From: Alphaproteobacteria bacterium
GTDB lineage: Bacteria > Pseudomonadota > Alphaproteobacteria > JAPOUT01 > G958296285
Length of the DNA: 64,000 bases
Assembly: GCA_965209065.1 (NCBI GenBank)
Contig: OZ242373.1
Coordinates: 646,202 to 710,201 of the forward strand
Direction: 5' to 3'
The translations under genes were made by a program, and so were the position numbers. This document shows positions 1 through 64,000 of this stretch, piece by piece. How positions within the stretch are numbered: position 1 is the first letter of the stretch; the number at the start of each line of letters is the position of its first letter. The notes beneath the pieces are model-generated. The model was not told the origin of the DNA and did not search any database. It saw nothing but the letters and a program-made list of their open reading frames with translations.

Positions 1-1180
1 TCCTCTGCCCCAAGCAAACGTGAGGTCCCGTGCCAAAAGCCAAGTGCTTGTCCGTATTATTGCGGTGAATATCCATCGTGTCGGGATTGTGGAAAACATC
101 AGGGTCGCGGTTGGCAGCGCCATACCACATCACCAGCTTTTCGCCCTTCCCAATGCCTTGCCCCGAAAATTCAGCATCTTCCAAAGCCGTGCGGCGCATA
201 TACATCACCGGCGAAATTAAACGCAGAGCCTCTGGCACCATTTTATCAACGAGGCTCGGGTCATCGAGCAGCATTTGCTTCTGCTCGGGGAACTCGGTCA
301 ATAGCTTCATCGTGCCAGAAAGAGAGTTGCGTGTCGTATCATTGCCGGCGAAAATAATCAATAACCACGAGCCATGCAGATAGCTTTCTTGCATTGGCTC
401 GCCATCTAGCTGCGCGTTGGCGATAACCGTCAGCAAATCATCACGCGGATTCTTCCGCCTATTAAGCAGAACCTTCTCTCCATAGTTAAACATTTGCCGA
501 ATGTTCCACAAAAATTTTAAGAAAAATAATTTATTCACTTTATTATCAGGGTCGGCAATAATATAAGCCGCCAACTCTAGATAGTGCATCCAGCGAATGA
601 TAGCCGGTCTATCCTTTTTATCAATGCCCAAAATTTCGCAAACCGTGAAAAGCGGCAGCCATTGCGAAAAATGCTCAACAAGATTGCAACGCCCATCTCC
701 TTTTTTGGCGGCAGCCTCAAGGTTGTCTAGCAACCTATCCACTTCCTTTTCTACCTTAAAGCTAAGCTGCTTTACAAAATCAGGCGTGAAAAATGGACGA
801 TGCTCCATGCGCAACGGAATGTGATAGGGCTGGTCTAAATTTATCATGCTATCCAAAGCCGCCCAGCGTAACTTCTTAGGTCCTTCGCTTGGGTGCGCCA
901 TAATTATGCCTCCCTTTTGCGAAGAAAATTGCTGCGCGTTCAAATCGCATTTCTGAACGTCCTCATATTTCGTTAAAGACCAATAACCCGTGATGCTCTC
1001 TTGCTCCCACCACGAAACCGGCGCGACCTCACGTAATTTTTGAAAATAGCTGTAAGGCTGCCCCTTCGTGAAGGCTGACAAATCGCTTAGGTTAAAGCCT
1101 TCGGGCTGTTTGTAAATAGGAGCGTAAGTAGGTTTATAGCCAGGTTGCTCCGGATTTTTGATTTCCGATAAAGCTTTCAT
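1..1180 (-). CDS. Cytochrome P450 monooxygenase (partial; C-terminus runs off the window start)
   Basis: Minus-strand ORF with ATG at 1178-1180 and a GAGGTGG Shine-Dalgarno just upstream; it is open to position 1. My translation shows the I-helix motif AGNDTT and the heme-binding loop FGTGPHVCLG near the window edge. It is absent from the ORF track because the ORF is truncated by the edge. Confidence 0.8.
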   Translation of the reverse strand, partial: MKALSEIKNPEQPGYKPTYAPIYKQPEGFNLSDLSAFTKGQPYSYFQKLREVAPVSWWEQESITGYWSLTKYEDVQKCDLNAQQFSSQKGGIIMAHPSEGPKKLRWAALDSMINLDQPYHIPLRMEHRPFFTPDFVKQLSFKVEKEVDRLLDNLEAAAKKGDGRCNLVEHFSQWLPLFTVCEILGIDKKDRPAIIRWMHYLELAAYIIADPDNKVNKLFFLKFLWNIRQMFNYGEKVLLNRRKNPRDDLLTVIANAQLDGEPMQESYLHGSWLLIIFAGNDTTRNSLSGTMKLLTEFPEQKQMLLDDPSLVDKMVPEALRLISPVMYMRRTALEDAEFSGQGIGKGEKLVMWYGAANRDPDVFHNPDTMDIHRNNTDKHLAFGTGPHVCLGQR

Positions 1181-1229
1181 AGTTCCACCTCATTCTTTAG
1201 CTTATCAAATACTTATAGCATATTTTCCC

Positions 1230-3470
1230 CTATTGCGACACCTCATATTCCTCGATGCAAAAGAGCGTATGAAAGCCGAAACTCACATCTGTGCATTCGT
1301 GGGTCTTCAATTTTACTTTTTTATTGCGCTTTAAGATAATGTGATGACCCGGTTTTTTAGCAATTTTTGTCGCGGTTTTGAGGTGCGCGGAATTTGTCGA
1401 TTGCCCCCCAGCCACTTGTGGTGTAGCCATTTGTGACGTAACCACTTGTGGCGTAACCACTCGTGGTTGTTCGGGATTTCCTTCTGGTTCTTGAGTGATA
1501 GGTGATTGCGCAGGCGCTGCGCGTCCATCATCTGCCTCATCATCTATAGGAAGGTTATTAGCAGGAACAGCAAATTGAACATCATCAAGAGTTTCTATAG
1601 GTTGCCCAGGAAGTTTCTGGGGAAAAAACAAATTAAGCGAGGTCGCCCATTGATAGGTTGGCGGCATAAAATTTTCAGGCGTAAAAAGAATCCCCGTGAG
1701 CGTGATGTTATTTCCCGTAAGTCGCACCGACCTATCGGATAAAACTTCATAAACATCAGAAAATATTGTTAGGTCTCCTGATTTAGCGTTAATATCACTA
1801 AACAAGCTAATTTTATTAGTGGCAGTTAAACTAATATCTCTGTGCCGAGACGTAGCTTCTTGAGTGCTTTGAATAATTAATTCTCTTGCTTGCACATAAT
1901 TGCAAAGCTCTATGCTAGGCGCGTCTAGCTTAATGTTAGCCGTGCTAAACAAATTAACCAAAACCCTTAACGAAGACTCTGCCTCGATGCTAACATCATA
2001 ATTTAAGTTTATTGCTCTTGTGCTGTTAAATTCAATCTTGTTTCCTTTGATAGTTGTTTTTTGTTTCTCGGTGAAATGAATACTTCCGGTTGCCGTCTGT
2101 ATAAGAAAAATCACTTCCTTAGAAGCAGTATCTATGTCGCCATGGATAAAGATGTAAGAATCGGAATATATATGAACATCTATATCTGCTACAAAAGAAT
2201 AAACGTTAGTATCCTCCGCTGATAATGAAAAAAATGTTCCTGCCGTTAGGGAATTTATGTTGAAAAAATTTATGGCATTTTTGCTCGCATGTTGAGTGGT
2301 GAGGGCGCTGCCTAAAAGATTTAAGTCTATCTCCGAATAAACATCTAAAGTGCCCGTGCCAATGTTCGTAAAAGATAAGTCAAAATATCCACTAGGATAA
2401 TTTCCCATAAACATAGGAAACACCCTTTTATCATCTAACGATTGCGCCGCTTTGTTTATCAACACATAAGCATCGGCGGCGTTGATGCTACCCGAAAACC
2501 ATAAAGCATCTGTAAAATTGAAATTGAGGAGCGCGCCGTCCGTTTTGCCCTTAAATTCAGCGCCGACTTCAATTAAAATTTGCTTGGCTGGTTTGCGCGC
2601 TGTTCCTATTGATAATTTCTGAGTTGTGATGTCAGCATCGCCTGTTATTTCTATGTAATCGCCCAAAATAGTGAGGTTGCCTTCGGCTGTTGCGCTCACC
2701 GAAATTTTTCCGCTCGCTTTATCAATCGTAATTTTAGTCGCACTTACCATACCACCGAGATTAACGACGCTTGCGCGTAAATCAGTCATATCGTGGGGCA
2801 AAATGTTGATGCGCCCCTTCTCTGCCGTTAAGGTGCCGCCATTGCTTATCAAGGCGTTTAGTTTTTTCTTGCTAACCTCTATGCTAATGCCGCTTTCGGT
2901 GAAGGTAAGCATAATCTTTTCTCCCGAATAGAGGTCTATATCGCTTTTTGCGCTAGTGATAGTGCCTTGGTTGTCAATACTTTTAGAGATAAAGATAGCT
3001 CTGCTTTGAGTTGTAATAGCGCCCCTATTGGTAATAAAACCCTCGCTCACCGAAATGCTAAGGCGACCTAACCCCTGCGAAGTTTCATCGATGCGTCCCG
3101 CGATGGCTATCAGCGCGCCAACATTCACAACAGCGTTCGCTCCCAAATGCAGCCCCGCGGCGTTTTCTAATATAACCATACTATCGGCATTTAACGTGCC
3201 TCTAATCTGCGTGGCAGACTGGCTGCCAATTCTAGCAATATAACGACCCCCGCTCGGCTGAACAATGCGAACCGTTTCACCTGCATCTATATTGAAGCTA
3301 TCCCAAAACCCCACACCAACCTGCTGGCTTTGAGTAATGGTTAGCGTTTTATCATTCCTTGCCACTTGAGCTGAGCCCGCTAAGCTGCTTTCAACCGGCA
3401 AAGCAAATGCCTGCTCGCACAAAATGAAAGCAAAAATGAATACTAAAGTATTGTATTGTTTTTTTAACAT
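1230..3470 (-). CDS. TPS-domain (haemagglutination activity domain) secreted exoprotein, 746 aa, with Pro-rich linker and short C-terminal module
   Basis: N-terminal signal peptide MLKKQYNTLVFIFAFILCEQAFA. A TPS domain follows (WDSFNIDAGETVRIVQP...IRGTLNADSMVILENAAGLHLGANAVVNVGALIA). The middle is beta-helix-like with G/T/S/N-rich repeats. A Pro/Gln-rich linker (TPQVV pentapeptide repeats) precedes about 55 C-terminal residues. Confidence 0.75.
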   Translation of the reverse strand: MLKKQYNTLVFIFAFILCEQAFALPVESSLAGSAQVARNDKTLTITQSQQVGVGFWDSFNIDAGETVRIVQPSGGRYIARIGSQSATQIRGTLNADSMVILENAAGLHLGANAVVNVGALIAIAGRIDETSQGLGRLSISVSEGFITNRGAITTQSRAIFISKSIDNQGTITSAKSDIDLYSGEKIMLTFTESGISIEVSKKKLNALISNGGTLTAEKGRINILPHDMTDLRASVVNLGGMVSATKITIDKASGKISVSATAEGNLTILGDYIEITGDADITTQKLSIGTARKPAKQILIEVGAEFKGKTDGALLNFNFTDALWFSGSINAADAYVLINKAAQSLDDKRVFPMFMGNYPSGYFDLSFTNIGTGTLDVYSEIDLNLLGSALTTQHASKNAINFFNINSLTAGTFFSLSAEDTNVYSFVADIDVHIYSDSYIFIHGDIDTASKEVIFLIQTATGSIHFTEKQKTTIKGNKIEFNSTRAINLNYDVSIEAESSLRVLVNLFSTANIKLDAPSIELCNYVQARELIIQSTQEATSRHRDISLTATNKISLFSDINAKSGDLTIFSDVYEVLSDRSVRLTGNNITLTGILFTPENFMPPTYQWATSLNLFFPQKLPGQPIETLDDVQFAVPANNLPIDDEADDGRAAPAQSPITQEPEGNPEQPRVVTPQVVTSQMATPQVAGGQSTNSAHLKTATKIAKKPGHHIILKRNKKVKLKTHECTDVSFGFHTLFCIEEYEVSQ

Positions 3471-3502
3471 ATTTTACTCCTCTAAGAACAAGGAGTATAG
3501 AG

Positions 3503-3526
3503 TTGAATAAGAAAGGGCTTATTCAA
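3503..3526. promoter_or_regulatory. Perfect 9-bp inverted repeat TTGAATAAG-n6-CTTATTCAA between the symporter 3' end and the TPS gene start
   Basis: Read directly from the sequence. It lies 33-56 nt upstream of the ATG of the 746-aa TPS gene (start 3470). There is no clear U-tract, so it is more likely an operator/regulatory palindrome than an intrinsic terminator. Confidence 0.3.
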
Positions 3527-3550
3527 CCATGCTAAAATAAGTTGTGAGCT

Positions 3551-5017
3551 TTAGGTTGTTTGCCTGACAAGTTTTTGTGAGTAAAACAATCGCCCCGAGC
3601 TCCACGTGCGCCACGCACCCCACACCAGAAATGCCGCGCCCACGCCCGCAACGCCATCGTTAAACATATTGACCGGTAAGCCTAATTGATTCCAAATGAT
3701 AACTGCGGATAATCCTGCTGCCATCATCGTGAGGGCGACATTTTGTTTTAATTCTTGACGCAGGCTCAACAACAAAAGCAAGGGAGCAAAAGCCGAACCC
3801 ATACCTGCCCACGCAAATTGCGTTAAACGAAAAACACTTTGTCCGCCGAAGACTATCGCATAGCCGGCAACCGCAAGCGCAAAAACTGTAATGCCTAACG
3901 TAGCAATCTGCATTTCTTTCTTTGTCTCAAATTTTCGCGGTAGAATATCGTGCGTCAAAGCGGACGAGCAACTCAAGAGCAAAGAATCGGCGGTGGACAT
4001 AATCGCCGCGAATATACCGGCGAGCATAACGCCGACCATAAACTCGGGCAATAATTTCGCCGCCATCGTAGGCAAAACCAGCTCCGCGTCCATAGTGCCT
4101 ATCTCAGGCAAATGGACGCGCGTCATCAACCCGACAACCATCGCAAATATAGCAAACAAAATATAAATGCCATAATACCAAACGCGCACCCTAACCAGCT
4201 GATTGCTATTCTCCATCGTCATAAAGCGCACCATAATGTGAGGCTGCCCGGCGGCGCAAAAACCCGAAACAATCCAACCAAAAACAAACAGGGGCGCGCC
4301 AACAAAAGAAAGAAAACTATCTTTTAAGGGCAGCGTGTCGTAGGGGAAGAGGTCTAAGAAATCGCCTTGCGCGGCAAGCGCTTGATAACTTGCGTCAATC
4401 CCCCCTGCCGCCGAGATAGCCGCAATGGATAAAACCGCCATCGATACCAACATCACTAAGGTTTGCGCCACATCCGTCCAAAGCGAAGCGCGAATGCCGC
4501 CCGACACACAATAGACCGCAACCATAATCGCTACGAGCGAAGCGCCCCAAATAGATGGCAGGTCAAACAAGGCTTCGAGCGATTTTCCCCCCGCATTAAA
4601 TTGCGCGGCGGCATAGATGCTCAAAAACATAAGAGAGGTGAGCGCAATCGCGAGGCGCACTACCTGCCAGTTGCCCTTGCCCCAGTTCGCAATCGCTTGC
4701 GCGAAAGTTAGCGAGCCTTGCTCCTCCGTAATCTTCCTCAGCTTGCGATGGACGAAAAGCGAAGTCGCGAAATCACCGACAATCCACCCGAAAAGCAACC
4801 ACGCCACCTCTAACCCAACCATATAGGTGTAGCCCATAAAAGCGACAAACATATAGCCGCTGTTATTCGTGCTCATCGCAGACAAGCCGACAAAAACCGG
4901 CGACACCGAGCGCGACGCAAGATAATAATCACTTGCGGTGCTCTTGCTCTTTAAGGTCGAGCTCACGCCAATCAGAAAGAACAGCGCCAAAAAAAGAATA
5001 AACGAGGCTAATATCAT
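3551..5017 (-). CDS. Sodium:solute symporter family transporter (PutP/PanF-like)
   Basis: 488 aa, about 13 hydrophobic segments, and an SSS-family signature region (GGIRASLWTDVAQ). Confidence 0.7.
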   Translation of the reverse strand: MILASFILFLALFFLIGVSSTLKSKSTASDYYLASRSVSPVFVGLSAMSTNNSGYMFVAFMGYTYMVGLEVAWLLFGWIVGDFATSLFVHRKLRKITEEQGSLTFAQAIANWGKGNWQVVRLAIALTSLMFLSIYAAAQFNAGGKSLEALFDLPSIWGASLVAIMVAVYCVSGGIRASLWTDVAQTLVMLVSMAVLSIAAISAAGGIDASYQALAAQGDFLDLFPYDTLPLKDSFLSFVGAPLFVFGWIVSGFCAAGQPHIMVRFMTMENSNQLVRVRVWYYGIYILFAIFAMVVGLMTRVHLPEIGTMDAELVLPTMAAKLLPEFMVGVMLAGIFAAIMSTADSLLLSCSSALTHDILPRKFETKKEMQIATLGITVFALAVAGYAIVFGGQSVFRLTQFAWAGMGSAFAPLLLLLSLRQELKQNVALTMMAAGLSAVIIWNQLGLPVNMFNDGVAGVGAAFLVWGAWRTWSSGRLFYSQKLVRQTT

Positions 5018-5058
5018 CTAAAACTCTAAAAAATTGATAATGCTAACCTAGCAAATTC

Positions 5059-5067
5059 TGCTATAAT
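5059..5067 (+). promoter_or_regulatory. Candidate extended -10 element (TGcTATAAT) for hspQ
   Basis: TGCTATAAT lies about 42 nt upstream of the hspQ ATG at 5109. There is a TTGATA hexamer upstream, but its spacing is poor. Confidence 0.3.
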
Positions 5068-5108
5068 TGGGTATGGTAATTTCGACTCAAATAATAGAGG
5101 GGTAGAAT

Positions 5109-5480
5109 ATGGATAAAATAGATAAAGAAGAAGAGTGCGATCCTAACATTGAAGGGCTCAGGCGGCGCGCCAAATTTTCGATTGGTCAGGTGGTTCGGCA
5201 CAGATTTTTTCCTTTCCGCGGCGTCATTTTTGATGTCGACCCCGTGTTCAATAATACTGAGGAGTGGTGGCTTTCTATTCCGCCGCAGATTCGCCCGAAA
5301 AAAGACCAGCCCTTCTATCATCTGCTCGCTGAGAACGATGATAACTCTTATGTCGCTTATGTTTCGGAGCAGAACCTCCTTGTCGATGACAGCGGACAGC
5401 CGGTAGATCACCCCAAAGTGCACGAGCTCTTCTTGCAAAATGAGGGCGATTATAAATTGCGCGGTGAAAACATTCATTAA
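5109..5480 (+). CDS. hspQ: Heat shock protein HspQ (YccV-like hemimethylated DNA-binding domain)
   Basis: 123 aa. FSIGQVVRHRFFPFRGVIFDVDPVF is the conserved HspQ/YccV core. Confidence 0.8.
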   Translation: MDKIDKEEECDPNIEGLRRRAKFSIGQVVRHRFFPFRGVIFDVDPVFNNTEEWWLSIPPQIRPKKDQPFYHLLAENDDNSYVAYVSEQNLLVDDSGQPVDHPKVHELFLQNEGDYKLRGENIH

Positions 5481-7173
5481 ATCGCTTTTTGTAGCTTTCC
5501 TTTTTCTTTTTTCTCATAACGATGGCTTTGCCTCGAGCGTGCGTCATTCAATCGCGATGTTTGGCGAGCCGCGTTATCGCGCGGAATTTTCTCACTTTGA
5601 TTATGTGAATCCCCACGCGCCGCGCGGCGGCGTGTTGAAGTTTTCGCAGCTTGGCACTTTTGACAGCCTCAACCCTTTAGCGCCGATTGGTGTTTCGGCT
5701 TTTGGTGTGCGTGAGCTTGTGTATGAAAGTTTGATGACGCGCTCGCTTGACGAGCCTTTTACGCTTTACGGCTTGTTAGCGGAAAAGGTTCAAGTTGCGG
5801 CGGATAGGAAGTCGGTTATTTGGTGGCTTCATCCTCGTGCGACATTTGCTGATGGCTCGCCGCTGCGTGTGGAGGATATTATTTTCTCCGCCGAAACTTT
5901 GCGCGAGCTTGGCAGACCCAATCATCGCTTTTACTATCGCCATATTGTGCGAATGGAGAAAATAGAAAAGCGAGCTATTCGTTTTACTTTTGACGAAAGC
6001 TCTAACTGGGAGATGCCTCTTATCATTGGGCTGATGCCGATTATTTCTAAAAAGCATTGGACGCGCCATCGTTTTGGCAAGGAGCGCGCGCGGACGCCCT
6101 TGGGTTCGGGTCCCTATCGCGTTGGCGAGATTGAGTTCGGCAAAAGGATAGTTTATACGCGCGATAAAAATTATTGGGGCAAGGATTTGGCGGTCAATCG
6201 CGGGCGTTATAATTTCAACCGCATTGAAATTGATTATTACCGCGACAATAGCGCGCGTTTTGAGGCTTTCAAGGCGGGTGCGTTTGATTTTTTTGAAGAG
6301 ACTTCGCCCACCCGCTGGGCGAAGGGCTATCAGTTTTCGCGGCTCAAACGCGGCGAGGTCGTCAAGAGGCAGTTCAGCTTAAAAACGCCTGCGCCAATGT
6401 GGGCGATTGCTTTCAATACGAGGCGGGCTTTATTTAAGAATAACGATGTGCGTCAAGCGCTCGCGCTTACTTTTGATGGCGCGTGGATAAATAAGAATTT
6501 GTTTTTCAGTTTGTGGCAACGCTCTTATAGTTTTTGGGGGCGGTCTAGTCTTGCGGGCAATTCACCAAAAGCAAGCGAGGCGAGCTTGCGCGAGCGCAAG
6601 CGCAAAGCCTTCGCTCTTTTCCAAAAAGCCGGTTGGCAAATTAAAAATAATAAATTAACGCAAATGAATGGCGAAGTTTTTACCTTCACGATTTTAGTCA
6701 AGACCCGCTTAAATGAACGGCTTGCGCTTGTTTGGGGTCGTCAGCTAAAGTCTTTTGGTATTCAGGCAGACATTCGCTTTATTGATGACAGCCAGTTCGA
6801 GCGGCGCAAGCAGAATTATGATTATGATGTTATTTTCGCGCACTGGTTTATGTCGCTGTCGCCGGGCAACGAGCAGGCTTACTACTGGAGCAGCGAGGCG
6901 GCGCGAACCAAAGGCAGCAGAAATTATGCGGGCGTGCGCTCTAGCGAGATTGACGGGCTTGTGAAGCAAATCAGCGATGCTAGAACGCGCGATGGGCTTG
7001 AACGCGCGGTCAAGCGGCTTGATAGGCTTTTGCTTCAGGGGCATTATGTCATTCCGCTATTTTTTGCCGAAAAGCAGTGGCTCGTGATGGATAAGAGGCT
7101 TAAAACGCCGCGCAAAGATAACTTTTACGGATACCGAATTGACACTTTATGGGATAGCGATAAAGCGAATTAA
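5440..7173 (+). CDS. Periplasmic substrate-binding protein, family 5 (YejA-like peptide/microcin C ABC transporter SBP), orphan
   Basis: 577 aa with an N-terminal signal peptide. [24 protein letters not shown] closely matches the E. coli YejA N-terminal region. The annotated start overlaps hspQ by 41 nt. No permease or ATPase genes are adjacent. Confidence 0.75.
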
Positions 7174-8261
7174 TTCTTGCCCCAGTTCTTTATAGCATCG
7201 GGGTCAAATTCGGTTGGCGGAGGTCCTTGCACTTTAGAAGGCGTGCCGAAAAAACGCGGCGCGATGTTCGGTTGAACGACTCCTTCCATTTCGATAAAGG
7301 TTTCGCGCGCTTTATTATGCGGGTGGTGAGGCGCTTCGTCCAAAGAAAGAACCGGCGCGAAACAAACATCTGTGCCTTCCATTAACGCGCACCACTCATC
7401 GCGCGTTTTGGTGCGCACCATCGCAACGACCTTCTCTTTGAGCGCGCTCCAGTTTTTTCTATCCATTTGCTTATCAAAAGCCGCGTCGTCGGCAAGCCCT
7501 AGCTTTTCTCTCATCAGCGCATAGAACTGCGGCTCTATGGAGCCTAAAGCGATATATTTATCATCGGCGGTTTTGTAAGTGTCGTAAAAATGAGCCGCGC
7601 CGTCAAGCAGATTAACCCCGCGCTCATCTTGCCAGATGCCCGAAGCGCGCATACCATAAAACATCGCGATAAGCGAAGCCGAGCCGTCTGTCATTGCCGT
7701 ATCAACCACCTGCCCTTTGCCCGAACGCTCTGCTTGAAACAGCGCGGCGCACACACCCATCGCGAGATATAAAGCACCGCCGCCGAAATCACCCGCAACA
7801 TTGAGCGGCGGCACGGGGTTCTCCCCTTTGCGCCCAACCGCATGCAGCAAGCCGGTTAAAGCAATATAGTTAATATCATGCCCGGCGGCTTGCGCGAGGC
7901 TGCCCTTTTGTCCCCAGCCGGTCATTCTGCCATAAACCAGTTTTGGATTGCGCTCCAAGCAAACATCAGGACCCAAGCCGAGCCGCTCCATAACGCCAGG
8001 TCTAAACCCTTCGAGGAGAATGTCGGCACGCGTAATCAGCTCGAGCGTTTGCGCGATGTCCTCTTCGCTTTTGAGGTCAAGGGCAACCGCTTTGCGTCCG
8101 CGCGCGGTAATATCGTTCGCGCCGTTCGAGGGCGGCGCGCCCTTGCGCACAAGACGCAAAACATCTGCGCCCATATCTGATAATAACATCGTGCAGAAAG
8201 GTCCCGGTCCTATGCCCGCGAATTCTAATACTTTAACGCCTGCTAGCGGTCCCGTTCCCAT
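7170..8261 (-). CDS. Family III CoA-transferase (CaiB/BaiF family)
   Basis: 363 aa. The N-terminus [31 protein letters not shown] is the CaiB/BaiF signature. Confidence 0.8.
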
Positions 8262-11200
8262 GTTCTTCCCTCTTTAGTTTTCCTAGCTCTTGAAGTATAT
8301 TTAACCCGATTTGGAGCTTCTCGTCAAGTTTTTGCTCCTCTAGTTTAATCAGCAAGCGGTGGTCGCTCATAAGGCGCGCGGTGCCTAAACTTTCTATCAG
8401 CGCAACAAGCCCTTTGAGGTTATCAAATTTATTTTTATGAAAACGCAAGCCGAGCTGCTTGCCTAAATCAAGCTCCTCAACGCCCGCGCTTTTGGCAGCA
8501 ACCTTCAGCCGCAGCGTCCAAAACAGCGCGGTGAGCTGCTTGGGAATAGAGCCAAACCTATCTTCAATTTCAGCTTGAAGCTCTATGAGCTCCTCGTCTT
8601 TATCCAGCTGGGCGATGCGGCGATAGAGCGTCAAGCGCACTTGCATATCGGGGATATAGCTTTCGGGTATCATAATCGCCACCGGCAGATGAATGCGCGG
8701 CGAAAAGCTCTCTTGTTTTTTGTCGAAGTTGCTTTGCCTCATCTCAACCGCCTCAGCGAGCATTCTCTGGTAAAGCTCATAGCCTATCTCCTTGATGTGC
8801 CCTGACTGGTCGCGCCCGAGCAGGTTGCCGGCACCGCGCGCGTCCAAATCCCGCGCGGCGAGAGAAAACCCCGCACCTAAAAACTGCGTGGCTTGTAGGG
8901 CGTGAAGTCTCTCTTCGGCTTGACGCGTTATCAGCAAATCGGGCGGGAGAGTAAAATAAGCATAGCCTTGCTTTTTGCCGCGCCCGATGCGCCCGCGCAG
9001 CTGGTGGAGCTGTGCGAGACCAAATTGATGCGCATGCCAAACCACGAGCGTATTGGCATTCGCAATATCTATGCCCGCCTCGACAATATGGGTGCTTAAT
9101 AAAACATCAGCCGCGCCATCATAAAAAATTCCTATCTGCTCCTCTAACTCTTGCGGCGCGAGCCTGCCGTGCGCCACCGCCACACGCAAGCCTGGCGTGT
9201 GAGTGAGCAAAAAGTTTTCTGCCTCCTCTAGATTCTTTATGCGCGGGCAAATGAAGAAACTTTGTCCGCCGCGTTTTTTTTCTCTTATCAAGGCTTGGCT
9301 GGTGGTCATCTGGTCAAAAGCACCGATAAAACTATGAACCGCCAGCCGCCCCAGCGGCGCATCGCCAATCAAAGACACCTCGCGCGCGCCCGATAAAGCA
9401 AGCTGCAACGTGCGCGGTATAGGCGTGGCGGTGAGCGTCAAAATATGAACATCATCGCGTATTTCTTTCAACCGCTCTTTATGCTGAACGCCAAAGTGTT
9501 GCTCTTCATCAACAATAACGAGTCCCAAATTATTAAACGCCATACTTTCGCTTAACAAAAAGTGCGTGCCGATAACAATATCCAGCGTCCCATCGGCGAG
9601 CGCTTGTCTTACCTCTTGCTTCTCTTTAACCGAAACCAACCGCGACAACTGCCCGACACGCAAAGGAAAATTCTCAAATCGTTTTCTAAAATTCTCATAA
9701 TGCTGACGACACAAGAGCGTTGTCGGCACAATAACCGCCACCTGCTTCCCCGACATAGCTTGAATAAAAGCCGTGCGCAAAGCAACTTCGGTCTTGCCGA
9801 AACCAACATCGCCACAAATCAGCCTATCCATTATTTTGCCCTTGCTTAAATCGGTCAAAACATCTTCAATCGCTTGAGCTTGGTCGGGGGTTTCCTCGAA
9901 GCCGAAGCCAGCGACAAACTCTTCGTAAAGCCCCGCTTGCGGTGTAAGCGGATTGCCAAGCGCGGTTTGCCGCTTCGCCGCAAGCGTGATGAGCTCGCCC
10001 GCCATTTCCCACAACCTTTTTTGGACGCGCTCTTTGCGCGTCTGCCACACCGAGCTGCCGAGCCTATCGAGCGCCACCTGCTCGCTGCCGCCGCCATAGC
10101 GCGAAATCAGGTCGGTGTTCTCCACAGGAACATAGAGCCTATCGCCGGCGGCATAATGAATCAGCAGGCAGTCGTGTTTTGCCCCCGCGACCTCTATCGG
10201 CGTGAGCGCAACAAAGCGACCGATGCCATGGTCGCGGTGCGTGATTAAATCGCCCGGCTGCAGAGCTTCGGCAAGTAGCAGCTCATCGCGCCGCTGTCGC
10301 CCCGAGCGGCTCAACCTGCGCCGCCGCCTTCGGCTACGCGTGCGCTTGCCTAAAATGTCCTCCTCGCAAAAAATGATGCTTTCGTCGGTTTCTATCCCGC
10401 GCTCTATGTCTAGGGGAATGAGCGACAAGGTTTTGCCCTTCTGTTGTCTTGCCTCGTCTAGCGTTCGTGCTTTTTGAAGCGTCCATTCCTCAAATAGACT
10501 TTCAATTCTCTCGCTTTGGACCGGCGTTGCCGCCGCGAGCCAAATCGGCTTGGTGCTTTTATCAATATAATGTTTCACCTCCTCCATAATTTTCTTATCC
10601 CCTGTAGCGCGCGCGGTAGAAAAATTATATGCTTCCCGATTAGAATAATTTTTCGCGTTCGGTGTCGTCTCAGCCTCAAAGGGAGATAGAGTTATGTTCG
10701 TGTGATTGCGCACGATGGATTGCAGTTTTTCATCGGTCAGGTAAAATCTATCGGGCGGAAGCGCTTTCTGCTTGCTATAAAGTCTGCCCTCATAGCATGT
10801 TTTAATCATTATCTCCCTGTCTTCCGCCAAAGACAAAATGCTCTCGTTATAAACAAGGATAGCCTCTTTAAGATAAGTAAAAATTGTTTCCAACCGCGGA
10901 TAAAACAACGGAAGATATTGCTCTACCCCTTTAACCGACCTGCCGGCGGTTATCGCCGCATAAAGCAAATCGCTTTCGGGCGCAAACCCAAATTCATCTA
11001 TGTAAGCCTGCTGGAATCGCTTTTGCGTTTTTGGATTGATAATCACTTCACTCGCAGGGTAAAGCCTAATGCTTTCGATTTTTTCCAAACTCATCTGGCT
11101 TTCGCTATCAAATAAGCGAAGACTTTCTATCTCATCGCCGAGAAAATCCAGCCGAACCGGATTCAAACTATTGGCGGGATAAACATCAATGATACCGCCG

Positions 11201-11652
11201 CGCACCGCATATTCCCCTTCGTTGGCAACAAGCTCGACACGCTGATAGCCGCTTTCGGCAAGAAATGTTTCCAAGGCACTAAAGGCATAAACCCCTCCCG
11301 CTTTTATCTCTAAGGAAGGAAAGGAATCTTGTGGCGGCACCTTTTGCATCGCCGAAGCCAGAGAAGCAATCAAAATCATGTTTTTGGTAGGCTTTGCTAT
11401 TCTCGCCAACGCAGCCGTGCGCATCGCCGCTATATGAACCGAAGGCGAAAAACTATCATAAGGCAAGCAATCGTAAGCAGGAACGTATAAAGCCTCCGCG
11501 CGCGGCGCAAAAAAGTTAAGCGAAGACAAAGCCCGTGTCGCTTTTATCTCGTCCTCAACAAGCCAGAGAATAGGACGCCCATACTCCGCCGAAAGCTCGG
11601 CAATCGCTTTTCCCTCTATGCCATCTAGAATGCCGCCAATGCTATTTATCAT
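8233..11652 (-). CDS. mfd: Transcription-repair coupling factor Mfd
   Basis: 1139 aa. Superfamily-2 helicase motifs [32 protein letters not shown]. The UvrB-homology N-terminus and C-terminal TRCF domain are collinear with Mfd. Confidence 0.9.
10270..10345 (-). repeat. Arg-rich low-complexity insertion inside mfd ([21 protein letters not shown])
   Basis: GC-rich cgccgccgcc run; it encodes a poly-Arg tract in the linker before the helicase core. Confidence 0.6.
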
Positions 11653-12001
11653 TTTGGTGAAACTGCCTTATGCGCTCTATAATTTGCTGGTGCCGCTGCG
11701 GGGGAGTGGCACCCATTATCCAATCATAAATATCAGGGTCTTTTTCTTCCAGTAAATCCTCAAAGGCTTGGAGCGCCGCCTCATTAAGCCGCCCAGACGC
11801 GAGCATCTCGGACGCGAGCATCTCGGACGCGAGCGTCCCCGACACAAGCATCTGAGACGCGAGCGTCCCCGACACAAGCATCTGAGACGCGAGCGCCCAT
11901 GACGCGAAACGCCCGAGTAGTAAGTCCAGCTCTTTTGTTCCCCTGCGCCACGCCCGATACCGCGCGCGGCGGCAACGTTGTTCTAGGTTTGGCATATTCA
12001 C
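11642..12001 (-). CDS. sdhE: Succinate dehydrogenase assembly factor SdhE (DUF339) carrying in-frame tandem repeats
   Basis: 119 aa. It has the RGxxE motif (RRGTKELDLLLGRF). Its position between mfd and divergent recG is the conserved alphaproteobacterial arrangement. It is about 30 aa longer than typical because of internal repeats. Confidence 0.65.
   Translation of the reverse strand: MNMPNLEQRCRRARYRAWRRGTKELDLLLGRFASWALASQMLVSGTLASQMLVSGTLASEMLASEMLASGRLNEAALQAFEDLLEEKDPDIYDWIMGATPPQRHQQIIERIRQFHQNDK
11796..11890 (-). repeat. In-frame tandem repeats inside sdhE: 15-nt unit x2 (gacgcgagcatctcg) followed by 30-nt unit x2
   Basis: Read directly from the sequence. It encodes LASQMLVSGT LASQMLVSGT LASEM LASEM. 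Confidence 0.85.
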
Positions 12002-12024
12002 GGCACTAGCTTACAATAATATGT

Positions 12025-14148
12025 ATGCGACCGCAGATTCTTTTTCCTTTAGCCGCGCCCGCCACGAGCATCAAGGGTGTTGGCGTAAAGTTTGCCGTGC
12101 TGCTCAAAGGGCTGCTGGATATTGACGCGCGCGATGTCTGCGTGAGCGATTTGCTGTGGCACTTACCTTCGGGCTTGATAGATAGGTCGCGCAAGGTGGA
12201 AATCAGCGAGCTTGCGGCGTTAGAGGGAGAGCGCGTGCTGTTGGAGGTTGTGGTTGGCAAGCACAGCCCCTCTTTTCGCGGCAGGGGAGCTGGGCGGCGC
12301 GCGCCCTATCGAGTCGAGGTGTATGACGATAGCGCGAGTATGCAGCTGGTGTTTTTTCACGCGCGCGGGGATTATCTAAAGAAGCTTTTACCGCTTGGCG
12401 AGACGCGGTTTGTCAGCGGCAGCGTGGAGGTTTATCGCGAGCTACCGCAAATGACTCACCCTGATTACATTTTGACCGCGCGAGAAGCCCAAGAGCTACC
12501 GATGATTGAGCCGGTTTATCCTTTATGCGCGGGGCTGCGCTTACAAAAATTAGGCAAGCTGATAAGAGATGGTCTTAAACTCGCTCCCGCGCTTGAGGAG
12601 TGGGACGAGAAAACAAAAGAGCAAATGCATTTTCCTAGCTGGAAGGATGCGCTCCTCTTAGCCCACCACCCAAAAAGCAAAGCCGATTTAGCCCCTGCGA
12701 TGTTAGCGCGCGAGCGTCTTGCTTATGATGAGCTGTTAGCCAATCAGCTTGCGCTTGCCCTCATTCGCCACTGGAAAGAGAACCTGCCGGCGAGTGCCTT
12801 TCCTAAAAGTGTTGCGTTAAGACAAAAGGTTCTCAAGTCGCTGGACTATGAACTCACGCACTCGCAATGCCAAGCCCTAGAGGAAATCGATGAGGATATG
12901 GCGAAGCCCAAGCCGATGTTGCGCTTGCTGCAAGGCGATGTCGGCTCGGGCAAAACGATTACCGCTTTTTGCGCGATGCTCAATGCGGTGGAAGCGCAAG
13001 CGCAAGCCGCCTTGATGGCACCGACGGAAATTCTAGCTCAACAGCACGCCAATAGCTTGCGCCCCCTATGCGATGCATGCGGGATAAGCCTTGATGTTTT
13101 GACAAGTCGCACCAGCGGTATCGAGCGCGACCAACTGCTAAAAAAAATTAAAGCGGGCGAGGTTTCTATTATTATTGGCACGCATAGTTTGTTCCAAAAG
13201 GATGTGATTTTTGACCAACTCGGGCTGGTGGTGATAGACGAGCAACATAAATTTGGCGTTCATCAAAGGCTTTTGCTTTCTTCCAAATCGCTCAAGACGG
13301 CTGATGTTCTGGCGATGACGGCGACTCCCATTCCGCGCACCTTAACCTTAACATCCTATGGCGATATGGATATTTCTGTGATTAAAGAAAAGCCGCGCGG
13401 ACGCGGCGAAATTACAACGCGCGCCCTGCCCGCTAAGCGCATTGGCGATATTACCAAAGCTCTCGAGCGCGCGGTCGCTAACGAGGAGCAAGCCTATTGG
13501 GTCTGCCCTTTCATCGAACCCAACGAATATGCCGAAAGTAAAGTTATCACCGCAACCGAGCGCTATGCGTTTTTGCGTAAAACCCTGCCCTTCGCGGTTG
13601 GTTTAATTCACGGCAGAATGAAAGCCAAAGAGCGCGATGAGGTTTTGTCGGCGTTCAAGGCGGGGGAGATAAAGCTGCTTGTCGCAACAAGCGTGATTGA
13701 GGTGGGGATGGATATTCCCAACGCTACGATTATGGTGATTGAGCATGCCGAGCGTTTTGGTTTAGCCCAGCTGCACCAGTTGCGCGGACGCGTGGGGCGC
13801 GGCAGTCGTGCTTCGAGCTGCCTGCTACTTTATGCCGAGCCTCTAGGCGAAACGGCGCGCCAGCGGCTTGACGCGCTGCGCAAGAGCAATGATGGCTTTG
13901 AAATAGCCGAGATTGATTTGGCTTTACGCGGATTTGGCGAACTTCTCGGCACGCGGCAGAGTGGGGCTGAAGGTTTTCGCTTGGTTGATTTGCGTGTGCA
14001 TAAGAAGCTGCTCGCCCTTGCTGCCGAGCGCGCTCGCGAAATTGTGGCGGAAAATCCTAGATTAGAAGGAGAAGAAGGTGAAAAATTGCGTGTGCTGCTT
14101 TATCTGTTCAGGCGCGATGAGGTAAGCAATTATGCCCGTTCGGGTTAA
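12025..14148 (+). CDS. recG: ATP-dependent DNA helicase RecG
   Basis: 707 aa. Motifs GDVGSGKT, DEQHKFGV, HQLRGRVGRG, and an N-terminal wedge domain. It is divergent from sdhE-mfd with only 23 nt between the start codons. Confidence 0.9.
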   Translation: MRPQILFPLAAPATSIKGVGVKFAVLLKGLLDIDARDVCVSDLLWHLPSGLIDRSRKVEISELAALEGERVLLEVVVGKHSPSFRGRGAGRRAPYRVEVYDDSASMQLVFFHARGDYLKKLLPLGETRFVSGSVEVYRELPQMTHPDYILTAREAQELPMIEPVYPLCAGLRLQKLGKLIRDGLKLAPALEEWDEKTKEQMHFPSWKDALLLAHHPKSKADLAPAMLARERLAYDELLANQLALALIRHWKENLPASAFPKSVALRQKVLKSLDYELTHSQCQALEEIDEDMAKPKPMLRLLQGDVGSGKTITAFCAMLNAVEAQAQAALMAPTEILAQQHANSLRPLCDACGISLDVLTSRTSGIERDQLLKKIKAGEVSIIIGTHSLFQKDVIFDQLGLVVIDEQHKFGVHQRLLLSSKSLKTADVLAMTATPIPRTLTLTSYGDMDISVIKEKPRGRGEITTRALPAKRIGDITKALERAVANEEQAYWVCPFIEPNEYAESKVITATERYAFLRKTLPFAVGLIHGRMKAKERDEVLSAFKAGEIKLLVATSVIEVGMDIPNATIMVIEHAERFGLAQLHQLRGRVGRGSRASSCLLLYAEPLGETARQRLDALRKSNDGFEIAEIDLALRGFGELLGTRQSGAEGFRLVDLRVHKKLLALAAERAREIVAENPRLEGEEGEKLRVLLYLFRRDEVSNYARSG

Positions 14149-14162
14149 GGTCAGGTTAAAGG

Positions 14163-17100
14163 TTAAGGCGCGGGCGCGGGCGCTTCTTTAGGCGTCTCGT
14201 CTGTTTGCGTTTCTTCAAGCAAGGCGGCTTGCTCGCTTGCTTTGTGGCGCAAGGCTTGGATAAACCGCCCGGTGCCGACAGGAATCAACCGCCCAACAAT
14301 AACATTTTCCTTGAGCCCCGACAGCCTATCAACCTTGCCGTTGATAGCAGCTTCGGTGAGGACGCGCGTGGTTTCTTGGAAACTCGCCGCCGAAATAAAC
14401 GAGCGCGTTTGCAAGCTCGCCTTTGTGATGCCAAGCAAAACAGGTTTTGCTTTGATTGGATTTTTACCTTCAGCAATAAGTTTAGCGTTCTCGTTTTCAC
14501 AATCGATTTTCTCAACCTGCATACCTTCGCGCAAGAGGCTGTCGCCGCTATCGGTAATTTCAACTTTGCGCAACATCTGCCTGAGGATAATTTCAATATG
14601 CTTATCGTTAATGCCCACGCCTTGTAAGCGGTAAATTTCTTGGACGCTATCAATCATATAGTGCGCGAGGTCTTGAATGCCACCGATAGCGAGAATATCA
14701 TGCGGGTCGGGGTTGCCATCAACAAGCGTGTCTCCCTTTTCTACCTCATCGCCATCGGCAATGAGCAAGTGGCGGTCCTTAGAAATTTTATATTCAACAA
14801 CATCATCATCTTTATTATCAGGGTGAAGCAGAATGAGACGGCGCGTTTTATAACCCTTAGCAAACTCAATCCTGCCATTTATTTTAGCGAGAATAGCTTG
14901 GTCGCGCGGTTGGCGCGCCTCAAACAGCTCTGCCACACGCGGCAAGCCGCCGGTGATGTCTCTCGTTTTCGTGCTTTCTGTCGGAATACGCGCGAGCGTA
15001 TCTCCCGCCTTGACCGACTGCTGCGGCTCGGCAGACAAAATAGCGTCAGGCGAAAGCAAATAACGTGCTTCCCTATCGTCTATCGTAACGATTTTACCTT
15101 TTTTATCTTTAATCACAAGCGCAGGCACAAGCTCCGCGCCTTCCGATTGCGTGCTCCAGTCGATAACCACACGCTGGGTAATGCCCGTGGCTTCATCGGT
15201 TACCTCTTTAATCGAAACGCCATCGACAATATCCTCGTAGAAAACATCGCCATTCGCTTCGCTAATGATAGGTCGGGTGTAGTGGTCCCACTCAGCGATG
15301 TGCGTTCCCTTGCTTACCTTGCTGTTGTTTTTCACATTGAGCTTCATGCCCGAACGAAGCTTTTGATTCATACGCTCAACGCCATTTTCATCTACCAGCT
15401 TTAAGATGTTTTTCTTACCGCGCCCCATCACAATGATTTCACCCGCGCTATTGGTGGCAATATCTATATTCTCTATTTGGACTTTGCCGTCATCAATCGC
15501 TTCCAAGAAGGACTGGCTGACAATTTGCGCCGCACCGCCAATGTGGAAAGTGCGCATGGTTAATTGCGTTCCCGGTTCCCCAATGCTTTGCGCCGCCATA
15601 ATACCAACGGCTTCACCCATATTGACCTCCGTGCCACGCGCGAGGTCTCTGCCATAACAGGTGGCGCAAACGCCATCTTTTATTTGACACATCAAAGGTG
15701 TGCGCACTTCTATCTCGTGCATACCCAAAGCCTCAATATCTTGCGCGACTTCTTCGGTAATCATTTCACCAGCCTTGGCGATAACCTTCCTTTTGTTTTG
15801 TGGGTCAGTAATGTTTTTCGCCGGCGCGCGACCAATAATACGCACCGCAAGAGAAACCAAAGTGCTAGAAGATTCTTCAACCGCGCTCATAATGATGCCC
15901 TCATCAGTGCCGCAGTCTTCCTCCGTGACGACGCAATCTTGCGCGACATCCACCAGCCTTCTCGTCAAATAGCCAGAGTTCGCCGTTTTAAGCGCCGTAT
16001 CCGCTAACCCCTTACGCGCACCATGCGTAGAGTTAAAGTATTCTAAAACGGTCAGCCCTTCCTTAAAGTTAGAAATAATCGGCGTTTCAATAATTTCACC
16101 CGAAGGCCGCGCCATAAGCCCGCGCATACCAGCAAGCTGCTTCATCTGCGTGGGAGAACCCCGCGCACCCGAATGCGCCATCATGTGCAAAGAATTCACC
16201 GGCTCTACTTTATCGGTCTTCTTATCTATCTTGGGAGAGGAAATTTCTTTCATCATAACCTCGGCTACCCTGTCGGTGCATTTAGACCAAGCGTCAATCA
16301 CTTTATTGTATTTCTCACCGCGCGTTATCAGCCCTTCGGCATATTGGTGCTCAAACTCATTCACCAGAACATGGGTTTCGTCTATCAAAGCCTGCTTCCC
16401 TTGCGGCACGAGCATATCGTCCTTGCTGAGCGAAATGCCCGCAGAGCACGCCTCGCGAAAACCGAGCCCCATCATTTTATCGCAGAAAACCACCGTCGCC
16501 TTCTGCCCGCAATGGCGATAGACGCTGTCAATTAGCCCCGAAATCTCTTTCACCGTTAGCAAGCGATTGACAAGCTCAAAAGGCAAATTAGGATGGTGAG
16601 GCAAAAACTCGCCTATCATCATTCTGCCGGGCGTGGTTTCGACAATTTCCACAACCTCTTCGCCCTGCCGATTGACAGAACGGCGGCGCGCTCTAATGTT
16701 AGCGTGAATCGACAGATGCCCGCTATCCAAAGCCATCTTAATCTCCGCCATAGAGCCGTAAGATGTGTTCTCACCCTTTTCTTTGTCAATTTGCTGGGAG
16801 ATATAATAAAGCCCAAGCACAATATCTTGGCTCGGCACGATAATCGGGTCGCCGTTGGCGGGGTGGAGAATGTTATTGCTCGCCATCATCAAGACGCGCG
16901 CCTCAAGCTGCGCTTCAAGCGAAAGAGGCACATGAACCGCCATCTGGTCGCCATCGAAATCGGCGTTGAAAGCCGCGCACACCAGCGGATGAAGTTGAAT
17001 AGCCTTACCCTCAATCAAAACGGGCTCGAAAGCCTGCACGCCTAAGCGATGCAAAGTGGGCGCGCGGTTCAACAAAATCGGGTGTTCGCGAATGACTTGG

Positions 17101-18455
17101 TCGAGAATATTCCAAACTTCGTGATGTTGGTTCTCAACCATCTTCTTAGATTGCTTCAAGGTGGCAGAGAGACCATGCTTTTGTAGCCCCGCATAGATGA
17201 AGGGCTTAAAGAGCTCTAGCGCCATATATTTTGGCAGCCCGCACTGGTGGAGCTTGAGCTCAGGACCAACAACAATAACAGAGCGTCCAGAATAATCAAC
17301 ACGCTTACCCAAAAGGTTTTGACGGAAACGCCCCTGCTTGCCTTTCAGCATATCCGCGAGCGATTTGAGCGGGCGCTTATTACTGCCAGCGATAGCGCGA
17401 CCGCGTCTGCCGTTATCAAACAGCGCATCAACAGATTCTTGTAGCATTCTCTTCTCGTTGCGAATGATAATATCCGGCGAGTGAAGTTCAATGAGCTTTT
17501 TCAAGCGGTTGTTGCGGTTAATCACACGGCGATATAAATCATTGAGGTCGGAAGTGGCGAAGCGGCTGCCTTCCAACGGCACAAGCGGACGCAGCTCAGG
17601 CGGCAAGACCGGCAGAACAGACAAAACCATCCATTGCGGAAGATTGCCCGAGTCGATAAAAGCTTCAACCAACTTTAACCGCTTTGTTAGCTTTTGTATT
17701 TTAATATCCGTGCTTGCCTCTTCCATCTCTTTGCGCAGTTGTGTAGAAAGTTTCTCTAGGTCGATTCCTTCAAGCATAGTGCGCACGGCTTCCGCGCCTG
17801 TTTTAGCTTCAAATTCATCTTCGCCATATTCATCACCTGCTTGGCGATATTCATCTTCGCTAAGCAGCTGCCCTTGCTTGAGCGGCGTTGTTCCCGATTC
17901 AGTAACGATAAAACTTTCATAATATAAAACGCGCTCTAGGTTTTTTAGCTGCATATCCAACATAAGCCCAATACGGCTTGGCAAGGATTTCATAAACCAA
18001 ATGTGCGCGACCGGTGTCGCGAGTTCAATATGCCCCATACGCTCGCGCCGCACTTTAGAGAGCGTTACTTCAACGCCGCACTTCTCGCAGACGATGCCCT
18101 TGTTTTTCATTCGCTTATATTTTCCACAGAGGCATTCGTAATCTTTTTGCGGACCGAAAATTTGCGCGCAGAACAAACCATCGCGCTCAGGCTTGAACGT
18201 GCGATAGTTTATCGTCTCAGGCTTTTTGATTTCCCCCCAAGACCACGACCTAATCTGCTCGGGACTGGCGATGGAAATACGAATTTGATCAAAGTCTTGG
18301 TCTAGCTTTTTATTTATCTTAAACAAATCCATCGCTTGCGCTTGCGCATCTTCCCGAGAGCTAGGGCTAGGTCTTGAGCTCACGCGTGAGTTCACACGCC
18401 CACCCATTTGGGACGAATCCAATCCAAAATTTGACTTTGTTTCTGTTTGCGACAT
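14163..18455 (-). CDS. rpoC: DNA-directed RNA polymerase subunit beta'
   Basis: 1430 aa. It has the Zn-finger [21 protein letters not shown], the [14 protein letters not shown] catalytic loop, and the trigger loop region. Confidence 0.97.
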
Positions 18456-21400
18456 TATTTTTCCTCTTCTATTTGTGTGTCTTGGGTCAAATCCACATTA
18501 AGCCCCAGCGCGCGCATTTCCATCACAAGCACATTGAAACTTTCAGGCACACCAATGGTAAAAGCATCTTCCCCTTGAACAATTGCCTCATAGGCTTTGG
18601 TCCTGCCAGCAACATCATCAGATTTAATCGTGAGCATTTCTTGTAGCGTGTAGCCCGCGCCATAAGCCTCAAGCGCCCAGACTTCCATTTCGCCGAAACG
18701 CTGCCCGCCAAATTTAGCCTTGCCCCCAAGCGGCTGCTGGGTAACCAAGCTGTAAGGTCCAATCGAGCGCGCATGAATTTTCTCATCAACCAAATGGTGA
18801 AGTTTAAGCATATAAATATAGCCAATCGTCACCGGCCGCGCGAAAGGGTCGCCCGTTCTGCCGTCACGCAGGATAACCTGCCCCGAACTATCAAAGCCAA
18901 CCTGCGTGAGAATGCGCGTGATTTCCTTTTCGTCAGCACCATTGAAAACCGGCGTGGCAATAGGAACGCCTTCGCGCAAACTGCTAGACGACTTAACAAG
19001 CTCGCCATCATTCTTTTTAAGCAAGTCAGAGTTTTCGCCATAAATTTCTCCCCACGCTCTGCGCAAGGTTTGAATGTTTTTATCCTTCTCATAAGCGCTA
19101 AGCGCGTTGCCAATTTTATAACCCATGCCGGCACATGCCCAGCCCATGTGGGTTTCTAGAATTTGTCCGACATTCATACGACTCGGCACGCCAAGCGGGT
19201 TCAGCACAATATCAATCGGCGTGCCGTCTTCGCGATAGGGCATATCCTCAATCGGCATAATTTTACTAATCACGCCCTTATTGCCATGACGCCCTGCCAT
19301 TTTATCGCCCTGCTGTATTTTGCGCTTGATAGCGACAAAAACTTTAATCACTTTCATCACACCGGGTGCTAGGTCTAATCCGTCACGCACCTTTTGAGAC
19401 TTCAGCTCGAAACTTGTTTCAAGCGCAGCCTCTCCCTCATCGAAAGATTTGCGCAGGGTTGAAGATTCATAGCGCGCTTTTTCATCTTGCGGCACAATGT
19501 TCCACCATTGCCTTTGAGGAATGTCGTCAAGAATTTCCTCCGTGATGGTTATTCCGGCTTTTAGCTCGCCGCCTTGCGAAACCTTGCTGCCAATCAAAAT
19601 GTTGCGCAGGCGATTATAGGTGTTGCGGCGCAAAACCGAACGCTCATCTTCTTTATCGCGTAGCAAGCGTTCCACTTCAGCGCTTTCGATAATCATCGCG
19701 CGCTCGTCTTTATCGATGCCGTGGCGGTTGAACACGCGCACATCCACCACCGTGCCTGACGCACCCGGCGGTAAGCGCAAAGAAGTATCGCGCACATCGG
19801 AGGCTTTTTCGCCAAAGATAGCCCGCAGAAGTTTTTCTTCAGCCGTCATCGGCGATTCACTTTTGGGCGTGGTTTTACCGACAAGAACATCACCCGCTTT
19901 TACTTGCGCGCCGACATAAATAATGCCGACCTCGTCTAAATTAGAAAGAGCCTCCTCACCAACATTAGGAACATCGCGCGTGATTTCTTCAGGTCCTAGC
20001 TTGGTGTCGAGCGCAAGCACATCAAAAGATTCAATATGAATAGAGGTATAAACATCATCGCTCACCAGCCGCTCTGATATTAAAATAGAATCCTCAAAGT
20101 TATATCCGTTCCAAGGCATAAAGGCGACCAAAACATTGCGCCCGAGCGCCAATTCTCCGTTATGCGTGGCAGGACCATCAGCAATAATATCGCCCTTTTT
20201 AACATTCTGACCGACATAAACCAACGGACGCTGGTTGATACACGTCCCTTGATTAGACCGCTGAAATTTACGCAAATTATAAATATCCACGCCGGGGTCG
20301 GACGGGTCGGAAACATTTTGGGCGCGGATAAAAATACGCTTCGCATCAACTTGGTCGACAAGCCCCGCGCGCTCCGCCACCACCGCGGCACCGCTATCTC
20401 TCGCGACCACGCTCTCCATTCCCGTGCCAACAAGAGGCGCTACCGGAGTCATCAAAGGAACCGCTTGGCGTTGCATGTTAGAGCCCATCAAAGCGCGGTT
20501 GGCGTCGTCGTTTTCCAAAAAGGGAATGAGTGCTGCAGCAATAGAAACAATCTGCTTAGGCGAGACATCCATATAATCCACTTCGTTTGGTGCCATTAGC
20601 TCGAACTCGCCATTGATACGGCAGTTAATCAGCTCTTCTTGAACCGCGCCCTTATCATCAATTTTGATGTTGGCTTGCGCGATGTGGTGCGCCGCCTCAT
20701 CAATCGCCGAGAGATAATCAACCTCATCAGTAATCTTGCCCTCACGGATACGGCGGTAGGGTGTTTCAATCAAGCCATACTTATTTATGCGCGCGTAAGT
20801 GGAGAGCGAGTTTATCAAACCGATATTAGGTCCCTCAGGCGTTTCAATCGGGCAAATTCTGCCGTAGTGCGTGGGGTGAACATCGCGCACTTCAAAGCCT
20901 GCGCGCTCGCGCGTGAGACCGCCCGGTCCGAGCGCCGAAAGCCTGCGCTTATGCGTGATTTCCGACAAGGGATTGGTCTGGTCCATAAACTGCGACAGCT
21001 GAGACGAACCAAAGAACTCACGCACCATAGACATAATGGATTTAGAATTTATCAAAGCCTGAGGCGCGGAAGTTTCTATATCAACCGAACCCATACGCTC
21101 GCGGACGGTTCGCTCCATACGCATCAAGCCAACGCGATACTGATTTTCCATCAGCTCACCCACAGAGCGCACCCGCCGATTGCCTAAATTATCAATATCA
21201 TCAACCACGCCGCGTCCCGAACGAATTTCAACCAGCATCTTGAGAATAGCGATGATATCTTCTTTTATTAAAGTCGTGTTGTCATCGGAAATATCCAGCG
21301 CCAGCTTGCGGTTGATATTCACACGCCCGACCGGAGATAAATCATAACGCTCCTTTTCAAAGAACATCTGCTGGAACAAAAGCTCTGCGGCTTCTAGCGT

Positions 21401-22561
21401 GGGCGGGTCGCCGGGGCGCATCACGTGATAAATTTCTTTAAGCGCGTCTTCCTTGCTGTCGCACTTATCCGCCACGAGCGTGTTGCGCACATAAGGACCC
21501 ACATTGACATAATCAATATCAAGCAAATTAAGCTCGGCAATATTGAGCTCTTTTATCTGCCCGAGCATGCCTTTGGTTATCTGCGAACCGGCAAGCGCGA
21601 TAAGCTCTCCCGTTTTGGGATGCGCCAAATCGTCAGCAATGAATTTTGTTATCAAGGCATCAAAAGGCAAAGAGAGCCTTTCAATTTTGTTCTCCTTCAA
21701 CTGCTTTATGATGCGACCGGTTATTTTGCTGCCCGCTTCTATGACGACCTCACCCGAAGTGGGGTCTTTCACATTATAATCAAAACTAACGCCACGAAGT
21801 TTATCTGTTTTACACGGGATAACCCAAGCATCATCTTGGCGTTTGTAAAGCGATATATCGTAAAAATACTTGAAAATATCTTGCGGCTCTAGCCCCAGCG
21901 CGCGCAGAATAATCGTCGCGGGAATTTTGCGGCGGCGGTCGATGCGCGCGTAAAGCAAATCCTTAAAATCAAATTCAAAGTCTAACCACGAACCACGATA
22001 GGGAATAATCCGCACCGAAAATAATAATTTACCCGAAGAGTGAGTCTTGCCCTTGTCGTGGTCGAAAAAGACGCCGGGGCTTCTATGCATTTGCGAAACA
22101 ACAACACGCTCAGCACCATTGACAATAAACGTGCCGTTTTCAGTCATCAAAGGAATTTCACCCATATAAACATCTTGCTCTTTGACATCTTTAATAGAGC
22201 GCGAGCCGGTTTCTTCATCTATGTTGAAAACCGTTAGCTGCAACGAACACTTAACCGCAGCTTCATAGGTCAAGCCGCGATGACGACATTCCTCAATATC
22301 ATACTTTGGCTCCTCAAGCACATAATCGATGAAATCTAATTGCGCTTTGCCGGCAAAATCTCTTATTGGGAAAACTGACTTGAAAACGCCATACAAACCA
22401 ACCGCCTTACGCCCGCCTTCAGGTCTTCGCGTTTGAAGAAAGGCGTTGTAAGATTGCTGCTGCACCGCGATAAGATTTGGCATCTCCGGCGCTTGATGCG
22501 CCGAACCAAAAACCTTACGCAACTCAAAAGGTTTCTCCGTTATGGCTTCTTTCATTGCCAA
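18455..22561 (-). CDS. rpoB: DNA-directed RNA polymerase subunit beta
   Basis: 1368 aa. It has the rifampicin-cluster region ([34 protein letters not shown]) and the N-terminus [12 protein letters not shown]. It overlaps the rpoC start by 1 nt. Confidence 0.97.
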
Positions 22562-22566
22562 CGCGC

Positions 22567-22941
22567 CTATTTCAATTCTACCTTAGCGCCTGCTTCTTCT
22601 AACTTTTTCTTAAATTCAGCGGCTTCTTCTTTGGGAACATCGGTTTTAATTTCTTTCGGGGCGGCTTCGACCAAGTCTTTAGCGTCTTTCAAGCCTAGCC
22701 CTGTGATAGAGCGCACTTCTTTAATGACGTTTATTTTTTTGTCGCCCGCTGCTTCAAGGAAGACCGTGAAGCTGGTTTTCTCTTCTTCGGCTTCGGCTTC
22801 GGCACTTGGTGCGGCGGCGGCGGGTGCAGCCATCGCGGCGGCACTCACGCCCCACTTTTCCTCTAGGAGCTTGGAAAGCTCGGAGGCTTCTAAAATTGTG
22901 AGCGCTGATAAATCTTCAGCAATTTTTTCTAGGTCTGCCAT
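22567..22941 (-). CDS. rplL: 50S ribosomal protein L7/L12
   Basis: 124 aa. Ala/Glu-rich hinge and the C-terminal [22 protein letters not shown]. It ends only 5 nt before the rpoB start. Confidence 0.95.
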
Positions 22942-22955
22942 TTGGATTCCTCCTT

Positions 22956-23480
22956 TTAGTCTTTAGCCACGCGCGCGACTAGAACACGCGCGATAGTAGA
23001 GCCAGGTTGATTGAATAGGGTAATTAATTTGCTTGCTGGTTGTGTTATAAGCCCAATTAGCTTCGAGCGCAAGTCATTTATTGAAGGTAAATTAGCAAGC
23101 TCGCGCACCTCGTTTTCTTGGAGCAGAGCGCCGTCCATCGCCCCCCCCAGCAGCTTGAGATTCTCGTGCTGCTTGCCAAAATCGACAATAATCTTCGGAA
23201 TCTGGGTAACCGCGCTCTCATCGTCCGAAGTGGCGATAGCCGTGGGACCCTGAAAGAGGTCTTTGAGCGTGGCGTTTGGCGTGCCTTCGAGAGCTCTCAA
23301 AGCGAGGCGGTTTTTGGTTATCTGTAGCTTGCCCTTACTCGCGGCGAGCTGCTCGCGTAGCTCGGTGAGGGCTGCCACCGAATTGCCCGAATAGTGCGTC
23401 ACCACAACAATTTTGGAGCTGCTAAACAGCTCTTGAAGTTTGGCGACTCTTTCTTCTTTGCGTTCGCGTTGGACACTCAT
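22956..23480 (-). CDS. rplJ: 50S ribosomal protein L10
   Basis: 174 aa, in conserved order between rplA and rplL. Its start codon is adjacent to the rplA stop. Confidence 0.9.
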
Positions 23481-24214
23481 TGTTTTGCCTCGCTCGAATC
23501 TAGACTCTTAGAGTCAAGACTCTTAGAGTCGAGACTCTTAGGATCAACCGACAGCCCGATACCCATGGTTGAGCTAAGAGTTATCTTTTTAAGATACCCT
23601 CCTTTGGTAGCAGCAGGCTTGGCTTGAATAAGTTTATCAAGCAGCGCGCGCGCGTTGCCGAGAATGTTTTCTTCCGAGAAGCTCGCCTTGCCAATGCCGA
23701 CATGAATAATACCCGCTTTTTCTACACGAAACTCAACCGCGCCTTGCTTGATGGACTGAACCGTTTTTTCAACATCCATCGTGACCGTTCCGGTTTTAGG
23801 ATTTGGCATAAGACCGCGCGGTCCCAACACCTTGCCTAGCTTGCCGACAATCGGCATCATATCAGGCGTGGCGATACATCTATCAAAGTTAATCTCGCCC
23901 TTTTCTATTGTTTCTGCCAAATCCTCCGCGCCGATAATATCAGCGCCAGCGCTTTTCGCTTCGTCAGCCTTCGCCCCTTTAGCAAACACCGCAATACGCA
24001 CCGTCCGCCCCGAACCATGCGGTAATTCACACACACCGCGCACCATCTGGTCAGATTGCTTAGGGTCTATGCCGAGATTAACCGCCAAATCAATCGTTTC
24101 ATCAAATTTAGCGACAGCACTTTGCTTCACAAGCTGAACCGCTTTGACAAGGTCATAAAGTTCATCGTTTTCAATGCCCTCTCTTATTTTTTTGCTACGC
24201 TTACCTCTAATCAC
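23477..24214 (-). CDS. rplA: 50S ribosomal protein L1 with C-terminal repeat extension
   Basis: 245 aa. The conserved core ends ...[11 protein letters not shown] and is followed by [21 protein letters not shown]. Confidence 0.9.
23503..23547 (-). repeat. Three tandem 15-nt units, each containing the hairpin GACTCttaGAGTC, in-frame at the 3' end of rplA
   Basis: Read directly from the sequence: gactcttagagtcaa / gactcttagagtcga / gactcttaggatcaa. Confidence 0.85.
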
Positions 24215-24644
24215 CTTTTACCTCCAAGCCCATCGCGCGCGCCGAGCCCGCGATAATTTTTGCGCCCGCTTCAACATCATTGGTGTTTAAGTCGGGCAGT
24301 TTTGCTTGCGCTATCTCGCGGCATTGCGCCATCGTAACCGCGCCCGCCACTTCTCTGCCTGCCAGCTTGCCGCCCTTTTGCAATTTCGCCGCTTGCTTTA
24401 ACAAAAATGAAGCCGGCGGCGTTTTGGTAATAAAATCAAAAGACCTATCCTTATAAATAGAAATGACCGTTGGCAAAGGTTGTCCTGCTTGCTCGCCCTT
24501 TGTCTTGTCGTTGAACTGCTTACAAAATTCGGCAATGTTGATGCCACGCGGACCCAAAGCCGTGCCAATAGGTGGCGCGGGATTCGCTTGCCCTGCCGGA
24601 ATTTGTATCTTTACTTGAGTTTGTAATTCTTTTTTAGCCGCCAT
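24207..24644 (-). CDS. rplK: 50S ribosomal protein L11
   Basis: 145 aa. It starts [37 protein letters not shown], which is the L11 signature. Confidence 0.95.
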
Positions 24645-25195
24645 TAGCTTTTCTCCACTTGTGTATATTCCAAATCAACAGGAGTCGAACGACCAAAAAT
24701 AGAAACTGACACTTTTAAGCGTGAGCGCTCCTCATCTATACCTTCTACCACACCATTGAAAGAAGCGAAAGGTCCATCAGCAACGCGCACTTGCTCGCCA
24801 ATCTCGAAAGCAATGGTCGGCTTGGGTTTATCCACGCCCTCTTGAACCTGCTTCATAATGAAATCAACCTCTTTTTGAGGCACAGGCGCCGGCGTATTGT
24901 CTGAGCCTAGAAAACCCGTCACTCTCGGCAAGTTGCGTATCGCGTTTTGACTGCGGTCGTTCATATCCATCTTGACGAGAATATAACCCGGAAAAAATCG
25001 CTTCTTTGAACTCACCTTCTTGCCACGCTTGAGCTGGGTTACTTCTTCCTTAGGCACTTCAACCGCCTCTATCATGCCGCTTAAATCTTCGCGCTCCATC
25101 AGCTCGCGAATGTCCTCGGCGACCCTGTCCTCAAAATTAGAGTAAGCATGAACGATATACCAACGAGCCTCCATTAACGCGCCCCCAAAATCCAC
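24644..25195 (-). CDS. nusG: Transcription termination/antitermination factor NusG
   Basis: 183 aa. It has an NGN domain ([11 protein letters not shown]) and a C-terminal KOW motif. Confidence 0.9.
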
Positions 25196-25563
25196 GCCAC
25201 CGCGAAGCTCAACACTTGGTCGGCAAGCAAAAAGAAAAGTGCCGCTAAAGTAACCATAATAAATACCATAATTGTCGTGACAACCGTTTCATTGCGCGTC
25301 GGCCAAGTGACATGCGCCATCTCTGCGCGCACCTGACGAATAAAAGTCAAAAAACCAACCCGCTGAGCAGCAGCACTCACCGCCGCGCCAGAACTACTGC
25401 CACTACCACTGGCACTGACATTATCATCGGGCATAGACTTTACCTCTTGTGTCCCTAATAACTCTGCGGTTTCGATAGCCTCTCCCCCGTTAGACGCATC
25501 AGAAGAACGCGCCGAGACAGCCTTTCTCGACTTTTTATGCGGTTTGTTGCGAGCCTTTTTCAT
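25174..25563 (-). CDS. secE: Preprotein translocase subunit SecE (with unusual ~65-aa Ser/Gly-rich N-terminal extension, or an upstream mis-start)
   Basis: The C-terminal 60 aa (FIRQVRAEMAHVTWPTRNETVVTTIMVFIMV...) form the SecE core. The N-terminus is a Lys-rich then Ser/Gly/Ala-rich low-complexity region. Internal Met codons could be the true start. Confidence 0.75.
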   Translation of the reverse strand: MKKARNKPHKKSRKAVSARSSDASNGGEAIETAELLGTQEVKSMPDDNVSASGSGSSSGAAVSAAAQRVGFLTFIRQVRAEMAHVTWPTRNETVVTTIMVFIMVTLAALFFLLADQVLSFAVAWILGAR

Positions 25564-25577
25564 AAAAATAAACCTTG

Positions 25578-25654
25578 TGGCAGGAGTGAAGGGACTCGAA
25601 CCCCTAACCCCCGGTTTTGGAGACCGGTGCTCTAGCCAATTGAGCTACACTCCT
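25578..25654 (-). tRNA. tRNA-Trp (anticodon CCA)
   Basis: Cloverleaf read on the minus strand, with anticodon loop CTCCAAA. It is in the canonical position between tuf and secE. Confidence 0.85.
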
Positions 25655-25683
25655 AAAACAAAAGCACCAGCCTTTCGGCACAC

Positions 25684-26874
25684 CTATTCCAAAATTTTAG
25701 AAACGACACCCGCACCAATCGTGCGACCGCCCTCTCTAATAGCAAAGCGCAACTGCTCTTCCATCGCAATGGGAGCAATAAGCTGCACCTCCATCATGGC
25801 GTTATCACCGGGCATAACCATCTCGGTGCCCTCAGGCAGAGTGATTTCGCCAGTAACATCGGTCGTGCGGAAATAAAATTGAGGACGATACTTGCTAACG
25901 AAAGGCTTATGCCTGCCGCCCTCATCTTTCGTGAGAATATAGGCTTCAGCCGTAAATTTCGTGTGCGGCTTCACCGAACCCGGTGCCGCAAGCACTTGTC
26001 CGCGCTCTACTTCCTCGCGCTTCGTGCCGCGCAATAGAACGCCAACATTATCGCCCGCCTCGCCTTGGTCTAGCAGTTTGCGGAACATCTCCACGCCAGT
26101 GCAAGTCGTTTTGGTGGTGTCTTTGATGCCAATGATTTCAACCTCATCACCAACATTGATGATACCACGCTCAACACGCCCAGTAACAACCGTTCCGCGC
26201 CCTTCAATAGAGAACACATCTTCAATCGGCATAAGGAAAGGCTTGTCTTTCGGACGCTCAGGCTGAGGGATATAGTCATCAATCGCTTTCATCAGCTCCA
26301 TAATGGCTTCTTTGCCGATTTTGTCGTCGCGCCCTTCAAGAGCAGCAAGCGCCGAGCCTTTGATAATAGGAATATCATCGCCGGGGAAGTTGTAAGAAGA
26401 AAGCAACTCGCGCACCTCTACTTCCACAAGCTCCAGCAGCTCCTCGTCATCAACCTGATCCACCTTGTTTAGAAAAACACAAAGCGCAGGAACACCCACT
26501 TGTCGCGCCAAAAGAATATGCTCGCGCGTTTGAGGCATAGGACCATCAGCCGCCGAAACAACCAAAATGCCTCCGTCCATTTGCGCCGCACCGGTAATCA
26601 TGTTCTTCACATAGTCAGCATGACCCGGGCAATCAACATGCGCGTAGTGGCGGTTTTCGGTCTCATATTCCACGTGAGCCGTGGAAATAGTAATGCCACG
26701 CGCCTTTTCTTCGGGCGCCTTGTCGATGTCGTCATAGGCAGAGAACTCAGCCCCGCCCACATCAGCAAGCACCTTAGTTATCGCCGCGGTGAGCGTCGTC
26801 TTGCCATGGTCGACGTGCCCAATCGTGCCGATATTACAATGCGGTTTTGTCCGCTCAAATTTCTCTTTAGCCAT
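25684..26874 (-). CDS. tuf: Elongation factor Tu
   Basis: 396 aa. [23 protein letters not shown]-motifs; full-length EF-Tu. Confidence 0.97.
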
Positions 26875-26915
26875 ATTGTTCCTCGTTTGGTTAAGGGTTG
26901 GTGTTATATCAAAAA

Positions 26916-26989
26916 TGGAGCGGGCGAAGGGAATCGAACCCTCATCTTCAGCTTGGAAGGCTGCGGCTCTACCATTGAGCTACGCCCGC
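26916..26989 (-). tRNA. tRNA-Gly (anticodon UCC)
   Basis: The minus-strand sequence GCGGGCGTAGCTCAATGGTAGAGC...CTTCCAA...GGGTTCGATTCCC is closely similar to E. coli glyT. Confidence 0.85.
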
Positions 26990-27071
26990 ATAACCGAAAA
27001 AGGACGAATTCCGCTTTTGCCACCCATCTCGTTTTCTGCGAGCTTTCCTCACCCCAAGGGCTGCCTTGCTT

Positions 27072-27156
27072 TGGTGGAGGGAGTTGGATTTGAACCAACG
27101 TAGGCATAGCCAACGGGTTTACAGCCCGTCCCCTTTAACCACTCGGGCACCCCTCC
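27072..27156 (-). tRNA. tRNA-Tyr (anticodon GUA), long variable arm
   Basis: 85-nt class II tRNA with anticodon loop CTGTAAA. It is in the typical tyr-gly-tuf arrangement. Confidence 0.85.
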
Positions 27157-27436
27157 GATGAAGAGTCCACACAGAATTACTCGCTTTTAACCCTTTTTCG
27201 AGATTTTGTCAAGGGATTTTTGAGGATTTTTTGAGGAGTTTAACCTTTTAGAGCTGTAAAAATGGCAATTTGCTACCCTTATCCGCTAGATTTAGTTTGA
27301 GAACGAGTGCTGGGGTTGATAGAATCTAAGTGTGTTCATTACGACAGTGATTCTATCATTGGCAAGGTAAAAAATGCCCTATTAGATGTATGGTTAAATG
27401 GATAAGCAGGCAACTTACTAAAGAGCGAATGAAATA

Positions 27437-28648
27437 ATGCTACAAGTTTTACAACAAGATTTTGAAAATATAAAAGATCATTTTAACGAGCTTAATATGG
27501 ACGAATCTCATTTTGAAAATTCTAACGATATATGCACTCCATTAGAATGTGTCAAAGAGATGGTTGATGTTATCCCCAAAGAGTTTTGGAAAAGGAAAAG
27601 CCTTAAAATACTAGATAGTTGTTGTGGCAATGGAAATTTTCACGCTTACATCCAAACAAAAACAAATTTGAAAAATTTATACTTCAATGAGATAAACAAG
27701 AAACGGGTAAAAAATGCTCTAAATATATTTGGGGAAAGCATAAATATAACAACACAGGATTTCCTGTCATTTCCAGACAAAGAGGGATTTGATTTGGTCG
27801 TTTCAAATCCTCCTTATGCTAAATTTAATAATGGTATTAGGGTATCTAAAAATCATAACCTATCTAGAGATTTCATATTAAAAGCACTCAAAATCACTAA
27901 AATTAACGGATATATTTTATTTATTGCTCCAAATAATTGGATGTCGTTTTCCAATAGAAATTTATTACCGTCATTAATGAGTCAATATCAGTTTATCCAC
28001 TTAAACATCAATGGAGCAAAAAAATGGTTTCCAAAAGTTGGCTCATCTTTTACTTGGTTTCTATTGAAAAAAGTACCAAACAAGAAGCCCTTCAAAATAG
28101 AAAATGGCTATATTAAAAATGACATCCAACTTGCTAGACTAGATAGAGGTGTTAATTTTATCCCCCTTTATTATTCAAAAGAGACAAGAGCAATTTTTAA
28201 TAAAACCATCAACGCAAAAAATAAAAAGTATAAAATAGAGACTTCTAGTGATTTACATCATTATACAAAAAAGCACTTGTTGCGGGATAGCTCAAGCGAG
28301 AGATTTTGCTATAAACTAATCCATACTCCAACGCAAACCGCTTGGAGCTCTGTGCCTCATAAATATCAAACGGGATGGAAGGTTTTTATTTCCCTAACGA
28401 ATCAATACCAAACTTTCATAGATAATTGTGGAATGACGCAAAGCGTCGCATTTATTCGTTGTAAATCAAAAAAGGAGGCATTAAAGGTGGAAAAAGAATT
28501 GAATAATAATGTTTTTAAGTTCCTTAATAATTTAACACGATACGGCAATTTCAATAATGTTAAAGTATTACAACAATTTCCGCTTTTTTCTCAAGTTAGA
28601 TTAACTGACAAAGAAAAACTTTTTATTGAATATTTTTTAAGGACTTAA
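27437..28648 (+). CDS. N6-adenine DNA methyltransferase (gamma-class amino-MTase; motif I DSCCGNGNF, motif IV NPPY)
   Basis: 403 aa in a markedly AT-rich region. FxGxG-like motif I (LDSCCGNGNFHAY) and the catalytic NPPY; about 250 C-terminal aa are consistent with a target-recognition domain. Confidence 0.7.
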   Translation: MLQVLQQDFENIKDHFNELNMDESHFENSNDICTPLECVKEMVDVIPKEFWKRKSLKILDSCCGNGNFHAYIQTKTNLKNLYFNEINKKRVKNALNIFGESINITTQDFLSFPDKEGFDLVVSNPPYAKFNNGIRVSKNHNLSRDFILKALKITKINGYILFIAPNNWMSFSNRNLLPSLMSQYQFIHLNINGAKKWFPKVGSSFTWFLLKKVPNKKPFKIENGYIKNDIQLARLDRGVNFIPLYYSKETRAIFNKTINAKNKKYKIETSSDLHHYTKKHLLRDSSSERFCYKLIHTPTQTAWSSVPHKYQTGWKVFISLTNQYQTFIDNCGMTQSVAFIRCKSKKEALKVEKELNNNVFKFLNNLTRYGNFNNVKVLQQFPLFSQVRLTDKEKLFIEYFLRT

Positions 28649-28650
28649 CA

Positions 28651-29172
28651 ATGGCAAGTAAGTATAATAAAAATGATAGGCCATTAAAAAAGCTAGAAGA
28701 TTTATTTAATGAACTGAACTATAGCCAATTCCCTTATAAAAAGCACTTCATTCACTTGTGTAACATTACACCTGATGCTGAAAATGAAAAACTTGAAATA
28801 AAGAGTTTAGGAAATGATAAAAAGATTAATGATAAAGGTGTAGTATATGTCTTTGTTATAGGGAAAAAGATATTCAAGATAGGAAGTAGTACGGTTTCTA
28901 TAAAAGAAAGAATCGGCTCTTATAACTCTGGCAAAATTCTATACAGAGGGGCAGGAACTAACTCTACCACAAATTACTTTGTTCTACAAAGTTTTATTAA
29001 AATAGGCAAAGTCGTGAAAGTTTACGCCTACTTTCCCAATAAAAAACATTATACAATTTTTGGAGAAAAAGGGGTTGAAGCTTTCCCGCCCGCTAAAAAA
29101 ATAGAAAAAAAGATTTTAACTGATTTAAAGAAAAAATATGATCGTTTGCCAATAGGATGTAGCCAAAAATAA
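28651..29172 (+). CDS. Small GIY-YIG-like nuclease candidate (putative cognate restriction endonuclease)
   Basis: 173 aa, starting 2 nt after the MTase stop. GVVYVFVIGKKIFKIGSS...KERIGSY resembles the GIY...YIG...R core. Same low-GC composition as the MTase. Confidence 0.45.
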   Translation: MASKYNKNDRPLKKLEDLFNELNYSQFPYKKHFIHLCNITPDAENEKLEIKSLGNDKKINDKGVVYVFVIGKKIFKIGSSTVSIKERIGSYNSGKILYRGAGTNSTTNYFVLQSFIKIGKVVKVYAYFPNKKHYTIFGEKGVEAFPPAKKIEKKILTDLKKKYDRLPIGCSQK

Positions 29173-29313
29173 GAAAAACTAAAAACCTTACAAGATGCCC
29201 AGTATCTCCATGTCTAACAGCCTTGAAAATATAGCCTGAGTTGATTGCCTCTTGACAGAATGAAAAAAGCCCCTATCCTTACCCTTTAGGAATTTTTACC
29301 ACTCGGAGGAAAT

Positions 29314-30060
29314 ATGAGAAATATCAGCGGCGAAACTATTATCATTACTGGTGCCTCTTCCGGCTTTGGCGCCGAAACTGCACGAATGCTCGTCAAGGAC
29401 AAGGGCGCGAATGTCGTCTTGGGTGCTCGGCGCGCCGAAAAACTTCAGGAGCTCATCAAGGAACTCGGCGCGGATAAGGCTATCGCCAAGCCGTGCGATG
29501 TCCGCAAGTGTGATGACCTCAAGGCTCTCGCCGCCGCTGGTGTCGAGAAGTTCGGCACCATCGATGGTCTCGTCAATAACGCCGGGATTATGCCTCTGTC
29601 TATGCTCGCCGCCGGGCGCACCGACGAGTGGGACGATATGATAGACACCAACATCAAGGGCGTGCTTTATGCCATCAATGCCGTGCTGCCCATAATGATA
29701 AAAAATGAGAAGGGCTCGATTGTCAATATCTCTTCGGTTGCGGGCAGACGCGTTAGCCCCGCGGCGGCGGTCTATTCGGGGACGAAGTTCGCGGTGCACG
29801 CCATCTCTGAGGGATTGCGCCAAGAGGTCGCGCCCCATAAGATTCAAGTTTGTTGTGTTTATCCCGGCGCCTTCCAAACCGAGCTTGCTGGCTCTATCAA
29901 GGACGACAAGGTGCTGGAGATGGTGCGGAAAAGATTTAGTGGCGCGGGTGCTATCGGCGATGCGAAGCACATCGCGAATGCGATTGTGTTTGCTTTGAGT
30001 CAAGACCCATCGGTAGCGGTGAACGAGCTGATGCTGCGCCCTGTCGCACAAGATATGTAG
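29314..30060 (+). CDS. Short-chain dehydrogenase/reductase (SDR) family oxidoreductase
   Basis: 248 aa. TGASSGFGAETAR (TGxxxGxG), NNAG, and the catalytic YSGTKFAV (YxxxK). High GC, in contrast to the flanking AT-rich genes. Confidence 0.85.
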   Translation: MRNISGETIIITGASSGFGAETARMLVKDKGANVVLGARRAEKLQELIKELGADKAIAKPCDVRKCDDLKALAAAGVEKFGTIDGLVNNAGIMPLSMLAAGRTDEWDDMIDTNIKGVLYAINAVLPIMIKNEKGSIVNISSVAGRRVSPAAAVYSGTKFAVHAISEGLRQEVAPHKIQVCCVYPGAFQTELAGSIKDDKVLEMVRKRFSGAGAIGDAKHIANAIVFALSQDPSVAVNELMLRPVAQDM

Positions 30061-30155
30061 CACCACAGCGAGACCTTAAAAGATATATCAGGCACGGAAA
30101 TATGGTGCCTGCTTGCCAATAGCTTGACTGACTTTTAATTTTAGTTCATTATTTA

Positions 30156-31910
30156 ATGCAATTCAATCAAACACAAGGGGGAAAGTGTATGCCATCACCT
30201 GAAATCGAAAGCGGAAAAATATTGGTAAAGAAAATTTTCTCTGAACTATGGTTTCGCATCCCAGAATACCAACGCCCATACGTCTGGGGAAATGATGAAG
30301 TAAATAATTTGCTAGACGACATTTCCTATGCTATGCAAGGTGCGTCTGATTCTGAATACTTTTTGGGTTCCTTCGTTTATCAAACTAAACCACCTAATCC
30401 TGCTGCTAATATTCCATTTCAGGAGTATGATTTGCTAGATGGGCAGCAACGCATGATCACGCTTTTGTTGTTATTCTCTGTTATAAGGGATTTGACAAAA
30501 GATGAAGACGACAAAAAAGAATGTCAAAAGTGTATTTTTGTAGAAGCTGAACCTAGACGCAAGATTCCCGAGCGCTCTCGGATTACTTTTGGCATTCGCC
30601 AAGGCGCACAGAATTTTATTGAAACCCTAGTGAAGGAAAAAGGTTTTACCTTAAACAATGAATCACTAATGGACTATGAAAAATCAGGCAATGATACCAG
30701 CATCCAAAATATGGCTAAGGCTATTGGTTATATCAAAAAATTCTTTGCCAATAATACAAATATCAAATTTAATAAACTATTAGAATTTATTTTAAATAAA
30801 GTTTTACTGATCTATGTTTCTACCGAAAATCTAGATGATGCATTTCGGTTATTTACCATATTGAATGCTCGCGGCGTCTCCCTGCGTAATAGCGACATCT
30901 TGAAATCTATCAACCTTGGAGCTTTAACTACTGAGAAAGATAAAGAGAAATATGCTAAGCTTTGGGAAGATGCGGAAAGTGAATTAGGTGAAGAATTTGA
31001 CCGCTTCCTCCATTTCATTCGCACACTATTGGTAAAAGAAAAATCTCGCCTTAGCCTGTTGCAAGAGTTTGAAAATAAAATCTACAAACCTAAAAGCGCA
31101 GGGCAAAAGAAGCCATTACTAGCTAAAGGAAAAGCAACCTTCGAAATGGTGGATAAGCACTTAAAGCTATACCAGAAATTGTTCAATGATTCAAACTACG
31201 ATCTAACCAAAAGTTTTGAATTTGATAATCTTCTCAAAGTGATGAGAATTGGGATACCTTCTTCCGACTGGATTCCGCCATTGCTACATTATTACAATAA
31301 GTTTGGAAAAACGCGCCTCTATAATTTCTTGCAAATACTCGATAACAAGTTTTCAACAGATTGGATTATACGAGAAACACCAACGGCACGTACTGAGGCA
31401 ATGAATGCTGTTATCAAGGCTATTGACAAAAGTAAGACTGCCAATGATGTGTTCTATTCAAAAGACCTGAATATAATAGATTACGATGAGTTACAGCAAA
31501 CGCTAGAAAGCAAAATATATGGCAAGCCATTTGCTCGCTATATCCTTTTGAAGTTGGATTATCATTTCCGAAGCCATGATCAAAAAATGAACTTTGAGAC
31601 CTTATCCGTTGAGCATATACTTCCGCAAACTCCCAAATCAAGCAGTCAGTGGGTGAAAGATTTTAGTGAAGATGAAAGACTTGAGCTAACAAATACACTT
31701 GGTAATCTTGTATTGATTACACGTCGCAAAAACACATCTCAGGGGCGGCTTGATTACACGGAAAAGAAAAAACGCTATTTCGAGAAAAATATAGACACAT
31801 GCCCAAATTCTTTACGAGTTTTGCAAAAATACAACCAATGGACGCCTAAACAACTAAAAGAAAACCATAAGCTTGTTATCAAAAAACTCATGAAGTATTA
31901 TCCTCGCTAA
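30156..31910 (+). CDS. DUF262/DUF1524 two-domain protein (GmrSD-like type IV modification-dependent restriction enzyme family)
   Basis: 584 aa, AT-rich. N-terminal ParB/DUF262 motif (IPEYQRPYVWGNDEV; DGQQR). C-terminal DUF1524 His-Me finger-like region (SVEHILPQTP ... LGNLVLITRRKNTSQG). Confidence 0.7.
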   Translation: MQFNQTQGGKCMPSPEIESGKILVKKIFSELWFRIPEYQRPYVWGNDEVNNLLDDISYAMQGASDSEYFLGSFVYQTKPPNPAANIPFQEYDLLDGQQRMITLLLLFSVIRDLTKDEDDKKECQKCIFVEAEPRRKIPERSRITFGIRQGAQNFIETLVKEKGFTLNNESLMDYEKSGNDTSIQNMAKAIGYIKKFFANNTNIKFNKLLEFILNKVLLIYVSTENLDDAFRLFTILNARGVSLRNSDILKSINLGALTTEKDKEKYAKLWEDAESELGEEFDRFLHFIRTLLVKEKSRLSLLQEFENKIYKPKSAGQKKPLLAKGKATFEMVDKHLKLYQKLFNDSNYDLTKSFEFDNLLKVMRIGIPSSDWIPPLLHYYNKFGKTRLYNFLQILDNKFSTDWIIRETPTARTEAMNAVIKAIDKSKTANDVFYSKDLNIIDYDELQQTLESKIYGKPFARYILLKLDYHFRSHDQKMNFETLSVEHILPQTPKSSSQWVKDFSEDERLELTNTLGNLVLITRRKNTSQGRLDYTEKKKRYFEKNIDTCPNSLRVLQKYNQWTPKQLKENHKLVIKKLMKYYPR

Positions 31911-31926
31911 AATATAAGAGAAAAAT

Positions 31927-32003
<77 letters not shown>

Positions 32004-32060
32004 ACAATAATCTCTCTTAACACTATTCCTAAACAAAATCAAAAAAAAATCTCTACCGCT

Positions 32061-42500: not shown

Positions 42501-45500
42501 ATTGAGGCAGCACTTAAATTAAGTGCACCACTGCTTCCATTCAAAGCAAAGTGTCCGCTTAAAGAAATATCTTCAAGCGCGGTAAGAGTGAGTGTCTCCA
42601 AAGCAACATAAGCGAACGCCATTGCAGAATGCAACGTGATGTTATTCGCGCTGAAGTTCGTATTATTGCTGTAATTTATGCTACCCCCTTGAGCGTTAAG
42701 CTTCAAATTGCCCGCGCCAAGCGTAATCGTGCGCGGCGGCGTAATACTAGCGGTTTGCGCTGTGAAAGACAGGTCCTTATCTGTTTCAATAACCCAGTTA
42801 GGCAAGGCAATATCTAAGGTGCCGGTGTAAGTGATGTCAAAAATTGCGGTATTAAAACTTGGGTTGCCCGAGAAAGATTGAGCGGTGACGAACAAAGTGC
42901 CGGTGCCAATATCATAGTTGCCCGCGAGGGTTAGCAGCCCTGATGAAACCAACAGAGTAAGGTTTTTATTGCTCGGCGTAGTGGGGGCGCCTGCTGCCGA
43001 AGAGATGGAGAGATTTCCTGCCACGCTAATAGAAGAGTTTGCTGTGCTAGAAAAAGCCATTGGCTGGGCGGTGGAGGTGAAGGAGAGACCATCTAATCCA
43101 TTTATGGAGCCATGGACGCTTACCGCGCGCGCGGTAACAACGCTTGAGCGAGTAAAGGTAGCTATCGCACTGCCGTTAAGCGCAATGCTAAACTGCGCGC
43201 CTGAGGTTGGCGTTCTATTGGTTAAGTTTATTTGCGGTATGGTTAAGATGATACTATTGTTTGCGGTCAAAGACAAAGAAGCGTTTGGCACGGTAGAAGA
43301 GTTGCGCAGAGAATTGGCTATCTTCGTCAAAGTGATAGAAATAGAATTAGCCGTTAAAGATACATTTTCTTTTATGAGTTCAACATCTAAAGCTGAAATA
43401 GTAAAACTAGCGTTTTCAAAAATGACATCACTAAAGTTAAAGCTGACATTCTTTTCAAACGCATTGATGGTTAAACTTCTACCATTTTGGAATACGCTCT
43501 CTCTTAAATTGAGTTCGCCCGTTTCCAAATAGTTTAGAGTAAGATGAGAGGTAGATAAACTCGTTGGAAATGTAATAGCCACACTTTCTAAAGTGATGGC
43601 GGCAACATTGAGATTACCACTAAGCGTGACGCTCTGTGTGCCGACAACCATAACATTGAGCCCGCGTTCGGCTTGGCTCGGCGCTCTCGCCGATGTTAAT
43701 GAAACAATATTTCCTGTTAAAGTAACATCTGCGCTTTTTGAGAAGAGAATTTTACCTAAAGCCTGCGTTTTTAGTGTTAGGTCATATTCACCGAGTGAGA
43801 TATCGCTAGTAACCTTGATATCACCTTGCGAGGACAAAGATAAATCACCCATCATTATCTCTATGCTGTTGAGAGTAACAACGGTGCGTGTTTCTATTGT
43901 TATGTTCGTGTTGATTGGGGTTGTGTCATCGCTGGCATAAGCCGAGAGGGAAAACGCATTAACCTTGAGAACGACGCCCCTTTTCACAGCTCCATCTAAA
44001 CTTAAAGAGTAAGTTTGTATGGAGTTGGTTCTTGCTGAGCTAATTGTTGTTAGTCCCCTATCGTATTGTGATGTCCCTGCTCCGCCAACAGAAATTCTAG
44101 CCCCTGACGACACGGTCAAGGAAATTTCTGTCGCGCTCTTTGTGATGGGGGGTGTCGAAGAGGAATAACCAAAATGATAATAGGTAAAAGAAAAAGTATT
44201 CGCTCTTATCTCAGAGCTGGCTGACGGGGTAGACAATCTCAAAGCAGAAATTTCAAGCGTTCCTGTGCCAATATCAATAATCCCATCTACAACGAGCGCA
44301 CCGGCATTAACAGAAAGATTTTTATTGCTAGCCGTAATAACCGTGCCTTCAGGCGCTGTAGAAGTAAGTTTAATAGTCTCATTCGCAGTTAAAGAGACAT
44401 GACTGCTTGTTGAAAAATTAATGAGGGTGCTTGCTTTTATTTCTAATAGCGCGTCAGCACTAAGATTGGCGTTCACATTGACAAACGCGCCTTCAAAAGT
44501 GAGGTCGGTAGTAGAGCTCGTTATCGGCACATCAATGGTGGCTATATTCGTTGCCACAAATTTACCTTCGTTCCCTTTCACACTCACGGAATTTGTTAGC
44601 CCATCGCCCGTAGCGCGCGCCGAGCGCTTTAGAGTAATATTCCCCGCGCTGAACGTTATTGTAGAATCCGTCTCTAATGGAAAATTGAGTGTTGCGTGCA
44701 ATGCTAACGTTAGCAAAGCGCCGGTAGCATTTATATTGTTGTTGATATTTAATATTGGCGAGTCTAACAACAGCGGAGACGAGGCTTGAAGAGAGCTACC
44801 AATTCTAATGCCATCGGTTCCAACAAGATTCAATGTTTTTCCTGCGGCAACGATATTTGTTATCCCTCCTGAGTTATTGGCAGTTGCTATGCCGTCGATA
44901 GTAAGCCACCTGCCCGTTAGGATTATATTTTCGCTTGTTGCTGATTGAATATTTATTGTTGAAGTGTTCTCTGCTCTTAAAGTGCCGGAAGAGGTTATGT
45001 TGCTAAATATATTTAAGCTAGGCGCTCTTAAAGTAAGCGAGCCACTTGTTTGATTGATAGTGTTATTGATGGTAACAGAAGCTGTTCCTCTAAAAATGGT
45101 TAGGACGCTATTGGAACTGCTTATGGTAGTGGTTGTTGCACCACTAAGGCTCATATTAGAGCCGCCTAGAATTATATGCTCGCTAGAAGAAGGCGCAGTG
45201 TTATTTAGCGCAGTGACATTGATTAGGGACAAACTACCGATGGAGGAGATATTTCTATTAGTGTTTAGAGTGGGCGTGTTCAAGGTGAGTGTGCCACTCG
45301 TTTGATTGATGGTGCTACTGGTGGTAATAGAAGTCGTCCCATTGAAAATAATTCCGCCGCCTCTGGTGCTAGTCATGGTAATCGTTTCCACATCACTGAT
45401 GCTCACATTAGAGCCTTCTAGGGTTACAGGTGCTGTGGTGGCTAAAGCATTGTTTAGCGTAGCGATGTTTTTTAGGGTTAAATTGCCACTGGTAATGATG

Positions 45501-47812
45501 CCGCTACCAGCGATGCTTAGCCTAGGCGTGTCTAAGGTGAGCGCGCCACTCGTTTGATTGATAGCACTATTGATAGGAATACTCCCTGCGCTCTTGAGCG
45601 TAACCGTGCCTGAGCCGGCAAGCGTAATCGTTTCCGCGCCACTAATGACTATCGCATCTGTACCCATTAGAGTAATTGCGTTATTAACTATTCCCGTTGG
45701 AAAATTTATGTTAGCAACATCGCTTATTATCAAAGCAGAGGCAACGGTGATGCTATTATCGATCCTGAGTGTTTGCGTGCTTAAAGTAAGCGTGCCGTTT
45801 GGTTGATTGATAGTGCTTCTGATAGTAATAGAATCCGTTCCGATAAAGGTGAGCGAACCACCACTAGAGGTCGTCAAGGTAGTGCTTGAGGTAGCGCTTG
45901 AACCACTAATGTCTATTGCCTCGCCCTCTAGAGTGATAGGAGGGCTATTGCCTCCTGTTGGGAAATTTATAGCGGCGGCATTGTTTAATCCCAGCCGATT
46001 GACGGAGGTGATGTCTTTGTTGATATTGAGTATTGGCGAATTTAAAACGAGTGAGCCACTCGTTTGATTGATAATGCTATTGCTAGTAAAAGAGCTTTCG
46101 CCAGAAAAAACGATCACAGCGTTATTATCGGTGCTTGTTACAGTAATTTTTGTTGCGCCATTGATGTTCATATTAGAGCCACCTAGAATTACAAACACAG
46201 TATCATCGGCAACTAAAGTGACGTTTAGCGTAGAGACATTATTTAAGGTTAAATCGCCGACTGTGGAGATGCCATGCGTAGTGAATGTTGGCGTATCTAA
46301 CACGAGCGAACCGCCTATTTTGAAAACATGAGTTGGAATGTCAATACGCTGTGTGCCCCTAAGCGTAACCTTGCTTGAGCCGTGCCAAAGGGCATTTTCC
46401 GTGTTAGTGATTTCTATCGACGGTGCCGTTAGAGTGATTATGCCGCTCGTTGGAAAATTTATGCTGTTAGCATTTCTTAGCGACAAGGAAATATTGGAAG
46501 TGATGTTATTATTTATATCGAGTCTTGGCGCGTTCAAAATGAGCCTGCCACTCGTTTGATTGATAATGCTATTGATTACAACAGAAGTCGTTCCTCTAAA
46601 AATGGTTGTCCCACGATTAGAATTCGTCATAGTAACCGTTGATGCGCCATTGAGAATCACCTTCGAACCTTGTAAGGTTATAAAGTTAGCGCCATTTAGC
46701 GTAGCGACATTAGTTAGGGTTAAATTACCACTGGTGGTGATGTTGCTATTGATATTAAGTGTTGGCGCATCTAAAGTAAGACCACCATTCGTTTTATTAA
46801 TAGAATTACTAACCGTTATAGAAGACCTTGCCCTTAATATGACATTGCCATTAAAATTTTTAATAGCACGAGGGGTAAAAGTAGCAACACTATAACCTGC
46901 ATCTTTTCTAACTTCACCGCCGCCATTTGTAATCAGACCATTACTACTGAGGATAGCAACTTTTATAAAAATAGCCTCTGGGTCAATTAAAAGTTCGCCT
47001 GCTTTAATGTCAGACAGATTAAAAGAAGCAAGAAATGTCTTACCTGATATTTCAACAAAGCCCCCATTGCTTTCTTGCGTGGCGTCTATTTTTCCCTCAA
47101 AAAAAGTAGAGCCGTCTGACCACACAATCACGCGCGGCGCGATAATGGAAGTGTTCGGCTCTATATGGGTTAATTGAGAATTGGTAATCTTCCCTTCCCC
47201 TTGATAATCACCACCAATTAAAACTTCTTCGCTTGCTCTTATATCGGCACCCGAACCACTCGTGGCAGCGATGCGCACTTCGTTCGCGCCCTCTACGATA
47301 ACTCTGCTCGCTTGAACCGCACCGCCAATATTGACAACATTCTCCTTGCCTAAACTTTGGAAATGAACTTTGCCTTGAGGCGAAGTAATCGAACCACGCG
47401 CAACAATATCTCCCGCGCGCGCCGAAGCAAGCAAGCCGCCCACATTCACCACCGAGCCTTCGTTAAAACGAATCCCCGCCGGGTTCTCTAACGAGACGCG
47501 TCCGTTCGCGGTAAGTGTGCCAGATATATTTGTTGTTGCATCATTGCGCACCTTAATAGAAATAAGCGATGAAGCTGATGGCTGTGTAATACGAACGACC
47601 TCGCCTTTAGCGATGTCAAAACTTTGCCAGCTTGTCGTTAGGGTGTCGCTATGTTGTTGAATGAGAAGCGGGTTCGATAGGTCGCCCGCGCCTGCGGTCA
47701 CACGCCCGCCACTCGGTGCGGCATGTAAGCCGACCGCTCCTAAAAGAGTTGCCAAACCTAAGGCAACAACGAATAATCGAGCAAAAAGTAAATAGCCCAT
47801 AAAAATATACAA
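36530..47812 (-). CDS. Giant TPS-domain secreted exoprotein (3760 aa), filamentous-haemagglutinin-like beta-helical repeat protein
   Basis: It has a signal peptide and a TPS domain (WQSFDIAKGEVVRITQP...ISGTLTANGRVSLENPAGIRFNEGSVVNVGGLLASARAGDIV). The rest is thousands of residues of G/T/S/N/L/I-rich beta-helix repeats, including a tandem array of about 180-aa units. Confidence 0.85.
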   Translation of the reverse strand: MYIFMGYLLFARLFVVALGLATLLGAVGLHAAPSGGRVTAGAGDLSNPLLIQQHSDTLTTSWQSFDIAKGEVVRITQPSASSLISIKVRNDATTNISGTLTANGRVSLENPAGIRFNEGSVVNVGGLLASARAGDIVARGSITSPQGKVHFQSLGKENVVNIGGAVQASRVIVEGANEVRIAATSGSGADIRASEEVLIGGDYQGEGKITNSQLTHIEPNTSIIAPRVIVWSDGSTFFEGKIDATQESNGGFVEISGKTFLASFNLSDIKAGELLIDPEAIFIKVAILSSNGLITNGGGEVRKDAGYSVATFTPRAIKNFNGNVILRARSSITVSNSINKTNGGLTLDAPTLNINSNITTSGNLTLTNVATLNGANFITLQGSKVILNGASTVTMTNSNRGTTIFRGTTSVVINSIINQTSGRLILNAPRLDINNNITSNISLSLRNANSINFPTSGIITLTAPSIEITNTENALWHGSSKVTLRGTQRIDIPTHVFKIGGSLVLDTPTFTTHGISTVGDLTLNNVSTLNVTLVADDTVFVILGGSNMNINGATKITVTSTDNNAVIVFSGESSFTSNSIINQTSGSLVLNSPILNINKDITSVNRLGLNNAAAINFPTGGNSPPITLEGEAIDISGSSATSSTTLTTSSGGSLTFIGTDSITIRSTINQPNGTLTLSTQTLRIDNSITVASALIISDVANINFPTGIVNNAITLMGTDAIVISGAETITLAGSGTVTLKSAGSIPINSAINQTSGALTLDTPRLSIAGSGIITSGNLTLKNIATLNNALATTAPVTLEGSNVSISDVETITMTSTRGGGIIFNGTTSITTSSTINQTSGTLTLNTPTLNTNRNISSIGSLSLINVTALNNTAPSSSEHIILGGSNMSLSGATTTTISSSNSVLTIFRGTASVTINNTINQTSGSLTLRAPSLNIFSNITSSGTLRAENTSTINIQSATSENIILTGRWLTIDGIATANNSGGITNIVAAGKTLNLVGTDGIRIGSSLQASSPLLLDSPILNINNNINATGALLTLALHATLNFPLETDSTITFSAGNITLKRSARATGDGLTNSVSVKGNEGKFVATNIATIDVPITSSTTDLTFEGAFVNVNANLSADALLEIKASTLINFSTSSHVSLTANETIKLTSTAPEGTVITASNKNLSVNAGALVVDGIIDIGTGTLEISALRLSTPSASSEIRANTFSFTYYHFGYSSSTPPITKSATEISLTVSSGARISVGGAGTSQYDRGLTTISSARTNSIQTYSLSLDGAVKRGVVLKVNAFSLSAYASDDTTPINTNITIETRTVVTLNSIEIMMGDLSLSSQGDIKVTSDISLGEYDLTLKTQALGKILFSKSADVTLTGNIVSLTSARAPSQAERGLNVMVVGTQSVTLSGNLNVAAITLESVAITFPTSLSTSHLTLNYLETGELNLRESVFQNGRSLTINAFEKNVSFNFSDVIFENASFTISALDVELIKENVSLTANSISITLTKIANSLRNSSTVPNASLSLTANNSIILTIPQINLTNRTPTSGAQFSIALNGSAIATFTRSSVVTARAVSVHGSINGLDGLSFTSTAQPMAFSSTANSSISVAGNLSISSAAGAPTTPSNKNLTLLVSSGLLTLAGNYDIGTGTLFVTAQSFSGNPSFNTAIFDITYTGTLDIALPNWVIETDKDLSFTAQTASITPPRTITLGAGNLKLNAQGGSINYSNNTNFSANNITLHSAMAFAYVALETLTLTALEDISLSGHFALNGSSGALNLSAASITSTATLTRNDLNITWTSTSASVPSWAVVENKNLSVSALTATLELPDSIDIGTGDLTLSATAMSGTPSITRGALTLIWTGTTASLPSWAVVANKDLVIQATSADISVPASLAMGSGSLTLDAVAGALVFASTSLSGGSITLKSKTQPRASDQAATIDATNITLSGKFNFGTGGLTLKASDITTQDDFALTRGGLFITWKGTSATIPAWAMVADKNLSVSALTATLTLPDSIDIGTGDLTLSATAMSGAPSITPNITRGLLTLIWTGTTASVPSWAIEANKNLSVSALTATLELPDSIDIGTGDLTLSATAMSGTPNITRGLLTLIWTGTTASVPSWAVEANKDLIVQATSADISVPASIVLGSGSLTLDAIAGALVFASTSLSGGNIILKSKTQPSASTQAATIDATNITLSGKFNLGTGGLTLKANSITTQDEFALTRGGLSITWKGASATIPNWAIVADKDLSVSALTATLELPDNINIGTGNLTLSATAMSGTPSITRGALTLIWTGTTASLPSWAVVANKDLVIQATSADISVPASLALGSGSLTLDAVAGALVFASVNLSGGSITLKSKTQPRASNQAATIDATNITLSGKFNLGTGGLTLKANSITTQDEFALTRGGLFITWKGTSATIPAWAMVADKNLSVSALTATLELPDSIDIGTGDLTLSATAMSGTPNITRGLLTLIWTGTTASVPSWAVEVDKDLIVQATSADISVPASVVLGSGSLTLDAVAGALVFASANLSGGNIILKSKTQPSTSAQDTSAQDTSAQETTIDATNITLSGKFNFGTGGLILKANSITTQDDFALTRGGLSITWKGNTAFIPSWAVVENKDLTIIAAKADISVPVSFSLGSGDLTLDAVVGALVFASVNLSGGSITLKSKTQPSTSNRDATIDALNTITLSGKFNFGTGDLTLKASDISTQDEFALTRGSLFITWKGASATIPAWAIVADKNLSVTALTATLELPANIDIGTGDLTLSATAMSGTPSITRELLTLIWIGDSASVPDWAVVEDKNLIVQATKADISVPTSLALGLGDLTLDAITAALAFDSSTSTNLSGRSITLKSKTQPRASNQKATIDVSTRMTLSGKFNFGTGDLDLKGDSITTQNDFAFIRRGLFILWRGGEAPVPSWAIEEGKDLTITAREASISVPNRFLIGSGNLVLEAKLGGINFDNSAPTKISASSITLIANAIHRASNQNLHLLSASVLLLSGDFSIGTGALSLEAQFIDYKAHFIRGDLSITWSSTSATIPDWAIEQDKNLSVTALITKLVLPSALDIGAGNLSLTAPELFVLGDFSLTRNALSLTLTGETDFVIPNWAIARDKSLSITTTQSNINAPASMDLGTGDFTLHTQEGAINFDKTSPTRFVANNITLISTSFLAVNNQNAEFIAAEELSLGGFMLFGEGDLTLNAQNIIFQEITQLGATNIRFTTNTKDEDITNIKDESVSIVATNDLVFENKAGNTVINLGVTTLSAGNNMIFRSNTFVFAYSLHLGPSLDAGRRDITLTTTSFISFADTRATIITGGNVSLMSPNRQQIPSDRNLIIRARGDIELEGSFFIGDGNALFYAGDKRGLGVIRFIATPSFRAGDYRLEQNGGLFPRKKPATFRSGDNSIDVIPLLIYTGIEVEYRVDWGRQLFVLNGSKDITLLDLQAFGENHQGFDFTNGVFDIGDNALTLITSGDIILPIALTERGIVIKARRITLRGRRLISADSLKQLTSHLTLEARESIVLDIDVTSNYNFVIDSASLSFSVQKAVNILAANIHIYAENQPEKNYQNVSLLAHNNIYLRGSLNIGLATLVLQAGEKINLERAESENEKDVEIKANRIIYRTLVNEEETAEGASSHNLMLNAENDIHLDTNLVLGSHIALRAGGSIITPESDEGFVIKALGKGKNLIFEQKYAARVNGNINLSASGNIVLRGALDRGEGFIVLNSNGLLDIQDTLRILGSDIDFTYSMVLLPSGHRLVLRQRSPSFAAPSNEGS
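38500..42620 (-). repeat. Tandem array of ~540-nt coding repeats (~7.5 copies, near-identical) inside the 3760-aa TPS gene
   Basis: Antisense-frame ORFs at 38895, 39531, 40386, 40920, 41478, 42210 translate to near-identical ~180-aa peptides. The sense protein shows a repeated unit ALTRGGLFITWKGTSATIPAWAMVADKNLSVSALTATLELPDSIDIGTGDLTLSATAMSG...KSKTQPRASNQAATIDATNITLSGKFNFGTGGLTLKA. Unit lengths are 534-558 nt, with one unit carrying a ~190-nt partial internal duplication. Confidence 0.85.
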
Positions 47813-47944
47813 AACTTCTCCTTATCTTTATAATACCCCTATTTCTTTAACAATAAATAATATAATCAACATTTTTTGAGCTTTCAAGCAAATTTGAGCG
47901 ACTTAAGCAGTTATTAAGCTCAATTTTGTGCTCTATTAGCCTTT

Positions 47945-50900
47945 TTAGGGGCAAATATTAGAATTGACAGAAAAGCACAAGCTATTTGTCAAAAAAGGCA
48001 TATCCATATCTGCTATGCTGCGCGCGCTCGCCAGCAAGGGCAATGTTATATCATGCCCGCCGAGCGCGGTAAGAAGCAACCTGCCATCAAAGGTATTACT
48101 TGTGATGCGCTCTACAAGCTCAAAGCCTATGAGCATAATGCTTTCTGAAATAAGCTCAACCGCCCTATTGTAATTTGTGCTCTGTCTTTGTTGTAGGAAT
48201 ATACTGCTCTCCTCTCCTCTCGCCTCGACACGATGGCTACCCGCGCCTCCTGTTGAAAAGAAAATAGTCCCACCGGCACGCAAGGTGATGCTGCCGTTAA
48301 TAACCAGATGATTAACAAGATGAATATCATTTGCAGCTTGTAAGGTGAAGCTATGGCTTGGGTCATTTTCATCATTGAACCTGCCGGCGCTATGGAATAT
48401 TCTATTGGCTCTAATTTCTACATCTCTCATTTCCTCGCCTGGAGAGGGGATTGATTTTATACGCCCACCGGCTTCTAGCCTTAAACTCGCAAGCCCTATA
48501 TTGAGCTGCCCTTGTAAAGAGATGTCTTGCTCACTTCTGAGAATAACATTTTGGTTATTGGCGATTGGCAACCCTCTTGAGTCGAAGTTTATATTGTTCG
48601 CTTCTATGAGGATAGGTTTGTAAAAAGAGAAGTTGATAGCGGCTGCCCTGATAGTAATATCATGTGTTGAGGTAATATCAGCATCAATTAGCACGTTGTG
48701 GGTTGCTTCAAGAATTAGATGGTTGATGACGTCGTCATTTGAGCTCGTTTTGATTCTCCTGCCTGACAAAACGATACTACTAGCTCTAATAACAAGGGGT
48801 CTATTTGTGTTTTCTATTCCTGTTAGGTCAATATCTCCGCTAGTGATTAAGATGAGAGGTATATCACCAAAATCAAACACGCCATCGGCGAAAGAAGCGC
48901 CAAAATATTCTTCACCGACCTCAAGCAAGGTCATTAAGTCAATGCCTTCATCGCCGGTGCGAACGATAAACTGATGCGCCCAATCCACCGCCGGCTGGAA
49001 TAGCTCTATGCCAGTATAAATAATAAGAGGTGAAATATCAATTTGATTATTCGCGAAGTAGAAATTGGCAGGCTTCTCGCTTGCAAAGAAGGCGCCATTT
49101 TGCTCTAACCTATACCGCTCAGCCGCGAAGCTTGGAGTTGAAACAAAGTTGATGACACCTAGCTTCCCATTATTTCCTGCAATAAGCCATACATCGCCCT
49201 CGCCTAAAAGGAAATACCCCTCTAGCGTGATGTTTCTATTTGCTCTTATGGTTAGGTTTCGGTTGCTGAAGGTTGCTTGCTCACTCGGCGAAACCAAAGA
49301 TATGCTCTCCCCCTCTATGACAGTATGCCTATCGTCAGCAAAAGTGATACCACCATTGGTTAAAGCAGTTAGGGTGAAGTTATTCTCGGCGGCTTTTATC
49401 ACGCCGCCGACATGTATCGTGGCAGCTGAGAAGGTAGCCGAAGTCTGAATTTCAATTTCGTTATCCGCGATAATCATCAAGCCATCTAGCTCTAGCGAAA
49501 AGAGCTTCTGTCTATCGTTAAAGGTCAAGTTATTGTCTGCGGTAATCTCTAGACTTGCGGTCGTGGGAGAGGAAACATCAATGTCTTTGCTATTCGTGTT
49601 GATGTAAATATCGTTCGCCACCAGCTTACTATTGCCGAGAATAAAGATACGCTCGGCATTGAGGGTAACATTACCTGTGCCAAAATCAAAACTACCCACC
49701 AGCGAAATGTTTTCTAATGCGGTCAAAATGAGCGTTTGGTTGCTTGGCGAGAGCCCATTATCATTGCTAGCCGTTAGGCTTATGCTTCTTGCCGAAATAG
49801 TGCCTGTGGCGGTGGTGGCAAAATTAATCACGCCCGCGCTATTGATGGTTAAAGCGCCATCACCAATTTCCAAAGAAGGCGGCAAGATGATGCCTGCTTG
49901 AAGCACGGTAACGGACATGTCTCCGTTCTCATCAATAGCCCATTGAGGAATGAAGGCTGTTTGGGCTCCGCTCCATGTGAAGGTGAGCGCGTTTCTGTTG
50001 AGGGTGGCGACGGTTGCGCCTACTCGGCCGGCGGATACAACTAAATTGCCTGTGCCGATATCAAACCTACCCCTTAAAGAGAGCGTTTCTATAGCGGTTA
50101 GGGTTAGGTCTTGATTGCTCGCCACGGGTTTCCTATTAGAGCCGAGGGTTATGTTTGCCGCGCTAATTTGGGTGGGGAAGTTCTTGCTAAAGCTGATAGC
50201 GCCCCCTATGCCCGACCTGACGGTTAAATTGCCGGTGCCAATATTGATATGCCCCTCAAGCAAGACAGAGCCTAGCGATGTGATAACAATGTTTTGATGA
50301 CTTGCCCGTTGTGATGCGCTTACAGAGGCTATCGTTAGATCGCCGACATTGACGATGGTTTCGGCTTGGGTATCGAAATTGACCGCACCCGCAAGCGCAC
50401 TGACGCGTAAATGACCTGCGCCTAGATTCACTATCGTCGGGAAGCTAATATCTGCGGTCTCAGCGATGATGCTAACACTACGATTTCTTATCATCATCCA
50501 GTTTGGGACAGCAAAGGGGTTCTGGGATTTCCATACGACTTCCAAAGAACCTAAAGTAATTACTGGGGAAACCAAAATAGAGCCAATGATGGGCGCGTTG
50601 AGAGTCAAATGCCCCGCGCCTATATTGATGTCTCTATCAACGGTAATGTTGGCGCTTTGCGAGACAATCACCAAATTACTATTCATTGCTATCATCCAAT
50701 CTTTGATGAAGAAATTTTCAATTCCATTCCAAATAATCGTAAGCGATCCCCTTTTTATGCCTGCCTCGACAACTGAAAACTCAGAAGTGGTTATAACGAT
50801 ATCCCCTACCCCTGTATCGAAATTGCCGGTGAGAGAGAGTGTATTTTCCGCTTCAATAATAAGATTGTGCTGGCTCCGCGCGGGGTTGCCGTTTGAGGTT

Positions 50901-53900
50901 AGCAGAATGTTGCTTGCGGTGAGCAAGGTTGCCCCCCTATTGTTGAAGTTGATTCCTCCTCGTTGAGCGGTCAAGGTCAAGGTAGCGTTGCCAATGTCAA
51001 TGGCGTTCGGGAGGTAAAGGTCAGCTAACTTCGCTATGATGGTTAAGTCTTTATTGCGACTAATAACCCAGTCAGGCACATCGAACACTTCGGGACCGGT
51101 GATGGTTATCTCAAGGCTATCCCTTAAAACGACCGGAAAGTTTAATGGCGTGTATAAAGAAAAGCCCGTTATGAATAAATCTCCTGTGCCGATGTTCAAC
51201 ACGCTAGGGATACCAACAAGAGCGTTTTCGGCGATGATGGTTAGGTTTTTATTCGTTGCTAGTGTCCATTGAGGAATGGTGAAGGTGGTTTCGCCTGTCC
51301 ATTTGAATGTGAGCGCATTGCGCGTTACGCTGTTTGCATCTGATATGGAAGGACCTTCAAGCCATAGGTTGCCCGTGCCGATGTCAATCGTAAGAGGCAG
51401 AATAAGCGGCGCTTGTTGAGAAATAACAGTTAAGTTTTTGTTTTGCACTATTGCCCATGCGGGAATAGAGGCGGTTGAACCCGTCCAAGTGATGTGGGTG
51501 TTGTTTCTAAAAAGAGTAGAGGAGTTCGTTAGGACTATATTTTGTCCTTCAAGCGTGATGTTGCCGGCAGGCGTGCCGCCGGTGGTGCGGAGATCAAAAT
51601 TACCATCAAGGGTGATATTTTCTATGGCAGTCAAGGTGAGGTCTTGATTGGTTTTGGTAGCAGGTCCCTTAGAAATAAGGGTTATACTTCTCGCCCTAAT
51701 GGTGGTTGAATCGTTTCCATCAAATATAATAGAGTGGCTACCAGAATTGACAGTAAACGAACCCGTGCCTAAATCAATAAAAAACGGCAAAATGATATTT
51801 GACTGAAGCGTAAAGGATGTATTTTGGTTTTTCTCCAAGAGCCAACCTAGAATTTGGAAATCATTTGGGTTGTTATAAATAAGCTCTATCCCACCTCGAA
51901 TAAAGTTGGGATTACCCACAATTAAGGTAGCGGTTATCTTTAATAGTCCCGTGCCAATATTATAATTACCATTTATGGTTAATGTCTCTAAGACCGTAAT
52001 CGTGAGCGCTTGGTTGCTTGAGAGGCGCGGCGTTCCGTTTGATGTCAAGGTTACTTCCCGCGCGGAGAGGGTGGTTGCGCCCTGAGAGTTAAAATTAATA
52101 GCCCCTGCTTGCGCTTCTATTACCACCGTGCCTGAACCAACATTAGCATTTCTAGGGATAAAAATGCCGCCTCGTGTAGCAATAATAGTCACATTTTTAT
52201 TTTCAAGGAAAGCCCATTGGTAAACATCAACCCTTCTTGCGTTCGTTAGCCTCATTATAAGGAAGTTTCTGTTAAAGCTCGTGGGAATAGTCGGCTGAGA
52301 TATAGAAAGAGCCGTGAGAGTAAGATTGCTCGTGCCAATATCAAATGCGCCATTTATTTTGGTTAAACCTGAAGTGGTTATGGTCAAATTTTGATTGCTC
52401 GCCACGGGGGCGCTACCCTGAGAAGTTAGCTCAACTCTTTTTGCCGTAATTACAGTTGCTCTATCATCTGCGAAGTTAATTGTATTCCTTGGACCTGAAA
52501 CCATTACCAAGACGCCGTCGGTAAAATCAAAACGCCCGCCAAACAAAATATCACCCCTTGCCCTAAGGGTGGCGTTTATGTTCACGAGGCTAGCGGCAGT
52601 GCCTGCCGAGAGGATAGTGATAGCATTCGCCTCTAATTCTATTGTGTTCCTACCGCTGTTAATAAATAGAACGCGTCCTACTTGCGCTTCAAACAGCAAG
52701 TTGCCTCCGCCAATATCTATATTATCCGACACGCTAATATCTGCGCTGACGGCTTTTACCGATAAATTCACATCTTCCACAACCGCCCAGCGTGGCGCGT
52801 AGGCGGTCGTCCCTGTCCATAGGAAAGTAATGCCGCGCAAGGTAATGCTGGTTGCTGTTCCGCTTATTGTTTCTGCGGTGATAAATAAATTGCCGTTTCC
52901 AATATCAATGGAGTCAGGTATTTGTAATGGGATTGCTTGCGCATCGACGTAGAGGTCGCTATTGACGGTCATTGCCCACTCGGGGATAGAAGCGGTCGTG
53001 CCCGTCCATGTTAGGAAAAGAGTCCCCCGCCTTATGATAGATGAACCGCTTGCGCTTGGAATAGAAAGTCTTAGCTCTCCATTGCCCATATTTACCAGTG
53101 CCGGCAGATCCAGCGTTGCGAAGAGCGAAGTGATGGATAAATTTTTATCTAATGCTATTGCCCAGTTTGGTATCGTAGCTGTAGTCCCTACCCAAGTAAT
53201 GTTTAAATCATTTCGCGTGAGGCTTGCGATGTTGGTAATTGAAGCAGCACTTAAATTAAGCACGCCACTGCTTCCATTCAAAGTAAGATGACCGCTTAGA
53301 GAAATTTTGTCGCTGGCGGTAAGGGTGAGTGTCGTAAAAGCAGTGTCAGCAAATACCGTTTGAGAATGTAAGGTGATGTTTTTGGCATTATAAACCGTGT
53401 TCTCGATATACTGTATGCGCCCTACTTGAGCGTTGATTTCTAAATTACCGTTTCCAATATCAATGAGGCGCGGCGGCGTGATATTAGCGGTGCGCGCGGT
53501 AAAAATGAAATTTACACCAAATTGAATAATCCACGGAGGCAAGACAGCATCTGCGGTGCCGGTATAAGTAATATCGAAAGTGGCAGCTTTGAAGCTTGGG
53601 TTGCCGATGAAGGCTTGAGCGGTGACGAACAAAGTGCCGGTGCCAATATCATAATTACCTAAGAGAGTTAGCGTCCGTGATGTGACCGACAGGGTAAGGT
53701 CTTGATTGCTCGGCGTGCTGGGTGTGCCTGCTGAATCGATGGAGAGGTCTTCTACCGTGTTAATAGAAGTGGGTATCGTGCTAGAAAAGGAGATTGGATC
53801 AACCGTGGAGATGAAGGAGAGATCATCTAATCCACTAATGGAGCCATTGAGGCTTATCGCGCGCGCGGTAATGACGGTTGAGCGGGCAAAGGTAGCTACC

Positions 53901-56900
53901 GCATTGCCGTTAAGCGTAATACTAAACCGCGCGCCTGAGACTGGGGCTCTGGTGGTTAAGTTTATTTGCGGTATGGATAAGGACATACTATTATTTACGG
54001 TCAAAGCCAAAGAAGCATCTGGTTCGATAGCAGTCGTGCGAATGGAACTAATAGCAGCCGTCAAGGTAATAGAAATAACATTAGCCGTTAAGGATACATT
54101 TTCTCTCATGAGGTCAATATCTAAAGCCGAAATAGCAAAGCTTGCGTTCTCGAAAACGACATTACCAAAATCAAAGCCGACATTCCTTTCAAGCGCGTTG
54201 ATTACTAGAATTCTACCATTTTGGAATAAATCCGCTGTCACATCGACCCTGCCCGTTCCCAAATAGTTTAGAGTAAGACGCGCGGGCAATAAATCACCCG
54301 GAAATGTAATATCTGTGCTTTCTAAAGTAACGGCGTTAGCATTCAAGTCGCTATTAATCGTGACGCTCTGTGTGCCAATAATCGTAACATCAAGCGCGCG
54401 CTCGGCTTGGTTGAGGATTCCCGCCATTGCCTCCGCTGTTGTTCCATCTGATGTTAGTGAAATCGTGTTTGCCCTTAAAGTAATATCTGCGTTTTGTGGG
54501 AAAAGAATTTTGCCTGTGCCTTGCGAGTCTAGCGCGAGGTCGTAACTACCGAGATTGATATTCCTAGCAAGATTGATACTACCTTGCGAAGTTACAGATA
54601 AATCACCCATAGTTACATTTATATCGTTGAGGGTGATATTGCCGCCTGTTTCTACATTTACGGTCATATTGATTGGGTTTGTGTCGCTACTTGAATTAGC
54701 TAAGATTGAAAAATTCCGCACCGTGATAGCTACTCCCTTTTTCACGGAGGTGTCTATACTTAAAAAGAGAGTTTGTGTTGCGTTATTTCTTTCTGCGCTA
54801 ATTGTCATCAGCCCTTTAGGGGATACTCCTGTTGGCGCCCCCCTAATGGTAGCCGAGCTATCCTCGGGCACGGTCAAGGAAATTTCAGTCTTTGCCCGTG
54901 TGAGAGTATCAGGCTCACCAGCAAAAAAACCGAAGTGATAATAGAGGAAAGAAAAGCTAGTCGCTTTTATCTCTGTGCTTGTTGATACTGCAGATATCCT
55001 CAAACCAAGGACGGAAAGCGTTCCCGTGCCAATATCAATAATCCCATCAAAAATAACTTCCGGAGCGGCAAGTGAAAGATTTTTATTACTTGGAACAATG
55101 GTTGTCCCTGCAGGTGTTTTAGAAGTAATTTTAAGCGTTCTCTCCGAAATTAAATTAATATTCTTACTTGTTGTAAAATTAATTTGAGTATTTGCTTTTA
55201 CTTCTAACAGACTACCCCCGGCAAGAGTATTATTCACATTGATAATATCCCCCTCAAAAGTGAGTGCTGCAAGGCTTGCCACGAGAGGATTAATGGTAAT
55301 ACTATTCGTTGCTACAAATCTAACATCTCTGCCGCTCACAGTGATAGTGCCCCCATTACTAAAAGTTATATTATCCCCCTCTAGGGTTATCGATGCACCA
55401 GCGGCTGAAGTGTCATTTATCTTAGTCAAATTGGTTAGGGTTAAGTTACCGCCGACGGTGAGGTCGGCGTCAGAAATGTAGGTTGGCGTGTTTATGGTTA
55501 GCGCGCCATTGGTTTTATTGACATTATTAGAAATCGTAATAGACGTTGTGCCGCGAAGCGTAAGTGCACTTGTAGTGGTAAAGGTAGTAGTAGTTGCTGT
55601 TGCGCTAGATATCTCTAACACATCACTCGTTATGGTCATAGCGGTGTTAGCTGGAAAGTTTATAGTGGAAACCTCGCTTATCAAAACGGCGGCACTGGAG
55701 GTGATGCTTCTATTGATATTGAGTGTTGGCGCTTCTAAAATAAGCACGCCGTTCGTTTGATTGATAACTCTATCGATTGTAATAGAAGTTCCCCCATCTA
55801 AAGTGATTGCCCCGCCATTAGTGCTAGACAGGGTGGTCGCTGTTGTTCCGCCTTCTATCCTCACATTATTTCCCCCTAGCGTTATCGAGCTACCCAAGGT
55901 TGAAGAGTTTCTTATTGTGGAGATTTCCTCTAGGATTAAATCACCTGTAGTAGAGGCGCTAGCACCGCTATTGAGTGTTGGCGTGTCTAAGATAAGATTG
56001 TTAGTTAATTTATTAATACTATTCCCAATAGTAAGAGATGTTGTGCCGTTAAACGTAGCCGTGCCTGAGCCGTCAATCGTAATCGTTGGTGAGCCACTGA
56101 TATTTATCGTCCTGCCCCTCATGGTGATTGCTGGATTAGCGGAAGTAACAGGGAAATTTATTCTTAACACATTCCTTATTATCAAATCACCGCTAGTGGT
56201 GACGTTGCTATTGCTATTGAATCTTGGTCCGTCTAGAACAAGCGACCCACTACCCGTTTGATTGACAATTTTATTGAATATGGTGGCTTCGCTAGATGTA
56301 AAAACTGTCCTCACGTTACCGGTTATGGTAATTGTTGCCGCGCCATCGACGCTCACATCTTCGCCTTTTAGGGTTATAGAAGAGCGCCCCCTACTCGCTG
56401 CAGTGTTAGCTAGCGTAGTGAGATTGTTTAGAGATAAATCGCCCCTAGTGGTGATGTTGCTAGAGATATTGATCGTTGGCGCGCTTATAGTGAGCGAGCC
56501 GACTACTAGATTGGCAAATTCATTTTCTTGATTCAAGTCGCTGTTAATAATAACACTCAGTGAGCCAGTAAGCCTAAGCACACGCGAACCCCTTATATTA
56601 ATTGTTGATGCGCCACTGATACTTAGCGTCCTAGCCGATAGGAATCTTGAGGTGTCGCTGCCGAAAGTTGGAAAGTTCATGGTGCTAACATTTTGTATTG
56701 TCAAGGCGCCGGTAGTGCTAACGCTACTATTGAAAGTGATTGTTGGCGCATCTAAGGTAAGACTGCCATTCGTTTTATTAATAGCATCAGTAATCGTTAT
56801 AGAAGTCCCTGCCCTTAATATGACTCTGCCGTTAAAATTTTGAATAGCAGTAGGTGTGATAGTATTGATGGAACCACCATCATTGACTCGAATATCACCG

Positions 56901-57817
56901 CCTCTATTTGTAAGCAGACTATTACTATTGGGGGAAATGCTTCTTACAACAATGTTACTGGGGTCAATTAAAAGTTCGCCTGCTTTAATATCAGCTAGAT
57001 TAAGAGGGCCAAGGGTCTCCTTGCCTGATATTTCAACAAAGCCCTCGTTACTTCCTTGCGTGGAGTCTATCTTACCTTCAAAAAAGGTAGTGTCGTCTGA
57101 CCACACAATCACACGCGGCGCGATGATAGAAGTGTTCGGCTCTATATAGGTTAATTGAGATTTGGCAATCGTGCCGCCTCCTTGATAATCACCTCCAATT
57201 AAAACTTCTTTGCTTGCTCTTATGTCAGCGCCCGAAGCAATGCGCACTTCGTTCACGCCCTCTACGATAACTCTGCTCGCTTGAACCGCACCGCCAATAT
57301 TGACAACATTCTCCTTGCCTAAACTTTGGAAATGAACTTTGCCTTGAGGCGAAGTAATCGAACCACGCGCAACAACATCTCCCGCGCGCGCCGAAGCAAG
57401 CAAGCCGCCCACATTCACCACCGAGCCTTCGTTAAAACGAATCCCCGCAGGGTTCTCTAACGAAACGCGTCCGTTCGCCCTAAGTGTGCCAGATATATTT
57501 GTTGTTGCATCATTGCGCACCTTAATAGAAATAAGCGATGAAGCTGATGGCTGTGTAATACGAACGACCTCGCCTTTAGCGATGTCAAAACTTTGCCAGC
57601 TTGTCGTTAGGGTGTCGCTTTCTTGCTGAATGTTTAAGGGGTCGGCGAGATTCCCTGCTCCCGCTTCTATGCGCCCACCGCTTGGGGCGGCATAGGCAGA
57701 GCCAGCCATTAAACCCATAAGGGTTAGCGCCAAAACCCCTAAAAACCCTAAAACATTAGTGGTTTTTGGAATTTTCACAAAAAATATGTCCAAAAATATG
57801 TTCTGTATAGAACTCAT
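47945..57817 (-). CDS. Giant TPS-domain secreted exoprotein (3290 aa), paralog of the 3760-aa gene
   Basis: N-terminal region with an extended signal peptide. Its TPS domain is almost identical at the nucleotide level to that of the 3760-aa gene (compare 57390-57640 with 47430-47680). Mosaic homology continues along the length (for example 53700-54270 versus 42900-43550). The C-terminal regions are diverged. Confidence 0.85.
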   Translation of the reverse strand: MSSIQNIFLDIFFVKIPKTTNVLGFLGVLALTLMGLMAGSAYAAPSGGRIEAGAGNLADPLNIQQESDTLTTSWQSFDIAKGEVVRITQPSASSLISIKVRNDATTNISGTLRANGRVSLENPAGIRFNEGSVVNVGGLLASARAGDVVARGSITSPQGKVHFQSLGKENVVNIGGAVQASRVIVEGVNEVRIASGADIRASKEVLIGGDYQGGGTIAKSQLTYIEPNTSIIAPRVIVWSDDTTFFEGKIDSTQGSNEGFVEISGKETLGPLNLADIKAGELLIDPSNIVVRSISPNSNSLLTNRGGDIRVNDGGSINTITPTAIQNFNGRVILRAGTSITITDAINKTNGSLTLDAPTITFNSSVSTTGALTIQNVSTMNFPTFGSDTSRFLSARTLSISGASTINIRGSRVLRLTGSLSVIINSDLNQENEFANLVVGSLTISAPTINISSNITTRGDLSLNNLTTLANTAASRGRSSITLKGEDVSVDGAATITITGNVRTVFTSSEATIFNKIVNQTGSGSLVLDGPRFNSNSNVTTSGDLIIRNVLRINFPVTSANPAITMRGRTINISGSPTITIDGSGTATFNGTTSLTIGNSINKLTNNLILDTPTLNSGASASTTGDLILEEISTIRNSSTLGSSITLGGNNVRIEGGTTATTLSSTNGGAITLDGGTSITIDRVINQTNGVLILEAPTLNINRSITSSAAVLISEVSTINFPANTAMTITSDVLEISSATATTTTFTTTSALTLRGTTSITISNNVNKTNGALTINTPTYISDADLTVGGNLTLTNLTKINDTSAAGASITLEGDNITFSNGGTITVSGRDVRFVATNSITINPLVASLAALTFEGDIINVNNTLAGGSLLEVKANTQINFTTSKNINLISERTLKITSKTPAGTTIVPSNKNLSLAAPEVIFDGIIDIGTGTLSVLGLRISAVSTSTEIKATSFSFLYYHFGFFAGEPDTLTRAKTEISLTVPEDSSATIRGAPTGVSPKGLMTISAERNNATQTLFLSIDTSVKKGVAITVRNFSILANSSSDTNPINMTVNVETGGNITLNDINVTMGDLSVTSQGSINLARNINLGSYDLALDSQGTGKILFPQNADITLRANTISLTSDGTTAEAMAGILNQAERALDVTIIGTQSVTINSDLNANAVTLESTDITFPGDLLPARLTLNYLGTGRVDVTADLFQNGRILVINALERNVGFDFGNVVFENASFAISALDIDLMRENVSLTANVISITLTAAISSIRTTAIEPDASLALTVNNSMSLSIPQINLTTRAPVSGARFSITLNGNAVATFARSTVITARAISLNGSISGLDDLSFISTVDPISFSSTIPTSINTVEDLSIDSAGTPSTPSNQDLTLSVTSRTLTLLGNYDIGTGTLFVTAQAFIGNPSFKAATFDITYTGTADAVLPPWIIQFGVNFIFTARTANITPPRLIDIGNGNLEINAQVGRIQYIENTVYNAKNITLHSQTVFADTAFTTLTLTASDKISLSGHLTLNGSSGVLNLSAASITNIASLTRNDLNITWVGTTATIPNWAIALDKNLSITSLFATLDLPALVNMGNGELRLSIPSASGSSIIRRGTLFLTWTGTTASIPEWAMTVNSDLYVDAQAIPLQIPDSIDIGNGNLFITAETISGTATSITLRGITFLWTGTTAYAPRWAVVEDVNLSVKAVSADISVSDNIDIGGGNLLFEAQVGRVLFINSGRNTIELEANAITILSAGTAASLVNINATLRARGDILFGGRFDFTDGVLVMVSGPRNTINFADDRATVITAKRVELTSQGSAPVASNQNLTITTSGLTKINGAFDIGTSNLTLTALSISQPTIPTSFNRNFLIMRLTNARRVDVYQWAFLENKNVTIIATRGGIFIPRNANVGSGTVVIEAQAGAINFNSQGATTLSAREVTLTSNGTPRLSSNQALTITVLETLTINGNYNIGTGLLKITATLIVGNPNFIRGGIELIYNNPNDFQILGWLLEKNQNTSFTLQSNIILPFFIDLGTGSFTVNSGSHSIIFDGNDSTTIRARSITLISKGPATKTNQDLTLTAIENITLDGNFDLRTTGGTPAGNITLEGQNIVLTNSSTLFRNNTHITWTGSTASIPAWAIVQNKNLTVISQQAPLILPLTIDIGTGNLWLEGPSISDANSVTRNALTFKWTGETTFTIPQWTLATNKNLTIIAENALVGIPSVLNIGTGDLFITGFSLYTPLNFPVVLRDSLEITITGPEVFDVPDWVISRNKDLTIIAKLADLYLPNAIDIGNATLTLTAQRGGINFNNRGATLLTASNILLTSNGNPARSQHNLIIEAENTLSLTGNFDTGVGDIVITTSEFSVVEAGIKRGSLTIIWNGIENFFIKDWMIAMNSNLVIVSQSANITVDRDINIGAGHLTLNAPIIGSILVSPVITLGSLEVVWKSQNPFAVPNWMMIRNRSVSIIAETADISFPTIVNLGAGHLRVSALAGAVNFDTQAETIVNVGDLTIASVSASQRASHQNIVITSLGSVLLEGHINIGTGNLTVRSGIGGAISFSKNFPTQISAANITLGSNRKPVASNQDLTLTAIETLSLRGRFDIGTGNLVVSAGRVGATVATLNRNALTFTWSGAQTAFIPQWAIDENGDMSVTVLQAGIILPPSLEIGDGALTINSAGVINFATTATGTISARSISLTASNDNGLSPSNQTLILTALENISLVGSFDFGTGNVTLNAERIFILGNSKLVANDIYINTNSKDIDVSSPTTASLEITADNNLTFNDRQKLFSLELDGLMIIADNEIEIQTSATFSAATIHVGGVIKAAENNFTLTALTNGGITFADDRHTVIEGESISLVSPSEQATFSNRNLTIRANRNITLEGYFLLGEGDVWLIAGNNGKLGVINFVSTPSFAAERYRLEQNGAFFASEKPANFYFANNQIDISPLIIYTGIELFQPAVDWAHQFIVRTGDEGIDLMTLLEVGEEYFGASFADGVFDFGDIPLILITSGDIDLTGIENTNRPLVIRASSIVLSGRRIKTSSNDDVINHLILEATHNVLIDADITSTHDITIRAAAINFSFYKPILIEANNINFDSRGLPIANNQNVILRSEQDISLQGQLNIGLASLRLEAGGRIKSIPSPGEEMRDVEIRANRIFHSAGRFNDENDPSHSFTLQAANDIHLVNHLVINGSITLRAGGTIFFSTGGAGSHRVEARGEESSIFLQQRQSTNYNRAVELISESIMLIGFELVERITSNTFDGRLLLTALGGHDITLPLLASARSIADMDMPFLTNSLCFSVNSNICP

Positions 57818-58008
57818 AACCTCTTATCTAAATCTCCTCTATTTGTGTTGAATAAAAGAGCCAAAGAACTCCCTATTATCATAATTTGTTTATTATATCG
57901 GTAGTTTCTATATTATGCTTATTTTCTGTATTTTCAAGTAAATTTTAGTAAAATTGATGCTCTGCCAATAAAATGTGATGAGAAAAGGAAAAAACGCCGA
58001 AATTAAGG

Positions 58009-58085
58009 CGGAGTGTGGCGCAGCCAGGTAGCGCACCTCGTTCGGGACGAGGGGGTCGCAGGTTCAAATCCTGCCACTCCGACCA
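58009..58085 (+). tRNA. tRNA-Pro (anticodon CGG), CCA encoded
   Basis: Plus-strand cloverleaf CGGAGTG...CCTCG-TTCGGGA-CGAGG...CACTCCG-A-CCA. Confidence 0.85.
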
Positions 58086-58136
58086 TGTTAATGGCCAGTA
58101 TTAAGGACTTATTTACCATTCACGGCATTATGATTA

Positions 58137-58212
58137 TGGCGACCTCGGAAGGACTCGAACCTTCAACCCTCGGCTTAGAAGGCCGATGCTCTATCCTTTG
58201 AGCTACGAGGCC
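58137..58212 (-). tRNA. tRNA-Arg (anticodon UCU)
   Basis: Minus-strand cloverleaf GGCCTCGTAGCTCAAAGGATAGAGC...CTTCTAA...GGTTCGAGTCC...CGAGGTCGCCA. Confidence 0.85.
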
Positions 58213-58233
58213 TCACGCCTAGCCTATCGCATA

Positions 58234-58545
58234 TTAGTGTGTCCATAAGTCGCGCCGATTTGGGCTAAAATTATCGGTATAGGAGCTACCCTTGCGCTTA
58301 TGCTCAGAGGGCATTTTCAGCTCGTAATCGATGCCCTTACGCTCGACATAGGCGATGGCTGCTTCTTTGGACGGAAACTCCATACGAATCTGCGAGCGCA
58401 TATCGTCTGACCCCGTCCAGCCGGTGAAGTCATCGAGCAGACGCTTACGCTCGGGGTCATACTCCAAGACCCACGACTTGGTTTTGCGTCTCCCCGATTG
58501 AGTCGCCACCTTTTCGGGACGATAGATTCTCGCTCTTATTGGCAT
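58234..58545 (-). CDS. NDUFS4-like 'ETC complex I subunit conserved region' protein
   Basis: 103 aa. IYRPEKVATQSGRRKTKSWVLEYDP...GWTGSDDMRSQIRMEFPSKEAAIAYVERKGIDY matches the alphaproteobacterial NDUFS4-homolog family. Confidence 0.75.
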   Translation of the reverse strand: MPIRARIYRPEKVATQSGRRKTKSWVLEYDPERKRLLDDFTGWTGSDDMRSQIRMEFPSKEAAIAYVERKGIDYELKMPSEHKRKGSSYTDNFSPNRRDLWTH

Positions 58546-58603
58546 AGGGTTACCTTATAGCCTTTTTCTCTTTTTTTCAAGTCTAGACGCGTTAGTGGCA
58601 CGC

Positions 58604-59917
58604 CTAGCGTGCGATGCGGCGCAGGGTTTGAGCTCCAAACTCTTTTTCTTTCACTTTGGCAGAGATATTGGTCGGCGCGAAGTCATTTTTGACATTATCC
58701 ACCAAGTAATAATCTTGGTCGAAGTAATAAATAACGTCAAAGTCCTGAAGGCATGCCGGTTCCTCATAATAATTTTTGATGAAGCCGACCTGCCCGCGAA
58801 ACAGCTTGTTTGATTTATCATAAATATCGGTAGCGGTGAAAATGCCGCTATCTTCATCGGCGTAAAACACGCGCCGCGGATAAAGATGGCGCTCGCCTTT
58901 TTTGAGCGTCGCCTCTATGACCCAAACGCGATGCAGCTCATAGCGTATAAATTGCTGATTCAAATGACGCGCTTGTATCAACTTTTTGGACGGCACCGAC
59001 GTTGCTTGATAAACGTTATAAGGAATGTAAATTTCTTTTTTACCAATCAGCTTCCAATTATATTTATCGGGTGAGCCGTTATACAAAAACAAGTCGTCAG
59101 AGATGCGCAGCCCGCCATAAGAGCCCATTGGCGAATCATAAGCAGCAGAAGAGCCCGGCACTCTAGCGGTGCGGCGGCGCTCGACATTATACACAAAGCC
59201 GCGCCTAAACTCTTTGACTTGGTCTATCGTATTGGTAAAAGAAAACATTTGTCCGGCAACCCTTGGCGGCGCTACAAATTCAGCGAACCACTCAAAGTGG
59301 TCATTTTTTGCCATTCGGCTTTTCGCTGTTTTAGGATTGGCGTAATAGAATAATTTCTTTTGCTTCTTAATAATAGGAACATAGCTACCATTCGGATAAA
59401 CCGCCGCACTGAATACTCTATCGCTGTGGGCTAATCCTTGATAGGAAAAACTATGATTCCAATAAAGTTCAACAGGGTTTTTAGAATTAGGAAACGGTGT
59501 TGCGATAGTAGCACCCTCAACGCCAGAGCCGCCATTGGTAAGGCGTGCGGTTTTAGCGTTCTTTTCAATCGCACGATAAACGCTCTGCGGCAAAGAGCAA
59601 GATCGCCTACTCTTATAAATATTCATCTTATAAGTGCGCGGATAGCGTTTTATCATATTGTAATGCATCGCAGTTAAGTTCTTTTTATATTTCTCAACAT
59701 TGGCAGCCGAAATAGTAAAGAGCACTTTGTCTTTAGCGAAGGGGTCTATGTGATGTTTGCCTTTTTGATAGCCGCGCGGTGGTTTCGTGATGCCGCCCGT
59801 CCAAGCGGGAATTGTCCCCGCGCGATTGCCTTCTTTGATAGCGCCGGTTGGTGTTTGCGCTGCTTCTAGTGTTTGTGTCGCAAAAAACAATAATGCGAAT
59901 AAAAATAAACGATACAT
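58604..59917 (-). CDS. Secreted hypothetical protein (possibly DUF1329/LolA-like family)
   Basis: 437 aa with a clear signal peptide (MYRLFLFALLFFATQTLEA). The family assignment is from memory only and is weak. Confidence 0.55.
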   Translation of the reverse strand: MYRLFLFALLFFATQTLEAAQTPTGAIKEGNRAGTIPAWTGGITKPPRGYQKGKHHIDPFAKDKVLFTISAANVEKYKKNLTAMHYNMIKRYPRTYKMNIYKSRRSCSLPQSVYRAIEKNAKTARLTNGGSGVEGATIATPFPNSKNPVELYWNHSFSYQGLAHSDRVFSAAVYPNGSYVPIIKKQKKLFYYANPKTAKSRMAKNDHFEWFAEFVAPPRVAGQMFSFTNTIDQVKEFRRGFVYNVERRRTARVPGSSAAYDSPMGSYGGLRISDDLFLYNGSPDKYNWKLIGKKEIYIPYNVYQATSVPSKKLIQARHLNQQFIRYELHRVWVIEATLKKGERHLYPRRVFYADEDSGIFTATDIYDKSNKLFRGQVGFIKNYYEEPACLQDFDVIYYFDQDYYLVDNVKNDFAPTNISAKVKEKEFGAQTLRRIAR

Positions 59918-59951
59918 ATGTCCTCCTGTTGTTTTGTATATTATAAGTTTT

Positions 59952-60671
59952 TTATATTTTTAGCAATATATCAGTAAGCGCGCTGGGTTTAGAGAAAAAA
60001 GGCGAATGGTCGGTATCAAGCGAAACAATCTCCTTGATGGCGAGGTTTTCAGCCATTTTTCTTTGCCCATCGGGTCTAATTGCCTTGTCCCTCTCGCAGA
60101 CAATCGCCATTTTCGGCACTCTGCCTAAATTTTCTTCGCTCCAATGAACCGGCTGGCGCAACGCGCGCAGAGGCTCTAGGCAAAGTTTGGCTTTAGCGAA
60201 AGCTATATCATCAAGGGGAGTTTCATTATAAAAAATGTCTTTGATTTTTTCTTTTTTTATTCCCACGCCCCCGCGCAAGAAATGAACCTTTTGGTCTTCG
60301 GGTTGAATGGGAGAGACATCAGGCGCGAGGTCGGCGAGGCTCTTGCCCGAAGGCGGCACGAACGCGCACAAATAAACCAGCTTCTTTATCCTATCGGGAT
60401 ATTTCTCCCCCAAAGCCGTAATGGACATACCGCCCATGCTGTGTCCGACAAGAATAACGGGTTCGTCTGCCCTTTCTATTATTTTAGACATTTTTTTGAT
60501 GTAGGTAGCCAAGGTTGTTGTCCAAGGCAGAATTTTGCGCAAACTCCCGCTTTTATGGGCGGGCATGCTGGGCGCGTCTATCTTATGACCTGCTGCTTCT
60601 AAAATAGTATGAACCTTATGCCAGCACCATCTGCCGTGCCACGCGCCGTGAATCAAGACATAATGAGCCAT
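59952..60671 (-). CDS. Alpha/beta hydrolase (esterase; SABP2/methylesterase-like)
   Basis: 239 aa. The N-terminus HYVLIHGAWHGRWCWHKV and the nucleophile elbow GHSMGG. Confidence 0.8.
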   Translation of the reverse strand: MAHYVLIHGAWHGRWCWHKVHTILEAAGHKIDAPSMPAHKSGSLRKILPWTTTLATYIKKMSKIIERADEPVILVGHSMGGMSITALGEKYPDRIKKLVYLCAFVPPSGKSLADLAPDVSPIQPEDQKVHFLRGGVGIKKEKIKDIFYNETPLDDIAFAKAKLCLEPLRALRQPVHWSEENLGRVPKMAIVCERDKAIRPDGQRKMAENLAIKEIVSLDTDHSPFFSKPSALTDILLKI

Positions 60672-60691
60672 CTTTCCTCCTATTGGATTAT

Positions 60692-64000: not shown

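Follow-up and report, generated by a model that had tools for sequence, protein, structure and literature searches.

The window, meaning the whole 64-kb stretch of DNA that we analysed, contains five arrays of tandem 15-nt units, all in minus-strand open reading frames (ORFs). In particular, sdhE, which encodes the FAD assembly factor SdhE/Sdh5 (11642..12001, minus strand; Pfam PF03937, E = 1.5e-21), contains an array of seven 15-nt units (11794..11895, minus strand); rplA, which encodes ribosomal protein L1, contains a C-terminal tail array, (AAGAGTCTNGAYTCN) x3, encoding KSLDS x3 (23502..23547, minus strand); the gene for a 746-aa TpsA-like protein contains a C-terminal linker array with the unit CCACAAGTGGTTACG (PQVVT; 1412..1471, minus strand); the gene for a 1488-aa TpsA (TPS1488) contains an exact duplication, GTCCCTCGGGACTCA x2, encoding VPRDS x2 (36286..36320, minus strand); and the gene for a 3760-aa TpsA (TPS3760) contains the array (GACACAAGYGCCCAA) x3, encoding SAQDT x3 (40179..40228, minus strand). 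Tandem Repeats Finder (TRF) and our own scan both recover the five arrays, confirming that the 15-nt arrays listed in a first-pass annotation of this DNA are genuine, and the translations of all five bear out its statement that the duplications keep the reading frame. A sixth 15-nt duplication exists only in another strain's contig (L009), in the gene for a family-5 solute-binding protein (SBP), at a site just behind the signal peptide (5530..5547, plus strand). The claim that such duplications recur therefore holds; the number given with it, six or more places, is reached only with that strain's SBP gene, since the window has five arrays. The array genes still match their own Pfam families (Sdh5, Ribosomal_L1, TPS, and SBP_bac_5).

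TRF returned 43 rows for the 64-kb window. Leaving aside the 108-nt Sel1 repeats at the right end of the window, all rows scoring at least 60 have a period of 15 or 30. Specifically, TRF reports 6.7 copies of period 15 for sdhE (also scored as period 30 x 3.4), 2.7 copies with 96% matches for rplA, 3.7 copies with 82% matches for the 746-aa protein, 2.3 copies with 95% matches for TPS1488, and 3.4 copies with 91% matches for TPS3760. Our own scan, which looked for near-perfect tandem duplications spanning 20 nt or more, found period 15 at five loci and period 30 in sdhE, period 9 at two loci, period 12 at two loci, and otherwise no period of 18-60 nt in the window outside the Sel1 gene. When exact 12-mers were tracked for recurrence at a constant spacing, offset 15 was seen at four loci, offset 30 at two, and offsets 6 and 36 at one locus each. 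Two weak period-15 TRF rows, at 29493 and 61005, represent chance similarity: they fall in a conserved SDR domain and a conserved response-regulator domain, respectively, and both are invariant between strains. The Arg-rich linker of mfd (10270-10345), which the first-pass annotation had listed as something other than a 15-nt repeat, is indeed a separate low-complexity stretch. The Sel1-repeat protein (62630-63979) has 11 Sel1 repeats in Pfam, with a 108-nt-period array of ~9-11 copies at 71-72% identity.

For comparison between strains, we used contigs of ENA sample/assembly ERZ25069786, comprising L005-L013 and an unlinked locus, L014. The same-species contigs are 98.0-99.6% identical to the window and have a coverage of 3.5-8.8x. 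At the six array loci, the differences between the window and L005-L013 are 15 or 30 nt only. Assembly or sequencing error, named in advance by the first-pass annotation as what would undo the pattern, is ruled out by these independent same-species contigs. Some of the low-coverage contigs (3.5-8.8x) do have 1-nt indels that split genes, as an artefact would lead one to expect; however, besides the window genome, as many as three independent contigs show the array at a given locus, with consistent unit sequences and with lengths that differ only by whole units, leaving an artefactual origin effectively refuted. Annotators should be warned that length variants of these arrays are real and not errors.

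The sdhE array is made up of 15 nt x2 (ASEML), 30 nt x2 (ASQMLVSGTL), and a diverged edge unit (WALAS), and reads ...WALAS QMLVS GTLAS QMLVS GTLAS EMLAS EMLAS GRL... in translation. SdhE is 117-119 aa long here, compared with 84-91 aa in the nearest array-free homologues, and the array splits the Sdh5 Pfam match in two, between profile positions about 28 and 29. Searched against 1.84 billion representatives, SdhE matched 149 of its 150 best homologues only over query residues 1-37 and 69-113, indicating that the insertion has no counterpart among the best-scoring SdhE relatives. More distant SdhE proteins have a single EWLAS at the array position. In an AlphaFold2 model, the core of SdhE has pLDDT values of 83-89, and the insertion residues 43-65 have values below 50 and form a low-confidence protrusion. 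The strain alleles, 117, 112, and 107 aa in length, are separated by whole pentapeptides, with the arrays of other strains shorter by 15 and 30 nt relative to the window, and their units also stand in different orders.

The rplA array lies beyond the end of the L1 domain (residue 219 by Pfam). The number of units is one in contig L005 (P0121, 235 aa) and three in L006 (P0122, 245 aa), corresponding to a length difference of −30 nt between a strain contig and the window. In the two lineages closest to this one (82% and 80% identity), L1 is 232 aa long and terminates in ...DPKTLSEAK and ...DPKTISEAK, free of repeats; the nearest named relatives (Hyphomicrobiales, Parvibaculum-like alphaproteobacteria) are only 65-69% identical to the window L1. 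Because distant SdhE and L1 orthologues are without the units, we take the insertions to be lineage-specific gains, in agreement with the earlier view of insertions in this lineage that also affect conserved genes. The rplA units differ from each other at 1-3 of 15 positions, all synonymous. Copies within arrays, such as these, diverge more than the strains do, and the arrays may therefore be older than the strain split or fast-mutating. The rplA array contains six GANTC sites (the CcrM methylation site of alphaproteobacteria) within 42 nt (23496-23537), and GANTC is rarer than expected in the window as a whole, with 119 sites against about 200 expected from shuffles; a role of this site in the arrays was dropped from consideration, as it is present in only two arrays and is globally under-represented.

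The arrays in TpsA-like and solute-binding proteins vary in the same manner. The array of the 746-aa protein reads TPQVV TSQMA TPQVA and has three internal units in the window, five in L009, three in L010, and four in L011, a change of +15/+15 and +15 nt relative to the window, in steps of +15 or +30 nt. The TPS1488 array sits after the signal peptide and before the TPS domain, which starts at residue 98 (Pfam), and the duplication is present in the window genome only; L012 and L013 (P0146 and P0165; 1483 aa) are single-copy (−15 nt). The TPS3760 array is located in one ~1.1-kb internal repeat of its gene, and the paralogous internal repeats of the same gene are without the array. In both L012 and L013, TPS3760 has one extra unit, GACGCGAGCGCCCAA (+15 nt), at different positions of the array, yielding a protein of 3765 aa in L013. 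For the SBP, the window has the shortest allele, ASSVRHS; L010 and L011 have ASSHASVRHS (+9 nt); and L009 has ASPHAGVRHASVRHS, a further +15 nt, with the unit CACGCGRGCGTGCGN and the reading HAGVR HASVR. Based on the Pfam domain limits and the AlphaFold2 model of SdhE, the arrays lie outside folded domains, at sites where insertions are tolerated. Three giant TpsA-like genes (1488, 3760, and 3290 aa) stand one after another at 32061-57817, the 3760-aa gene has internal repeats of about 1.1 kb at 68-77% identity, and further TpsA paralogues of 1350-5897 aa are present elsewhere in the genome.

Besides 15 and 30 nt, multi-base indels in the aligned 46 kb are of 9 nt at three places and of 12 nt at two. 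A 9-nt variable indel lies at the 3′ end of the SBP gene (7154-7162; LWDSDKAN versus LWEAN), and a strain-variable 12-nt quasi-duplication lies at 41761 in the 3760-aa gene; neither is a clean tandem duplication. The mfd gene of L010 has 9 extra nt (3 aa) near the N-terminus (about 11396), in a CGC/GCC-rich stretch. The tail of rpoC (14163-14200; L010:19030-19080) contains a (GCGCGG)n hexanucleotide repeat, and that of L010 has an 18-nt tandem duplication and one hexamer fewer, for a net +12 nt. On a larger scale, the strains differ in a defence island (27437-31910) between tRNA-Tyr/Gly (26916-27156) and tRNA-Met (31927-32003): the window and L006 encode an Eco57I-like N6-methyltransferase, a 173-aa ORF, an SDR, and a GmrSD-type nuclease, and L005 (1-6800) encodes a HaeIII-like endonuclease, a D12 methyltransferase, and a phage-type integrase, with only the SDR of the window set retained.

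The unit length is non-randomly concentrated at 15 nt in the window region, as the first-pass annotation had supposed. As background, we used 0.61 Mb of metagenome contigs obtained from a motif scan, minus the arrays that had selected them; period 15 accounts there for 26 of 168 in-frame arrays of at least 9 nt (15%, probably an over-estimate). Against this background, period 15 is in excess both among the near-perfect arrays of the window (5 of 10; binomial p = 0.011) and among the clean strain-variable arrays (6 of 8; binomial p = 2.9e-4). The 15-nt bias is thus real locally, in the window region; the window was picked for showing the pattern, so the apparent density of arrays is inflated. 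A genome-wide signature, as proposed by the first-pass annotation, is not evident, since the unlinked 26.9-kb locus L014 of the species contains no tandem duplication of any period. There is also no pentapeptide duplication in five TpsA paralogues of the same genome (12,987 aa), and strain alleles of TpsA paralogues elsewhere differ by 1, 2, 4, and 5 residues. A preference for 15 nt throughout the genome, if there is one, would be a clean natural case of a length-specific, hairpin-associated duplication bias in a bacterium, and would offer a handle on the replication or repair activities that set the size of de novo tandem duplications.

We considered whether these are ordinary coding variable-number tandem repeats (VNTRs) that share a 15-nt period by coincidence in a small, pre-selected sample, with no length bias of the lineage at all. 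Arrays of 15-nt units are common in nature: in the metagenome motif scan, a single arbitrary 9-mer motif occurring three times at 15-nt spacing matched more than 120 contigs, which on inspection were unrelated 15-nt VNTRs. The 15% background share, the array-free locus L014, the paralogue alleles differing by 1, 2, 4, and 5 aa, the 9-, 12-, and 18-nt indels of the same region, and a p value of just 0.011 for the window-only test all point the same way. Yet six independent loci share the period, and one of them, the SBP of L009, was found only afterwards and contributes to the 6 of 8 (p = 2.9e-4). The hairpin content that the units have in common (p = 1.8e-4, see below) is likewise not expected from coincidence, and we regard coincidence as unlikely. 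The literature search turned up no specific precedent for a 15-bp bias.

As to mechanism, the best clue lies in the hairpins of the units, which the first-pass annotation had not noticed. Imperfect inverted repeats with arms of 4-6 bp are present in five of the six units: GACTCT-A-AGAGTC in rplA (6-bp arms); GGGACT-G-AGTCCC (6-bp arms) and GTCCC-TC-GGGAC in TPS1488; GACGC-GA-GCGTC in sdhE and CACGC-GA-GCGTG in the SBP (5-bp arms each); and CCAC-GA/AA-GTGG in the 746-aa protein (4-bp arms). The TPS3760 unit has no palindrome, its longest arm being 2 bp. For random 15-mers of the window, the probabilities of arms of at least 4, 5, and 6 bp are 0.17, 0.037, and 0.0056, respectively, giving a Fisher combined p of 1.8e-4 for the enrichment of inverted repeats, often centred on C-GA-G, in the six units. 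Arms of at least 5 bp are found in 16% of metagenomic 15-nt arrays, as compared with four of six here. GA- or TC-centred palindromes are not over-represented elsewhere in the window (33 outside arrays). DNA folding gave modest z-scores, from −1.2 to −2.3, for five of six arrays and nil for TPS3760; on one strand, the sdhE array folds no better than shuffles (z = +0.13).

Some of the base changes within arrays make palindromes more perfect. In the SBP of L009, a GC-to-CG change extends the palindrome arms from 5 to 7 bp, and three nearby changes bring no gain in pairing. In the extra TPS3760 unit, ACA is changed to GCG, and the A-to-G change completes CGC-GA-GCG; one of two changes improves pairing. 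In rplA, both changes improve pairing, yet each is the only synonymous option or one of few. Template switching at quasi-palindromes, as described in PMC7202029, makes hairpins more perfect, and the changes in the SBP of L009 and in TPS3760 are suggestive of it; they are suggestive only, because the other nearby changes do not improve pairing. The likeness to quasi-palindrome mutagenesis in the E. coli reporters of PMC7202029 is twofold: the sites are imperfect inverted repeats, and some of the clustered changes (SBP of L009, extra TPS3760 unit) perfect the palindrome. It differs in that the classical events described there are multi-base substitutions and small indels that perfect a hairpin, whereas the events here are fixed-length tandem duplications and only some of the changes improve pairing.

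We regard the arrays as probably, though not securely, the result of hairpin-assisted slippage or template switching that gives rise to in-frame minisatellites and reshapes them, with selection retaining those at tolerated sites. In hairpin-capable stretches, a 15-nt segment would be copied twice during replication, by strand slippage or by a short template switch. Once two copies are present, units would frequently be gained, lost, and exchanged, leaving co-occurring strains with different copy numbers and orders. Survival would be limited to in-frame events in permissive protein segments, namely the C-terminal tail of L1, a surface loop in SdhE, the mature N-termini that follow signal peptides, and the linkers of giant secreted TpsA proteins. 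We infer slippage or template switching as the generating step from the sequences of units and alleles; for repeats shorter than 30 bp, replication slippage has been argued (PMC2884548). Plain slippage does not predict one unit length, and this counts against the proposal. Fifteen may be the shortest in-frame length that accommodates a mini-hairpin with a 5-6-bp stem plus junction bases, with misalignment rarer at greater distance; against this geometric argument, 12 and 18 nt would be permitted as well. MutS-type repair deals with loops no larger than about 4 nt, and 15-nt loops are beyond that range. The link to mismatch repair suggested by the first-pass annotation is therefore unlikely; mismatch repair was rejected as the relevant pathway on this ground, and the activities to look at are single-strand exonucleases, flap processing, and hairpin nucleases.

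Sharing of sequence between arrays bears on whether patches move from one array to another. In roughly 200 kb of species DNA scanned, the 9-mer ACGCGAGCG occurs only inside three arrays, and the 15-mer AGACGCGAGCGCCCA is common to the sdhE array (11884-11898, plus strand) and the extra TPS3760 unit (L012:6316-6332, L013:6301-6317). Under the null, a common substring of at least 12 nt between arrays has a probability of about 0.006 per pair, and the sharing of the 15-mer is only suggestive once some 15 or more array pairs are corrected for. The ordinary TPS3760 unit agrees with the sdhE 15-mer at 13 of 15 positions, needs two transitions for full identity, and looks locally derived. Given this match and the many pairs compared, it is equally likely that the units converged on a stable GC-rich hairpin and that one locus was copied into another. 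For most array pairs, the shared sequence does not exceed chance expectation. A shared or mobile 15-nt motif was rejected as a candidate, since GACRCRAGY and ACGCGAGCG are essentially confined to arrays; in the species DNA scanned, there is no dispersed single-copy family, and the motif is found only in arrays. The Rickettsia palindromic elements are very small repeats that insert in frame. Small dispersed repeats of cyanobacteria, as cited in PMC2884548, are like the arrays in being short, partly palindromic, located in genes, and compatible with the frame, and the 9-mer and the 15-mer common to unlinked arrays add to the likeness. The difference from small mobile or dispersed repeats is that the six arrays have mostly unrelated units, which seem to be of local origin.

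A dedicated process of fixed length was weighed against these observations. The first duplication would be enzymatic, by fill-in of 15-bp staggered nicks at palindromes or by recopying of a 15-nt patch after a switch, and slippage would then amplify it; candidate agents would be a structure-specific nuclease cutting with a 15-nt stagger and a polymerase or primase recopying about 15 nt. In favour, units of different sequence all have one length, they are palindromic, as two-fold symmetric enzymes prefer, TPS1488 is an exact two-copy duplication, and ACGCGAGCG is confined to three arrays of the roughly 200 kb scanned. The presence of the complete 15-mer AGACGCGAGCGCCCA in both sdhE and the extra TPS3760 unit (null ~0.006 per pair) would also be explained if the process took patches from other arrays. 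Nevertheless, no element, scar, or candidate enzyme is seen at or near any array, the palindromes lie off-centre in the duplicated unit, and the TPS3760 unit, already 13 of 15 identical to the sdhE 15-mer, looks local, with the sharing only suggestive after correction. No mobile element is present in any array allele, and no transposase is seen in the window. Set against the footprint of a transposon target-site duplication, the unit length is fixed and TPS1488 is an exact two-copy case, but the copy number exceeds two in most arrays. We therefore consider an enzymatic first duplication of fixed length distinctly unlikely, and give a similarly low probability to the specific form in which 15-nt patches are duplicated or pasted at C-GA-G-centred hairpins, occasionally from another array.

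Selection at the protein level for pentapeptide modules, by length tuning or by antigenic variation of surface proteins, appears very unlikely. Secreted or periplasmic proteins account for four of the six arrays (three in TpsA-like proteins, one in the SBP), these arrays vary between co-occurring strains, and the differences between rplA units are all synonymous, all of which is compatible with such selection. Against it, the identical period is found in cytoplasmic SdhE and in ribosomal protein L1, and the pentapeptides of the six array loci, SBP included, are mutually unrelated (ASEML, DSKSL, TPQVV, VPRDS, SAQDT, and HASVR). The SdhE, L1, 746-aa, SBP, 1488-aa, and 3760-aa proteins gave no match to Pfam pentapeptide repeats of the PF00805 type, whose A(D/N)LXX-like units fold as a beta-helix, and selection on the protein demands multiples of 3 at most, with no reason for exactly five codons.

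The arrays are ordinary slippage-type coding minisatellites (VNTRs) with an unusually uniform unit length, and not a new kind of system. By TRF and our scan, the units stand head to tail with a period of 15 or 30, in 2.3-6.7 copies, within the range of about 10-100 nt that defines coding VNTRs; whole-unit variation between strains is found at all six loci; and the units are multiples of 3 that keep the frame and leave the protein recognisable. The arrays resemble the bacterial coding minisatellites known from MLVA typing and from surface proteins in having in-frame, head-to-tail units whose copy number and order vary between strains, in being mostly in secreted proteins and linkers, and in the presumed role of slippage. 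They differ from typical coding VNTRs in that nearly all clean arrays have one unit length and contain short inverted repeats, and in that two of them are in small housekeeping proteins (SdhE and L1). Slipped-strand hairpins take part in triplet-repeat expansion, and polymerases elongate palindromic repeats in vitro. The arrays are like such hairpin-stabilised expansions in that the units that can fold back are those that expand; they differ in having units of 15 nt rather than 3-8 nt and in having few copies (2-7).

The arrays provide strain-typing markers for this alphaproteobacterium, whose genome is small, and they demonstrate tolerance at defined positions of two conserved proteins: a 30-residue insertion in SdhE and a 10-residue tail extension in L1. 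Among other L1 homologues, P0001 (406 aa) and P0003 (322 aa), from contigs of ~1.2 kb, have a partial second L1 domain; they probably arose in assembly as chimeras of two strains and have nothing to do with the 15-nt arrays. In a related lineage (P0009, P0012, P0127, and P0130; genomes of 1.85-1.94 Mb), L1 has variants of 234, 240, and 246 aa, and the tail varies by six-residue units of the IQPGAA type, i.e. with an 18-nt period. The L1 tail is a general hotspot, with a period that differs between lineages.

Follow-up and report, generated by a model that had tools for sequence, protein, structure and literature searches.

The rplA-rplJ junction analysed here most probably combines two coincident things: a clade-wide compaction of its gene cluster, with coupled genes, and a near-neutral slippage repeat in the tail of ribosomal protein L1. 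We put the probability of this reading at about 85%. Both kinds of feature are already known, the first as overlap coupling and the second as coding VNTRs, and the junction is a further instance of each.

The cluster runs on the minus strand in the order tuf, tRNA-Trp, secE, nusG, rplK, rplA, rplJ, rplL and rpoB, within the 64-kb stretch of DNA that was analysed (the window). Its relevant features are as follows:

24207-24644, minus strand: rplK (L11), overlapping rplA by 8 nt; its start shares 1 nt with the nusG stop
23477-24214, minus strand: rplA (ribosomal protein L1), 245 aa, GTG start; Pfam PF00687 at residues 29-219 (E = 2e-69)
23498-23542, minus strand: in-frame 15-nt array of three units (KSLDS three times) within rplA, located by Tandem Repeats Finder, codon register from the sequence
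23496-23537, minus strand: predicted single imperfect hairpin of the array (minimum-free-energy fold)
23488-23491, minus strand: GAGG, the Shine-Dalgarno sequence (SD) of rplJ
23477-23480, minus strand: ATGA, the rplJ start overlapping the rplA stop
22956-23480, minus strand: rplJ (ribosomal protein L10), 174 aa; Pfam PF00466, residues 5-101 aligned to profile positions 3-98
22942-22955, minus strand: rplJ-rplL spacer of 14 nt with a strong AAGGAGG SD
22567-22941, minus strand: rplL (L7/L12), 124 aa; Pfam PF00542 and PF16320
22556-22566, minus strand: rplL-rpoB junction, 5 nt to a TTG at 22561 or 11 nt to an ATG at 22555
18455-22561, minus strand: rpoB, as read from the TTG start

Reading the TGA and the ATG from the window sequence revealed a shared stop and start, with no untranslated nucleotides between rplA and rplJ. 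The absence of an untranslated rplJ leader, as proposed in a first-pass annotation of this DNA, was thereby confirmed, although that annotation had placed the L1 stop adjacent to the rplJ ATG: the two are indeed in contact, but as an actual overlap (ATGA, 23480-23477). Because the L10 Pfam domain aligns residue 5 of the protein to profile position 3, this ATG is the true start of rplJ. Glu-Ala codons in the SEAKQ tail of L1 form the GAGG of the rplJ SD, which lies 7 nt before the ATG. A purine-rich GAGG or AGG motif occurs at a comparable distance from the rplJ start in most relatives. A promoter scan found no sigma-70-like minus-strand site close to the junction.

Stop/start overlaps of the ATGA and TGATG type are well known to support translational coupling (Huber et al. 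2019, PMC6728339). Since the ATGA or TAATG overlap comes together with an SD inside L1 codons, L10 synthesis is most likely bound to L1 translation, judging from the anatomy of the junction. The earlier suggestion of a coupling mechanism is thus apt for the junction, with its overlap and its SD in the upstream codons, but not for the repeat to which it had been attached. The junction shares with the described cases the 4-nt ATGA, the co-directed genes of one complex and the SD in the upstream ORF, and the overlap recurs throughout the clade. It departs from E. coli and the other loci compared, over 100 and mostly alphaproteobacterial, which keep a long regulatory rplA-rplJ spacer, and coupling is deduced here. 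In E. coli, rplK-rplA is one of the ribosomal protein pairs known for translational coupling.

The other junctions of the cluster are similarly tight. Because rplK shares 8 nt with rplA and 1 nt with the nusG stop, an L1-binding leader has no room either. The rplL-rpoB spacer had been put at 5 nt; it is indeed nearly gone, and this length holds for the TTG at 22561, while the ATG at 22555, which a gene caller picked as the rpoB start in the near-identical contig L088, gives 11 nt. With either start the junction is too short for an attenuator.

Exact matching of the window L1 yielded no contig; relatives were reached by protein search and through the members of the L1 cluster, and nine contigs (L081-L089) were fetched. 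The search also returned a protein identical to the window L1 (P0002), on a 1.69-Mb contig, and the four clade assemblies reported as larger than 1 Mb measure 1.6-1.9 Mb. The top-scoring long L1 matches, P0001 (406 aa) and P0003 (322 aa), were set aside as head-to-tail duplicated L1 on contigs of about 1.2 kb, most likely assembly chimeras and not fusions.

In all nine related loci (L1 70-100% identical), rplA and rplJ overlap by 1 nt (TAATG) or 4 nt (ATGA) and have no spacer. These junctions are those of L081-L083 and L085-L087 (70-82%), of L088 and L089, and of L084, for which the 4-nt overlap was taken from gene calls. In contrast, the rplA-rplJ spacer had a median of 345 nt and a minimum of about 200 nt in 72 GTDB loci among the matches listed, mostly alphaproteobacterial, and a median of 311 nt and a minimum of about 180 nt in 41 metagenome loci among the matches listed, over-extended alignments being discounted. 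The L1 scans of genome and metagenome contigs behind these numbers reached relatives of at most 67% identity among the matches listed, and they serve as a background set only. An exact-pattern scan of metagenome contigs for the rplJ start region gave no match. The remaining gaps followed the same trend: the nusG-rplK gap is -1 to 5 nt in the clade versus a median of 152 nt in other loci, the rplJ-rplL gap 13 nt versus 55 nt, and the rplL-rpoB spacer 5-36 nt (14-36 nt in L081-L087, with 14 nt as the clade value in the comparison) versus a median of 250-292 nt elsewhere. On this comparison of sequences, spacer loss is a trait of the lineage as a clade.

This clade-wide pattern bears directly on the proposal that a C-terminal extension of L1 had replaced, descended from or substituted for the L10 leader. 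The repeat is absent from the six clade loci with a readable junction (L081-L083 and L085-L087), and a single unit is present in L088. As rplA and rplJ overlap without a spacer in these six repeat-less relatives and in the one-unit strain, the leaderless junction is older than, and independent of, the repeat, and the proposed replacement does not hold. Nor does the extension fill a leader-sized space. The tail of the 82% identical relative ends in VDPKTLSEAK and that of the window in VDPKSL[[12 protein letters not shown]]SEAKQ, each followed by the stop; with only 13 codons more, the latter falls far below 150-400 nt, which argues that no leader of that length has been read through.

L1 tails in fact vary freely in length and sequence across the clade. 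The unnamed L1 relatives with 70-82% identity measure 232-240 aa and carry tails such as VDPKTLSEAK, IDPKTISEAK or IDPKSINEVTQ. A sister lineage with about 70% identical L1 (L086, positions 3650-3723, and proteins P0009, P0012, P0127 and P0130) displays length variation of its own, with L1 proteins of 234, 240 or 246 aa and tail variants such as IQPGAA-IQPGTS versus IQPGTS and IQPGAAIQPGTSQS versus IQPGTSQS; its rplA-rplJ overlap in L086 is again ATGA.

The repeat itself was found as first described to the extent that L1 is extended by three in-frame 15-nt units, encoding KSLDS three times. Tandem Repeats Finder reported it at 23502-23541 with a period of 15 nt, 2.7 copies and 96% matches, and in codon register the units span 23542-23528, 23527-23513 and 23512-23498. 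Specifically, the codons GTT GAT precede the array; the five codon positions of the successive units then read CCT, TCT and TCT at the first position, AAG in all three at the second, AGT in all three at the third, CTC, CTT and CTA at the fourth, and GAC, GAC and GAT at the fifth. The array is followed by TCG, by the SEAKQ codons AGC, GAG, GCA, AAA and CAA, and by the stop TGA. The units thus differ at synonymous third positions and by CCT versus TCT, and because several synonymous positions are involved the array is not brand new. A pattern search over the 64 kb of the window found no further occurrence of the unit.

Each unit had been described as a GACTC-tta-GAGTC stem-loop. The perfect palindrome GACUCUAAGAGUC (GACTC-TAA-GAGTC) is present twice, at 23518-23530 and 23503-23515, whereas the third copy (23533-23545) carries 2 mismatches. 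Moreover, structure prediction does not return three tandem hairpins, but folds the array into one imperfect hairpin of 17 bp. Its predicted energy is -20.6 kcal/mol as RNA (z = -2.8 against shuffled sequences) and about -9.7 kcal/mol as DNA. On the protein level, an AlphaFold2 model of L1 (26-sequence alignment, mean pLDDT 80.6) has its fold end near residue 228, and residues 230-245 have a pLDDT below 50. The repeat is therefore predicted to lie in a disordered C-terminal tail.

The copy number of the unit varies between near-identical strains. The 90%-identity cluster of the window L1 holds two further members, P0122 (245 aa, three units) and P0121 (235 aa, one unit). Contig L088, with 99.0% DNA identity to the window over 12.3 kb, carries one unit and an L1 of 235 aa; contig L089, with 99.5% identity over 8.1 kb, carries three, the first unit having CTA for CTC (synonymous). 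Both contigs come from the same sample. One unit in L088 versus three in L089 and in the window indicates that the repeat is variable in copy number. The flanks, the SEAKQ tail, the SD and the ATGA are identical across the three alleles sampled, and the one- and three-unit alleles differ by exactly 30 nt, which shows that the units are dispensable.

The same contigs also differ in a defence island at 27437-31910 of the window (L088 1149-6760; L089 2305-6778), flanked on one side by the tRNA-Tyr/tRNA-Gly genes, which lie upstream of tuf, and on the other by the giant TPS-protein genes. In the window and in L089 it contains an Eco57I-like N6 methyltransferase, a 173-aa T5orf172 ORF and a GmrSD endonuclease, and in L088 a HaeIII-like endonuclease, a D12-class methyltransferase and a phage-type integrase. 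All three share an adh_short (SDR) gene inside the island, and the GC content of the island is lower (38-44%).

Coding VNTRs or minisatellites that arise by slipped-strand mispairing are used in MLVA typing, for example of Wolbachia (PMC3287509). The L1 array has the features of such loci: head-to-tail units of a length that is a multiple of 3, a number of units that varies between near-identical strains, and an intact frame and flanks. It differs from them in that the hosts here are core housekeeping genes (L1 and SdhE) instead of surface or contingency genes, and in a marked preference for 15-nt palindromic units.

This preference became apparent when Tandem Repeats Finder was run on the whole window. 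Seven arrays had a period of exactly 15 nt, five of which were convincing, and all five are in frame. Besides the L1 array, they are:

1412-1466: convincing, pentapeptide PRVVT-like
11794-11894: convincing, pentapeptides LASQM/LVSGT
36286-36320: convincing, pentapeptide VPRDS
40179-40228: convincing, pentapeptide TSAQD
29493-29523: weak
61005-61036: weak

The five convincing arrays reside in a 746-aa ORF, SdhE, L1, a TPS-domain protein and a 3760-aa ORF. In SdhE/Sdh5, the succinate dehydrogenase flavinator (11642-12001, minus strand), the repeat interrupts the domain midway with about 34 additional aa, so that the Pfam Sdh5 match is split in two. The SdhE proteins of conspecific strains measure 117, 112 and 107 aa, and distant homologues of 84-91 aa are without the array. 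Perfect inverted repeats of 5 bp or more occur in three of the five convincing unit types versus 3.7% of tandemised background 15-mers (P about 5e-4, a binomial estimate). In addition, a period of 15 or 30 nt accounts for 7 of the 11 short arrays in the window versus about 17% of those in about 1 Mb of other loci, an excess that generic slippage does not explain. Because palindromic 15-nt arrays also occur in unrelated genes, the hairpin unit is a general trait of the slippage-prone repeats of this genome and is not specific to the junction.

Rickettsia palindromic elements (RPEs) are in-frame insertions into conserved genes of reduced alphaproteobacterial genomes, and they are dispersed copies, of about 100-150 nt, of one element family. 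The arrays described here resemble them as palindromic DNA tolerated in frame in housekeeping proteins of a small alphaproteobacterial genome, but every array has its own 15-nt unit.

Two further repetitive or giant loci were noted in the window. Three consecutive giant ORFs on the minus strand (32061-36527, 36530-47812 and 47945-57817; 1488, 3760 and 3290 aa), the first with a TPS secretion domain, suggest a two-partner-secretion or adhesin locus and a host- or surface-associated lifestyle of this 1.7-Mb genome. At 62789-63979, a 108-nt (36-aa) unit is tandemly repeated about nine times, with a match of about 72%, in ORF 62630-63913, which looks like a repeat-domain protein.

A broader claim is that a process in this species, and perhaps in the clade, makes and varies in-frame 15-nt palindromic minisatellites in housekeeping and other genes, and that the copy number of the rplA-tail hairpin tunes termination-reinitiation into rplJ. 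We regard this combined claim as rather doubtful.

Still less credit is due, in our view, to the array being a functional RNA, either a leader substitute or a tuner of coupling that would act via L10(L12)4 binding, ribosome pausing or RNase processing; we rate this as highly unlikely. The predicted fold does speak for it, as the array folds better than shuffled sequence, with energies of -20.6 to -26.4 kcal/mol in the three-unit alleles and a z-score that reaches -4.4 in L089 (z = -2.5 for the 161-nt junction of the window), and as the hairpin of these alleles stops 4 nt upstream of the rplJ SD. However, the region is translated, so that ribosomes would melt the structure, and the array is absent from the six distant clade relatives whose junctions are equally leaderless, with one unit in a 99% identical strain. 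Moreover, the alleles show no consistent difference in how accessible the rplJ SD and AUG are predicted to be: the probability of the SD being unpaired is 0.28-0.51 in three-unit alleles, 0.43 in the one-unit allele and 0.20-0.72 in relatives. Some effect of a three-unit hairpin ending 4 nt before the SD on reinitiation or mRNA stability is conceivable but judged unlikely.

As for the array standing in for an L10 leader, the hallmarks of an L10(L12)4-binding RNA are a K-turn that is followed by a bulged C, and a hairpin whose internal loop has two unpaired adenosines (Fu et al. 2013, PMC3616713). The predicted fold of the array, a plain imperfect GACUC/GAGUC hairpin, has no K-turn, bulged C or two-A internal loop. 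The conservation expected of an L10 leader is not found either, the array not being conserved even within the species (one unit in L088). Rfam searches of the whole window at the gathering threshold gave no ribosomal protein leader, and a search over 22300-25800 at E <= 10 gave no RF00557 match, only a tRNA and chance-level matches.

In control searches over 18 and then 8 other loci, however, RF00557 missed most alphaproteobacterial spacers. Because of this the negative Rfam result for the window is weak when taken alone, and the argument rests on the missing spacer. The sole sub-threshold RF00557 match (29.6 bits, 1 of 8 controls) lay in the rplA-rplJ spacer of a Hyphomonadaceae MAG (L034, 4729-4878), and an nhmmer comparison of this leader-like segment with 69 spacers gave almost no matches. 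The few Rfam matches among the control loci imply that Rfam coverage of alphaproteobacterial spacers is poor. A Rhodo-rpoB motif (70 bits) was observed in the rplL-rpoB spacer of a Rhodobacter MAG (L078, 6030-6125).

The array thus resembles the L10(L12)4-binding rplJ leader (RF00557; PMC3616713; Yakhnin et al. 2015, PMC4538822) in its position just upstream of rplJ and in its predicted structure, but it is coding instead of 5′UTR, consists of about 45 nt of simple palindromic repeat and has no covariance-model match. The suggested leader substitute fails on these grounds and on the strain-variable copy number. A junction-specific role is further contradicted by the in-frame 15-nt arrays in four unrelated genes of the window, with palindromic units in three of all five.

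An equally small chance is left for the KSLDS pentapeptides as a selected new function of the L1 protein, for instance a charged flexible tail at the L1 stalk or E site, or an extraribosomal role. The synonymous differences between units, which leave KSLDS exactly repeated three times in both the window and L089, are compatible with purifying selection, and some selection maintaining the array is conceivable from this divergence. However, the prediction for the tail is disorder, a conspecific strain is missing two of the three units and the closest other species all of them, and L1 tails are free in length and sequence in the clade.

The array might otherwise act at the DNA level, with its six GANTC sites before rplJ controlling an internal promoter or replication-linked expression. 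The window as a whole is strongly depleted in GANTC, the site of CcrM-type methylation (119 sites versus 200 +/- 15 expected from dinucleotide shuffles), yet six sites fall within 42 nt at 23496-23537, the same span as the predicted hairpin. This cluster, however, follows automatically from repeating a unit with two sites. Given also the lack of a sigma-70-like minus-strand promoter near the junction in the promoter scan, the two sites only in the one-unit strain and the different palindromes of other 15-nt arrays, we hold this to be very improbable indeed.

Finally, although the source is apparently a metagenome assembly and L088 and L089 have only 6-8x coverage by their contig names, an origin of the extension in a frameshift, a sequencing error or a repeat assembly error can practically be dismissed, since the frame continues into SEAKQ and matches the SEAK tail of relatives, the three-unit allele recurs in the independent assembly of L089 with one synonymous change, all three alleles share the same flanks, SD and ATGA, and the alleles differ by exactly 30 nt in an array far shorter than a read.

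In the reading that we favor, compaction with coupling on the one hand and a near-neutral repeat on the other, the nusG-rplK-rplA-rplJ-rplL-rpoB cluster of this uncultured alphaproteobacterial lineage has lost its intergenic regions. The rplJ start overlaps the rplA stop and has its SD encoded in the last L1 codons, and L10 would be made either through termination-reinitiation or because ribosomes translating L1 unmask the site. Since there is no leader, leader-based L10(L12)4 feedback is impossible at this position. The excess of L12 may be set by the strong SD of rplL itself in its 14-nt spacer, and neither feedback by L1 at rplK nor attenuation ahead of rpoB would be operable at its usual position in the clade. 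Independently, the KSLDS unit would have changed copy number by replication slippage, leaving conspecific strains with one or three units, and its palindromic nature probably favors slippage via hairpins on single-stranded DNA. As the unit is internally palindromic, the "hairpins" would be a by-product. Neither the reading frame nor the SD or the overlap is disturbed by the repeat, which is most likely neutral or almost neutral.

On its own, the repeat would be an ordinary, probably neutral length polymorphism that is little informative. Should its copy number nevertheless tune reinitiation, it would be a heritable and reversible dial on the dosage of L10, L12 and RNA polymerase, operating in the absence of the classical leader controls of L1, L10 and rpoB. 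Strain-variable in-frame 15-nt repeats, even in core proteins, may provide a set of markers for strain typing and hint at a slippage bias; together with the clade-wide spacer loss, the 15-nt palindromic bias is a modestly interesting side result. The L1-binding and L10(L12)4-binding leaders are two of the three most widely conserved ribosomal protein regulatory RNAs (PMC3616713). Having lost the sites of both, and that of the rpoB attenuator, the clade would offer a natural setting in which to ask how the stoichiometry of the stalk proteins is maintained without leader feedback.

What the first reader, a model, noticed from the sequence alone, without database searches (positions are those of the whole stretch)
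27160..31926. Low-GC defense island inserted between tRNA-Tyr/Gly and tRNA-fMet: MTase plus GIY-YIG pair and a GmrSD-like DUF262/DUF1524 gene
The composition drops sharply to roughly 28-32% GC between the tRNA-Tyr 3' flank and tRNA-fMet.

The island encodes:
- an N6-adenine methyltransferase (DSCCGNGNF, NPPY);
- immediately after it (2-nt gap), a 173-aa GIY-YIG-like ORF that fits the cognate restriction nuclease of a compact type II R-M system;
- a 584-aa DUF262-DUF1524 protein of the GmrSD type IV family.

Being flanked by tRNA genes is typical of horizontally acquired islands. No integrase or transposase remains.

Together with the adjacent TPS cluster (also tRNA-bracketed), positions 27.1-58.2 kb look like a composite accessory region embedded next to the rif operon.
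Basis: partly seen in the sequence, partly recalled or inferred. Interest (0 to 1): 0.65.

Follow-up and report, generated by a model that had tools for sequence, protein, structure and literature searches.

The report
Two defence modules flanking a resident gene
This 4.8-kb stretch holds an ordinary Hpy188I-type restriction-modification gene pair and a separate GmrSD-like (HEC-06-type) nuclease gene, each acquired on its own on either side of a resident dehydrogenase gene, at a chromosomal site where related bacteria carry other restriction systems.

Summary
One gene was missed, and the region is not one uniform low-GC island.

- **R-M pair.** The gamma-class N6-adenine methyltransferase (27437-28648) is followed after 2 nt by a 173-aa full-length homolog of the solved GIY-YIG enzyme R.Hpy188I (E=1.5e-45). 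Every catalytic and every base-contacting residue is conserved, so it most likely recognises TCNGA.
- **GmrSD-like gene.** It runs 30189-31910 (573 aa) with DGQQR and EHILP motifs, and is closest to the experimentally validated HEC-06 class.
- **Missed gene.** Between them lies a short-chain dehydrogenase (SDR, 29314-30060) with 56% GC. In relatives this SDR sits next to tRNA-fMet with no defence genes.
- **Three separate histories.** GC3 is 0.27, 0.66 and 0.36 for R-M, SDR and GmrSD (core 0.53±0.05). Strain-level polymorphism and TCNGA site density also differ between the modules.
- **Comparative context.** In the two nearest genomes, the slot upstream of tRNA-Tyr-tRNA-Gly-tuf holds a Type IIG or a Type III R-M instead. 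The nearest GmrSD homolog also abuts tRNA-fMet, at the end of a prophage-like block.

No integrase or att repeats were found. This is a new member of known kinds, of modest interest.

The parts
27072..27156 (-). tRNA-Tyr(gta). First gene of the conserved tRNA-Tyr-tRNA-Gly-tuf-tRNA-Trp-secE-nusG array and the left anchor of the variable slot.
   Evidence: ARAGORN and Rfam. Conserved in L001, L002, L030 and L034.
27185..27213 (-). Promoter-like TTGACA-17 nt-TAAAAG upstream of tRNA-Tyr. This is resident DNA, so the R-M insert starts to its right, at about 27.22-27.25 kb.
   Evidence: Sequence read. L001 and L002 have TTGACG at the aligned position. Promoter function is inferred, not shown.
27437..28648 (+). 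Gamma-class N6-adenine DNA methyltransferase (403 aa). Motif I is DSCCGNGNF at residue 60, motif IV is NPPY at residue 124, and the target-recognition region is C-terminal. Predicted to methylate TCNGA.
   Evidence: PADLOC MTase_II PDLC03273 6.3e-166 over residues 7-400. Pfam Eco57I and N6_Mtase. Weak PDB hits to M.TaqI. 64% identical to the MTase paired with the REase homolog in L082. GC 30%, GC3 0.277.
28651..29172 (+). GIY-YIG type II restriction endonuclease (173 aa), homolog of R.Hpy188I. An AAGGA Shine-Dalgarno at 28639-28643 lies inside the MTase 3' end, which suggests translational coupling.
   Evidence: PDB 3oqg/3or3 R.Hpy188I, E=1.5e-45 over residues 6-172. PADLOC REase_II PDLC03493 1.9e-49. 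Y66, K76, R87, Y91, E152, S90, T103, S105 and Q172 match Hpy188I Y63, K73, R84, Y88, E149, S87, T100, S102 and Q169. Junction sequence.
29314..30060 (+). Short-chain dehydrogenase/reductase (248 aa, YdfG-like). A resident-type gene, not part of either defence system.
   Evidence: Pfam adh_short 9.5e-58. GC 55.7%, GC3 0.659. Homologs at 76-78% identity sit as RmuC-SDR in L081 and L100 (GDPD lies further upstream); in L101 the upstream gene is 58% identical to L081 RmuC. In L081 tRNA-fMet follows the SDR. 14 of the 15 strain differences that fall between 27189 and 32003 lie in the SDR or its upstream spacer.
30189..31910 (+). GmrSD-like DUF262-DUF1524 NTPase/HNH nuclease (573 aa; the longest ORF starts at 30156). 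Motifs, in 573-aa numbering: YQRPYVW 27, DGQQR 84-88, RLFTILN 220, EHILP 475-479, GNLVLITRRKN 505-515.
   Evidence: Pfam GmrSD_N 1.7e-34 and GmrSD_C 4.1e-20. PADLOC Orf5 1.6e-74 and HEC-06 3.6e-56, both full length. Motifs invariant in 120 homologs. PDB 9jfl and SspE. GC 36.6%, GC3 0.361.
31927..32003 (-). Initiator tRNA-Met(cat) with a C1:A72 mismatch. Its 3' end faces the GmrSD stop codon 16 nt away. Right anchor.
   Evidence: ARAGORN. 96% identical to the L081 tRNA-fMet, and about 92% identical to L085 over the tRNA plus its 3' trailer. The same convergent GmrSD/tRNA-fMet geometry occurs in L085.

Best explanation
The region is a small mosaic defence locus made of two independent foreign modules inserted on either side of a resident SDR gene.

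**Module 1 (about 27.25-29.2 kb): an Hpy188I-type type II R-M operon.**
- The gamma-class MTase is translated first and is predicted to methylate the adenine of TCNGA.
- The GIY-YIG endonuclease, coupled through a 2-nt gap, would act as a dimer with a single metal ion per active site, as in Hpy188I. It would cleave unmethylated TCN^GA in incoming DNA and be blocked by TCNGm6A through the conserved Ser90 (Hpy188I Ser87).

**Module 2 (about 30.06-31.91 kb): a stand-alone GmrSD-like (HEC-06-type) enzyme.**
- Its DUF262 NTPase (DGQQR) gates a DUF1524 HNH nuclease (EHILP).
- It is inferred to attack DNA that escapes classical restriction, for example hypermodified phage DNA. The two modules would then be complementary.
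- It abuts the 3' end of tRNA-fMet and is most likely the leftover terminal cargo gene of a tRNA-fMet-integrated prophage or island.

**Context.** The slot upstream of the tRNA-Tyr-tRNA-Gly-tuf operon is a recurrent R-M insertion hotspot in this alphaproteobacterial lineage.

**Shown:** family membership, intact motifs, gene order, composition, comparative context.
**Inferred:** TCNGA specificity, activity, the target of the GmrSD-like enzyme, and the insertion history.
For: **R-M identity**
- Hits.
- All five catalytic and all four base-contact residues of Hpy188I are conserved.
- The MTase motif order I then IV is that of the gamma class, the class of M.Hpy188I.
- The M-R pair co-occurs in L082, at 64% and 56% identity. 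In L083 the MTase is frameshifted.

**TCNGA**
- The window has 75 sites against 194±14 in shuffles and 141 under a 3rd-order Markov model.
- The R-M module itself has 0 sites against 5.3 expected, P=0.005.

**GmrSD-like protein**
- Domains and motifs.
- HEC-06 requires the homologous DGQQR and EH residues for defence.

**Separate origins of the three parts**
- GC3 is 0.27, 0.66 and 0.36 for R-M, SDR and GmrSD.
- Against strain L084 there is 1 difference in 3,927 nt of the defence modules and 14 in 888 nt of the SDR plus its spacer, p=6e-10.
- TCNGA O/E is 0 in the R-M module and 0.95 in the GmrSD module.

**Resident SDR**
- L081 has SDR, then 103 nt, then tRNA-fMet with no GmrSD. L081 and L100 have RmuC upstream instead of the R-M pair.

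**Hotspot**
- L001 carries a Type IIG enzyme (1.5e-292) and L002 a Type III Mod+Res pair (6e-148, 6e-219) in the same slot.

**Prophage link and mobility**
- In L085 the 72%-identical GmrSD abuts tRNA-fMet at the end of a block with an S24 repressor-like gene, HTH_17, AAA_24 and a DEAD helicase. It is low-GC there too.
- GmrSD-like genes occur on 718 plasmid records and near the ends of viral contigs.
Against: - No methylation or cleavage data exist, and specificity is inferred at only about 55% identity.
- The DNA-intercalating Cys90 of Hpy188I is Ser here. His76 is also Ser, although only its main chain acts in Hpy188I.
- TCNGA depletion is not unique. CCNGG, GTNAC, GGNCC and ACNGT are also depleted, and more distant relatives without the R-M at this locus show milder depletion, 0.66-0.94 by the 3rd-order model.
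- Strong genome-wide avoidance sits uneasily with a very recent arrival of the R-M module.
- The MTase could not be compared directly with M.Hpy188I.
- No att repeats or integrase define the inserts.
- tRNA-fMet is inverted relative to the SDR when compared with L081, so at least one further rearrangement must be assumed.
- The SDR's GC3 is itself a high outlier, so its resident status rests on synteny with distant relatives whose kinship to the host is not independently established.
- Promoter and terminator scans are at chance level.
Confidence: 0.8

Rival explanations
1. One island was acquired en bloc between the tRNAs. MTase, REase, SDR and GmrSD would have arrived together on one element whose integrase was later lost.
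For: All four genes are co-oriented and tightly packed between two tRNA genes. The same four-gene order occurs in a second assembly, L084. The SDR's GC3 (0.66) is also atypical for the host.
Against: - There are three distinct compositions: 30%, 56% and 37% GC.
- SDR and tRNA-fMet are adjacent, without defence genes, in L081. RmuC-SDR is conserved in L081 and L100.
- Strain divergence is at least 30-fold higher in the SDR than in the flanking modules.
- TCNGA density is 0 in the R-M module and 0.95 of expectation in the GmrSD module.
- The closest homologs of the R-M pair and of GmrSD lie in unrelated contexts, never together.
Confidence: 0.08
2. The R-M pair is no longer a working restriction system. 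It could be an orphan or decaying MTase with an inactive nuclease, or the 173-aa protein could be a homing-type GIY-YIG (T5orf172) nuclease rather than a restriction enzyme.
For: Pfam only reports T5orf172 at 1.3e-4. Decayed versions of the family exist: a frameshifted MTase in L083 and a solitary 162-aa REase remnant in Helicobacter cetorum. Cys90 is replaced by Ser.
Against: - Both ORFs match the family profiles over their full length.
- Every catalytic and base-contact residue is kept.
- Both genes are intact in a second strain, with 0 and 1 amino-acid changes.
- The coupled gene arrangement is preserved.
- An intact REase without a working MTase would be lethal (established R-M biology).
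Confidence: 0.07
3. The DUF262-DUF1524 protein is not a modification-dependent type IV enzyme. It could work like SspE (a phosphorothioate-sensing nickase), or as a HEC-06-type effector with a different trigger.
For: The best PADLOC matches are Orf5 and HEC-06, not a type IV model, with SspE matched at the N-terminus. PDB hits are 'DUF262 domain-containing protein' entries and SspE. The HEC-06 paper stresses that it differs structurally and phenotypically from BrxU and GmrSD, and its target is unknown.
Against: No sspABCD or dnd genes lie nearby. SspE matches cover only about 90 N-terminal residues. The domain architecture and motifs are those of the GmrSD family. This is a rival only for the trigger, not for the fold or the defence role.
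Confidence: 0.3
4. The low-GC genes are old, vertically inherited residents whose AT-richness is maintained for other reasons, so there was no horizontal transfer.
For: Genome-wide TCNGA avoidance (O/E 0.4-0.5) suggests long exposure to this specificity. GmrSD sits next to tRNA-fMet in both the window and L085.
Against: - GC3 is 3.5-5.5 sd below core.
- The genes are absent from the locus in all 80 NusG-anchored relatives and from L081.
- Different R-M types occupy the slot in L001 and L002.
- The modules are almost free of polymorphism while resident DNA differs by 0.5-1.6% between strains.
- The homologs have a patchy cross-phylum distribution.
Confidence: 0.04

Closest known systems
Hpy188I restriction-modification system of Helicobacter pylori (R.Hpy188I GIY-YIG REase, PDB 3OQG/3OR3, with the gamma-class N6A MTase M.Hpy188I; site TCN^GA)
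   Same: - The REase has about the same length (173 vs 170 aa) and aligns end to end at about 55% identity.
- It has the unusual GIY...KIG active site (Tyr, Lys, Arg, Tyr, Glu) and all four base-contact residues.
- It sits immediately downstream of a gamma-class N6-adenine MTase.
- Marine metagenomic members of this branch were already described in 2008 (PMC2630997).
   Different: - The host is a ~1.7-Mb uncultured alphaproteobacterium, not Helicobacter.
- The intercalating Cys90 is Ser, and His76 is Ser.
- Specificity and activity are untested.
- The MTase's relation to M.Hpy188I itself could not be checked.
HEC-06 (Hma-embedded candidate 06), an experimentally validated GmrSD-like defence protein (bioRxiv 10.1101/2024.01.29.577857)
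   Same: - It is a single polypeptide of DUF262, linker and DUF1524, about 560-580 aa long.
- DGQQR and an E-H-x-x-P HNH motif sit at nearly the same positions (Q79/R80 and E471/H472 in HEC-06; Q87/R88 and E475/H476 here).
- The full-length PADLOC HEC-06 match is 3.6e-56.
   Different: - It is not embedded in an Hma, BREX or type I system. It stands alone next to a tRNA gene.
- A better PADLOC match is the model labelled 'Orf5' (1.6e-74), whose provenance I could not establish.
Classical GmrSD and BrxU type IV restriction enzymes (Eco94GmrSD, EcoCT GmrSD, BrxU PDB 7P9K)
   Same: The domain architecture and the DGQQR and (D/E)HxxP motifs are shared. It is expected to work as an NTP-gated HNH nuclease and to complement a methylation-based system, as BrxU complements BREX (PMC8565348).
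   Different: No BrxU or GmrSD chain was found at E<=0.01 in the PDB sequence search. Modified-cytosine dependence has not been shown for this clade.
Defence hotspots and R-M variable slots at conserved chromosomal positions; prophage-end defence cargo
   Same: Different defence systems (type II, IIG, III) occupy the same flanked slot in related genomes. The GmrSD homolog in L085 is the terminal gene of a prophage-like block at tRNA-fMet.
   Different: No integrase, att repeats or other mobility signature is present in the window. The turnover mechanism (homologous recombination on conserved flanks) is inferred only.

Membership tests
R.Hpy188I branch of GIY-YIG type II restriction endonucleases | Full-length sequence homology to R.Hpy188I | tested here: met
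   phmmer against PDB 3oqg_A gives E=1.5e-45, residues 6-172 of 173 against 14-179 of 180. PADLOC REase_II PDLC03493 gives 1.9e-49 over 4-169 of 170.
R.Hpy188I branch of GIY-YIG type II restriction endonucleases | Variant GIY-(K)IG active site: Tyr63, Lys73, Arg84, Tyr88 and metal-binding Glu149 | tested here: met
   Y66, K76, R87, Y91 and E152 in the window protein. These columns are nearly invariant in 76 family members. Residue roles come from PMC3045582.
R.Hpy188I branch of GIY-YIG type II restriction endonucleases | TCNGA-reading residues Ser87, Thr100, Ser102 and Gln169, plus intercalating Cys90 | tested here: inconclusive
   S90, T103, S105 and Q172 are conserved, but Cys90 is Ser93, as in 4 of 76 relatives. 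Conserved contacts make TCNGA likely but do not prove it.
R.Hpy188I branch of GIY-YIG type II restriction endonucleases | Adjacent cognate gamma-class N6-adenine MTase related to M.Hpy188I | tested here: inconclusive
   Adjacency (2-nt gap) and gamma-class motif order are met, and the pairing is conserved in L082. Direct similarity to M.Hpy188I could not be tested because no sequence or REBASE access was available. PADLOC MTase_II PDLC03273 gives 6.3e-166.
R.Hpy188I branch of GIY-YIG type II restriction endonucleases | Cleavage at TCN^GA, blocked by TCNGm6A | not testable with these tools
   Only indirect evidence: TCNGA O/E is 0.38-0.53 in the window and there are 0 sites in the R-M module against 5.3 expected.
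GmrSD-like (DUF262-DUF1524) defence nucleases | N-terminal DUF262 (ParB/Srx-like NTPase) with the (I/V/L)DGQQR motif | tested here: met
   Pfam GmrSD_N 1.7e-34. LDGQQR at 83-88, invariant in 120 homologs.
GmrSD-like (DUF262-DUF1524) defence nucleases | C-terminal DUF1524 His-Me/HNH nuclease with a (D/E)H-x-x-P motif and downstream Asn | tested here: met
   Pfam GmrSD_C 4.1e-20. EHILP at 475-479, N506 and N515 are invariant.
GmrSD-like (DUF262-DUF1524) defence nucleases | Both domains fused in one polypeptide | tested here: met
   A single 573-aa ORF. PADLOC Orf5 and HEC-06 matches span residues 16-580.
Type IV (modification-dependent) restriction enzyme in the strict sense | Cleaves only modified DNA (glc-hmC, hmC or 5mC) | not testable with these tools
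   No biochemical data. The closest validated relative, HEC-06, has an undefined target.
Integrase-mediated tRNA-linked genomic island | Integrase or recombinase gene within or at the edge of the island | tested here: not met
   The four ORFs have no such domain, and the spacers are too short to hide one.
Integrase-mediated tRNA-linked genomic island | Direct repeat (att) duplicating the 3' part of the target tRNA | tested here: not met
   No partial copy of tRNA-Met, tRNA-Tyr or tRNA-Gly occurs anywhere in the window.
Integrase-mediated tRNA-linked genomic island | Located at the 3' end of a tRNA gene | tested here: inconclusive
   Met for the GmrSD module: it is 16 nt from the tRNA-fMet 3' end, and the geometry is the same in L085. 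Not met for the R-M module, which is on the 5' side of tRNA-Tyr.
Defence island / hotspot | Two or more defence systems clustered, with different content at the same flanked locus in related genomes | tested here: met
   Type II R-M plus a GmrSD-like gene lie within 4.7 kb. Type IIG in L001 and Type III in L002 lie between the same hydrolase/tRNA-Thr and tRNA-Tyr flanks. A distant GmrSD-like gene lies upstream of tRNA-Tyr in L028.

The most novel reading that the evidence does not exclude
The position immediately upstream of the tRNA-Tyr-tRNA-Gly-tuf operon may be a lineage-conserved defence hotspot that works without an integrase. This would apply to a poorly sampled clade of small-genome (~1.6-1.7 Mb) Alphaproteobacteria. 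Whole R-M systems of different types (II, IIG, III) would be swapped there by homologous recombination on the conserved tRNA and housekeeping flanks. In the window strain this slot would have fused, by rearrangement, with a second hotspot at tRNA-fMet (a prophage-end GmrSD-like gene). The near-absence of polymorphism in the defence modules, against 0.5-1.6% divergence in the flanking resident DNA, would then record very recent population-level spread of both modules.
Probability: 0.4. Interest if true: 0.4.

Novelty: new member of a known kind. Interest (0 to 1): 0.3.

Why it matters
- **A testable prediction.** It gives an uncultured, small-genome alphaproteobacterium an R-M specificity that can be checked (TCNGm6A, an Hpy188I isoschizomer) and a HEC-06-type GmrSD-like nuclease. 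This helps in reading its methylome, in binning, and in linking phages to hosts.
- **A worked example.** One apparent 'low-GC island' splits into separate acquisitions around a resident gene when composition, synteny, strain polymorphism and restriction-site density are considered together.
- **A hotspot example.** The comparison with L001 and L002 adds a case of R-M type turnover at a fixed chromosomal slot next to a core tRNA/tuf operon.
- **No new mechanism.** None of this changes current understanding. The protein families, their mechanisms and the hotspot phenomenon are all already known.

Tried and rejected
- **Exact-sequence look-ups.** Look-ups of the window's REase, SDR and 584-aa ORF found nothing. 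The 573-aa GmrSD start did work.
- **att scar in L081.** I first read a 53-nt repeat of the tRNA-fMet 3' half in L081 as an att scar. Alignment showed it is part of a decayed tandem second tRNA-fMet copy with a 27-nt insertion, so I withdrew that reading.
- **att repeats in the window.** Searches for att-like repeats or tRNA fragments found only chance-level matches.
- **RmuC remnant.** A search upstream of the SDR found none.
- **Viral-contig scans.** Single-protein scans for the REase and GmrSD found nothing. Profile-based scans found only distant relatives at 23-44% identity.
- **Metagenome scan.** The scan with the SDR gave only relatives at 54% identity or less, too distant to help.
- **Helicobacter cetorum.** Its REase homolog has no adjacent MTase, so it could not link the window MTase to M.Hpy188I.
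- **Plasmid search.** No close relative of the MTase was found.
- **Promoter and terminator scans.** Both were at chance level.
- **Rfam.** It found only the three tRNAs.
- **TCNGA depletion as proof of specificity.** I rejected this, because four other palindromes are similarly depleted and relatives show partial depletion.
- **Structure prediction.** I did not run it for the REase, because sequence homology to a solved structure is already decisive.
- **'Orf5' label.** I could not find the meaning of this PADLOC model name.

Full report
**Observation**

The window carries tRNA-Gly (26916-26989), tRNA-Tyr (27072-27156) and tRNA-Met(cat) (31927-32003), all on the minus strand (Rfam). The tRNA-Met reads 5'-CGCGGGG...CCCCGCAACCA, which gives a C1:A72 mismatch. 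'tRNA-fMet' is therefore a fair reading.

Four plus-strand ORFs lie between tRNA-Tyr and tRNA-Met:

| ORF | Coordinates | Length |
|---|---|---|
| MTase | 27437-28648 | 403 aa |
| REase | 28651-29172 | 173 aa |
| SDR | 29314-30060 | 248 aa |
| DUF262-DUF1524 | 30156-31910 | 584 aa as the longest ORF |

The composition is not uniformly low. It is 28-33% GC over 27.25-29.25 kb, 53-56% over 29.25-30.1 kb, and 34-39% over 30.25-32 kb, against about 50% in the flanks. Thirteen core ORFs have GC3 0.53±0.05. MTase is 0.277, REase 0.264 and GmrSD 0.361. The 248-aa gene is 0.659. The departures are therefore real, but they define three blocks, not one.

**The R-M pair**

The MTase matches a narrow PADLOC type II methyltransferase model at 6.3e-166, and Pfam Eco57I and N6_Mtase. 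Motif I (DSCCGNGNF, residue 60) precedes motif IV (NPPY, residue 124), with a long C-terminal region. This is the gamma-class order, which is the class reported for M.Hpy188I (PMC2630997).

The 173-aa protein aligns end to end with the crystallised GIY-YIG restriction enzyme R.Hpy188I (3OQG/3OR3; E=1.5e-45). It also matches a 170-position PADLOC REase_II model at 1.9e-49.

I used the residue roles given in the structure paper (PMC3045582) and checked each one in a 78-sequence alignment.
- Catalytic residues Tyr63, Lys73, Arg84, Tyr88 and Glu149 are Y66, K76, R87, Y91 and E152 here.
- Base-reading residues Ser87 (which also senses N6-methyladenine), Thr100, Ser102 and Gln169 are S90, T103, S105 and Q172 here.
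- Two positions differ. The intercalating Cys90 is Ser, and His76 is Ser, although His76 acts through its main chain.

The MTase stop codon and the REase start codon are separated by two bases. An AAGGA Shine-Dalgarno lies inside the MTase 3' end, which fits coupled, MTase-first expression.

The pairing is a property of the family. In L082, a 26%-GC contig, an MTase 64% identical to this one overlaps a REase 56% identical to this one. In L083 the MTase is present but frameshifted.

I conclude that this is an Hpy188I-type type II R-M system, probably specific for TCNGA. Activity and specificity are inferred, not shown.

**TCNGA frequency**

TCNGA occurs 75 times in the window. Dinucleotide shuffles give 194±14, and a third-order Markov model gives 141. 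This is not specific to TCNGA. Of all 256 XYNZW words, the five most depleted are all palindromes: CCNGG, GTNAC, TCNGA, GGNCC and ACNGT. L081 shows the same set. More distant relatives show TCNGA O/E of 0.66-0.94 by the third-order model.

The density per module is more informative:

| Segment | TCNGA observed vs expected, or O/E |
|---|---|
| R-M module | 0 vs 5.3 (P=0.005) |
| GmrSD module | 6 vs 6.3 |
| Host core | O/E 0.41 |
| TPS cluster | O/E 0.29 |

This is consistent with TCNGA mattering to the R-M module and to the host lineage. It also suggests that the GmrSD gene came from a different background. It is supportive evidence, not proof.

**The GmrSD-like gene**

Pfam gives GmrSD_N (1.7e-34) and GmrSD_C (4.1e-20). 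The best full-length PADLOC matches are 'Orf5' (1.6e-74) and HEC-06 (3.6e-56). SspE models match only the N-terminus.

The public gene call (P0213) and the homologs start at the second ATG, 30189, which follows AAGGGGGA. In that 573-aa numbering the protein has YQRPYVW (27), DGQQR (84-88), RLFTILN (220), EHILP (475-479) and GNLVLITRRKN (505-515). The key residues are invariant in 120 homologs.

These are the family motifs described for GmrSD and BrxU (PMC8565348, PMC10952713). In HEC-06, mutations in DGQQR (Q79A, R80A) and in EHICP (E471A, H472A) abolish phage defence. The protein is therefore an intact member of the GmrSD-like family, closest to the HEC-06 type. Whether it depends on DNA modification, and on which one, is unknown.

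**The missed gene and the mosaic**

The 248-aa protein is a classical short-chain dehydrogenase (adh_short 9.5e-58).

Its closest homologs (76-78% identity) lie in a conserved RmuC-SDR arrangement in L081 and L100, with a GDPD gene further upstream. In L101 the upstream gene is 58% identical to the L081 RmuC. In L081 the SDR is followed 103 nt later by a tRNA-fMet 96% identical to the window's. There is no GmrSD gene between them and no R-M upstream. The window contains no RmuC.

A second assembly of the same population, L084, is 99.6% identical over 7.7 kb and has the same gene order. The differences are strikingly uneven:

| Segment | Differences | Length |
|---|---|---|
| The two low-GC modules | 1 | 3,927 nt |
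| SDR plus its upstream spacer | 14 | 888 nt |
| TPS gene | 15 | 2,908 nt |

Six of the nine coding differences in the SDR are at third codon positions. The contrast between the SDR segment and the defence modules gives Fisher p=6e-10.

Composition, synteny, polymorphism and TCNGA density all agree. The SDR has a different, resident-type history, and the two defence modules are separate, younger additions. Two caveats apply. The SDR's GC3 is itself high for this genome. And how closely the L081, L100 and L101 organisms are related to the host cannot be established from the data available.

**How the modules got there**

No integrase, transposase or att-like repeats are present.

For the GmrSD module, the nearest homolog (72% identity; L085, GCA_024304995.1) is also followed by a convergent tRNA-fMet with a conserved 3' trailer. 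It is low-GC there too (38% in a 48% locus). It is the terminal gene of a block with an S24 repressor-like peptidase, a QueC-like gene, HTH_17, AAA_24 and a DEAD/ResIII helicase, which looks like a prophage. Distant relatives sit near the ends of viral contigs and on 718 plasmid records.

The simplest reading is that the window's GmrSD gene is the remaining cargo end of an element that used tRNA-fMet as its attachment site.

In the window, tRNA-fMet is inverted relative to the SDR when compared with L081. Inversion of a [tRNA-fMet + GmrSD] block would reconcile the two arrangements. This is speculation.

For the R-M module, the left boundary lies just beyond the preserved tRNA-Tyr promoter-like element, at about 27185-27213 on the minus strand.

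**A recurrent hotspot**

I anchored on NusG and fetched the homologous locus from 80 genomes. The lineage is poorly sampled: the best match has 68% NusG identity and 91% tuf identity.

In the two nearest genomes, L001 and L002, an alpha/beta-hydrolase next to tRNA-Thr(tgt) lies 3.3-4.3 kb from tRNA-Tyr. This hydrolase is homologous to window 59952-60671. In the window the same two markers are about 33 kb apart.

That short interval holds a Type IIG REase-MTase in L001 (PADLOC 1.5e-292). In L002 it holds a Type III Mod+Res pair (6e-148 and 6e-219). L028 has a distant GmrSD-like gene upstream of tRNA-Tyr. The slot upstream of tRNA-Tyr-tRNA-Gly-tuf is therefore a recurrent R-M site.

The variable stretch in fact extends to about 59.9 kb.

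**Comparison with known systems, and verdict**

The R-M pair is a new member of the Hpy188I family, whose marine metagenomic members were already noted in 2008. The nuclease gene is a new member of the GmrSD-like, HEC-06-type family. The arrangement is a typical small defence locus at a hotspot, and nothing here requires a new mechanism.

The single uniform island, the '3' flank' of tRNA-Tyr and the omission of the SDR were not. Interest is modest. The most useful outputs are a testable methylation motif for an uncultured bacterium and the hotspot and mosaic analysis.

Noticed in passing
whole window (1-64000); L081: Of all 256 XYNZW 5-mers, the five most depleted are all palindromes: CCNGG 0.39, GTNAC 0.51, TCNGA 0.53, GGNCC 0.62 and ACNGT 0.62 (3rd-order Markov O/E). 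The next lowest is 0.79. L081 shows the same set. This looks like a lineage-wide restriction-avoidance signature covering several specificities.
   Followed up: partly
L001 4614-7820; L002 3663-7858: The slot between the alpha/beta-hydrolase/tRNA-Thr(tgt) and tRNA-Tyr holds a Type IIG REase-MTase in L001 and a Type III Mod+Res pair in L002, both at lower GC than their flanks. So different R-M types occupy the same slot in related genomes.
   Followed up: yes
window 27189-34911 vs L084: Strain-level differences are very unevenly spread: 1 in 3.9 kb of the defence modules, 14 in 0.9 kb of the SDR plus its spacer, and 15 in 2.9 kb of the TPS gene. The clusters at 29445-29448 and 30031/30034 hint at recombination tracts.
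   Followed up: partly
L081 10845-11090: There are tandem tRNA-fMet genes. The second copy carries a 27-nt insertion in the anticodon arm and an acceptor-stem change, and ARAGORN does not call it. It may be a decayed duplicate or an interrupted tRNA.
   Followed up: partly
L085 1-8000: A prophage-like block lies next to the nearest GmrSD homolog. It has an S24 peptidase, a 614-aa protein with a weak QueC hit (possibly 7-deazaguanine DNA-modification chemistry), HTH_17, AAA_24, a DEAD/ResIII helicase and DUF6511. No integrase lies within the fetched 17.8 kb.
   Followed up: no
window 32061-57817 (-): Three giant co-oriented ORFs of 1488, 3760 and 3290 aa fill this stretch. The first has a TPS (two-partner secretion) domain in L084's annotation. 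GC3 is 0.43-0.45, below core, yet TCNGA is even more depleted than in core (O/E 0.29). The stretch is bracketed by tRNA-fMet on one side and tRNA-Pro/tRNA-Arg on the other.
   Followed up: no
window 1230-3470 (-): A 746-aa ORF has GC3 0.408, the lowest among the 'core' ORFs left of tRNA-Tyr. It may be another atypical gene.
   Followed up: no
window 30156-30188: The longest ORF of the GmrSD-like gene starts 33 nt upstream of the likely true start at 30189, which has an AAGGGGGA Shine-Dalgarno and agrees with the homologs and the public gene call.
   Followed up: yes
L082 4627-6519; L083: In L082 the homologous R-M pair begins 40 nt after the 3' end of a tRNA-Phe. In both L082 and L083 it lies beside a type III pantothenate kinase gene, but in different orientations. 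The two-gene unit therefore seems to move without any linked mobility gene.
   Followed up: partly
PADLOC result for window 30156-31910: The best PADLOC models for the GmrSD-like protein are labelled 'Orf5' (12 or more models). I could not find which published system this label refers to.
   Followed up: partly

Follow-up and report, generated by a model that had tools for sequence, protein, structure and literature searches.

The restriction–modification (R–M) system Hpy188I of H. pylori contains a type IIP endonuclease, R.Hpy188I, which cuts DNA at TCN^GA (PMC3045582, PMC2630997). The Hpy188I family was described in 2008 (PMC2630997) and its crystallisation followed in 2010 (PMC3045582); function has been determined only for Hpy188I and HpyF17I (PMC2630997). 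The residues Y63, K73, R84, Y88, E149 and Q169 have been named as catalytic in Hpy188I (PMC3045582, PMC2630997). In the crystals, the hairpin at the C-terminus, together with the helix bearing the glutamate, is domain-swapped between the subunits, and the target is read by a small set of contacts, i.e. Ser87 to N6 and N7 of adenine (the basis of sensitivity to N6-methyladenine, m6A), the main chain of Thr100 to cytosine, Ser102 to guanine N7 and Gln169 to adenine N3 (PMC3045582). Cys90 intercalates into the DNA and contacts no base edge, and His76 acts mostly via its main chain; only in the product complex does its side chain join the metal sphere (PMC3045582).

Here, this system is compared with two adjacent genes near the middle of the window, i.e. 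the whole 64-kb stretch of alphaproteobacterial DNA that was analysed, which we designate M (methyltransferase) and R (endonuclease). As an intact full-length relative of Hpy188I behind a matching methylase, R is an ordinary addition to a known and structurally characterised family and not the novel enzyme that a sequence-only reading of the same DNA had proposed. Judged by homology, positions 27437–29172 as a whole probably represent an intact two-gene type IIP R–M system of the Hpy188I family with specificity for TCNGA.

The endonuclease gene and its methyltransferase partner

R is a 173-codon open reading frame on the forward strand (28651–29172) that begins with ATG at 28651, ends with a TAA at 29172 and is full length, without frameshift or premature stop codon. 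The sequence-only reading had described this frame, from ATG to TAA behind a methyltransferase gene, just as it is found here, but it had also called it unannotatable, which does not agree with the outcome of ordinary searches. In a phmmer search of PDB sequences, R.Hpy188I (PDB 3OQG/3OR3) is the single strong match and aligns end to end with an E-value of 1.5e-45 (query residues 6–172 against residues 14–179 of chain 3OQG_A); the PADLOC type II endonuclease model PDLC03493 (REase_II) is matched at model positions 4–169 of 170 with an E-value of 1.9e-49; and the Pfam domain T5orf172, which we take to be a member of the GIY-YIG clan, scores 22.9 bits with a gathering score of 20. R also matches a PHROGs phage ‘endonuclease’ family (E 4e-07). 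No NCBIfam match was obtained for R, which says nothing for novelty because this library has no model for the protein. The identity to Hpy188I is approximately 53–55%. There can be hardly any doubt that R is the gene of an Hpy188I-family restriction endonuclease, an assignment supported by phmmer, PADLOC, Pfam and the AlphaFold/Foldseek comparison described below, with TCN^GA as its predicted cleavage site.

The alignment with Hpy188I also accounts for those parts of the protein that had seemed unfamiliar. Residues 63–87 carry GVVYVFVIGKKIFKIGSS...R, i.e. the GIY-YIG hairpin plus the arginine helix, and this stretch aligns with ‘LVY...KIG...R84’ of Hpy188I; the GIY-YIG signature noted previously is thus indeed present, but to see only a weak signature here understates a relationship to R.Hpy188I that a plain search finds over the full length of the protein. 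What had been taken for a novel Lys/Asn-rich tail (residues 120–172) aligns, residue by residue, with the C-terminal hairpin and glutamate helix of Hpy188I, including E149 and Q169. Nor is R unusually small, as had been suspected: Hpy188I itself has 170 residues (counted as the 180-residue 3OQG chain minus a 10-residue tag), and most of the 92 homologues are between 162 and 181 residues long.

Structure prediction, which had been put forward as a check for a GIY-YIG fold, came out clearly in favour of it. An AlphaFold2 model of R, built on a 48-sequence alignment, has a mean pLDDT of 93 and a pTM of 0.88, and Foldseek places the Hpy188I structures 3OQG and 3OR3 at the top of its PDB matches (E 3e-20, TM 0.79, 173 aligned columns); T4 endonuclease II comes next (E 4e-06), and UvrC GIY-YIG domains match only weakly (E ~0.5). 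According to this model, R would share the GIY-YIG fold of Hpy188I together with the family-specific N-terminal hairpin, the hairpin at the C-terminus and the Glu helix. The global rmsd between model and crystal is 12.5 Å, likely because the crystal dimer is domain-swapped, whereas the model is a monomer folded back on itself.

All six active-site residues of Hpy188I are present in R, and in the 48-homologue alignment no more than one of the 48 sequences deviates in any of the corresponding columns. The numbering of R equals native Hpy188I numbering plus 3 after a single alignment gap (the PDB chain carries its tag of 10 residues at the N-terminus), so that Tyr63, the GIY tyrosine and general base, corresponds to Y66; Lys73, which replaces the YIG tyrosine, to K76; Arg84, which positions water and phosphate, to R87; Tyr88, which assists Tyr63, to Y91; Glu149, the metal ligand supplied in trans, to E152; and Gln169, a predicted active-site residue that touches N3 of adenine when the substrate is bound, to Q172. 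The four residues that contact the bases of TCNGA, i.e. S87, T100, S102 and Q169 in Hpy188I, are likewise all kept, as S90, T103, S105 and Q172. Two other residues of interest are exchanged: His76 of Hpy188I is Ser79 in R, in a column with 26 His, 14 Gln and 8 Ser, and Cys90 is Ser93, in a column with 39 Cys, 3 Ser and 2 each of Thr, Ala and Gly (48 sequences in both cases). Since both columns vary across the family, these exchanges are probably tolerated; the asparagine found in place of Cys101 is the residue carried by the majority of the family.

The gene directly upstream, M (27437–28648, forward strand), encodes a 403-residue N6-adenine DNA methyltransferase of the gamma class and is an orthologue of M.Hpy188I. 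Motif I (DSCCGNGNF) precedes motif IV (NPPY, residues 124–127), which is the gamma-class order, and the protein matches the Pfam families Eco57I, MTS and N6_Mtase as well as the PADLOC model MTase_II PDLC03273 (E 6e-166). Over 395 residues it is 60% identical (E 1e-178) to a 432-residue Helicobacter methyltransferase (locus L030, assembly GCA_040847605.1), with similarity extending across the C-terminal target-recognition part. Just downstream of this Helicobacter gene lies an hpy188IR allele with a frameshift; the intact part of the allele has the same sequence as the Hpy188I that was crystallised. At the junction between M and R in the window (28638–28653, forward strand, as read from the sequence), a Shine–Dalgarno-like AAGGA motif lies 8 nt upstream of the ATG of R and inside the end of the M gene; the TAA stop codon of M (28646–28648) is separated by a 2-nt spacer from the start of R. 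In related loci, the frame of M continues past the start codon of R, with an overlap of 53 nt in L030, and both the short gap and the overlap are compatible with translational coupling of M and R.

This gene pair recurs in the family. In 27 of 27 related loci in the genome collection, an M homologue is found directly upstream of the R homologue on the same strand, and in 19 of these the M and R alignments are equally spaced. The loci come from at least eight bacterial lineages, with hosts among the Rickettsiales and other Alphaproteobacteria, Campylobacter/Helicobacter, Gammaproteobacteria, Rhodocyclales, Bacteroidia, Elusimicrobia, Bacilli, SAR324 and Limisphaerales. R genes of this family have decayed in some hosts, as seen in the frameshifted 154-residue Helicobacter alleles P0081–P0088. 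Homology to Hpy188I, predicted fold, catalytic residues and this synteny all support the view, already held in the sequence-only reading, that R encodes a restriction endonuclease of the GIY-YIG type, cognate to the methyltransferase encoded upstream.

Predicted mechanism and specificity

By analogy with Hpy188I, the gamma-class enzyme M would protect the DNA of its host through N6-methylation of the adenine in TCNGA, and R, as a small homodimeric GIY-YIG endonuclease, would cut unmethylated TCN^GA to leave 1-nt 3' overhangs. Catalysis should proceed with one metal as in the Hpy188I crystals, with Tyr66 acting as the general base and Tyr91 assisting, Lys76 standing in place of the YIG tyrosine, Arg87 positioning water and phosphate, and Glu152 from the partner's domain-swapped C-terminal helix holding the metal in trans. 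The bases would be read by Ser90, Thr103, Ser105 and Gln172, and methylated DNA would be protected because Ser90 would clash with N6-methyladenine. Expression from a single operon in the order M then R, with the ribosome-binding site of R buried in the end of M, may ensure that the methylase is made no later than the nuclease.

The specificity of R, which had previously been listed as unknown, can be predicted to be TCNGA from the conserved contact residues, and there is a good chance that R is an active enzyme with exactly this specificity. One might object that R is only about 53–55% identical to Hpy188I in a family with function determined only for Hpy188I and HpyF17I (PMC2630997), and that its closest relatives, P0002, P0003 and P0005 (58–60% identity), share with it Ser79 and a residue other than Cys at 93; the locus could then be a true Hpy188I-family R–M system with a specificity that has drifted off TCNGA, for example to a related pseudopalindrome of 4–5 bp, in a Ser76/Ser90 subclade (Hpy188I numbering). 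However, the base contacts seen in the crystal are all unchanged, Cys90 touches no base edge, M resembles its Helicobacter counterpart right through the target-recognition part and the host window is poor in TCNGA, and we regard such drift as improbable.

The depletion of TCNGA was quantified for the whole window. The site occurs 75 times, whereas 194 ± 14 occurrences are expected from dinucleotide-preserving shuffles; it shows the third lowest ratio of observed to expected counts among the 256 words of the form XYNZW, with ratios of 0.38–0.53 under Markov models of order 1, 2 and 3. This depletion agrees with prolonged exposure to an enzyme specific for TCNGA, but as evidence it is non-specific, because many palindromes are avoided more strongly. 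Among the 4-bp palindromes, GGCC is found 10 times instead of the expected 223 (a ratio of 0.04), GTAC 4 times instead of 59 (0.07) and GATC 24 times instead of 218 (0.11); TGCA (0.37) and CATG (0.44) are avoided as well. The same holds for GGNCC and CCNGG. The cassette itself contains no TCNGA, with 4.3 sites expected, but this was dropped as evidence for specificity since self-avoidance is not a trait of the family: in the M–R cassettes of 24 relatives no avoidance of the own site was seen, with TCNGA found 70 times versus 85.7 expected and ranking 67th of the 256 words. As an observation in its own right, the extreme avoidance of palindromes over positions 1–64000 suggests a lineage that is under heavy pressure from many R–M systems.

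It also seems improbable that the endonuclease gene, although intact in sequence, is silent or attenuated and that the locus is in effect a solitary methylase. R genes in Helicobacter are indeed often inactivated, e.g. in the 154-residue frameshift alleles, and R carries the exchanges corresponding to H76S and C90S. Yet Ser at 76 and a residue other than Cys at 90 (Hpy188I numbering) recur in several intact homologues, the frame is full length and uninterrupted with all catalytic residues kept, the ribosome-binding site and the coupling geometry are intact, and two assemblies of the locus differ in R by a single conservative change, D158E. That R could be a free-standing GIY-YIG/T5orf172 nuclease with some other role (homing, phage or repair), located next to a methylase by chance, is most improbable, since the generic nature of the T5orf172 match and the PHROGs match stand against an Hpy188I match that spans the whole protein with its N-terminal hairpin and domain-swapped C-terminus, the lack of a separate DNA-binding domain of the homing GIY-YIG type, a methyltransferase partner in 27 of 27 loci and surroundings free of intron, intein or phage elements. 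Identification of R as a homing endonuclease or a generic T5orf172 protein was rejected in view of its full-length Hpy188I homology and invariant methyltransferase partner.

An active, TCNGA-specific Hpy188I-type system is the reading we prefer. The gain for enzymology is small, because family, fold, mechanism and gene organisation of Hpy188I have been known since 2000–2010. Confident annotation becomes possible, however, with R as an Hpy188I-like GIY-YIG restriction endonuclease and M as an N6-adenine methyltransferase predicted to methylate TCNGA, and this annotation predicts a TCNGA m6A mark as well as a transformation barrier in an uncultured alphaproteobacterial lineage.

The exchangeable cassette and its host

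The stretch that contains M and R has a GC content of approximately 29–31%, as compared with approximately 50–58% for the tuf, tRNA and SDR genes on its flanks and approximately 50% for the host. The exact sequence of the R protein matched no contig in a look-up, but that of the neighbouring EF-Tu led to two, L028 and L029, both belonging to a single metagenome (ENA ERZ25069786). The cassette of L028 is the same, with M identical and R different only by the D158E exchange. L029 matches the window at 99.5% identity up to position 27333 and at 98.9% identity from 29245 on, but at the same site (4650–6459 in reverse complement) carries an unrelated R–M cassette of 1810 bp and 38% GC, which encodes a 265-residue D12-class N6-adenine methyltransferase and a 294-residue endonuclease of the Pfam family RE_HaeIII. 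Because a sister strain has a different R–M pair in this place, 27334–29244 can be seen as one allele of a swappable R–M slot, i.e. as a whole exchangeable cassette, with 31% GC and with its limits set by the sister-strain comparison. Direct or inverted repeats, integrase genes and transposase genes were looked for on both flanks of the cassette and none was convincing. L029 and the window thus represent an allelic replacement of R–M cassettes without repeats or recombinase.

A tRNA-Tyr gene (27072–27156, reverse strand) lies just to the left of the cassette. One could go further and imagine that tRNA-Tyr and the SDR gene enclose a dedicated slot fed by a host promoter, at which co-existing strains of one alphaproteobacterium swap whole R–M cassettes with identical junctions and without recombinase or repeats, but we consider this unlikely; within such a scenario, R might represent a Ser76/Ser90 subclade of Hpy188I enzymes with altered DNA distortion or specificity. 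A consensus scan found a sigma-70-like promoter site (TTGAGA, 17 nt, TG-TAGAAT) at 27297–27325 on the forward strand, in the flank common to L029 and just upstream of the cassette boundary. It may drive the M–R operon, a weak suggestion because the scan performed at chance level, with 9 sites in the region against 8.4 expected. A terminator scan downstream of R, also at chance level, found none.

Between positions 24000 and 29874, the window and L028 show 25 differences. None of them falls in 26681–29123, whereas the 2.7 kb on its left contain 14 and the 0.6 kb on its right contain 8. The difference-free segment comprises the tRNA genes, the left flank and almost the entire cassette. One possible cause of this uneven distribution is that the cassette has recently spread through the population by recombination.

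The small-genome host is an alphaproteobacterium that is uncultured; identical proteins are encoded on a 1.69-Mb contig, and its NusG is only 63–68% identical to that of the closest genera with names, Tepidicaulis, Minwuia and Parvibaculum. Several other features of the neighbourhood were observed alongside. Between the SDR gene and a tRNA-Met gene (31927–32003), a gene of approximately 36% GC (30156–31910, forward strand) encodes a 584-residue type IV modification-dependent restriction enzyme of the GmrSD type (DUF262 plus DUF1524), which matches Pfam GmrSD_N (1.7e-34) and GmrSD_C (4e-20) as well as PADLOC Orf5/HEC-06 and which, with the R–M cassette, forms a small tRNA-flanked defence islet. 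Further on, an open reading frame for 1488 amino acids (32061–36527, reverse strand) has a repetitive, beta-helix-like sequence and an N-terminus that, by eye, resembles a filamentous-haemagglutinin secretion domain. On the other side, the gene for ribosomal protein L1 (23477–24214, reverse strand) ends in a tandem peptide repeat (SLDSK, three times); L1 has 245 residues in the window and 235 in L029, and the number of repeats probably varies between strains.

The sister-strain allele and the avoidance of palindromes mark this lineage as being under heavy and strain-variable R–M pressure, a point of interest to strain-resolved metagenomics and to binning that makes use of methylation. Overall, the strain-variable R–M slot together with the palindrome avoidance is more noteworthy than the R gene as such.

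Comparison with known GIY-YIG nucleases

Homing enzymes of the I-TevI type consist of a GIY-YIG domain at the N-terminus and, joined to it by a tether, a separate C-terminal DNA-binding domain, and are encoded within introns or as free-standing phage genes. In contrast, R is a single domain of 173 residues with wholly the fold of Hpy188I, and its gene is chromosomal and located beside a methyltransferase gene, with no intron or phage genes around it. T4 endonuclease II (2WSH), the N-terminal domain of UvrC (1YD0 and related PDB entries) and Eco29kI have the same core of beta-hairpin, arginine helix and glutamate helix and use the same one-metal chemistry. However, they are only 13–19% identical, differ in oligomerisation and in the elements that recognise DNA, and are devoid of the N-terminal hairpin and the domain-swapped C-terminus that are specific to Hpy188I.

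The R.HpyAORF481P branch of the Hpy188I family is similar in belonging to the same family of GIY-YIG restriction endonucleases, in small size and in linkage to an adenine methyltransferase (PMC2630997). In this branch, the phosphate-binding arginine has moved to position 104/105 and the associated methyltransferases are of the alpha class (D12; PMC2630997), whereas R has its arginine at the equivalent of position 84 (R87), with T107 and N108 at 104/105, and a gamma-class methyltransferase. Because of this orthodox arginine and the gamma-class partner, R belongs to the R.Hpy188I and not to the R.HpyAORF481P branch.

Even within the R.Hpy188I branch there are differences: identity to R.Hpy188I is only about 53%, with His76 and Cys90 replaced by Ser and Cys101 by Asn; M has 403 instead of 432 residues and stops 2 nt before R instead of overlapping it by 53 nt; and the host is an uncultured small-genome alphaproteobacterium and not a member of the Campylobacterota. 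What the two systems have in common, however, extends from the fold and length class of the endonuclease (173 versus 170 residues), with its unusual ‘xVY...KIG’ variant of the GIY-YIG motif in which Lys takes the place of the YIG tyrosine, through the orthodox Arg84 that marks the branch, Tyr88, Glu149, Gln169 and the base contacts, to the gamma-class N6-adenine methyltransferase partner (60% identity), the order M then R, the putatively coupled junction and the location in a low-GC cassette.

Follow-up and report, generated by a model that had tools for sequence, protein, structure and literature searches.

Gene conversion homogenises the TPS cores of a tandem array of giant TpsA-type genes in a small-genome alphaproteobacterium

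Three giant ORFs (C, B and A) lie head to tail on the minus strand of the 64,000-nt stretch of alphaproteobacterial DNA analysed here (the window), with a 5' region that is conserved among them. This arrangement raises two questions: by what process the heads of these genes are kept alike, and whether the heads serve to exchange the C-terminal parts behind them. An earlier sequence-only reading had answered the second with yes, proposing a polymorphic secreted effector or adhesin family in which conserved heads mediate the shuffling of variable tails. We compared the three genes with each other, with their counterparts in co-occurring strains and with known systems.

A tandem array of TpsA-type genes

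In this deep-branching alphaproteobacterium with a small genome, the array is flanked by tRNA genes on both sides (Table 1). Downstream of gene A, the tRNA-Met gene is followed by a convergent GmrSD gene; one sister strain carries a 3' fragment of this tRNA gene next to an integrase gene. The gap between C and B is 132 nt and that between B and A is 2 nt. All three genes are full length, and each has its own start, a putative signal peptide that has diverged from the others, and its own TPS head. The GTG start of gene C is also the start in the sister-strain gene calls, and from its likely ATG gene B would encode the putative signal peptide MGYLLFARLFVVALGLATLLGAVGLHA. On visual inspection, a hydrophobic segment closing with AxA immediately precedes APSGGR or APRGGR in each protein. 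Promoter-like hexamers are present upstream of each of the three genes, at a level not above the shuffled expectation. Gene B is longer than gene C because of a repeat array that is specific to B.

Table 1. Features of the array and its surroundings in the window
Feature	Coordinates	Strand	Description
Gene C	47945..57817	-	TpsA-type giant exoprotein, 3290 aa ORF; 3277 aa from GTG start at 57778
Gene B	36530..47812	-	TpsA-type giant exoprotein, 3760 aa ORF; likely start ATG at 47800
Gene A	32061..36527	-	Shorter TpsA-type paralog, 1488 aa ORF; likely start ATG at 36392
Gene D	1230..3470	-	Fourth, small TPS-domain protein, 746 aa; TIGR01901 40.6 bits
Youngest gene-conversion tract, B copy	47271..47650	-	374/380 nt identical to C copy; Ks 0-0.1
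Youngest gene-conversion tract, C copy	57240..57619	-	Same evidence as B copy, plus strain polymorphisms
Older conversion flank in B	46746..47270	-	Partner C 56727-57239, ~85% identical (blastn; repeat families D12, D15)
Gene A head segment	35841..36290	-	Homologous to B/C heads, 77-78% identical overall
Mid-gene block of B	42366..44503	-	Versus C 53103-55264: 71% nt, 58% aa identical (blastn)
B-specific internal repeat array	39032..42464	-	546-nt (182-aa) repeats, 75-91% identical (repeat families D2-D4, self-blastn)
tRNA-Met	31927..32003	-	Borders array, just downstream of gene A
tRNA-Pro and tRNA-Arg	58009..58212	+ (Pro), - (Arg)	Border array just upstream of gene C

The heads of A, B and C, as well as gene D, score above the curated cut-offs of the TPS family. 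With PF05860 (cut-off 33.5 bits) the scores were 47.3 bits for A, 52.0 for B and 49.9 for the first 400 aa of C, whose full-length product gives no Pfam match; with TIGR01901 (cut-off 29.1 bits) they were 58.7, 58 and 57.7 bits for A, B and C, respectively. An AF2 model of the gene C head (pLDDT 82, pTM 0.80) has the beta-helical secretion-domain fold of TpsA proteins, and its top Foldseek matches in the PDB were the secretion domains of HxuA, EtpA and HMW1 (E 4e-10 to 6e-5). The heads are predicted to share the right-handed beta-helix of these type-2 TPS domains (4rt6/4i84, 8cpk/8vbb and 2odl; Foldseek probability 1.00), but sequence identity to them is only 13-21%, and unlike those systems the array has no heme/hemopexin, flagellin-binding or glycosylation partner genes nearby. 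The NPxG-type motif LENPAGI is present in the heads, and no known Pfam repeat matched the protein bodies. Taken together, A, B and C are TpsA-type (type Vb, two-partner secretion) paralogous giant beta-solenoid exoproteins. Gene D, whose closest neighbour in the array is gene A at ~28.6 kb, has a head only ~38% identical at the amino acid level to a related TPS head on another contig (L002a; blastp) and is outside the head-exchange group.

Gene conversion between the heads

The heads of B and C share a tract of 98.4% identity at an offset of 9969 nt (Table 1), including perfect runs of 139, 120 and 72 nt. Its six differences are all substitutions and the frame is kept. The tract encodes residues ~55-181 of B (~127 aa), that is, the TPS core including the SWQSFDI and LENPAGI motifs, and its edges are sharp to a few nucleotides, lying at 47650/47651 on one side and at a 12-nt indel at 47270, the junction with the flank, on the other. 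The repeat that the sequence-only reading had reported as ~98% identity between 47430-47680 and 57390-57640 is thus real but was placed in the wrong register: at the literal offset of 9960 identity is 25%, and in the true register 47430-47680 reaches 93.6%, because that interval extends 30 nt past the 5' boundary and leaves out 160 nt of the tract towards its 3' end. The idea of near-identical 5' ends made of signal peptide plus TPS domain stands for the TPS part; the signal peptides are ~40-60% identical, and synonymous sites are saturated upstream of B residue ~47. As for gene A, the ~85% identity proposed for its segment 35990-36230 agrees well with the 82.6% found against B and 84.6% against C.

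Synonymous divergence between B and C changes abruptly along the genes. Ks is saturated (~1.9) up to residue ~47, although the APSGGR..AGAG..L peptide is conserved there, then falls to 0-0.1 at residues 55-180, rises to 0.3-0.5 at residues 180-345, and is saturated again after residue 350 and in the C-terminal thirds. Among positions with the same amino acid in both proteins, codons are identical at 120 of 123 in the tract, at 86 of 111 in the flank and at 18 of 53 elsewhere (Fisher tests, 1e-6 and 1e-7). The longest run of identical codons among such positions is 67, compared with a permutation mean of 18 (p <= 5e-5). This bounded synonymous identity between saturated flanks, together with the paralog-shared polymorphism among strains described below, is the pattern of concerted evolution. 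The pairwise nucleotide alignment with its sharp, nested boundaries bears out the proposal that the heads exchange by gene conversion: the DNA of the TPS core has been repeatedly homogenised by non-reciprocal homologous recombination between paralogs, and the youngest tract, of 380 nt, is nested in an older one of ~0.9 kb, the rest of which is the flank with its intermediate Ks.

A shorter, older exchange includes gene A as well. Its head segment peaks at 90-96% identity to B and C around 36021-36071, and Ks of A against B and C drops to ~0.36-0.43 at A residues 131-170, inside the TPS core only, and is saturated elsewhere. Further into the genes, B and C share a mid-gene block with Ks of 0.17-1.0 and Ka/Ks of ~0.5-1, in contrast to the saturated C-terminal thirds; this block is either an exchange of intermediate age or a slower-diverging block. 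The portion singled out earlier as homologous but diverged (42900-43550 versus 53700-54270, ~60% aa identity) is indeed 62% identical at the amino acid level.

Head exchange in sister strains and alternative origins of the identity

Four C-head alleles were compared, that of the window and those of the co-occurring strains L017, L019 and L020, which are 98.4-99.4% identical to the window in megablast alignments. At 9 of 20 polymorphic C-head sites the strains segregate exactly the base of window B and that of window A. Toggling between the B and the A base occurs at 57563-57568, 57545, 57479-57480 and 57464, and one of the events is a 4-nt patch converting GTCGTT to ACGGTG; donors and direction of the patches are inferred from the paralogs of the window only. 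At a further 4-nt patch, at 56747-56752 in the older flank, window C equals window B and the three sister strains differ. On a per-event basis, 5 of 11 show this paralog-matching pattern (P 0.001-0.008 under realistic null rates, and P = 0.13 under the loosest null, which counts every mutation at a site where A and B differ), with the reservation that the sister contigs are 3.9-7.7x long-read assemblies in which some polymorphisms could be consensus errors or polishing cross-talk between paralogs. For two substitution patches of strain s19 (55948-55969 and 56306-56380), the window contains no donor. These data show that head exchange is still under way in the natural population.

We weighed three other origins for the near-identity of the heads. 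Purifying selection on the TPS domain would require protein constraint and no exchange of DNA; across TpsA proteins at large, conservation is highest in the TPS core, and invariant columns cluster in it even in comparisons with homologs of 36-59% identity. Selection of this kind does not account for synonymous sites that are just as identical, nor for the adjacent APSGGR..AGAG segment, equally conserved as protein and yet saturated in Ks, nor for the sharp boundaries on both sides. As a sole explanation it was already refuted by the synonymous-site analysis, and we regard it as hardly credible. An artefact of assembly or polishing, in which the repeat was collapsed or one paralog's consensus drew on reads from the other, gains some plausibility from the low coverage of the related long-read metagenome contigs, but it is highly improbable. 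The B-like tract recurs in four independently assembled C alleles (~370/380 between sister C and window B), long reads anchored in unique flanks readily span 380 nt, the tract is in frame with substitutions as its sole differences, the contig of the window is 1.69 Mb long, and a nested gradient from 98% through 85% to saturation is not what a collapse yields.

A single recent partial duplication, or one unequal crossover replacing a head, deserves more weight, given that one event could make an identical segment of 380 nt or of 0.9 kb and that the array itself must stem from tandem duplication. On the other hand, the three distinct Ks levels between B and C, together with the separate dip of A against both, imply at least three events of different ages, and the strain-level patches represent further recent exchanges. 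Moreover, a one-off internal replacement that leaves both flanks intact is itself gene conversion, so that we consider a single event in place of recurrent conversion unlikely.

C-terminal parts, transporter and known systems

In the cassette model of the sequence-only reading, identical heads are recombination handles through which an expressed head acquires different C-terminal effector tails, with precedents in Neisseria tpsA/tpsC and the orphan CT modules of cdiA. The conserved heads, the more divergent bodies and the tandem arrangement fit this model, as does the ~230-aa C-terminal part of gene A, which follows a Pro-rich linker and is unlike those of B and C. The doubt whether the identity covers too few nucleotides can also be set aside, as the perfect runs are long enough for RecA-dependent recombination. 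The other evidence points the opposite way. All three copies are complete, and promoter-less, 5'-truncated silent donor cassettes of the tpsC or pilS type were not found among or after the genes in the ORF listing. No small ORFs of the immunity type were found between or after A, B and C, and searches of the full-length proteins and of overlapping 600-aa pieces returned no VENN/pre-toxin or toxin Pfam family. The C-termini, described earlier as unrelated, are homologous between B and C (42-43% identity over the last 430-500 aa, with only the last ~70 aa aligning poorly) and predicted to be all-beta, and only the tail of A differs. No significant match emerged from a fold search with the tail, and the tail region is ~29% conserved in TpsA proteins of a related organism. 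The strain-to-strain tail swapping expected under the model did not appear: gene C is colinear in the window and the three sister strains (99.0-99.4% identity), with a product of 3277 aa in all four. Finally, because the heads are direct repeats with one-sided homology, 9969 nt apart, a crossover between them would delete or duplicate a whole gene and exchange no tail. The genes do not form a cassette system for swapping tails, and we hold the cassette model to be very unlikely.

Comparison with the Neisseria cassettes leads to the same distinction. In Neisseria meningitidis, tpsC cassettes have neither the 5' end nor the TPS domain, contain a common central homology block and are accompanied by immunity IORFs (PMC3848433). 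In the tpsA/tpsC and cdiA systems, homologous recombination between copies is documented or proposed (PMC3848433, PMC5422565). Those loci and the orphan cdiA-CT/cdiI modules resemble the present one in that TpsA-family genes are followed by related sequences; truncated cassettes, the central homology block, unrelated toxic C-termini and interleaved immunity genes are all missing here.

The homogenisation of the heads may instead be explained by secretion. The cognate TpsB gene (Omp85-type, POTRA plus ShlB) usually lies next to its TpsA gene. No ShlB/POTRA (TpsB) protein turned up when all large ORFs of the 64-kb window were scanned with Pfam, and the gene calls around the related arrays L001-L003 include none to a distance of 10 kb. 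With no linked TpsB, and with the TPS domain as the part that the TpsB outer-membrane transporter would recognise, conversion together with selection probably ensures that a single unlinked transporter can accept every cargo; the signal peptides, the region behind the TPS domain and the bodies would be free to diverge. Overall, a tandem TpsA-type array whose TPS cores are homogenised by gene conversion, likely for one shared transporter and not for tail switching, is the reading that we consider likely.

Near-identical secretion heads are already known for the TpsA family, and this locus is an ordinary further case. Comparable paralog pairs are HMW1A/HMW2A of H. influenzae, LspA1/LspA2 of H. 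ducreyi and FhaB/FhaS of Bordetella. As in bacterial paralogs under concerted evolution by gene conversion, such as tufA/tufB and rRNA operons, sharp-edged synonymous identity links copies that are otherwise diverged or separately located; here, by contrast, homogenisation is restricted to one functional sub-domain within a much larger gene, and the copies stand next to each other as direct repeats. The closest known system is that of Moraxella catarrhalis, where the large TpsA paralogs MhaB1 and MhaB2, with near-identical N-terminal secretion regions and a diverged remainder, are 99% identical over residues 72-399 and both secreted by MhaC (PMC3699455); more generally, certain TpsBs handle two or more TpsA proteins (PMC5422565). 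In those cases several cargoes use one TpsB, whereas a shared transporter is inferred here. The present locus further departs from the Moraxella pair in having three genes in direct tandem and no TpsB within 64 kb, in signal peptides that differ between the genes, in a shorter identical stretch (~127 aa), in bodies without a match to known Pfam repeats, and in an uncultured small-genome alphaproteobacterium as host.

The tandem heads might also have a regulatory role, although we think this improbable. A RecA-mediated crossover within the 380-nt repeat could excise C and put B behind the promoter and signal peptide of C, the reverse event could expand the array, and micro-conversion would add mosaic TPS alleles, together forming a programmed switch of copy number and expression. 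If this were true, the small-genome bacterium would generate population-level variation in which giant surface protein it displays, and type Vb proteins would have a mechanism of variation that is mediated by the heads and not by tail cassettes.

Three tandem TpsA-type genes and their surroundings

Genes A, B and C, three giant genes lying in tandem on the minus strand, are of the TpsA type. They are separated by 132 nt (C to B) and 2 nt (B to A), with no small ORFs between them. The N-termini of all three carry a hydrophobic stretch resembling a signal peptide, followed by the motif APSGGR (APRGGR in A) and then by the TPS domain, whose coding part is here called the head, the remainder of each gene being the body. 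PF05860 scored 47-52 bits in the three proteins against a cut-off of 33.5, the match in C coming from a search restricted to its first 400 aa because the full-length protein gave none, and TIGR01901 ("adhes_NPXG") scored about 58 bits in each. An AlphaFold model built for the head of C (pLDDT 82) found its best PDB matches in the secretion domains of HxuA, EtpA and HMW1. Searching A, B and C in overlapping 600-aa chunks revealed no Pfam family outside the head and no VENN/pre-toxin or toxin domain, and a fold search with the C tail (model pLDDT 65) gave no significant match. Within the body of B, self-blastn revealed 546-nt (182-aa) units repeated in a private array at 75-91% mutual identity; Tandem Repeats Finder missed it, its longest period (500 nt) being shorter than the unit. 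As C and A have no such repeats, the array looks like a recent internal expansion; the repeats are themselves potential recombination substrates.

Positions of the genes and other features in the window
Feature	Position	Strand	Remarks
Gene C	47945-57817	minus	3290 aa ORF
Gene B	36530-47812	minus	3760 aa ORF
Gene A	32061-36527	minus	1488 aa ORF
Gene D	1230-3470	minus	746 aa, TPS domain (TIGR01901); opposite window end from the array
tRNA-Met	31927-32003		one border of the array
tRNA-Pro and tRNA-Arg	58009-58212		other border of the array
B repeat array	~39032-42464	minus	546-nt units
Toggling sites in the C head	57677; 57563-57568; 57545; 57479-57480; 57464		57563-57568, 4-nt patch; 57479-57480, dinucleotide
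Cytochrome P450-like ORF	1-1190	minus	FGTGPHVCLG heme motif; runs off the window start
Sel1-repeat gene	62781-63944	minus	108-nt repeats, ~9-11 units, 70-74% identical
Island next to gene A	27333-32003		tRNA-Tyr/Gly to tRNA-Met

The neighbours of the array are an island with GmrSD and a methylase, the tuf-rpoBC cluster and genes for a DUF1329 protein, a hydrolase, a hybrid kinase and a Sel1-repeat protein. No gene for TpsB (ShlB/POTRA), the outer-membrane transporter of TpsA cargo, was found within the 64-kb window, and promoter and terminator scans gave counts not above shuffled expectation. Gene D, a fourth and small TPS-domain gene with a Pro/Gln-rich C-terminal tail, is unlinked to the array and has no adjacent TpsB; the P450-like ORF lies downstream of it. 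RpoB, which is 73% identical to that of the nearest other lineage and 66-67% to those of Parvibaculum and Bradyrhizobium, places the host among the deep-branching Alphaproteobacteria, and the neighbourhood is not syntenic in the nearest complete relative (73% RpoB identity). The DUF1329 protein of the window is recorded on a 1.69-Mb contig, and A, B and C together make up about 26 kb of a genome of about 1.7 Mb.

Nested tracts of gene conversion homogenise the heads

The sequence-only reading had pointed to near-identical heads shared by the giant paralogs, and this observation is largely correct. The near-identical segment of B and C, here called the tract, is real (B 47271-47650 matches C 57240-57619 at 374 of 380 positions, 98.4%, with perfect runs of 139, 120 and 72 nt), although its limits differ slightly from those first proposed and the offset between the copies is 9969 rather than 9960. 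The resemblance of A (35990-36230) to both heads was likewise recovered, at 83-85% identity, as was the mid-gene homology block, at 62% aa identity. Two further claims did not hold: the signal peptides, said to be shared, lie outside the tract, where identity is about 40-60%, and the C-termini, described as unrelated, are homologous in B and C (42-43% over the last 430-500 aa), only the tail of A being different.

Divergence between B and C was followed along the genes by sliding Nei-Gojobori analysis. Up to B aa ~47 Ks is saturated, at about 1.9, despite a conserved peptide there; it falls to 0-0.1 at aa 55-180, stands at 0.3-0.5 at aa 180-345, and returns to saturation beyond aa 350 and in the whole of the C-terminal thirds. 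Among codon pairs encoding the same amino acid, identical codons account for 120/123 in the tract, 86/111 in the flank (an older exchange segment of about 500 nt beside it) and 18/53 elsewhere; the longest run of identical codons is 67, against a permutation mean of 18 (p <= 5e-5). A shows a Ks dip of about 0.36-0.43 against B and C that is confined to the TPS core, and in the 2.1-kb mid-gene block Ks lies in between (0.17-1.0), Ka/Ks being near 0.5-1. It follows that the paralogs are old and that several non-reciprocal exchanges of differing age overlie them, the youngest exchange covering the core of the TPS domain. The gene-conversion half of the earlier interpretation is well supported by the Ks profile, by codon identity and by the strain polymorphism described below. 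Just past the TPS domain, at 46850-47050 (B aa ~261-330, C aa ~269-335), Ka equals or exceeds Ks (for example, 0.53 versus 0.34), which suggests, from these substitution rates, that the first post-TPS turns may be under relaxed or diversifying selection between B and C.

Exchange in sister strains and comparison with a more distant relative

Exchange among the heads continues in the population. Sister strains were found in one ENA metagenome, ERZ25069786, where three contigs (L017, L019 and L020) each carry a 3277-aa ortholog of gene C together with DUF1329 and NDUS4-like genes and remain colinear with the window as far as coordinates 48604-48679; the array comparison thus covers gene C only, the sequence ending about 800 nt short of the head of B. 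The four C alleles differ by 51-91 positions over 9.1 kb, mostly scattered single sites, and show no sign of the strain-to-strain tail swapping that the sequence-only reading had suggested looking for, since their predicted length is the same. Of the 20 polymorphic sites in the C head, 9 toggle between precisely the base of window B and the base of window A, and at 56747-56752 window C has the B sequence, from which the other three strains depart. When the changes are grouped into events, 5 of 11 are of this toggling kind (P ~0.001-0.008 with realistic null rates and 0.13 with the most permissive null), the caveat being that the sister contigs are low-coverage long-read assemblies. Such polymorphism shared between paralogs is the expected signature of ongoing inter-paralog conversion. 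Gene C of L019 also has two dense substitution patches, at 55948-55969 (6 changes in 22 nt) and 56306-56380 (6 changes in 75 nt); no donor sequence for either occurs in the window, and both might stem from assembly errors or from conversion by paralogs within that strain itself.

Other parts of the neighbourhood vary as well. A further sister contig, L016, is 98.6% identical to the window across the rpoBC-tuf region and carries a 3' fragment of tRNA-Met (61 nt) beside a phage-type integrase gene where the window has gene A. The window island encodes an Eco57I-like methylase, T5orf172 and GmrSD, and its counterpart (L016 1-5254) a HaeIII-type R-M system, DUF8426 and the phage-type integrase; the island, which adjoins gene A, resembles an integration hot spot. 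Between the window and L017, 113 of the 235 differences over 15.4 kb fall within 60500-61500 (hybrid histidine kinase and hydrolase), probably an imported recombinant segment, and the Sel1 genes of the sister strains are of different size or fragmented.

A second, more distant organism in ERZ25069786 also has tandem giant TPS genes (L001 and L002: 2390 aa, a frameshift-fragmented copy and 4091 aa). Its heads are 52-58% identical to those of the window in amino acids, and at the nucleotide level 83-89% identical to each other and about 67% to the window heads; unlike in the window genes, the signal peptides are conserved between its heads too. No TpsB was called within 10 kb of these genes. The head of gene D is only about 38% identical in amino acids to one of the relative's heads (L002a). 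The window bodies share 25-30% aa identity with those of the relative (L001-L003), too diverged for orthology, and cross-species concerted evolution is therefore not separable from independent, lineage-specific duplication. Over their C-terminal ~600 aa, B and C align with the relative's tails at about 29%, which argues for a conserved module rather than a polymorphic effector. In wider searches, a GTDB genome scan with the head alignment returned only distant TPS proteins (<=47% identical) and hence no related reference genome, and scanning JGI metagenomes for a 24-mer of the tract gave one chance match, in a membrane-protein gene.

Cassette switching set against a probable shared transporter

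The other half of the earlier interpretation, cassette switching among polymorphic effectors, is not supported. The Neisseria tpsC and cdiA-orphan paradigm comprises 5'-truncated cassettes, a central homology block, unrelated toxic ends and immunity genes (PMC3848433), and the window array has none of these features. The heads form direct repeats whose homology is one-sided. A reciprocal crossover between them would delete or duplicate a gene unit of 9969 nt; for instance, it could fuse the promoter and signal peptide of C to B, but tails would not be shuffled. A likely selective rationale is instead that homogenised heads would keep several cargoes compatible with one shared transporter. TpsB transporters recognise their cargo by the TPS domain (review PMC5422565), and no transporter gene is linked to any of the four TPS genes; it is therefore likely, we infer, that such compatibility favours head homogenisation. 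The proposed arrangement matches that of MhaB1 and MhaB2, two proteins that rely on the same transporter, MhaC, and show 99% identity over aa 72-399 (PMC3699455).

In summary, the locus belongs to the known TpsA paralog families with homogenised secretion domains and does not reveal a new mechanism. Its added interest is modest and lies in the lack of a linked TpsB, in the novel giant bodies and in conversion visible at the population level, among strains co-occurring in one metagenome. The genes encode very large beta-solenoid exoproteins, with no known domain past the TPS head, in a poorly known alphaproteobacterial lineage, and they offer a natural example of a known principle, whereby conversion can keep uniform just the one recognition module on which several giant cargo proteins depend while the rest of their genes diverges.

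Follow-up and report, generated by a model that had tools for sequence, protein, structure and literature searches.

In two-partner secretion (type Vb), represented by FhaB/FhaC of Bordetella, HMW1/HMW1B of Haemophilus, ShlA/ShlB of Serratia and the CdiA/CdiB systems, the gene for TpsB, a protein with POTRA domains and an Omp85/ShlB barrel, usually lies adjacent to the gene for TpsA. Genomic islands at tRNA genes form a second class of described systems, and they have been catalogued by Islander, in which a tDNA island is recognized by a tRNA gene that is intact, a cognate fragment that has been displaced but keeps the orientation of the gene, and a tyrosine integrase between the two (PMC4383910). 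In 3760 of 3919 mapped islands (96%), what has been displaced is the 3' part of the tRNA gene, so that most tDNA islands lie 3' of their tRNA gene (PMC4383910).

Here, we analyzed a 64-kb stretch of DNA, hereafter the window, in which the 25.8 kb between tRNA genes (32061-57817) are occupied by three tandem minus-strand ORFs, all encoding TpsA proteins (Table 1). A sequence-only reading had taken the bracketing of this block by a tRNA-Pro/tRNA-Arg pair on one side and tRNA-fMet on the other, together with its base composition, as support for the acquisition or mobility of an adhesin cluster as a unit. The evidence points elsewhere: the TpsA array is probably a fixed chromosomal locus that grew in place, rather than a mobile island integrated at a tRNA gene. 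The host, an alphaproteobacterium-like organism with a small genome of about 1.69 Mb, would carry the array as a fixed chromosomal locus between tRNA-fMet and tRNA-Pro.

Table 1. Annotated features of the window and of the tRNA-fMet island found in a sister strain (ctg49828); coordinates are window positions unless a locus is named.
Feature	Coordinates	Strand	Evidence and remarks
Fourth, short TPS-domain gene	1230..3470	-	746 aa; 42.5% GC; TIGR01901 40.6 bits vs 29.1-bit cutoff
tRNA-Tyr gene	27072..27156	-	ARAGORN; conserved tuf/rpl/rpoBC block ends here and the variable islet begins
Type II restriction-modification pair	27437..29172	+	30% GC; PADLOC
Type II methyltransferase	27437..28648	+	PADLOC MTase_II 6e-166
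Type II restriction enzyme	28651..29172	+	PADLOC REase_II 2e-49
SDR oxidoreductase gene	29314..30060	+	56% GC; Pfam; conserved backbone between two variable slots
GmrSD-family (Orf5/HEC-06-like) nuclease gene	30156..31910	+	37% GC; Pfam, PADLOC; variable slot
Initiator tRNA-fMet gene	31927..32003	-	ARAGORN, Rfam; 3' end points to GmrSD, 5' end to the TPS array
TpsA-type exoprotein gene C	32061..36527	-	1488 aa; Pfam TPS 47.3 bits; adjoins the 5' side of tRNA-fMet
TpsA-type exoprotein gene B	36530..47812	-	3760 aa; Pfam TPS 52 bits; paralogue of A; internal repeats of ~546 nt
TpsA-type exoprotein gene A	47945..57817	-	3290 aa; signal-peptide-like N-terminus; Pfam TPS 50.2 bits (N-terminal 406 aa); TIGR01901 57.7 bits
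Intergenic region	57818..58008	.	28% GC; upstream of the first TpsA gene; presumed promoter/leader of the TPS array
tRNA-Pro(CGG) gene	58009..58085	+	ARAGORN; Rfam 65.2 bits; 5' end toward the TPS array
tRNA-Arg(UCU) gene	58137..58212	-	ARAGORN; Rfam 70.7 bits; 3' end toward tRNA-Pro and the TPS array
ctg49828 island, tRNA-fMet end			AlpA-like HTH_17, AAA_25, PLD nuclease, SNF2 helicase, type IIG restriction-modification enzyme, DUF2513 protein
ctg49828 island, integrase end			2460-aa RTX/cadherin/S8-peptidase protein, SPM protein, GNAT acetyltransferase, tyrosine integrase, 61-nt repeat
Tyrosine integrase of the ctg49828 island	L083 3809-5002		Pfam Phage_integrase 91.8 bits + Arm-DNA-bind_3
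ctg49828 beyond the repeat			Two small ORFs, SDR, type II restriction-modification pair, tRNA-Tyr

All three array proteins contain the TPS domain (PF05860) at 47-52 bits against a cutoff of 33.5, which identifies them as type Vb TpsA proteins, and within this domain they share a conserved ENPAGIRF motif that we take to be the counterpart of the NPNGI motif of known TPS domains. Their first 400 or so residues are 54-72% identical in pairwise comparison, and proteins A and B share 37% identity across about 3200 aa. At the nucleotide level, collinear blocks of 72-85% identity recur in the array with a fixed spacing of about 10.7 kb, and a stretch of 300 nt in gene B (47267-47566) is 98% identical to its counterpart in gene A (57236-57535). 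Because of this paralogy, the collinear repeats at a 10.7-kb offset and the nearly identical 300-nt stretch, we infer that the array expanded in situ by tandem duplication and gene conversion, and did not arrive as a finished three-gene unit.

ARAGORN found eight tRNA genes in the window, and the Rfam tRNA model scored all eight at 59-73 bits (65-71 for the three that flank the block; threshold, 29 bits), the two methods agreeing with the earlier reading on where the tRNA-Pro/tRNA-Arg pair and tRNA-fMet lie. Bacterial initiator tRNAs are marked, among other features, by a C1xA72 mismatch and an A11:U24 pair, and both are seen in the sequence of the tRNA with anticodon CAT. Its anticodon stem has the pairs G30:C40 and G31:C39, but position 29:41 is A:U, leaving two of the three G:C pairs; three consecutive G:C pairs in this stem are described as a bacterial initiator feature in PMC3017606, and the A:U 29:41 variant is frequent among metagenome matches to tRNA-fMet. 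Since the mismatch, the A11:U24 pair and two of the three G:C pairs are all present, this tRNA is an initiator, and the label tRNA-fMet is correct.

On the other side of the block, tRNA-Pro and tRNA-Arg are convergent and separated by a spacer of 51 nt. A promoter scan of the intergenic region 57818-58008 gave a single sigma-70-like match (57937-57910, minus strand), which is within shuffle expectation, and promoter and terminator scans at both block boundaries yielded nothing exceeding that expectation. The interval 57818-58212 is thus ordinary, comprising an AT-rich TpsA upstream region and a convergent pair of housekeeping tRNA genes.

The bracketing itself is real. For a given block, the chance of having two tRNA neighbors is about 0.05 at the tRNA density of the window (8 tRNAs among about 34 features), and the same arrangement would be far rarer at the genome-average density. 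An event of about 5%, even when reckoned at local density, counts against the fixed-locus view. The presence of eight tRNAs in 64 kb also bears on a different account, in which the bracketing is a coincidence of gene order and nothing more: a locus inherited vertically from an ancestor would simply sit in a tRNA-dense region by tuf/rpoBC, and its GC shift would stem wholly from amino-acid composition and weak expression. The tRNA density is in keeping with this account, on which base composition and the distribution of related TPS genes, treated below, also bear.

In the window, the signature of a tDNA island is lacking. Direct repeats of the tRNA 3' ends at the cluster boundaries, which the sequence-only reading had put forward as a check, do not occur: the 3'-terminal 23-mers of tRNA-fMet, tRNA-Pro and tRNA-Arg match only themselves in the window when up to three mismatches are allowed, and no k-mer of at least 13 nt from any of the eight tRNAs has a second copy elsewhere in it. 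The only repeats that a search of the window recovered lie within and between the TpsA genes. Domain scans of the window ORFs detected no tyrosine integrase or remnant of one, and tblastn of the window with the integrase, AlpA-like HTH and AAA_25 proteins of the sister-strain island gave nothing (best E 0.22), which bears out the earlier statement that the TPS block has no integrase. The intergenic spacers, of 16-280 nt, are too short to conceal further genes.

The orientation of the tRNA genes is equally informative. The TPS block (32004-58008) lies on the 5' side of tRNA-fMet, whose 3' end is at 31927, and on the 5' side of tRNA-Pro, whose 3' end is at 58085; only tRNA-Arg aims its 3' end at the block, and the oppositely oriented tRNA-Pro stands in between. 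A currently mobile 26-kb unit using the flanking tRNA genes as attachment sites would explain why there are tRNA genes on both sides and why GC is lower, but such a unit would have to move with no att repeat, integrase or excisionase in the window and from the wrong side of two of the tRNAs. Moreover, the flanking tRNAs cannot form attL and attR because they are three different genes. With the block also fixed in all strains, we regard present-day mobility as extremely improbable.

This fixation was established in a conspecific set made up of the window genome and the contigs ctg50084, ctg50149 and ctg49828 (one long-read metagenome, ERZ25069786); the sister contigs were recovered by exact-protein look-up and are 96-99.7% identical to the window. 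In all four assemblies, the TPS block occupies the same place beside the same tRNAs. ctg50084 has the layout of the window at both block ends (L081, L084), while ctg50149 has TpsA_A beside tRNA-Pro/tRNA-Arg (L082) as well as a TpsA_C allele, identified as a protein-cluster member. TpsA_A aligns gap-free with two sister strains at 99.2-99.3% identity, TpsA_C is 99.1-99.2% identical in ctg50084 and ctg49828, and the intergenic region 57818-58008 with its tRNA pair is 100% identical in two sister strains; the adjoining core is 96.2-99.4% identical between strains. The TPS block is conserved like the backbone and is fixed in every strain available. A 3'-side location, a direct repeat, an integrase and presence/absence polymorphism are all missing from it, and these results, together with paralogues that appear to have arisen in situ, leave without support the proposal that the bracketing reflects an adhesin cluster acquired or moving as one unit.

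In one of the sister strains, tRNA-fMet serves as an internal positive control for real integration in this species. An integrase-bearing island of about 34.3 kb occupies the 3' side of tRNA-fMet in ctg49828, opposite the TPS genes (from L212 2475 to L083 5254). The complete tRNA-fMet is at L212 2475-2550, preceded by a TpsA_C 3' end that is 99.2% identical to the window, and a perfect 61-nt direct repeat at L083 5195-5254 consists of the 3' 50 nt of tRNA-fMet and 11 downstream nt. In the aligned attL and attR sequences, the repeat begins in the anticodon stem of tRNA-fMet. The repeat copies are 34.3 kb apart, and the island genes were read on either side of a middle segment of 19.6 kb; those genes have a GC3 of 0.27-0.44, and the type IIG restriction-modification enzyme was matched by PADLOC at 2.9e-247. 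The element shows every trait used by Islander, namely an intact tDNA, a 3' fragment in the same orientation, an integrase inside and a length within 2-200 kb. tRNA-fMet is therefore a real attB in this species, and integrating DNA lands 3' of the gene.

Integrating DNA enters tRNA-fMet at the segment running from the anticodon loop to the 3' end, and entry at that segment leaves the integrated DNA on the 3' side of the gene and hence opposite the TPS genes. A metagenome scan (JGI) with the 3' 32-mer of tRNA-fMet returned 120 loci from many lineages, and about 25 of them are partial tRNA-fMet copies from the anticodon loop onward; because these copies begin there, tRNA-fMet of this type is commonly and widely used as an attachment site. 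At one of these loci (L130), a partial tRNA-fMet copy is accompanied by a related integrase in the same geometry as in ctg49828. As evidence on the TPS block, the 32-mer matches were set aside as uninformative, none of the 120 being conspecific.

The flanks of the block had been described as core genes, a description that fails beyond tRNA-fMet. The DNA on the 3' side of this tRNA (27157-31926) is not core but an islet of defence genes that are lower in GC than the TPS block itself. Its SDR gene is 98.2% identical in ctg49828 although both neighbors differ: the GmrSD gene is absent from that strain, where other genes fill its slot, and the restriction-modification slot holds a HaeIII-like restriction enzyme and a Dam-like methylase. 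Identity between the window and ctg49828 extends from the conserved block to window position 27333. The strain-variable compartment of the window is 27157-31926, not 32004-58008. In this sense, tRNA loci here are indeed places of gene turnover, as seen at tRNA-fMet, the attB of ctg49828, and at the flank of tRNA-Arg, where a breakpoint lies.

The base composition of the block had been described as both lower in GC and more variable than that of its flanks, and only the first half of the description stands. The left and right core have a GC of 49.6% and 48.0%, respectively, and the TPS block has 45.1% (Mann-Whitney p = 1e-6 for 1-kb windows, block vs core), while the spread is practically the same, with a standard deviation of 0.026 for 1-kb windows in the block vs 0.027 in the core and a block range of 39-51%. 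GC3 is 0.44 in the block (genes, 0.43-0.45) vs 0.525 in the core, where most genes have about 0.48-0.66. GC1 is 0.45 vs 0.56 in the core, and GC2 is 0.47 vs 0.39; because GC1 falls below the core value and GC2 rises above it, amino-acid composition accounts for part of the shift. Both positions are displaced as repeats rich in Asn, Thr, Ser, Gly and Ile predict, which agrees with the coincidence of gene order outlined above.

Similar GC3 values are found in other chromosomal genes of the window genome, including those for the Sel1 protein (0.45), the DUF1329 protein (0.47), the 746-aa TPS protein (0.41) and the 452-aa and 508-aa proteins (0.43-0.44), so that in composition the block overlaps several chromosomal genes for surface proteins. 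Values of this order in genes for surface proteins and proteins of unknown function (0.41-0.47) likewise suit a coincidental arrangement. Meanwhile, two further TPS arrays (L090 and L091) have a GC3 of 0.50-0.58 in most genes and of 0.41-0.46 in two short N-terminal fragments, and because these TPS genes are mostly core-like, gene class is not the full cause of the low GC3. Within the 64 kb and the few loci of the genome that were compared, the block value of 0.44 is intermediate between the core, at about 0.53, and DNA proven to be mobile, at about 0.3. The low GC of the TPS genes would thus be due in part to amino-acid composition, and its remainder may reflect weak codon selection or, alternatively, an acquisition so old that it has been largely ameliorated. 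An array GC3 below that of most core genes and below that of the L090/L091 arrays counts against the fixed-locus view.

The history of the other boundary was approached through the NDUS4 gene, which adjoins tRNA-Arg in the window. Homologues at about 70% identity gave four loci (L085-L088), two of them in genomes of 1.1-1.6 Mb. NDUS4 is directly followed by tRNA-Arg(TCT) in all four, and the DNA past the 3' end of this tRNA varies, comprising an outer-membrane protein gene with the gene for a 3138-aa protein, genes for Sel1-repeat proteins, or N6/N4 methyltransferase genes, with a conserved ABC-transporter block beyond the variable segment. tRNA-Pro(CGG), tRNA-fMet and tuf follow tRNA-Arg in none of the four relatives, no TpsA similarity occurs in them within about 10 kb of NDUS4/tRNA-Arg, and their NDUS4 loci hold no tRNA-derived repeats. 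The 3138-aa protein after tRNA-Arg in L085 was considered as an orthologous cluster and rejected, as it has no TpsA similarity. A closer locus, L089 (NDUS4 83% identical), shares the order abhydrolase-DUF1329-NDUS4-tRNA-Arg; its contig stops 74 nt past tRNA-Arg, in short repeats, and has no tRNA-Pro at the position seen in the window.

A genome lacking the array and retaining both flanks was not found, flank synteny being lost in the four relatives at about 70% identity. A scan of the genome collection with the neighboring DUF1329 protein gave, as its best match, a PS1-clade protein at 46% identity and otherwise Pseudomonas matches at 41-47%; the DUF1329-homologue loci L001, L002, L018 and L044 have no tRNA, and a metagenome scan for the tRNA-Pro/tRNA-Arg pair pattern gave no match. 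These gene orders make the DNA just 3' of tRNA-Arg(UCU) a synteny breakpoint and a variable spot between genera. The location of the array 3' of tRNA-Arg(UCU), where the DNA differs in the four relatives and in L089, counts against the fixed-locus view.

A breakpoint at this place raises the question of an ancient, since immobilized island. One or more TpsA genes, perhaps with tRNA-Pro(CGG), would have inserted at the 3' end of tRNA-Arg(UCU), lost the integrase and att repeat, become fixed and then been duplicated. An insertion of this kind would put the array 3' of tRNA-Arg, where it is, and would explain why the NDUS4-tRNA-Arg order is kept in L085-L088 and L089 while the DNA that follows varies and in none of them includes tRNA-Pro(CGG). 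Besides, the intermediate GC3 is what partial amelioration predicts, the paralogous TPS locus being mostly core-like, and the same species hosts a tDNA island carrying a giant RTX/S8 exoprotein. Yet the window contains no fragment of tRNA-Arg or tRNA-Pro and no integrase remnant was found in it, the four strains show no presence/absence polymorphism and a divergence equal to that of the core, and rearrangement at the tRNA explains the loss of synteny between genera equally well. The intervening, oppositely oriented tRNA-Pro is also foreign to the usual signature of a tDNA island. Weighing both sides, we consider an ancient insertion unlikely.

A more specific form of this history, in which the array and tRNA-Pro(CGG) entered together, as an old island, at the 3' hot spot of tRNA-Arg(UCU), the array then being fixed, amplified in place and served by a TpsB encoded elsewhere, seems to us quite improbable. 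If it were true, then taken with the RTX/S8-bearing island at tRNA-fMet it would mean that genes for giant surface proteins have been repeatedly imported via tRNA hot spots in a small-genome lineage.

TPS genes of this species also occur away from tRNA genes. The short TPS-domain gene at 1230-3470 is flanked by P450 and symporter genes and shares 35-46% identity with the TPS core of the array genes; no tRNA occurs at window positions 1-25577, and the nearest one lies about 22 kb from this gene. In the protein collection, among listed proteins of up to about 970 aa, close TPS-domain homologues were found only on ctg49580 and ctg49461 (L090, L091), whose tandem TpsA arrays lack a TpsB and have no tRNA gene within 10 kb. 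L090 is assigned to the same species as the window on the strength of an RNR protein that is identical in L090 and the 1.69-Mb genome. The fourth TPS gene and this conspecific array, both at tRNA-free loci, likewise speak against the arrival of the cluster as a tRNA-linked unit.

Beyond the species, the closest TPS-domain matches in the homologue search were at most 39% identical among listed proteins of up to about 970 aa. This distance sits poorly with an ancestral vertical locus placed between tRNAs by coincidence, as do the NDUS4 relatives that have no TpsA similarity near tRNA-Arg and the paralogous array of the same species, whose GC3 is mostly core-like. Set against the density of tRNA genes and the composition of the repeats, these points make pure coincidence somewhat unlikely in our estimate. 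The broader lesson is that tRNA adjacency and slightly low GC do not amount to an island unless three lines coincide: 3'-side geometry, an att repeat, and an integrase or else polymorphism among strains.

Compared with Islander tDNA islands, including tRNA-linked adhesin pathogenicity islands, the TPS block shares tRNA adjacency, a GC below that of the core and large surface-protein cargo (PMC4383910). Unlike them, it contains neither a tDNA fragment nor an integrase, the tRNAs that bound it are of different species, and all strains examined have it. The ctg49828 element, with its anticodon-centered crossover, is a textbook Islander tDNA island (PMC4383910). The islet at 27157-31926, with variable restriction-modification and GmrSD cassettes of 30-37% GC, resembles the defence islands and hot spots found beside tRNA genes, and it sits opposite the TPS array across tRNA-fMet.

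As in the type Vb systems named at the outset, the array proteins begin with a signal-peptide-like segment followed by the TPS domain, and they are giant, repeat-rich and presumably beta-helical. The array differs from those systems in having three TpsA genes in tandem and no TpsB/Omp85 gene in the 64-kb window or beside the L090/L091 arrays, no ShlB/POTRA match for a cognate TpsB having been obtained in the window ORFs scanned or in the L090/L091 gene tables. It also differs from CdiA/CdiB-type loci, and a CDI-type toxin/immunity reading was rejected since there is no recognizable C-terminal toxin domain and there are no small, immunity-like ORFs downstream. For annotation, the yield is a fixed three-gene TpsA array without TpsB, a defence hot spot around the SDR gene and a 34.3-kb island in a sister strain. 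Nothing in this departs from known biology, and the understanding of genomic islands and two-partner secretion is unchanged.

In a sister strain (contig ctg49828, metagenome ERZ25069786), the initiator tRNA gene tRNA-fMet, the counterpart of the one at one end of the TPS array, carries an inserted island of about 34.3 kb. Read at both ends, on either side of a middle 19.6 kb, the island encodes among others an AlpA-like HTH protein, an AAA_25 protein, a PLD nuclease, an SNF2 helicase and a type IIG restriction-modification enzyme, as well as an exoprotein of the RTX/cadherin/S8 kind (2460 aa), a GNAT acetyltransferase and a tyrosine integrase that is P4-like. Among 120 exact matches to the 3' 32-mer of tRNA-fMet in JGI metagenome loci (L092-L211), about 25 are partial tRNA copies running from the anticodon loop onward, which look like att-type remnants. 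One locus (L153) holds two copies 6 kb apart, and in another (L130) a related integrase gene is arranged as in ctg49828.

The anticodon stem of the window's initiator tRNA (31927-32003) departs from the three conserved G:C pairs at the first one, which is replaced by A29:U41; this variant is common in metagenome sequences with the same T-arm.

Within window 27157-31926, a conserved high-GC SDR gene is flanked on each side by a strain-variable defence slot. In the window these two slots are occupied by a restriction-modification pair of type II, at 30% GC, and by GmrSD, at 37% GC. Those of ctg49828 contain a restriction-modification pair that is HaeIII-like, along with two small ORFs; neither an integrase nor repeats were found at the slots in the window.

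Coordinates of features in the window and in related loci
Feature	Location	Strand	Remarks
tRNA-fMet island, sister strain	ctg49828 ~2475-36860 (L212 2475-11971 + L083 1-5254)		edges form a perfect 61-nt direct repeat
tRNA-Arg-like tandem array	L085 10343-11047		98-nt unit, 7.3 copies, 95% matches
Giant protein gene, >3138 aa	L085 12680-20309		past outer-membrane beta-barrel gene, close beyond tRNA-Arg
Short direct repeats	L089 3604-3677		74 nt, up to contig end
Fourth TPS-domain protein, 746 aa	window 1230-3470	-	TIGR01901, 40.6 bits
Internal repeats, TpsA_B	window 38961-42593		~546-nt units, 62-94% identity
Near-identical stretch, TpsA_B / TpsA_A	window 47267-47566 / 57236-57535		300 nt, 98% identity

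On the tRNA-Arg side, degenerate tRNA-Arg-like units in a related 1.6-Mb genome (L085) lead into the genuine tRNA-Arg(TCT) gene, which follows NDUS4. The giant protein encoded beyond it lacks any Pfam domain and does not resemble the window TpsAs; thus, a giant gene lies at the position equivalent to the TPS array but is unrelated to it. In the closest other species (L089), tRNA-Arg is followed by short direct repeats (GGTTCGCCAC..., and TATAAATTAGGCT twice), and tRNA-Pro is absent from the window-equivalent spot within the 74 nt to the contig end.

The fourth TPS-domain gene (42.5% GC) is separated from the array by about 28 kb; on one side it is flanked by a P450 gene (1-1190, extending past the window edge) and on the other by a sodium:solute symporter gene. 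None of the TpsA-like genes, whether in the window (1-64000) or in the paralogous arrays of L090 and L091, has a gene for a TpsB (POTRA/ShlB) transporter alongside it; either the transporter gene must be located elsewhere or these proteins use a different secretion mode.

Inside the array, TpsA_B carries a series of internal repeats, and its N-terminal region shares with that of TpsA_A a nearly identical stretch, whereas the surrounding sequence reaches only 72-85% identity, a difference that suggests recent gene conversion between the two genes.
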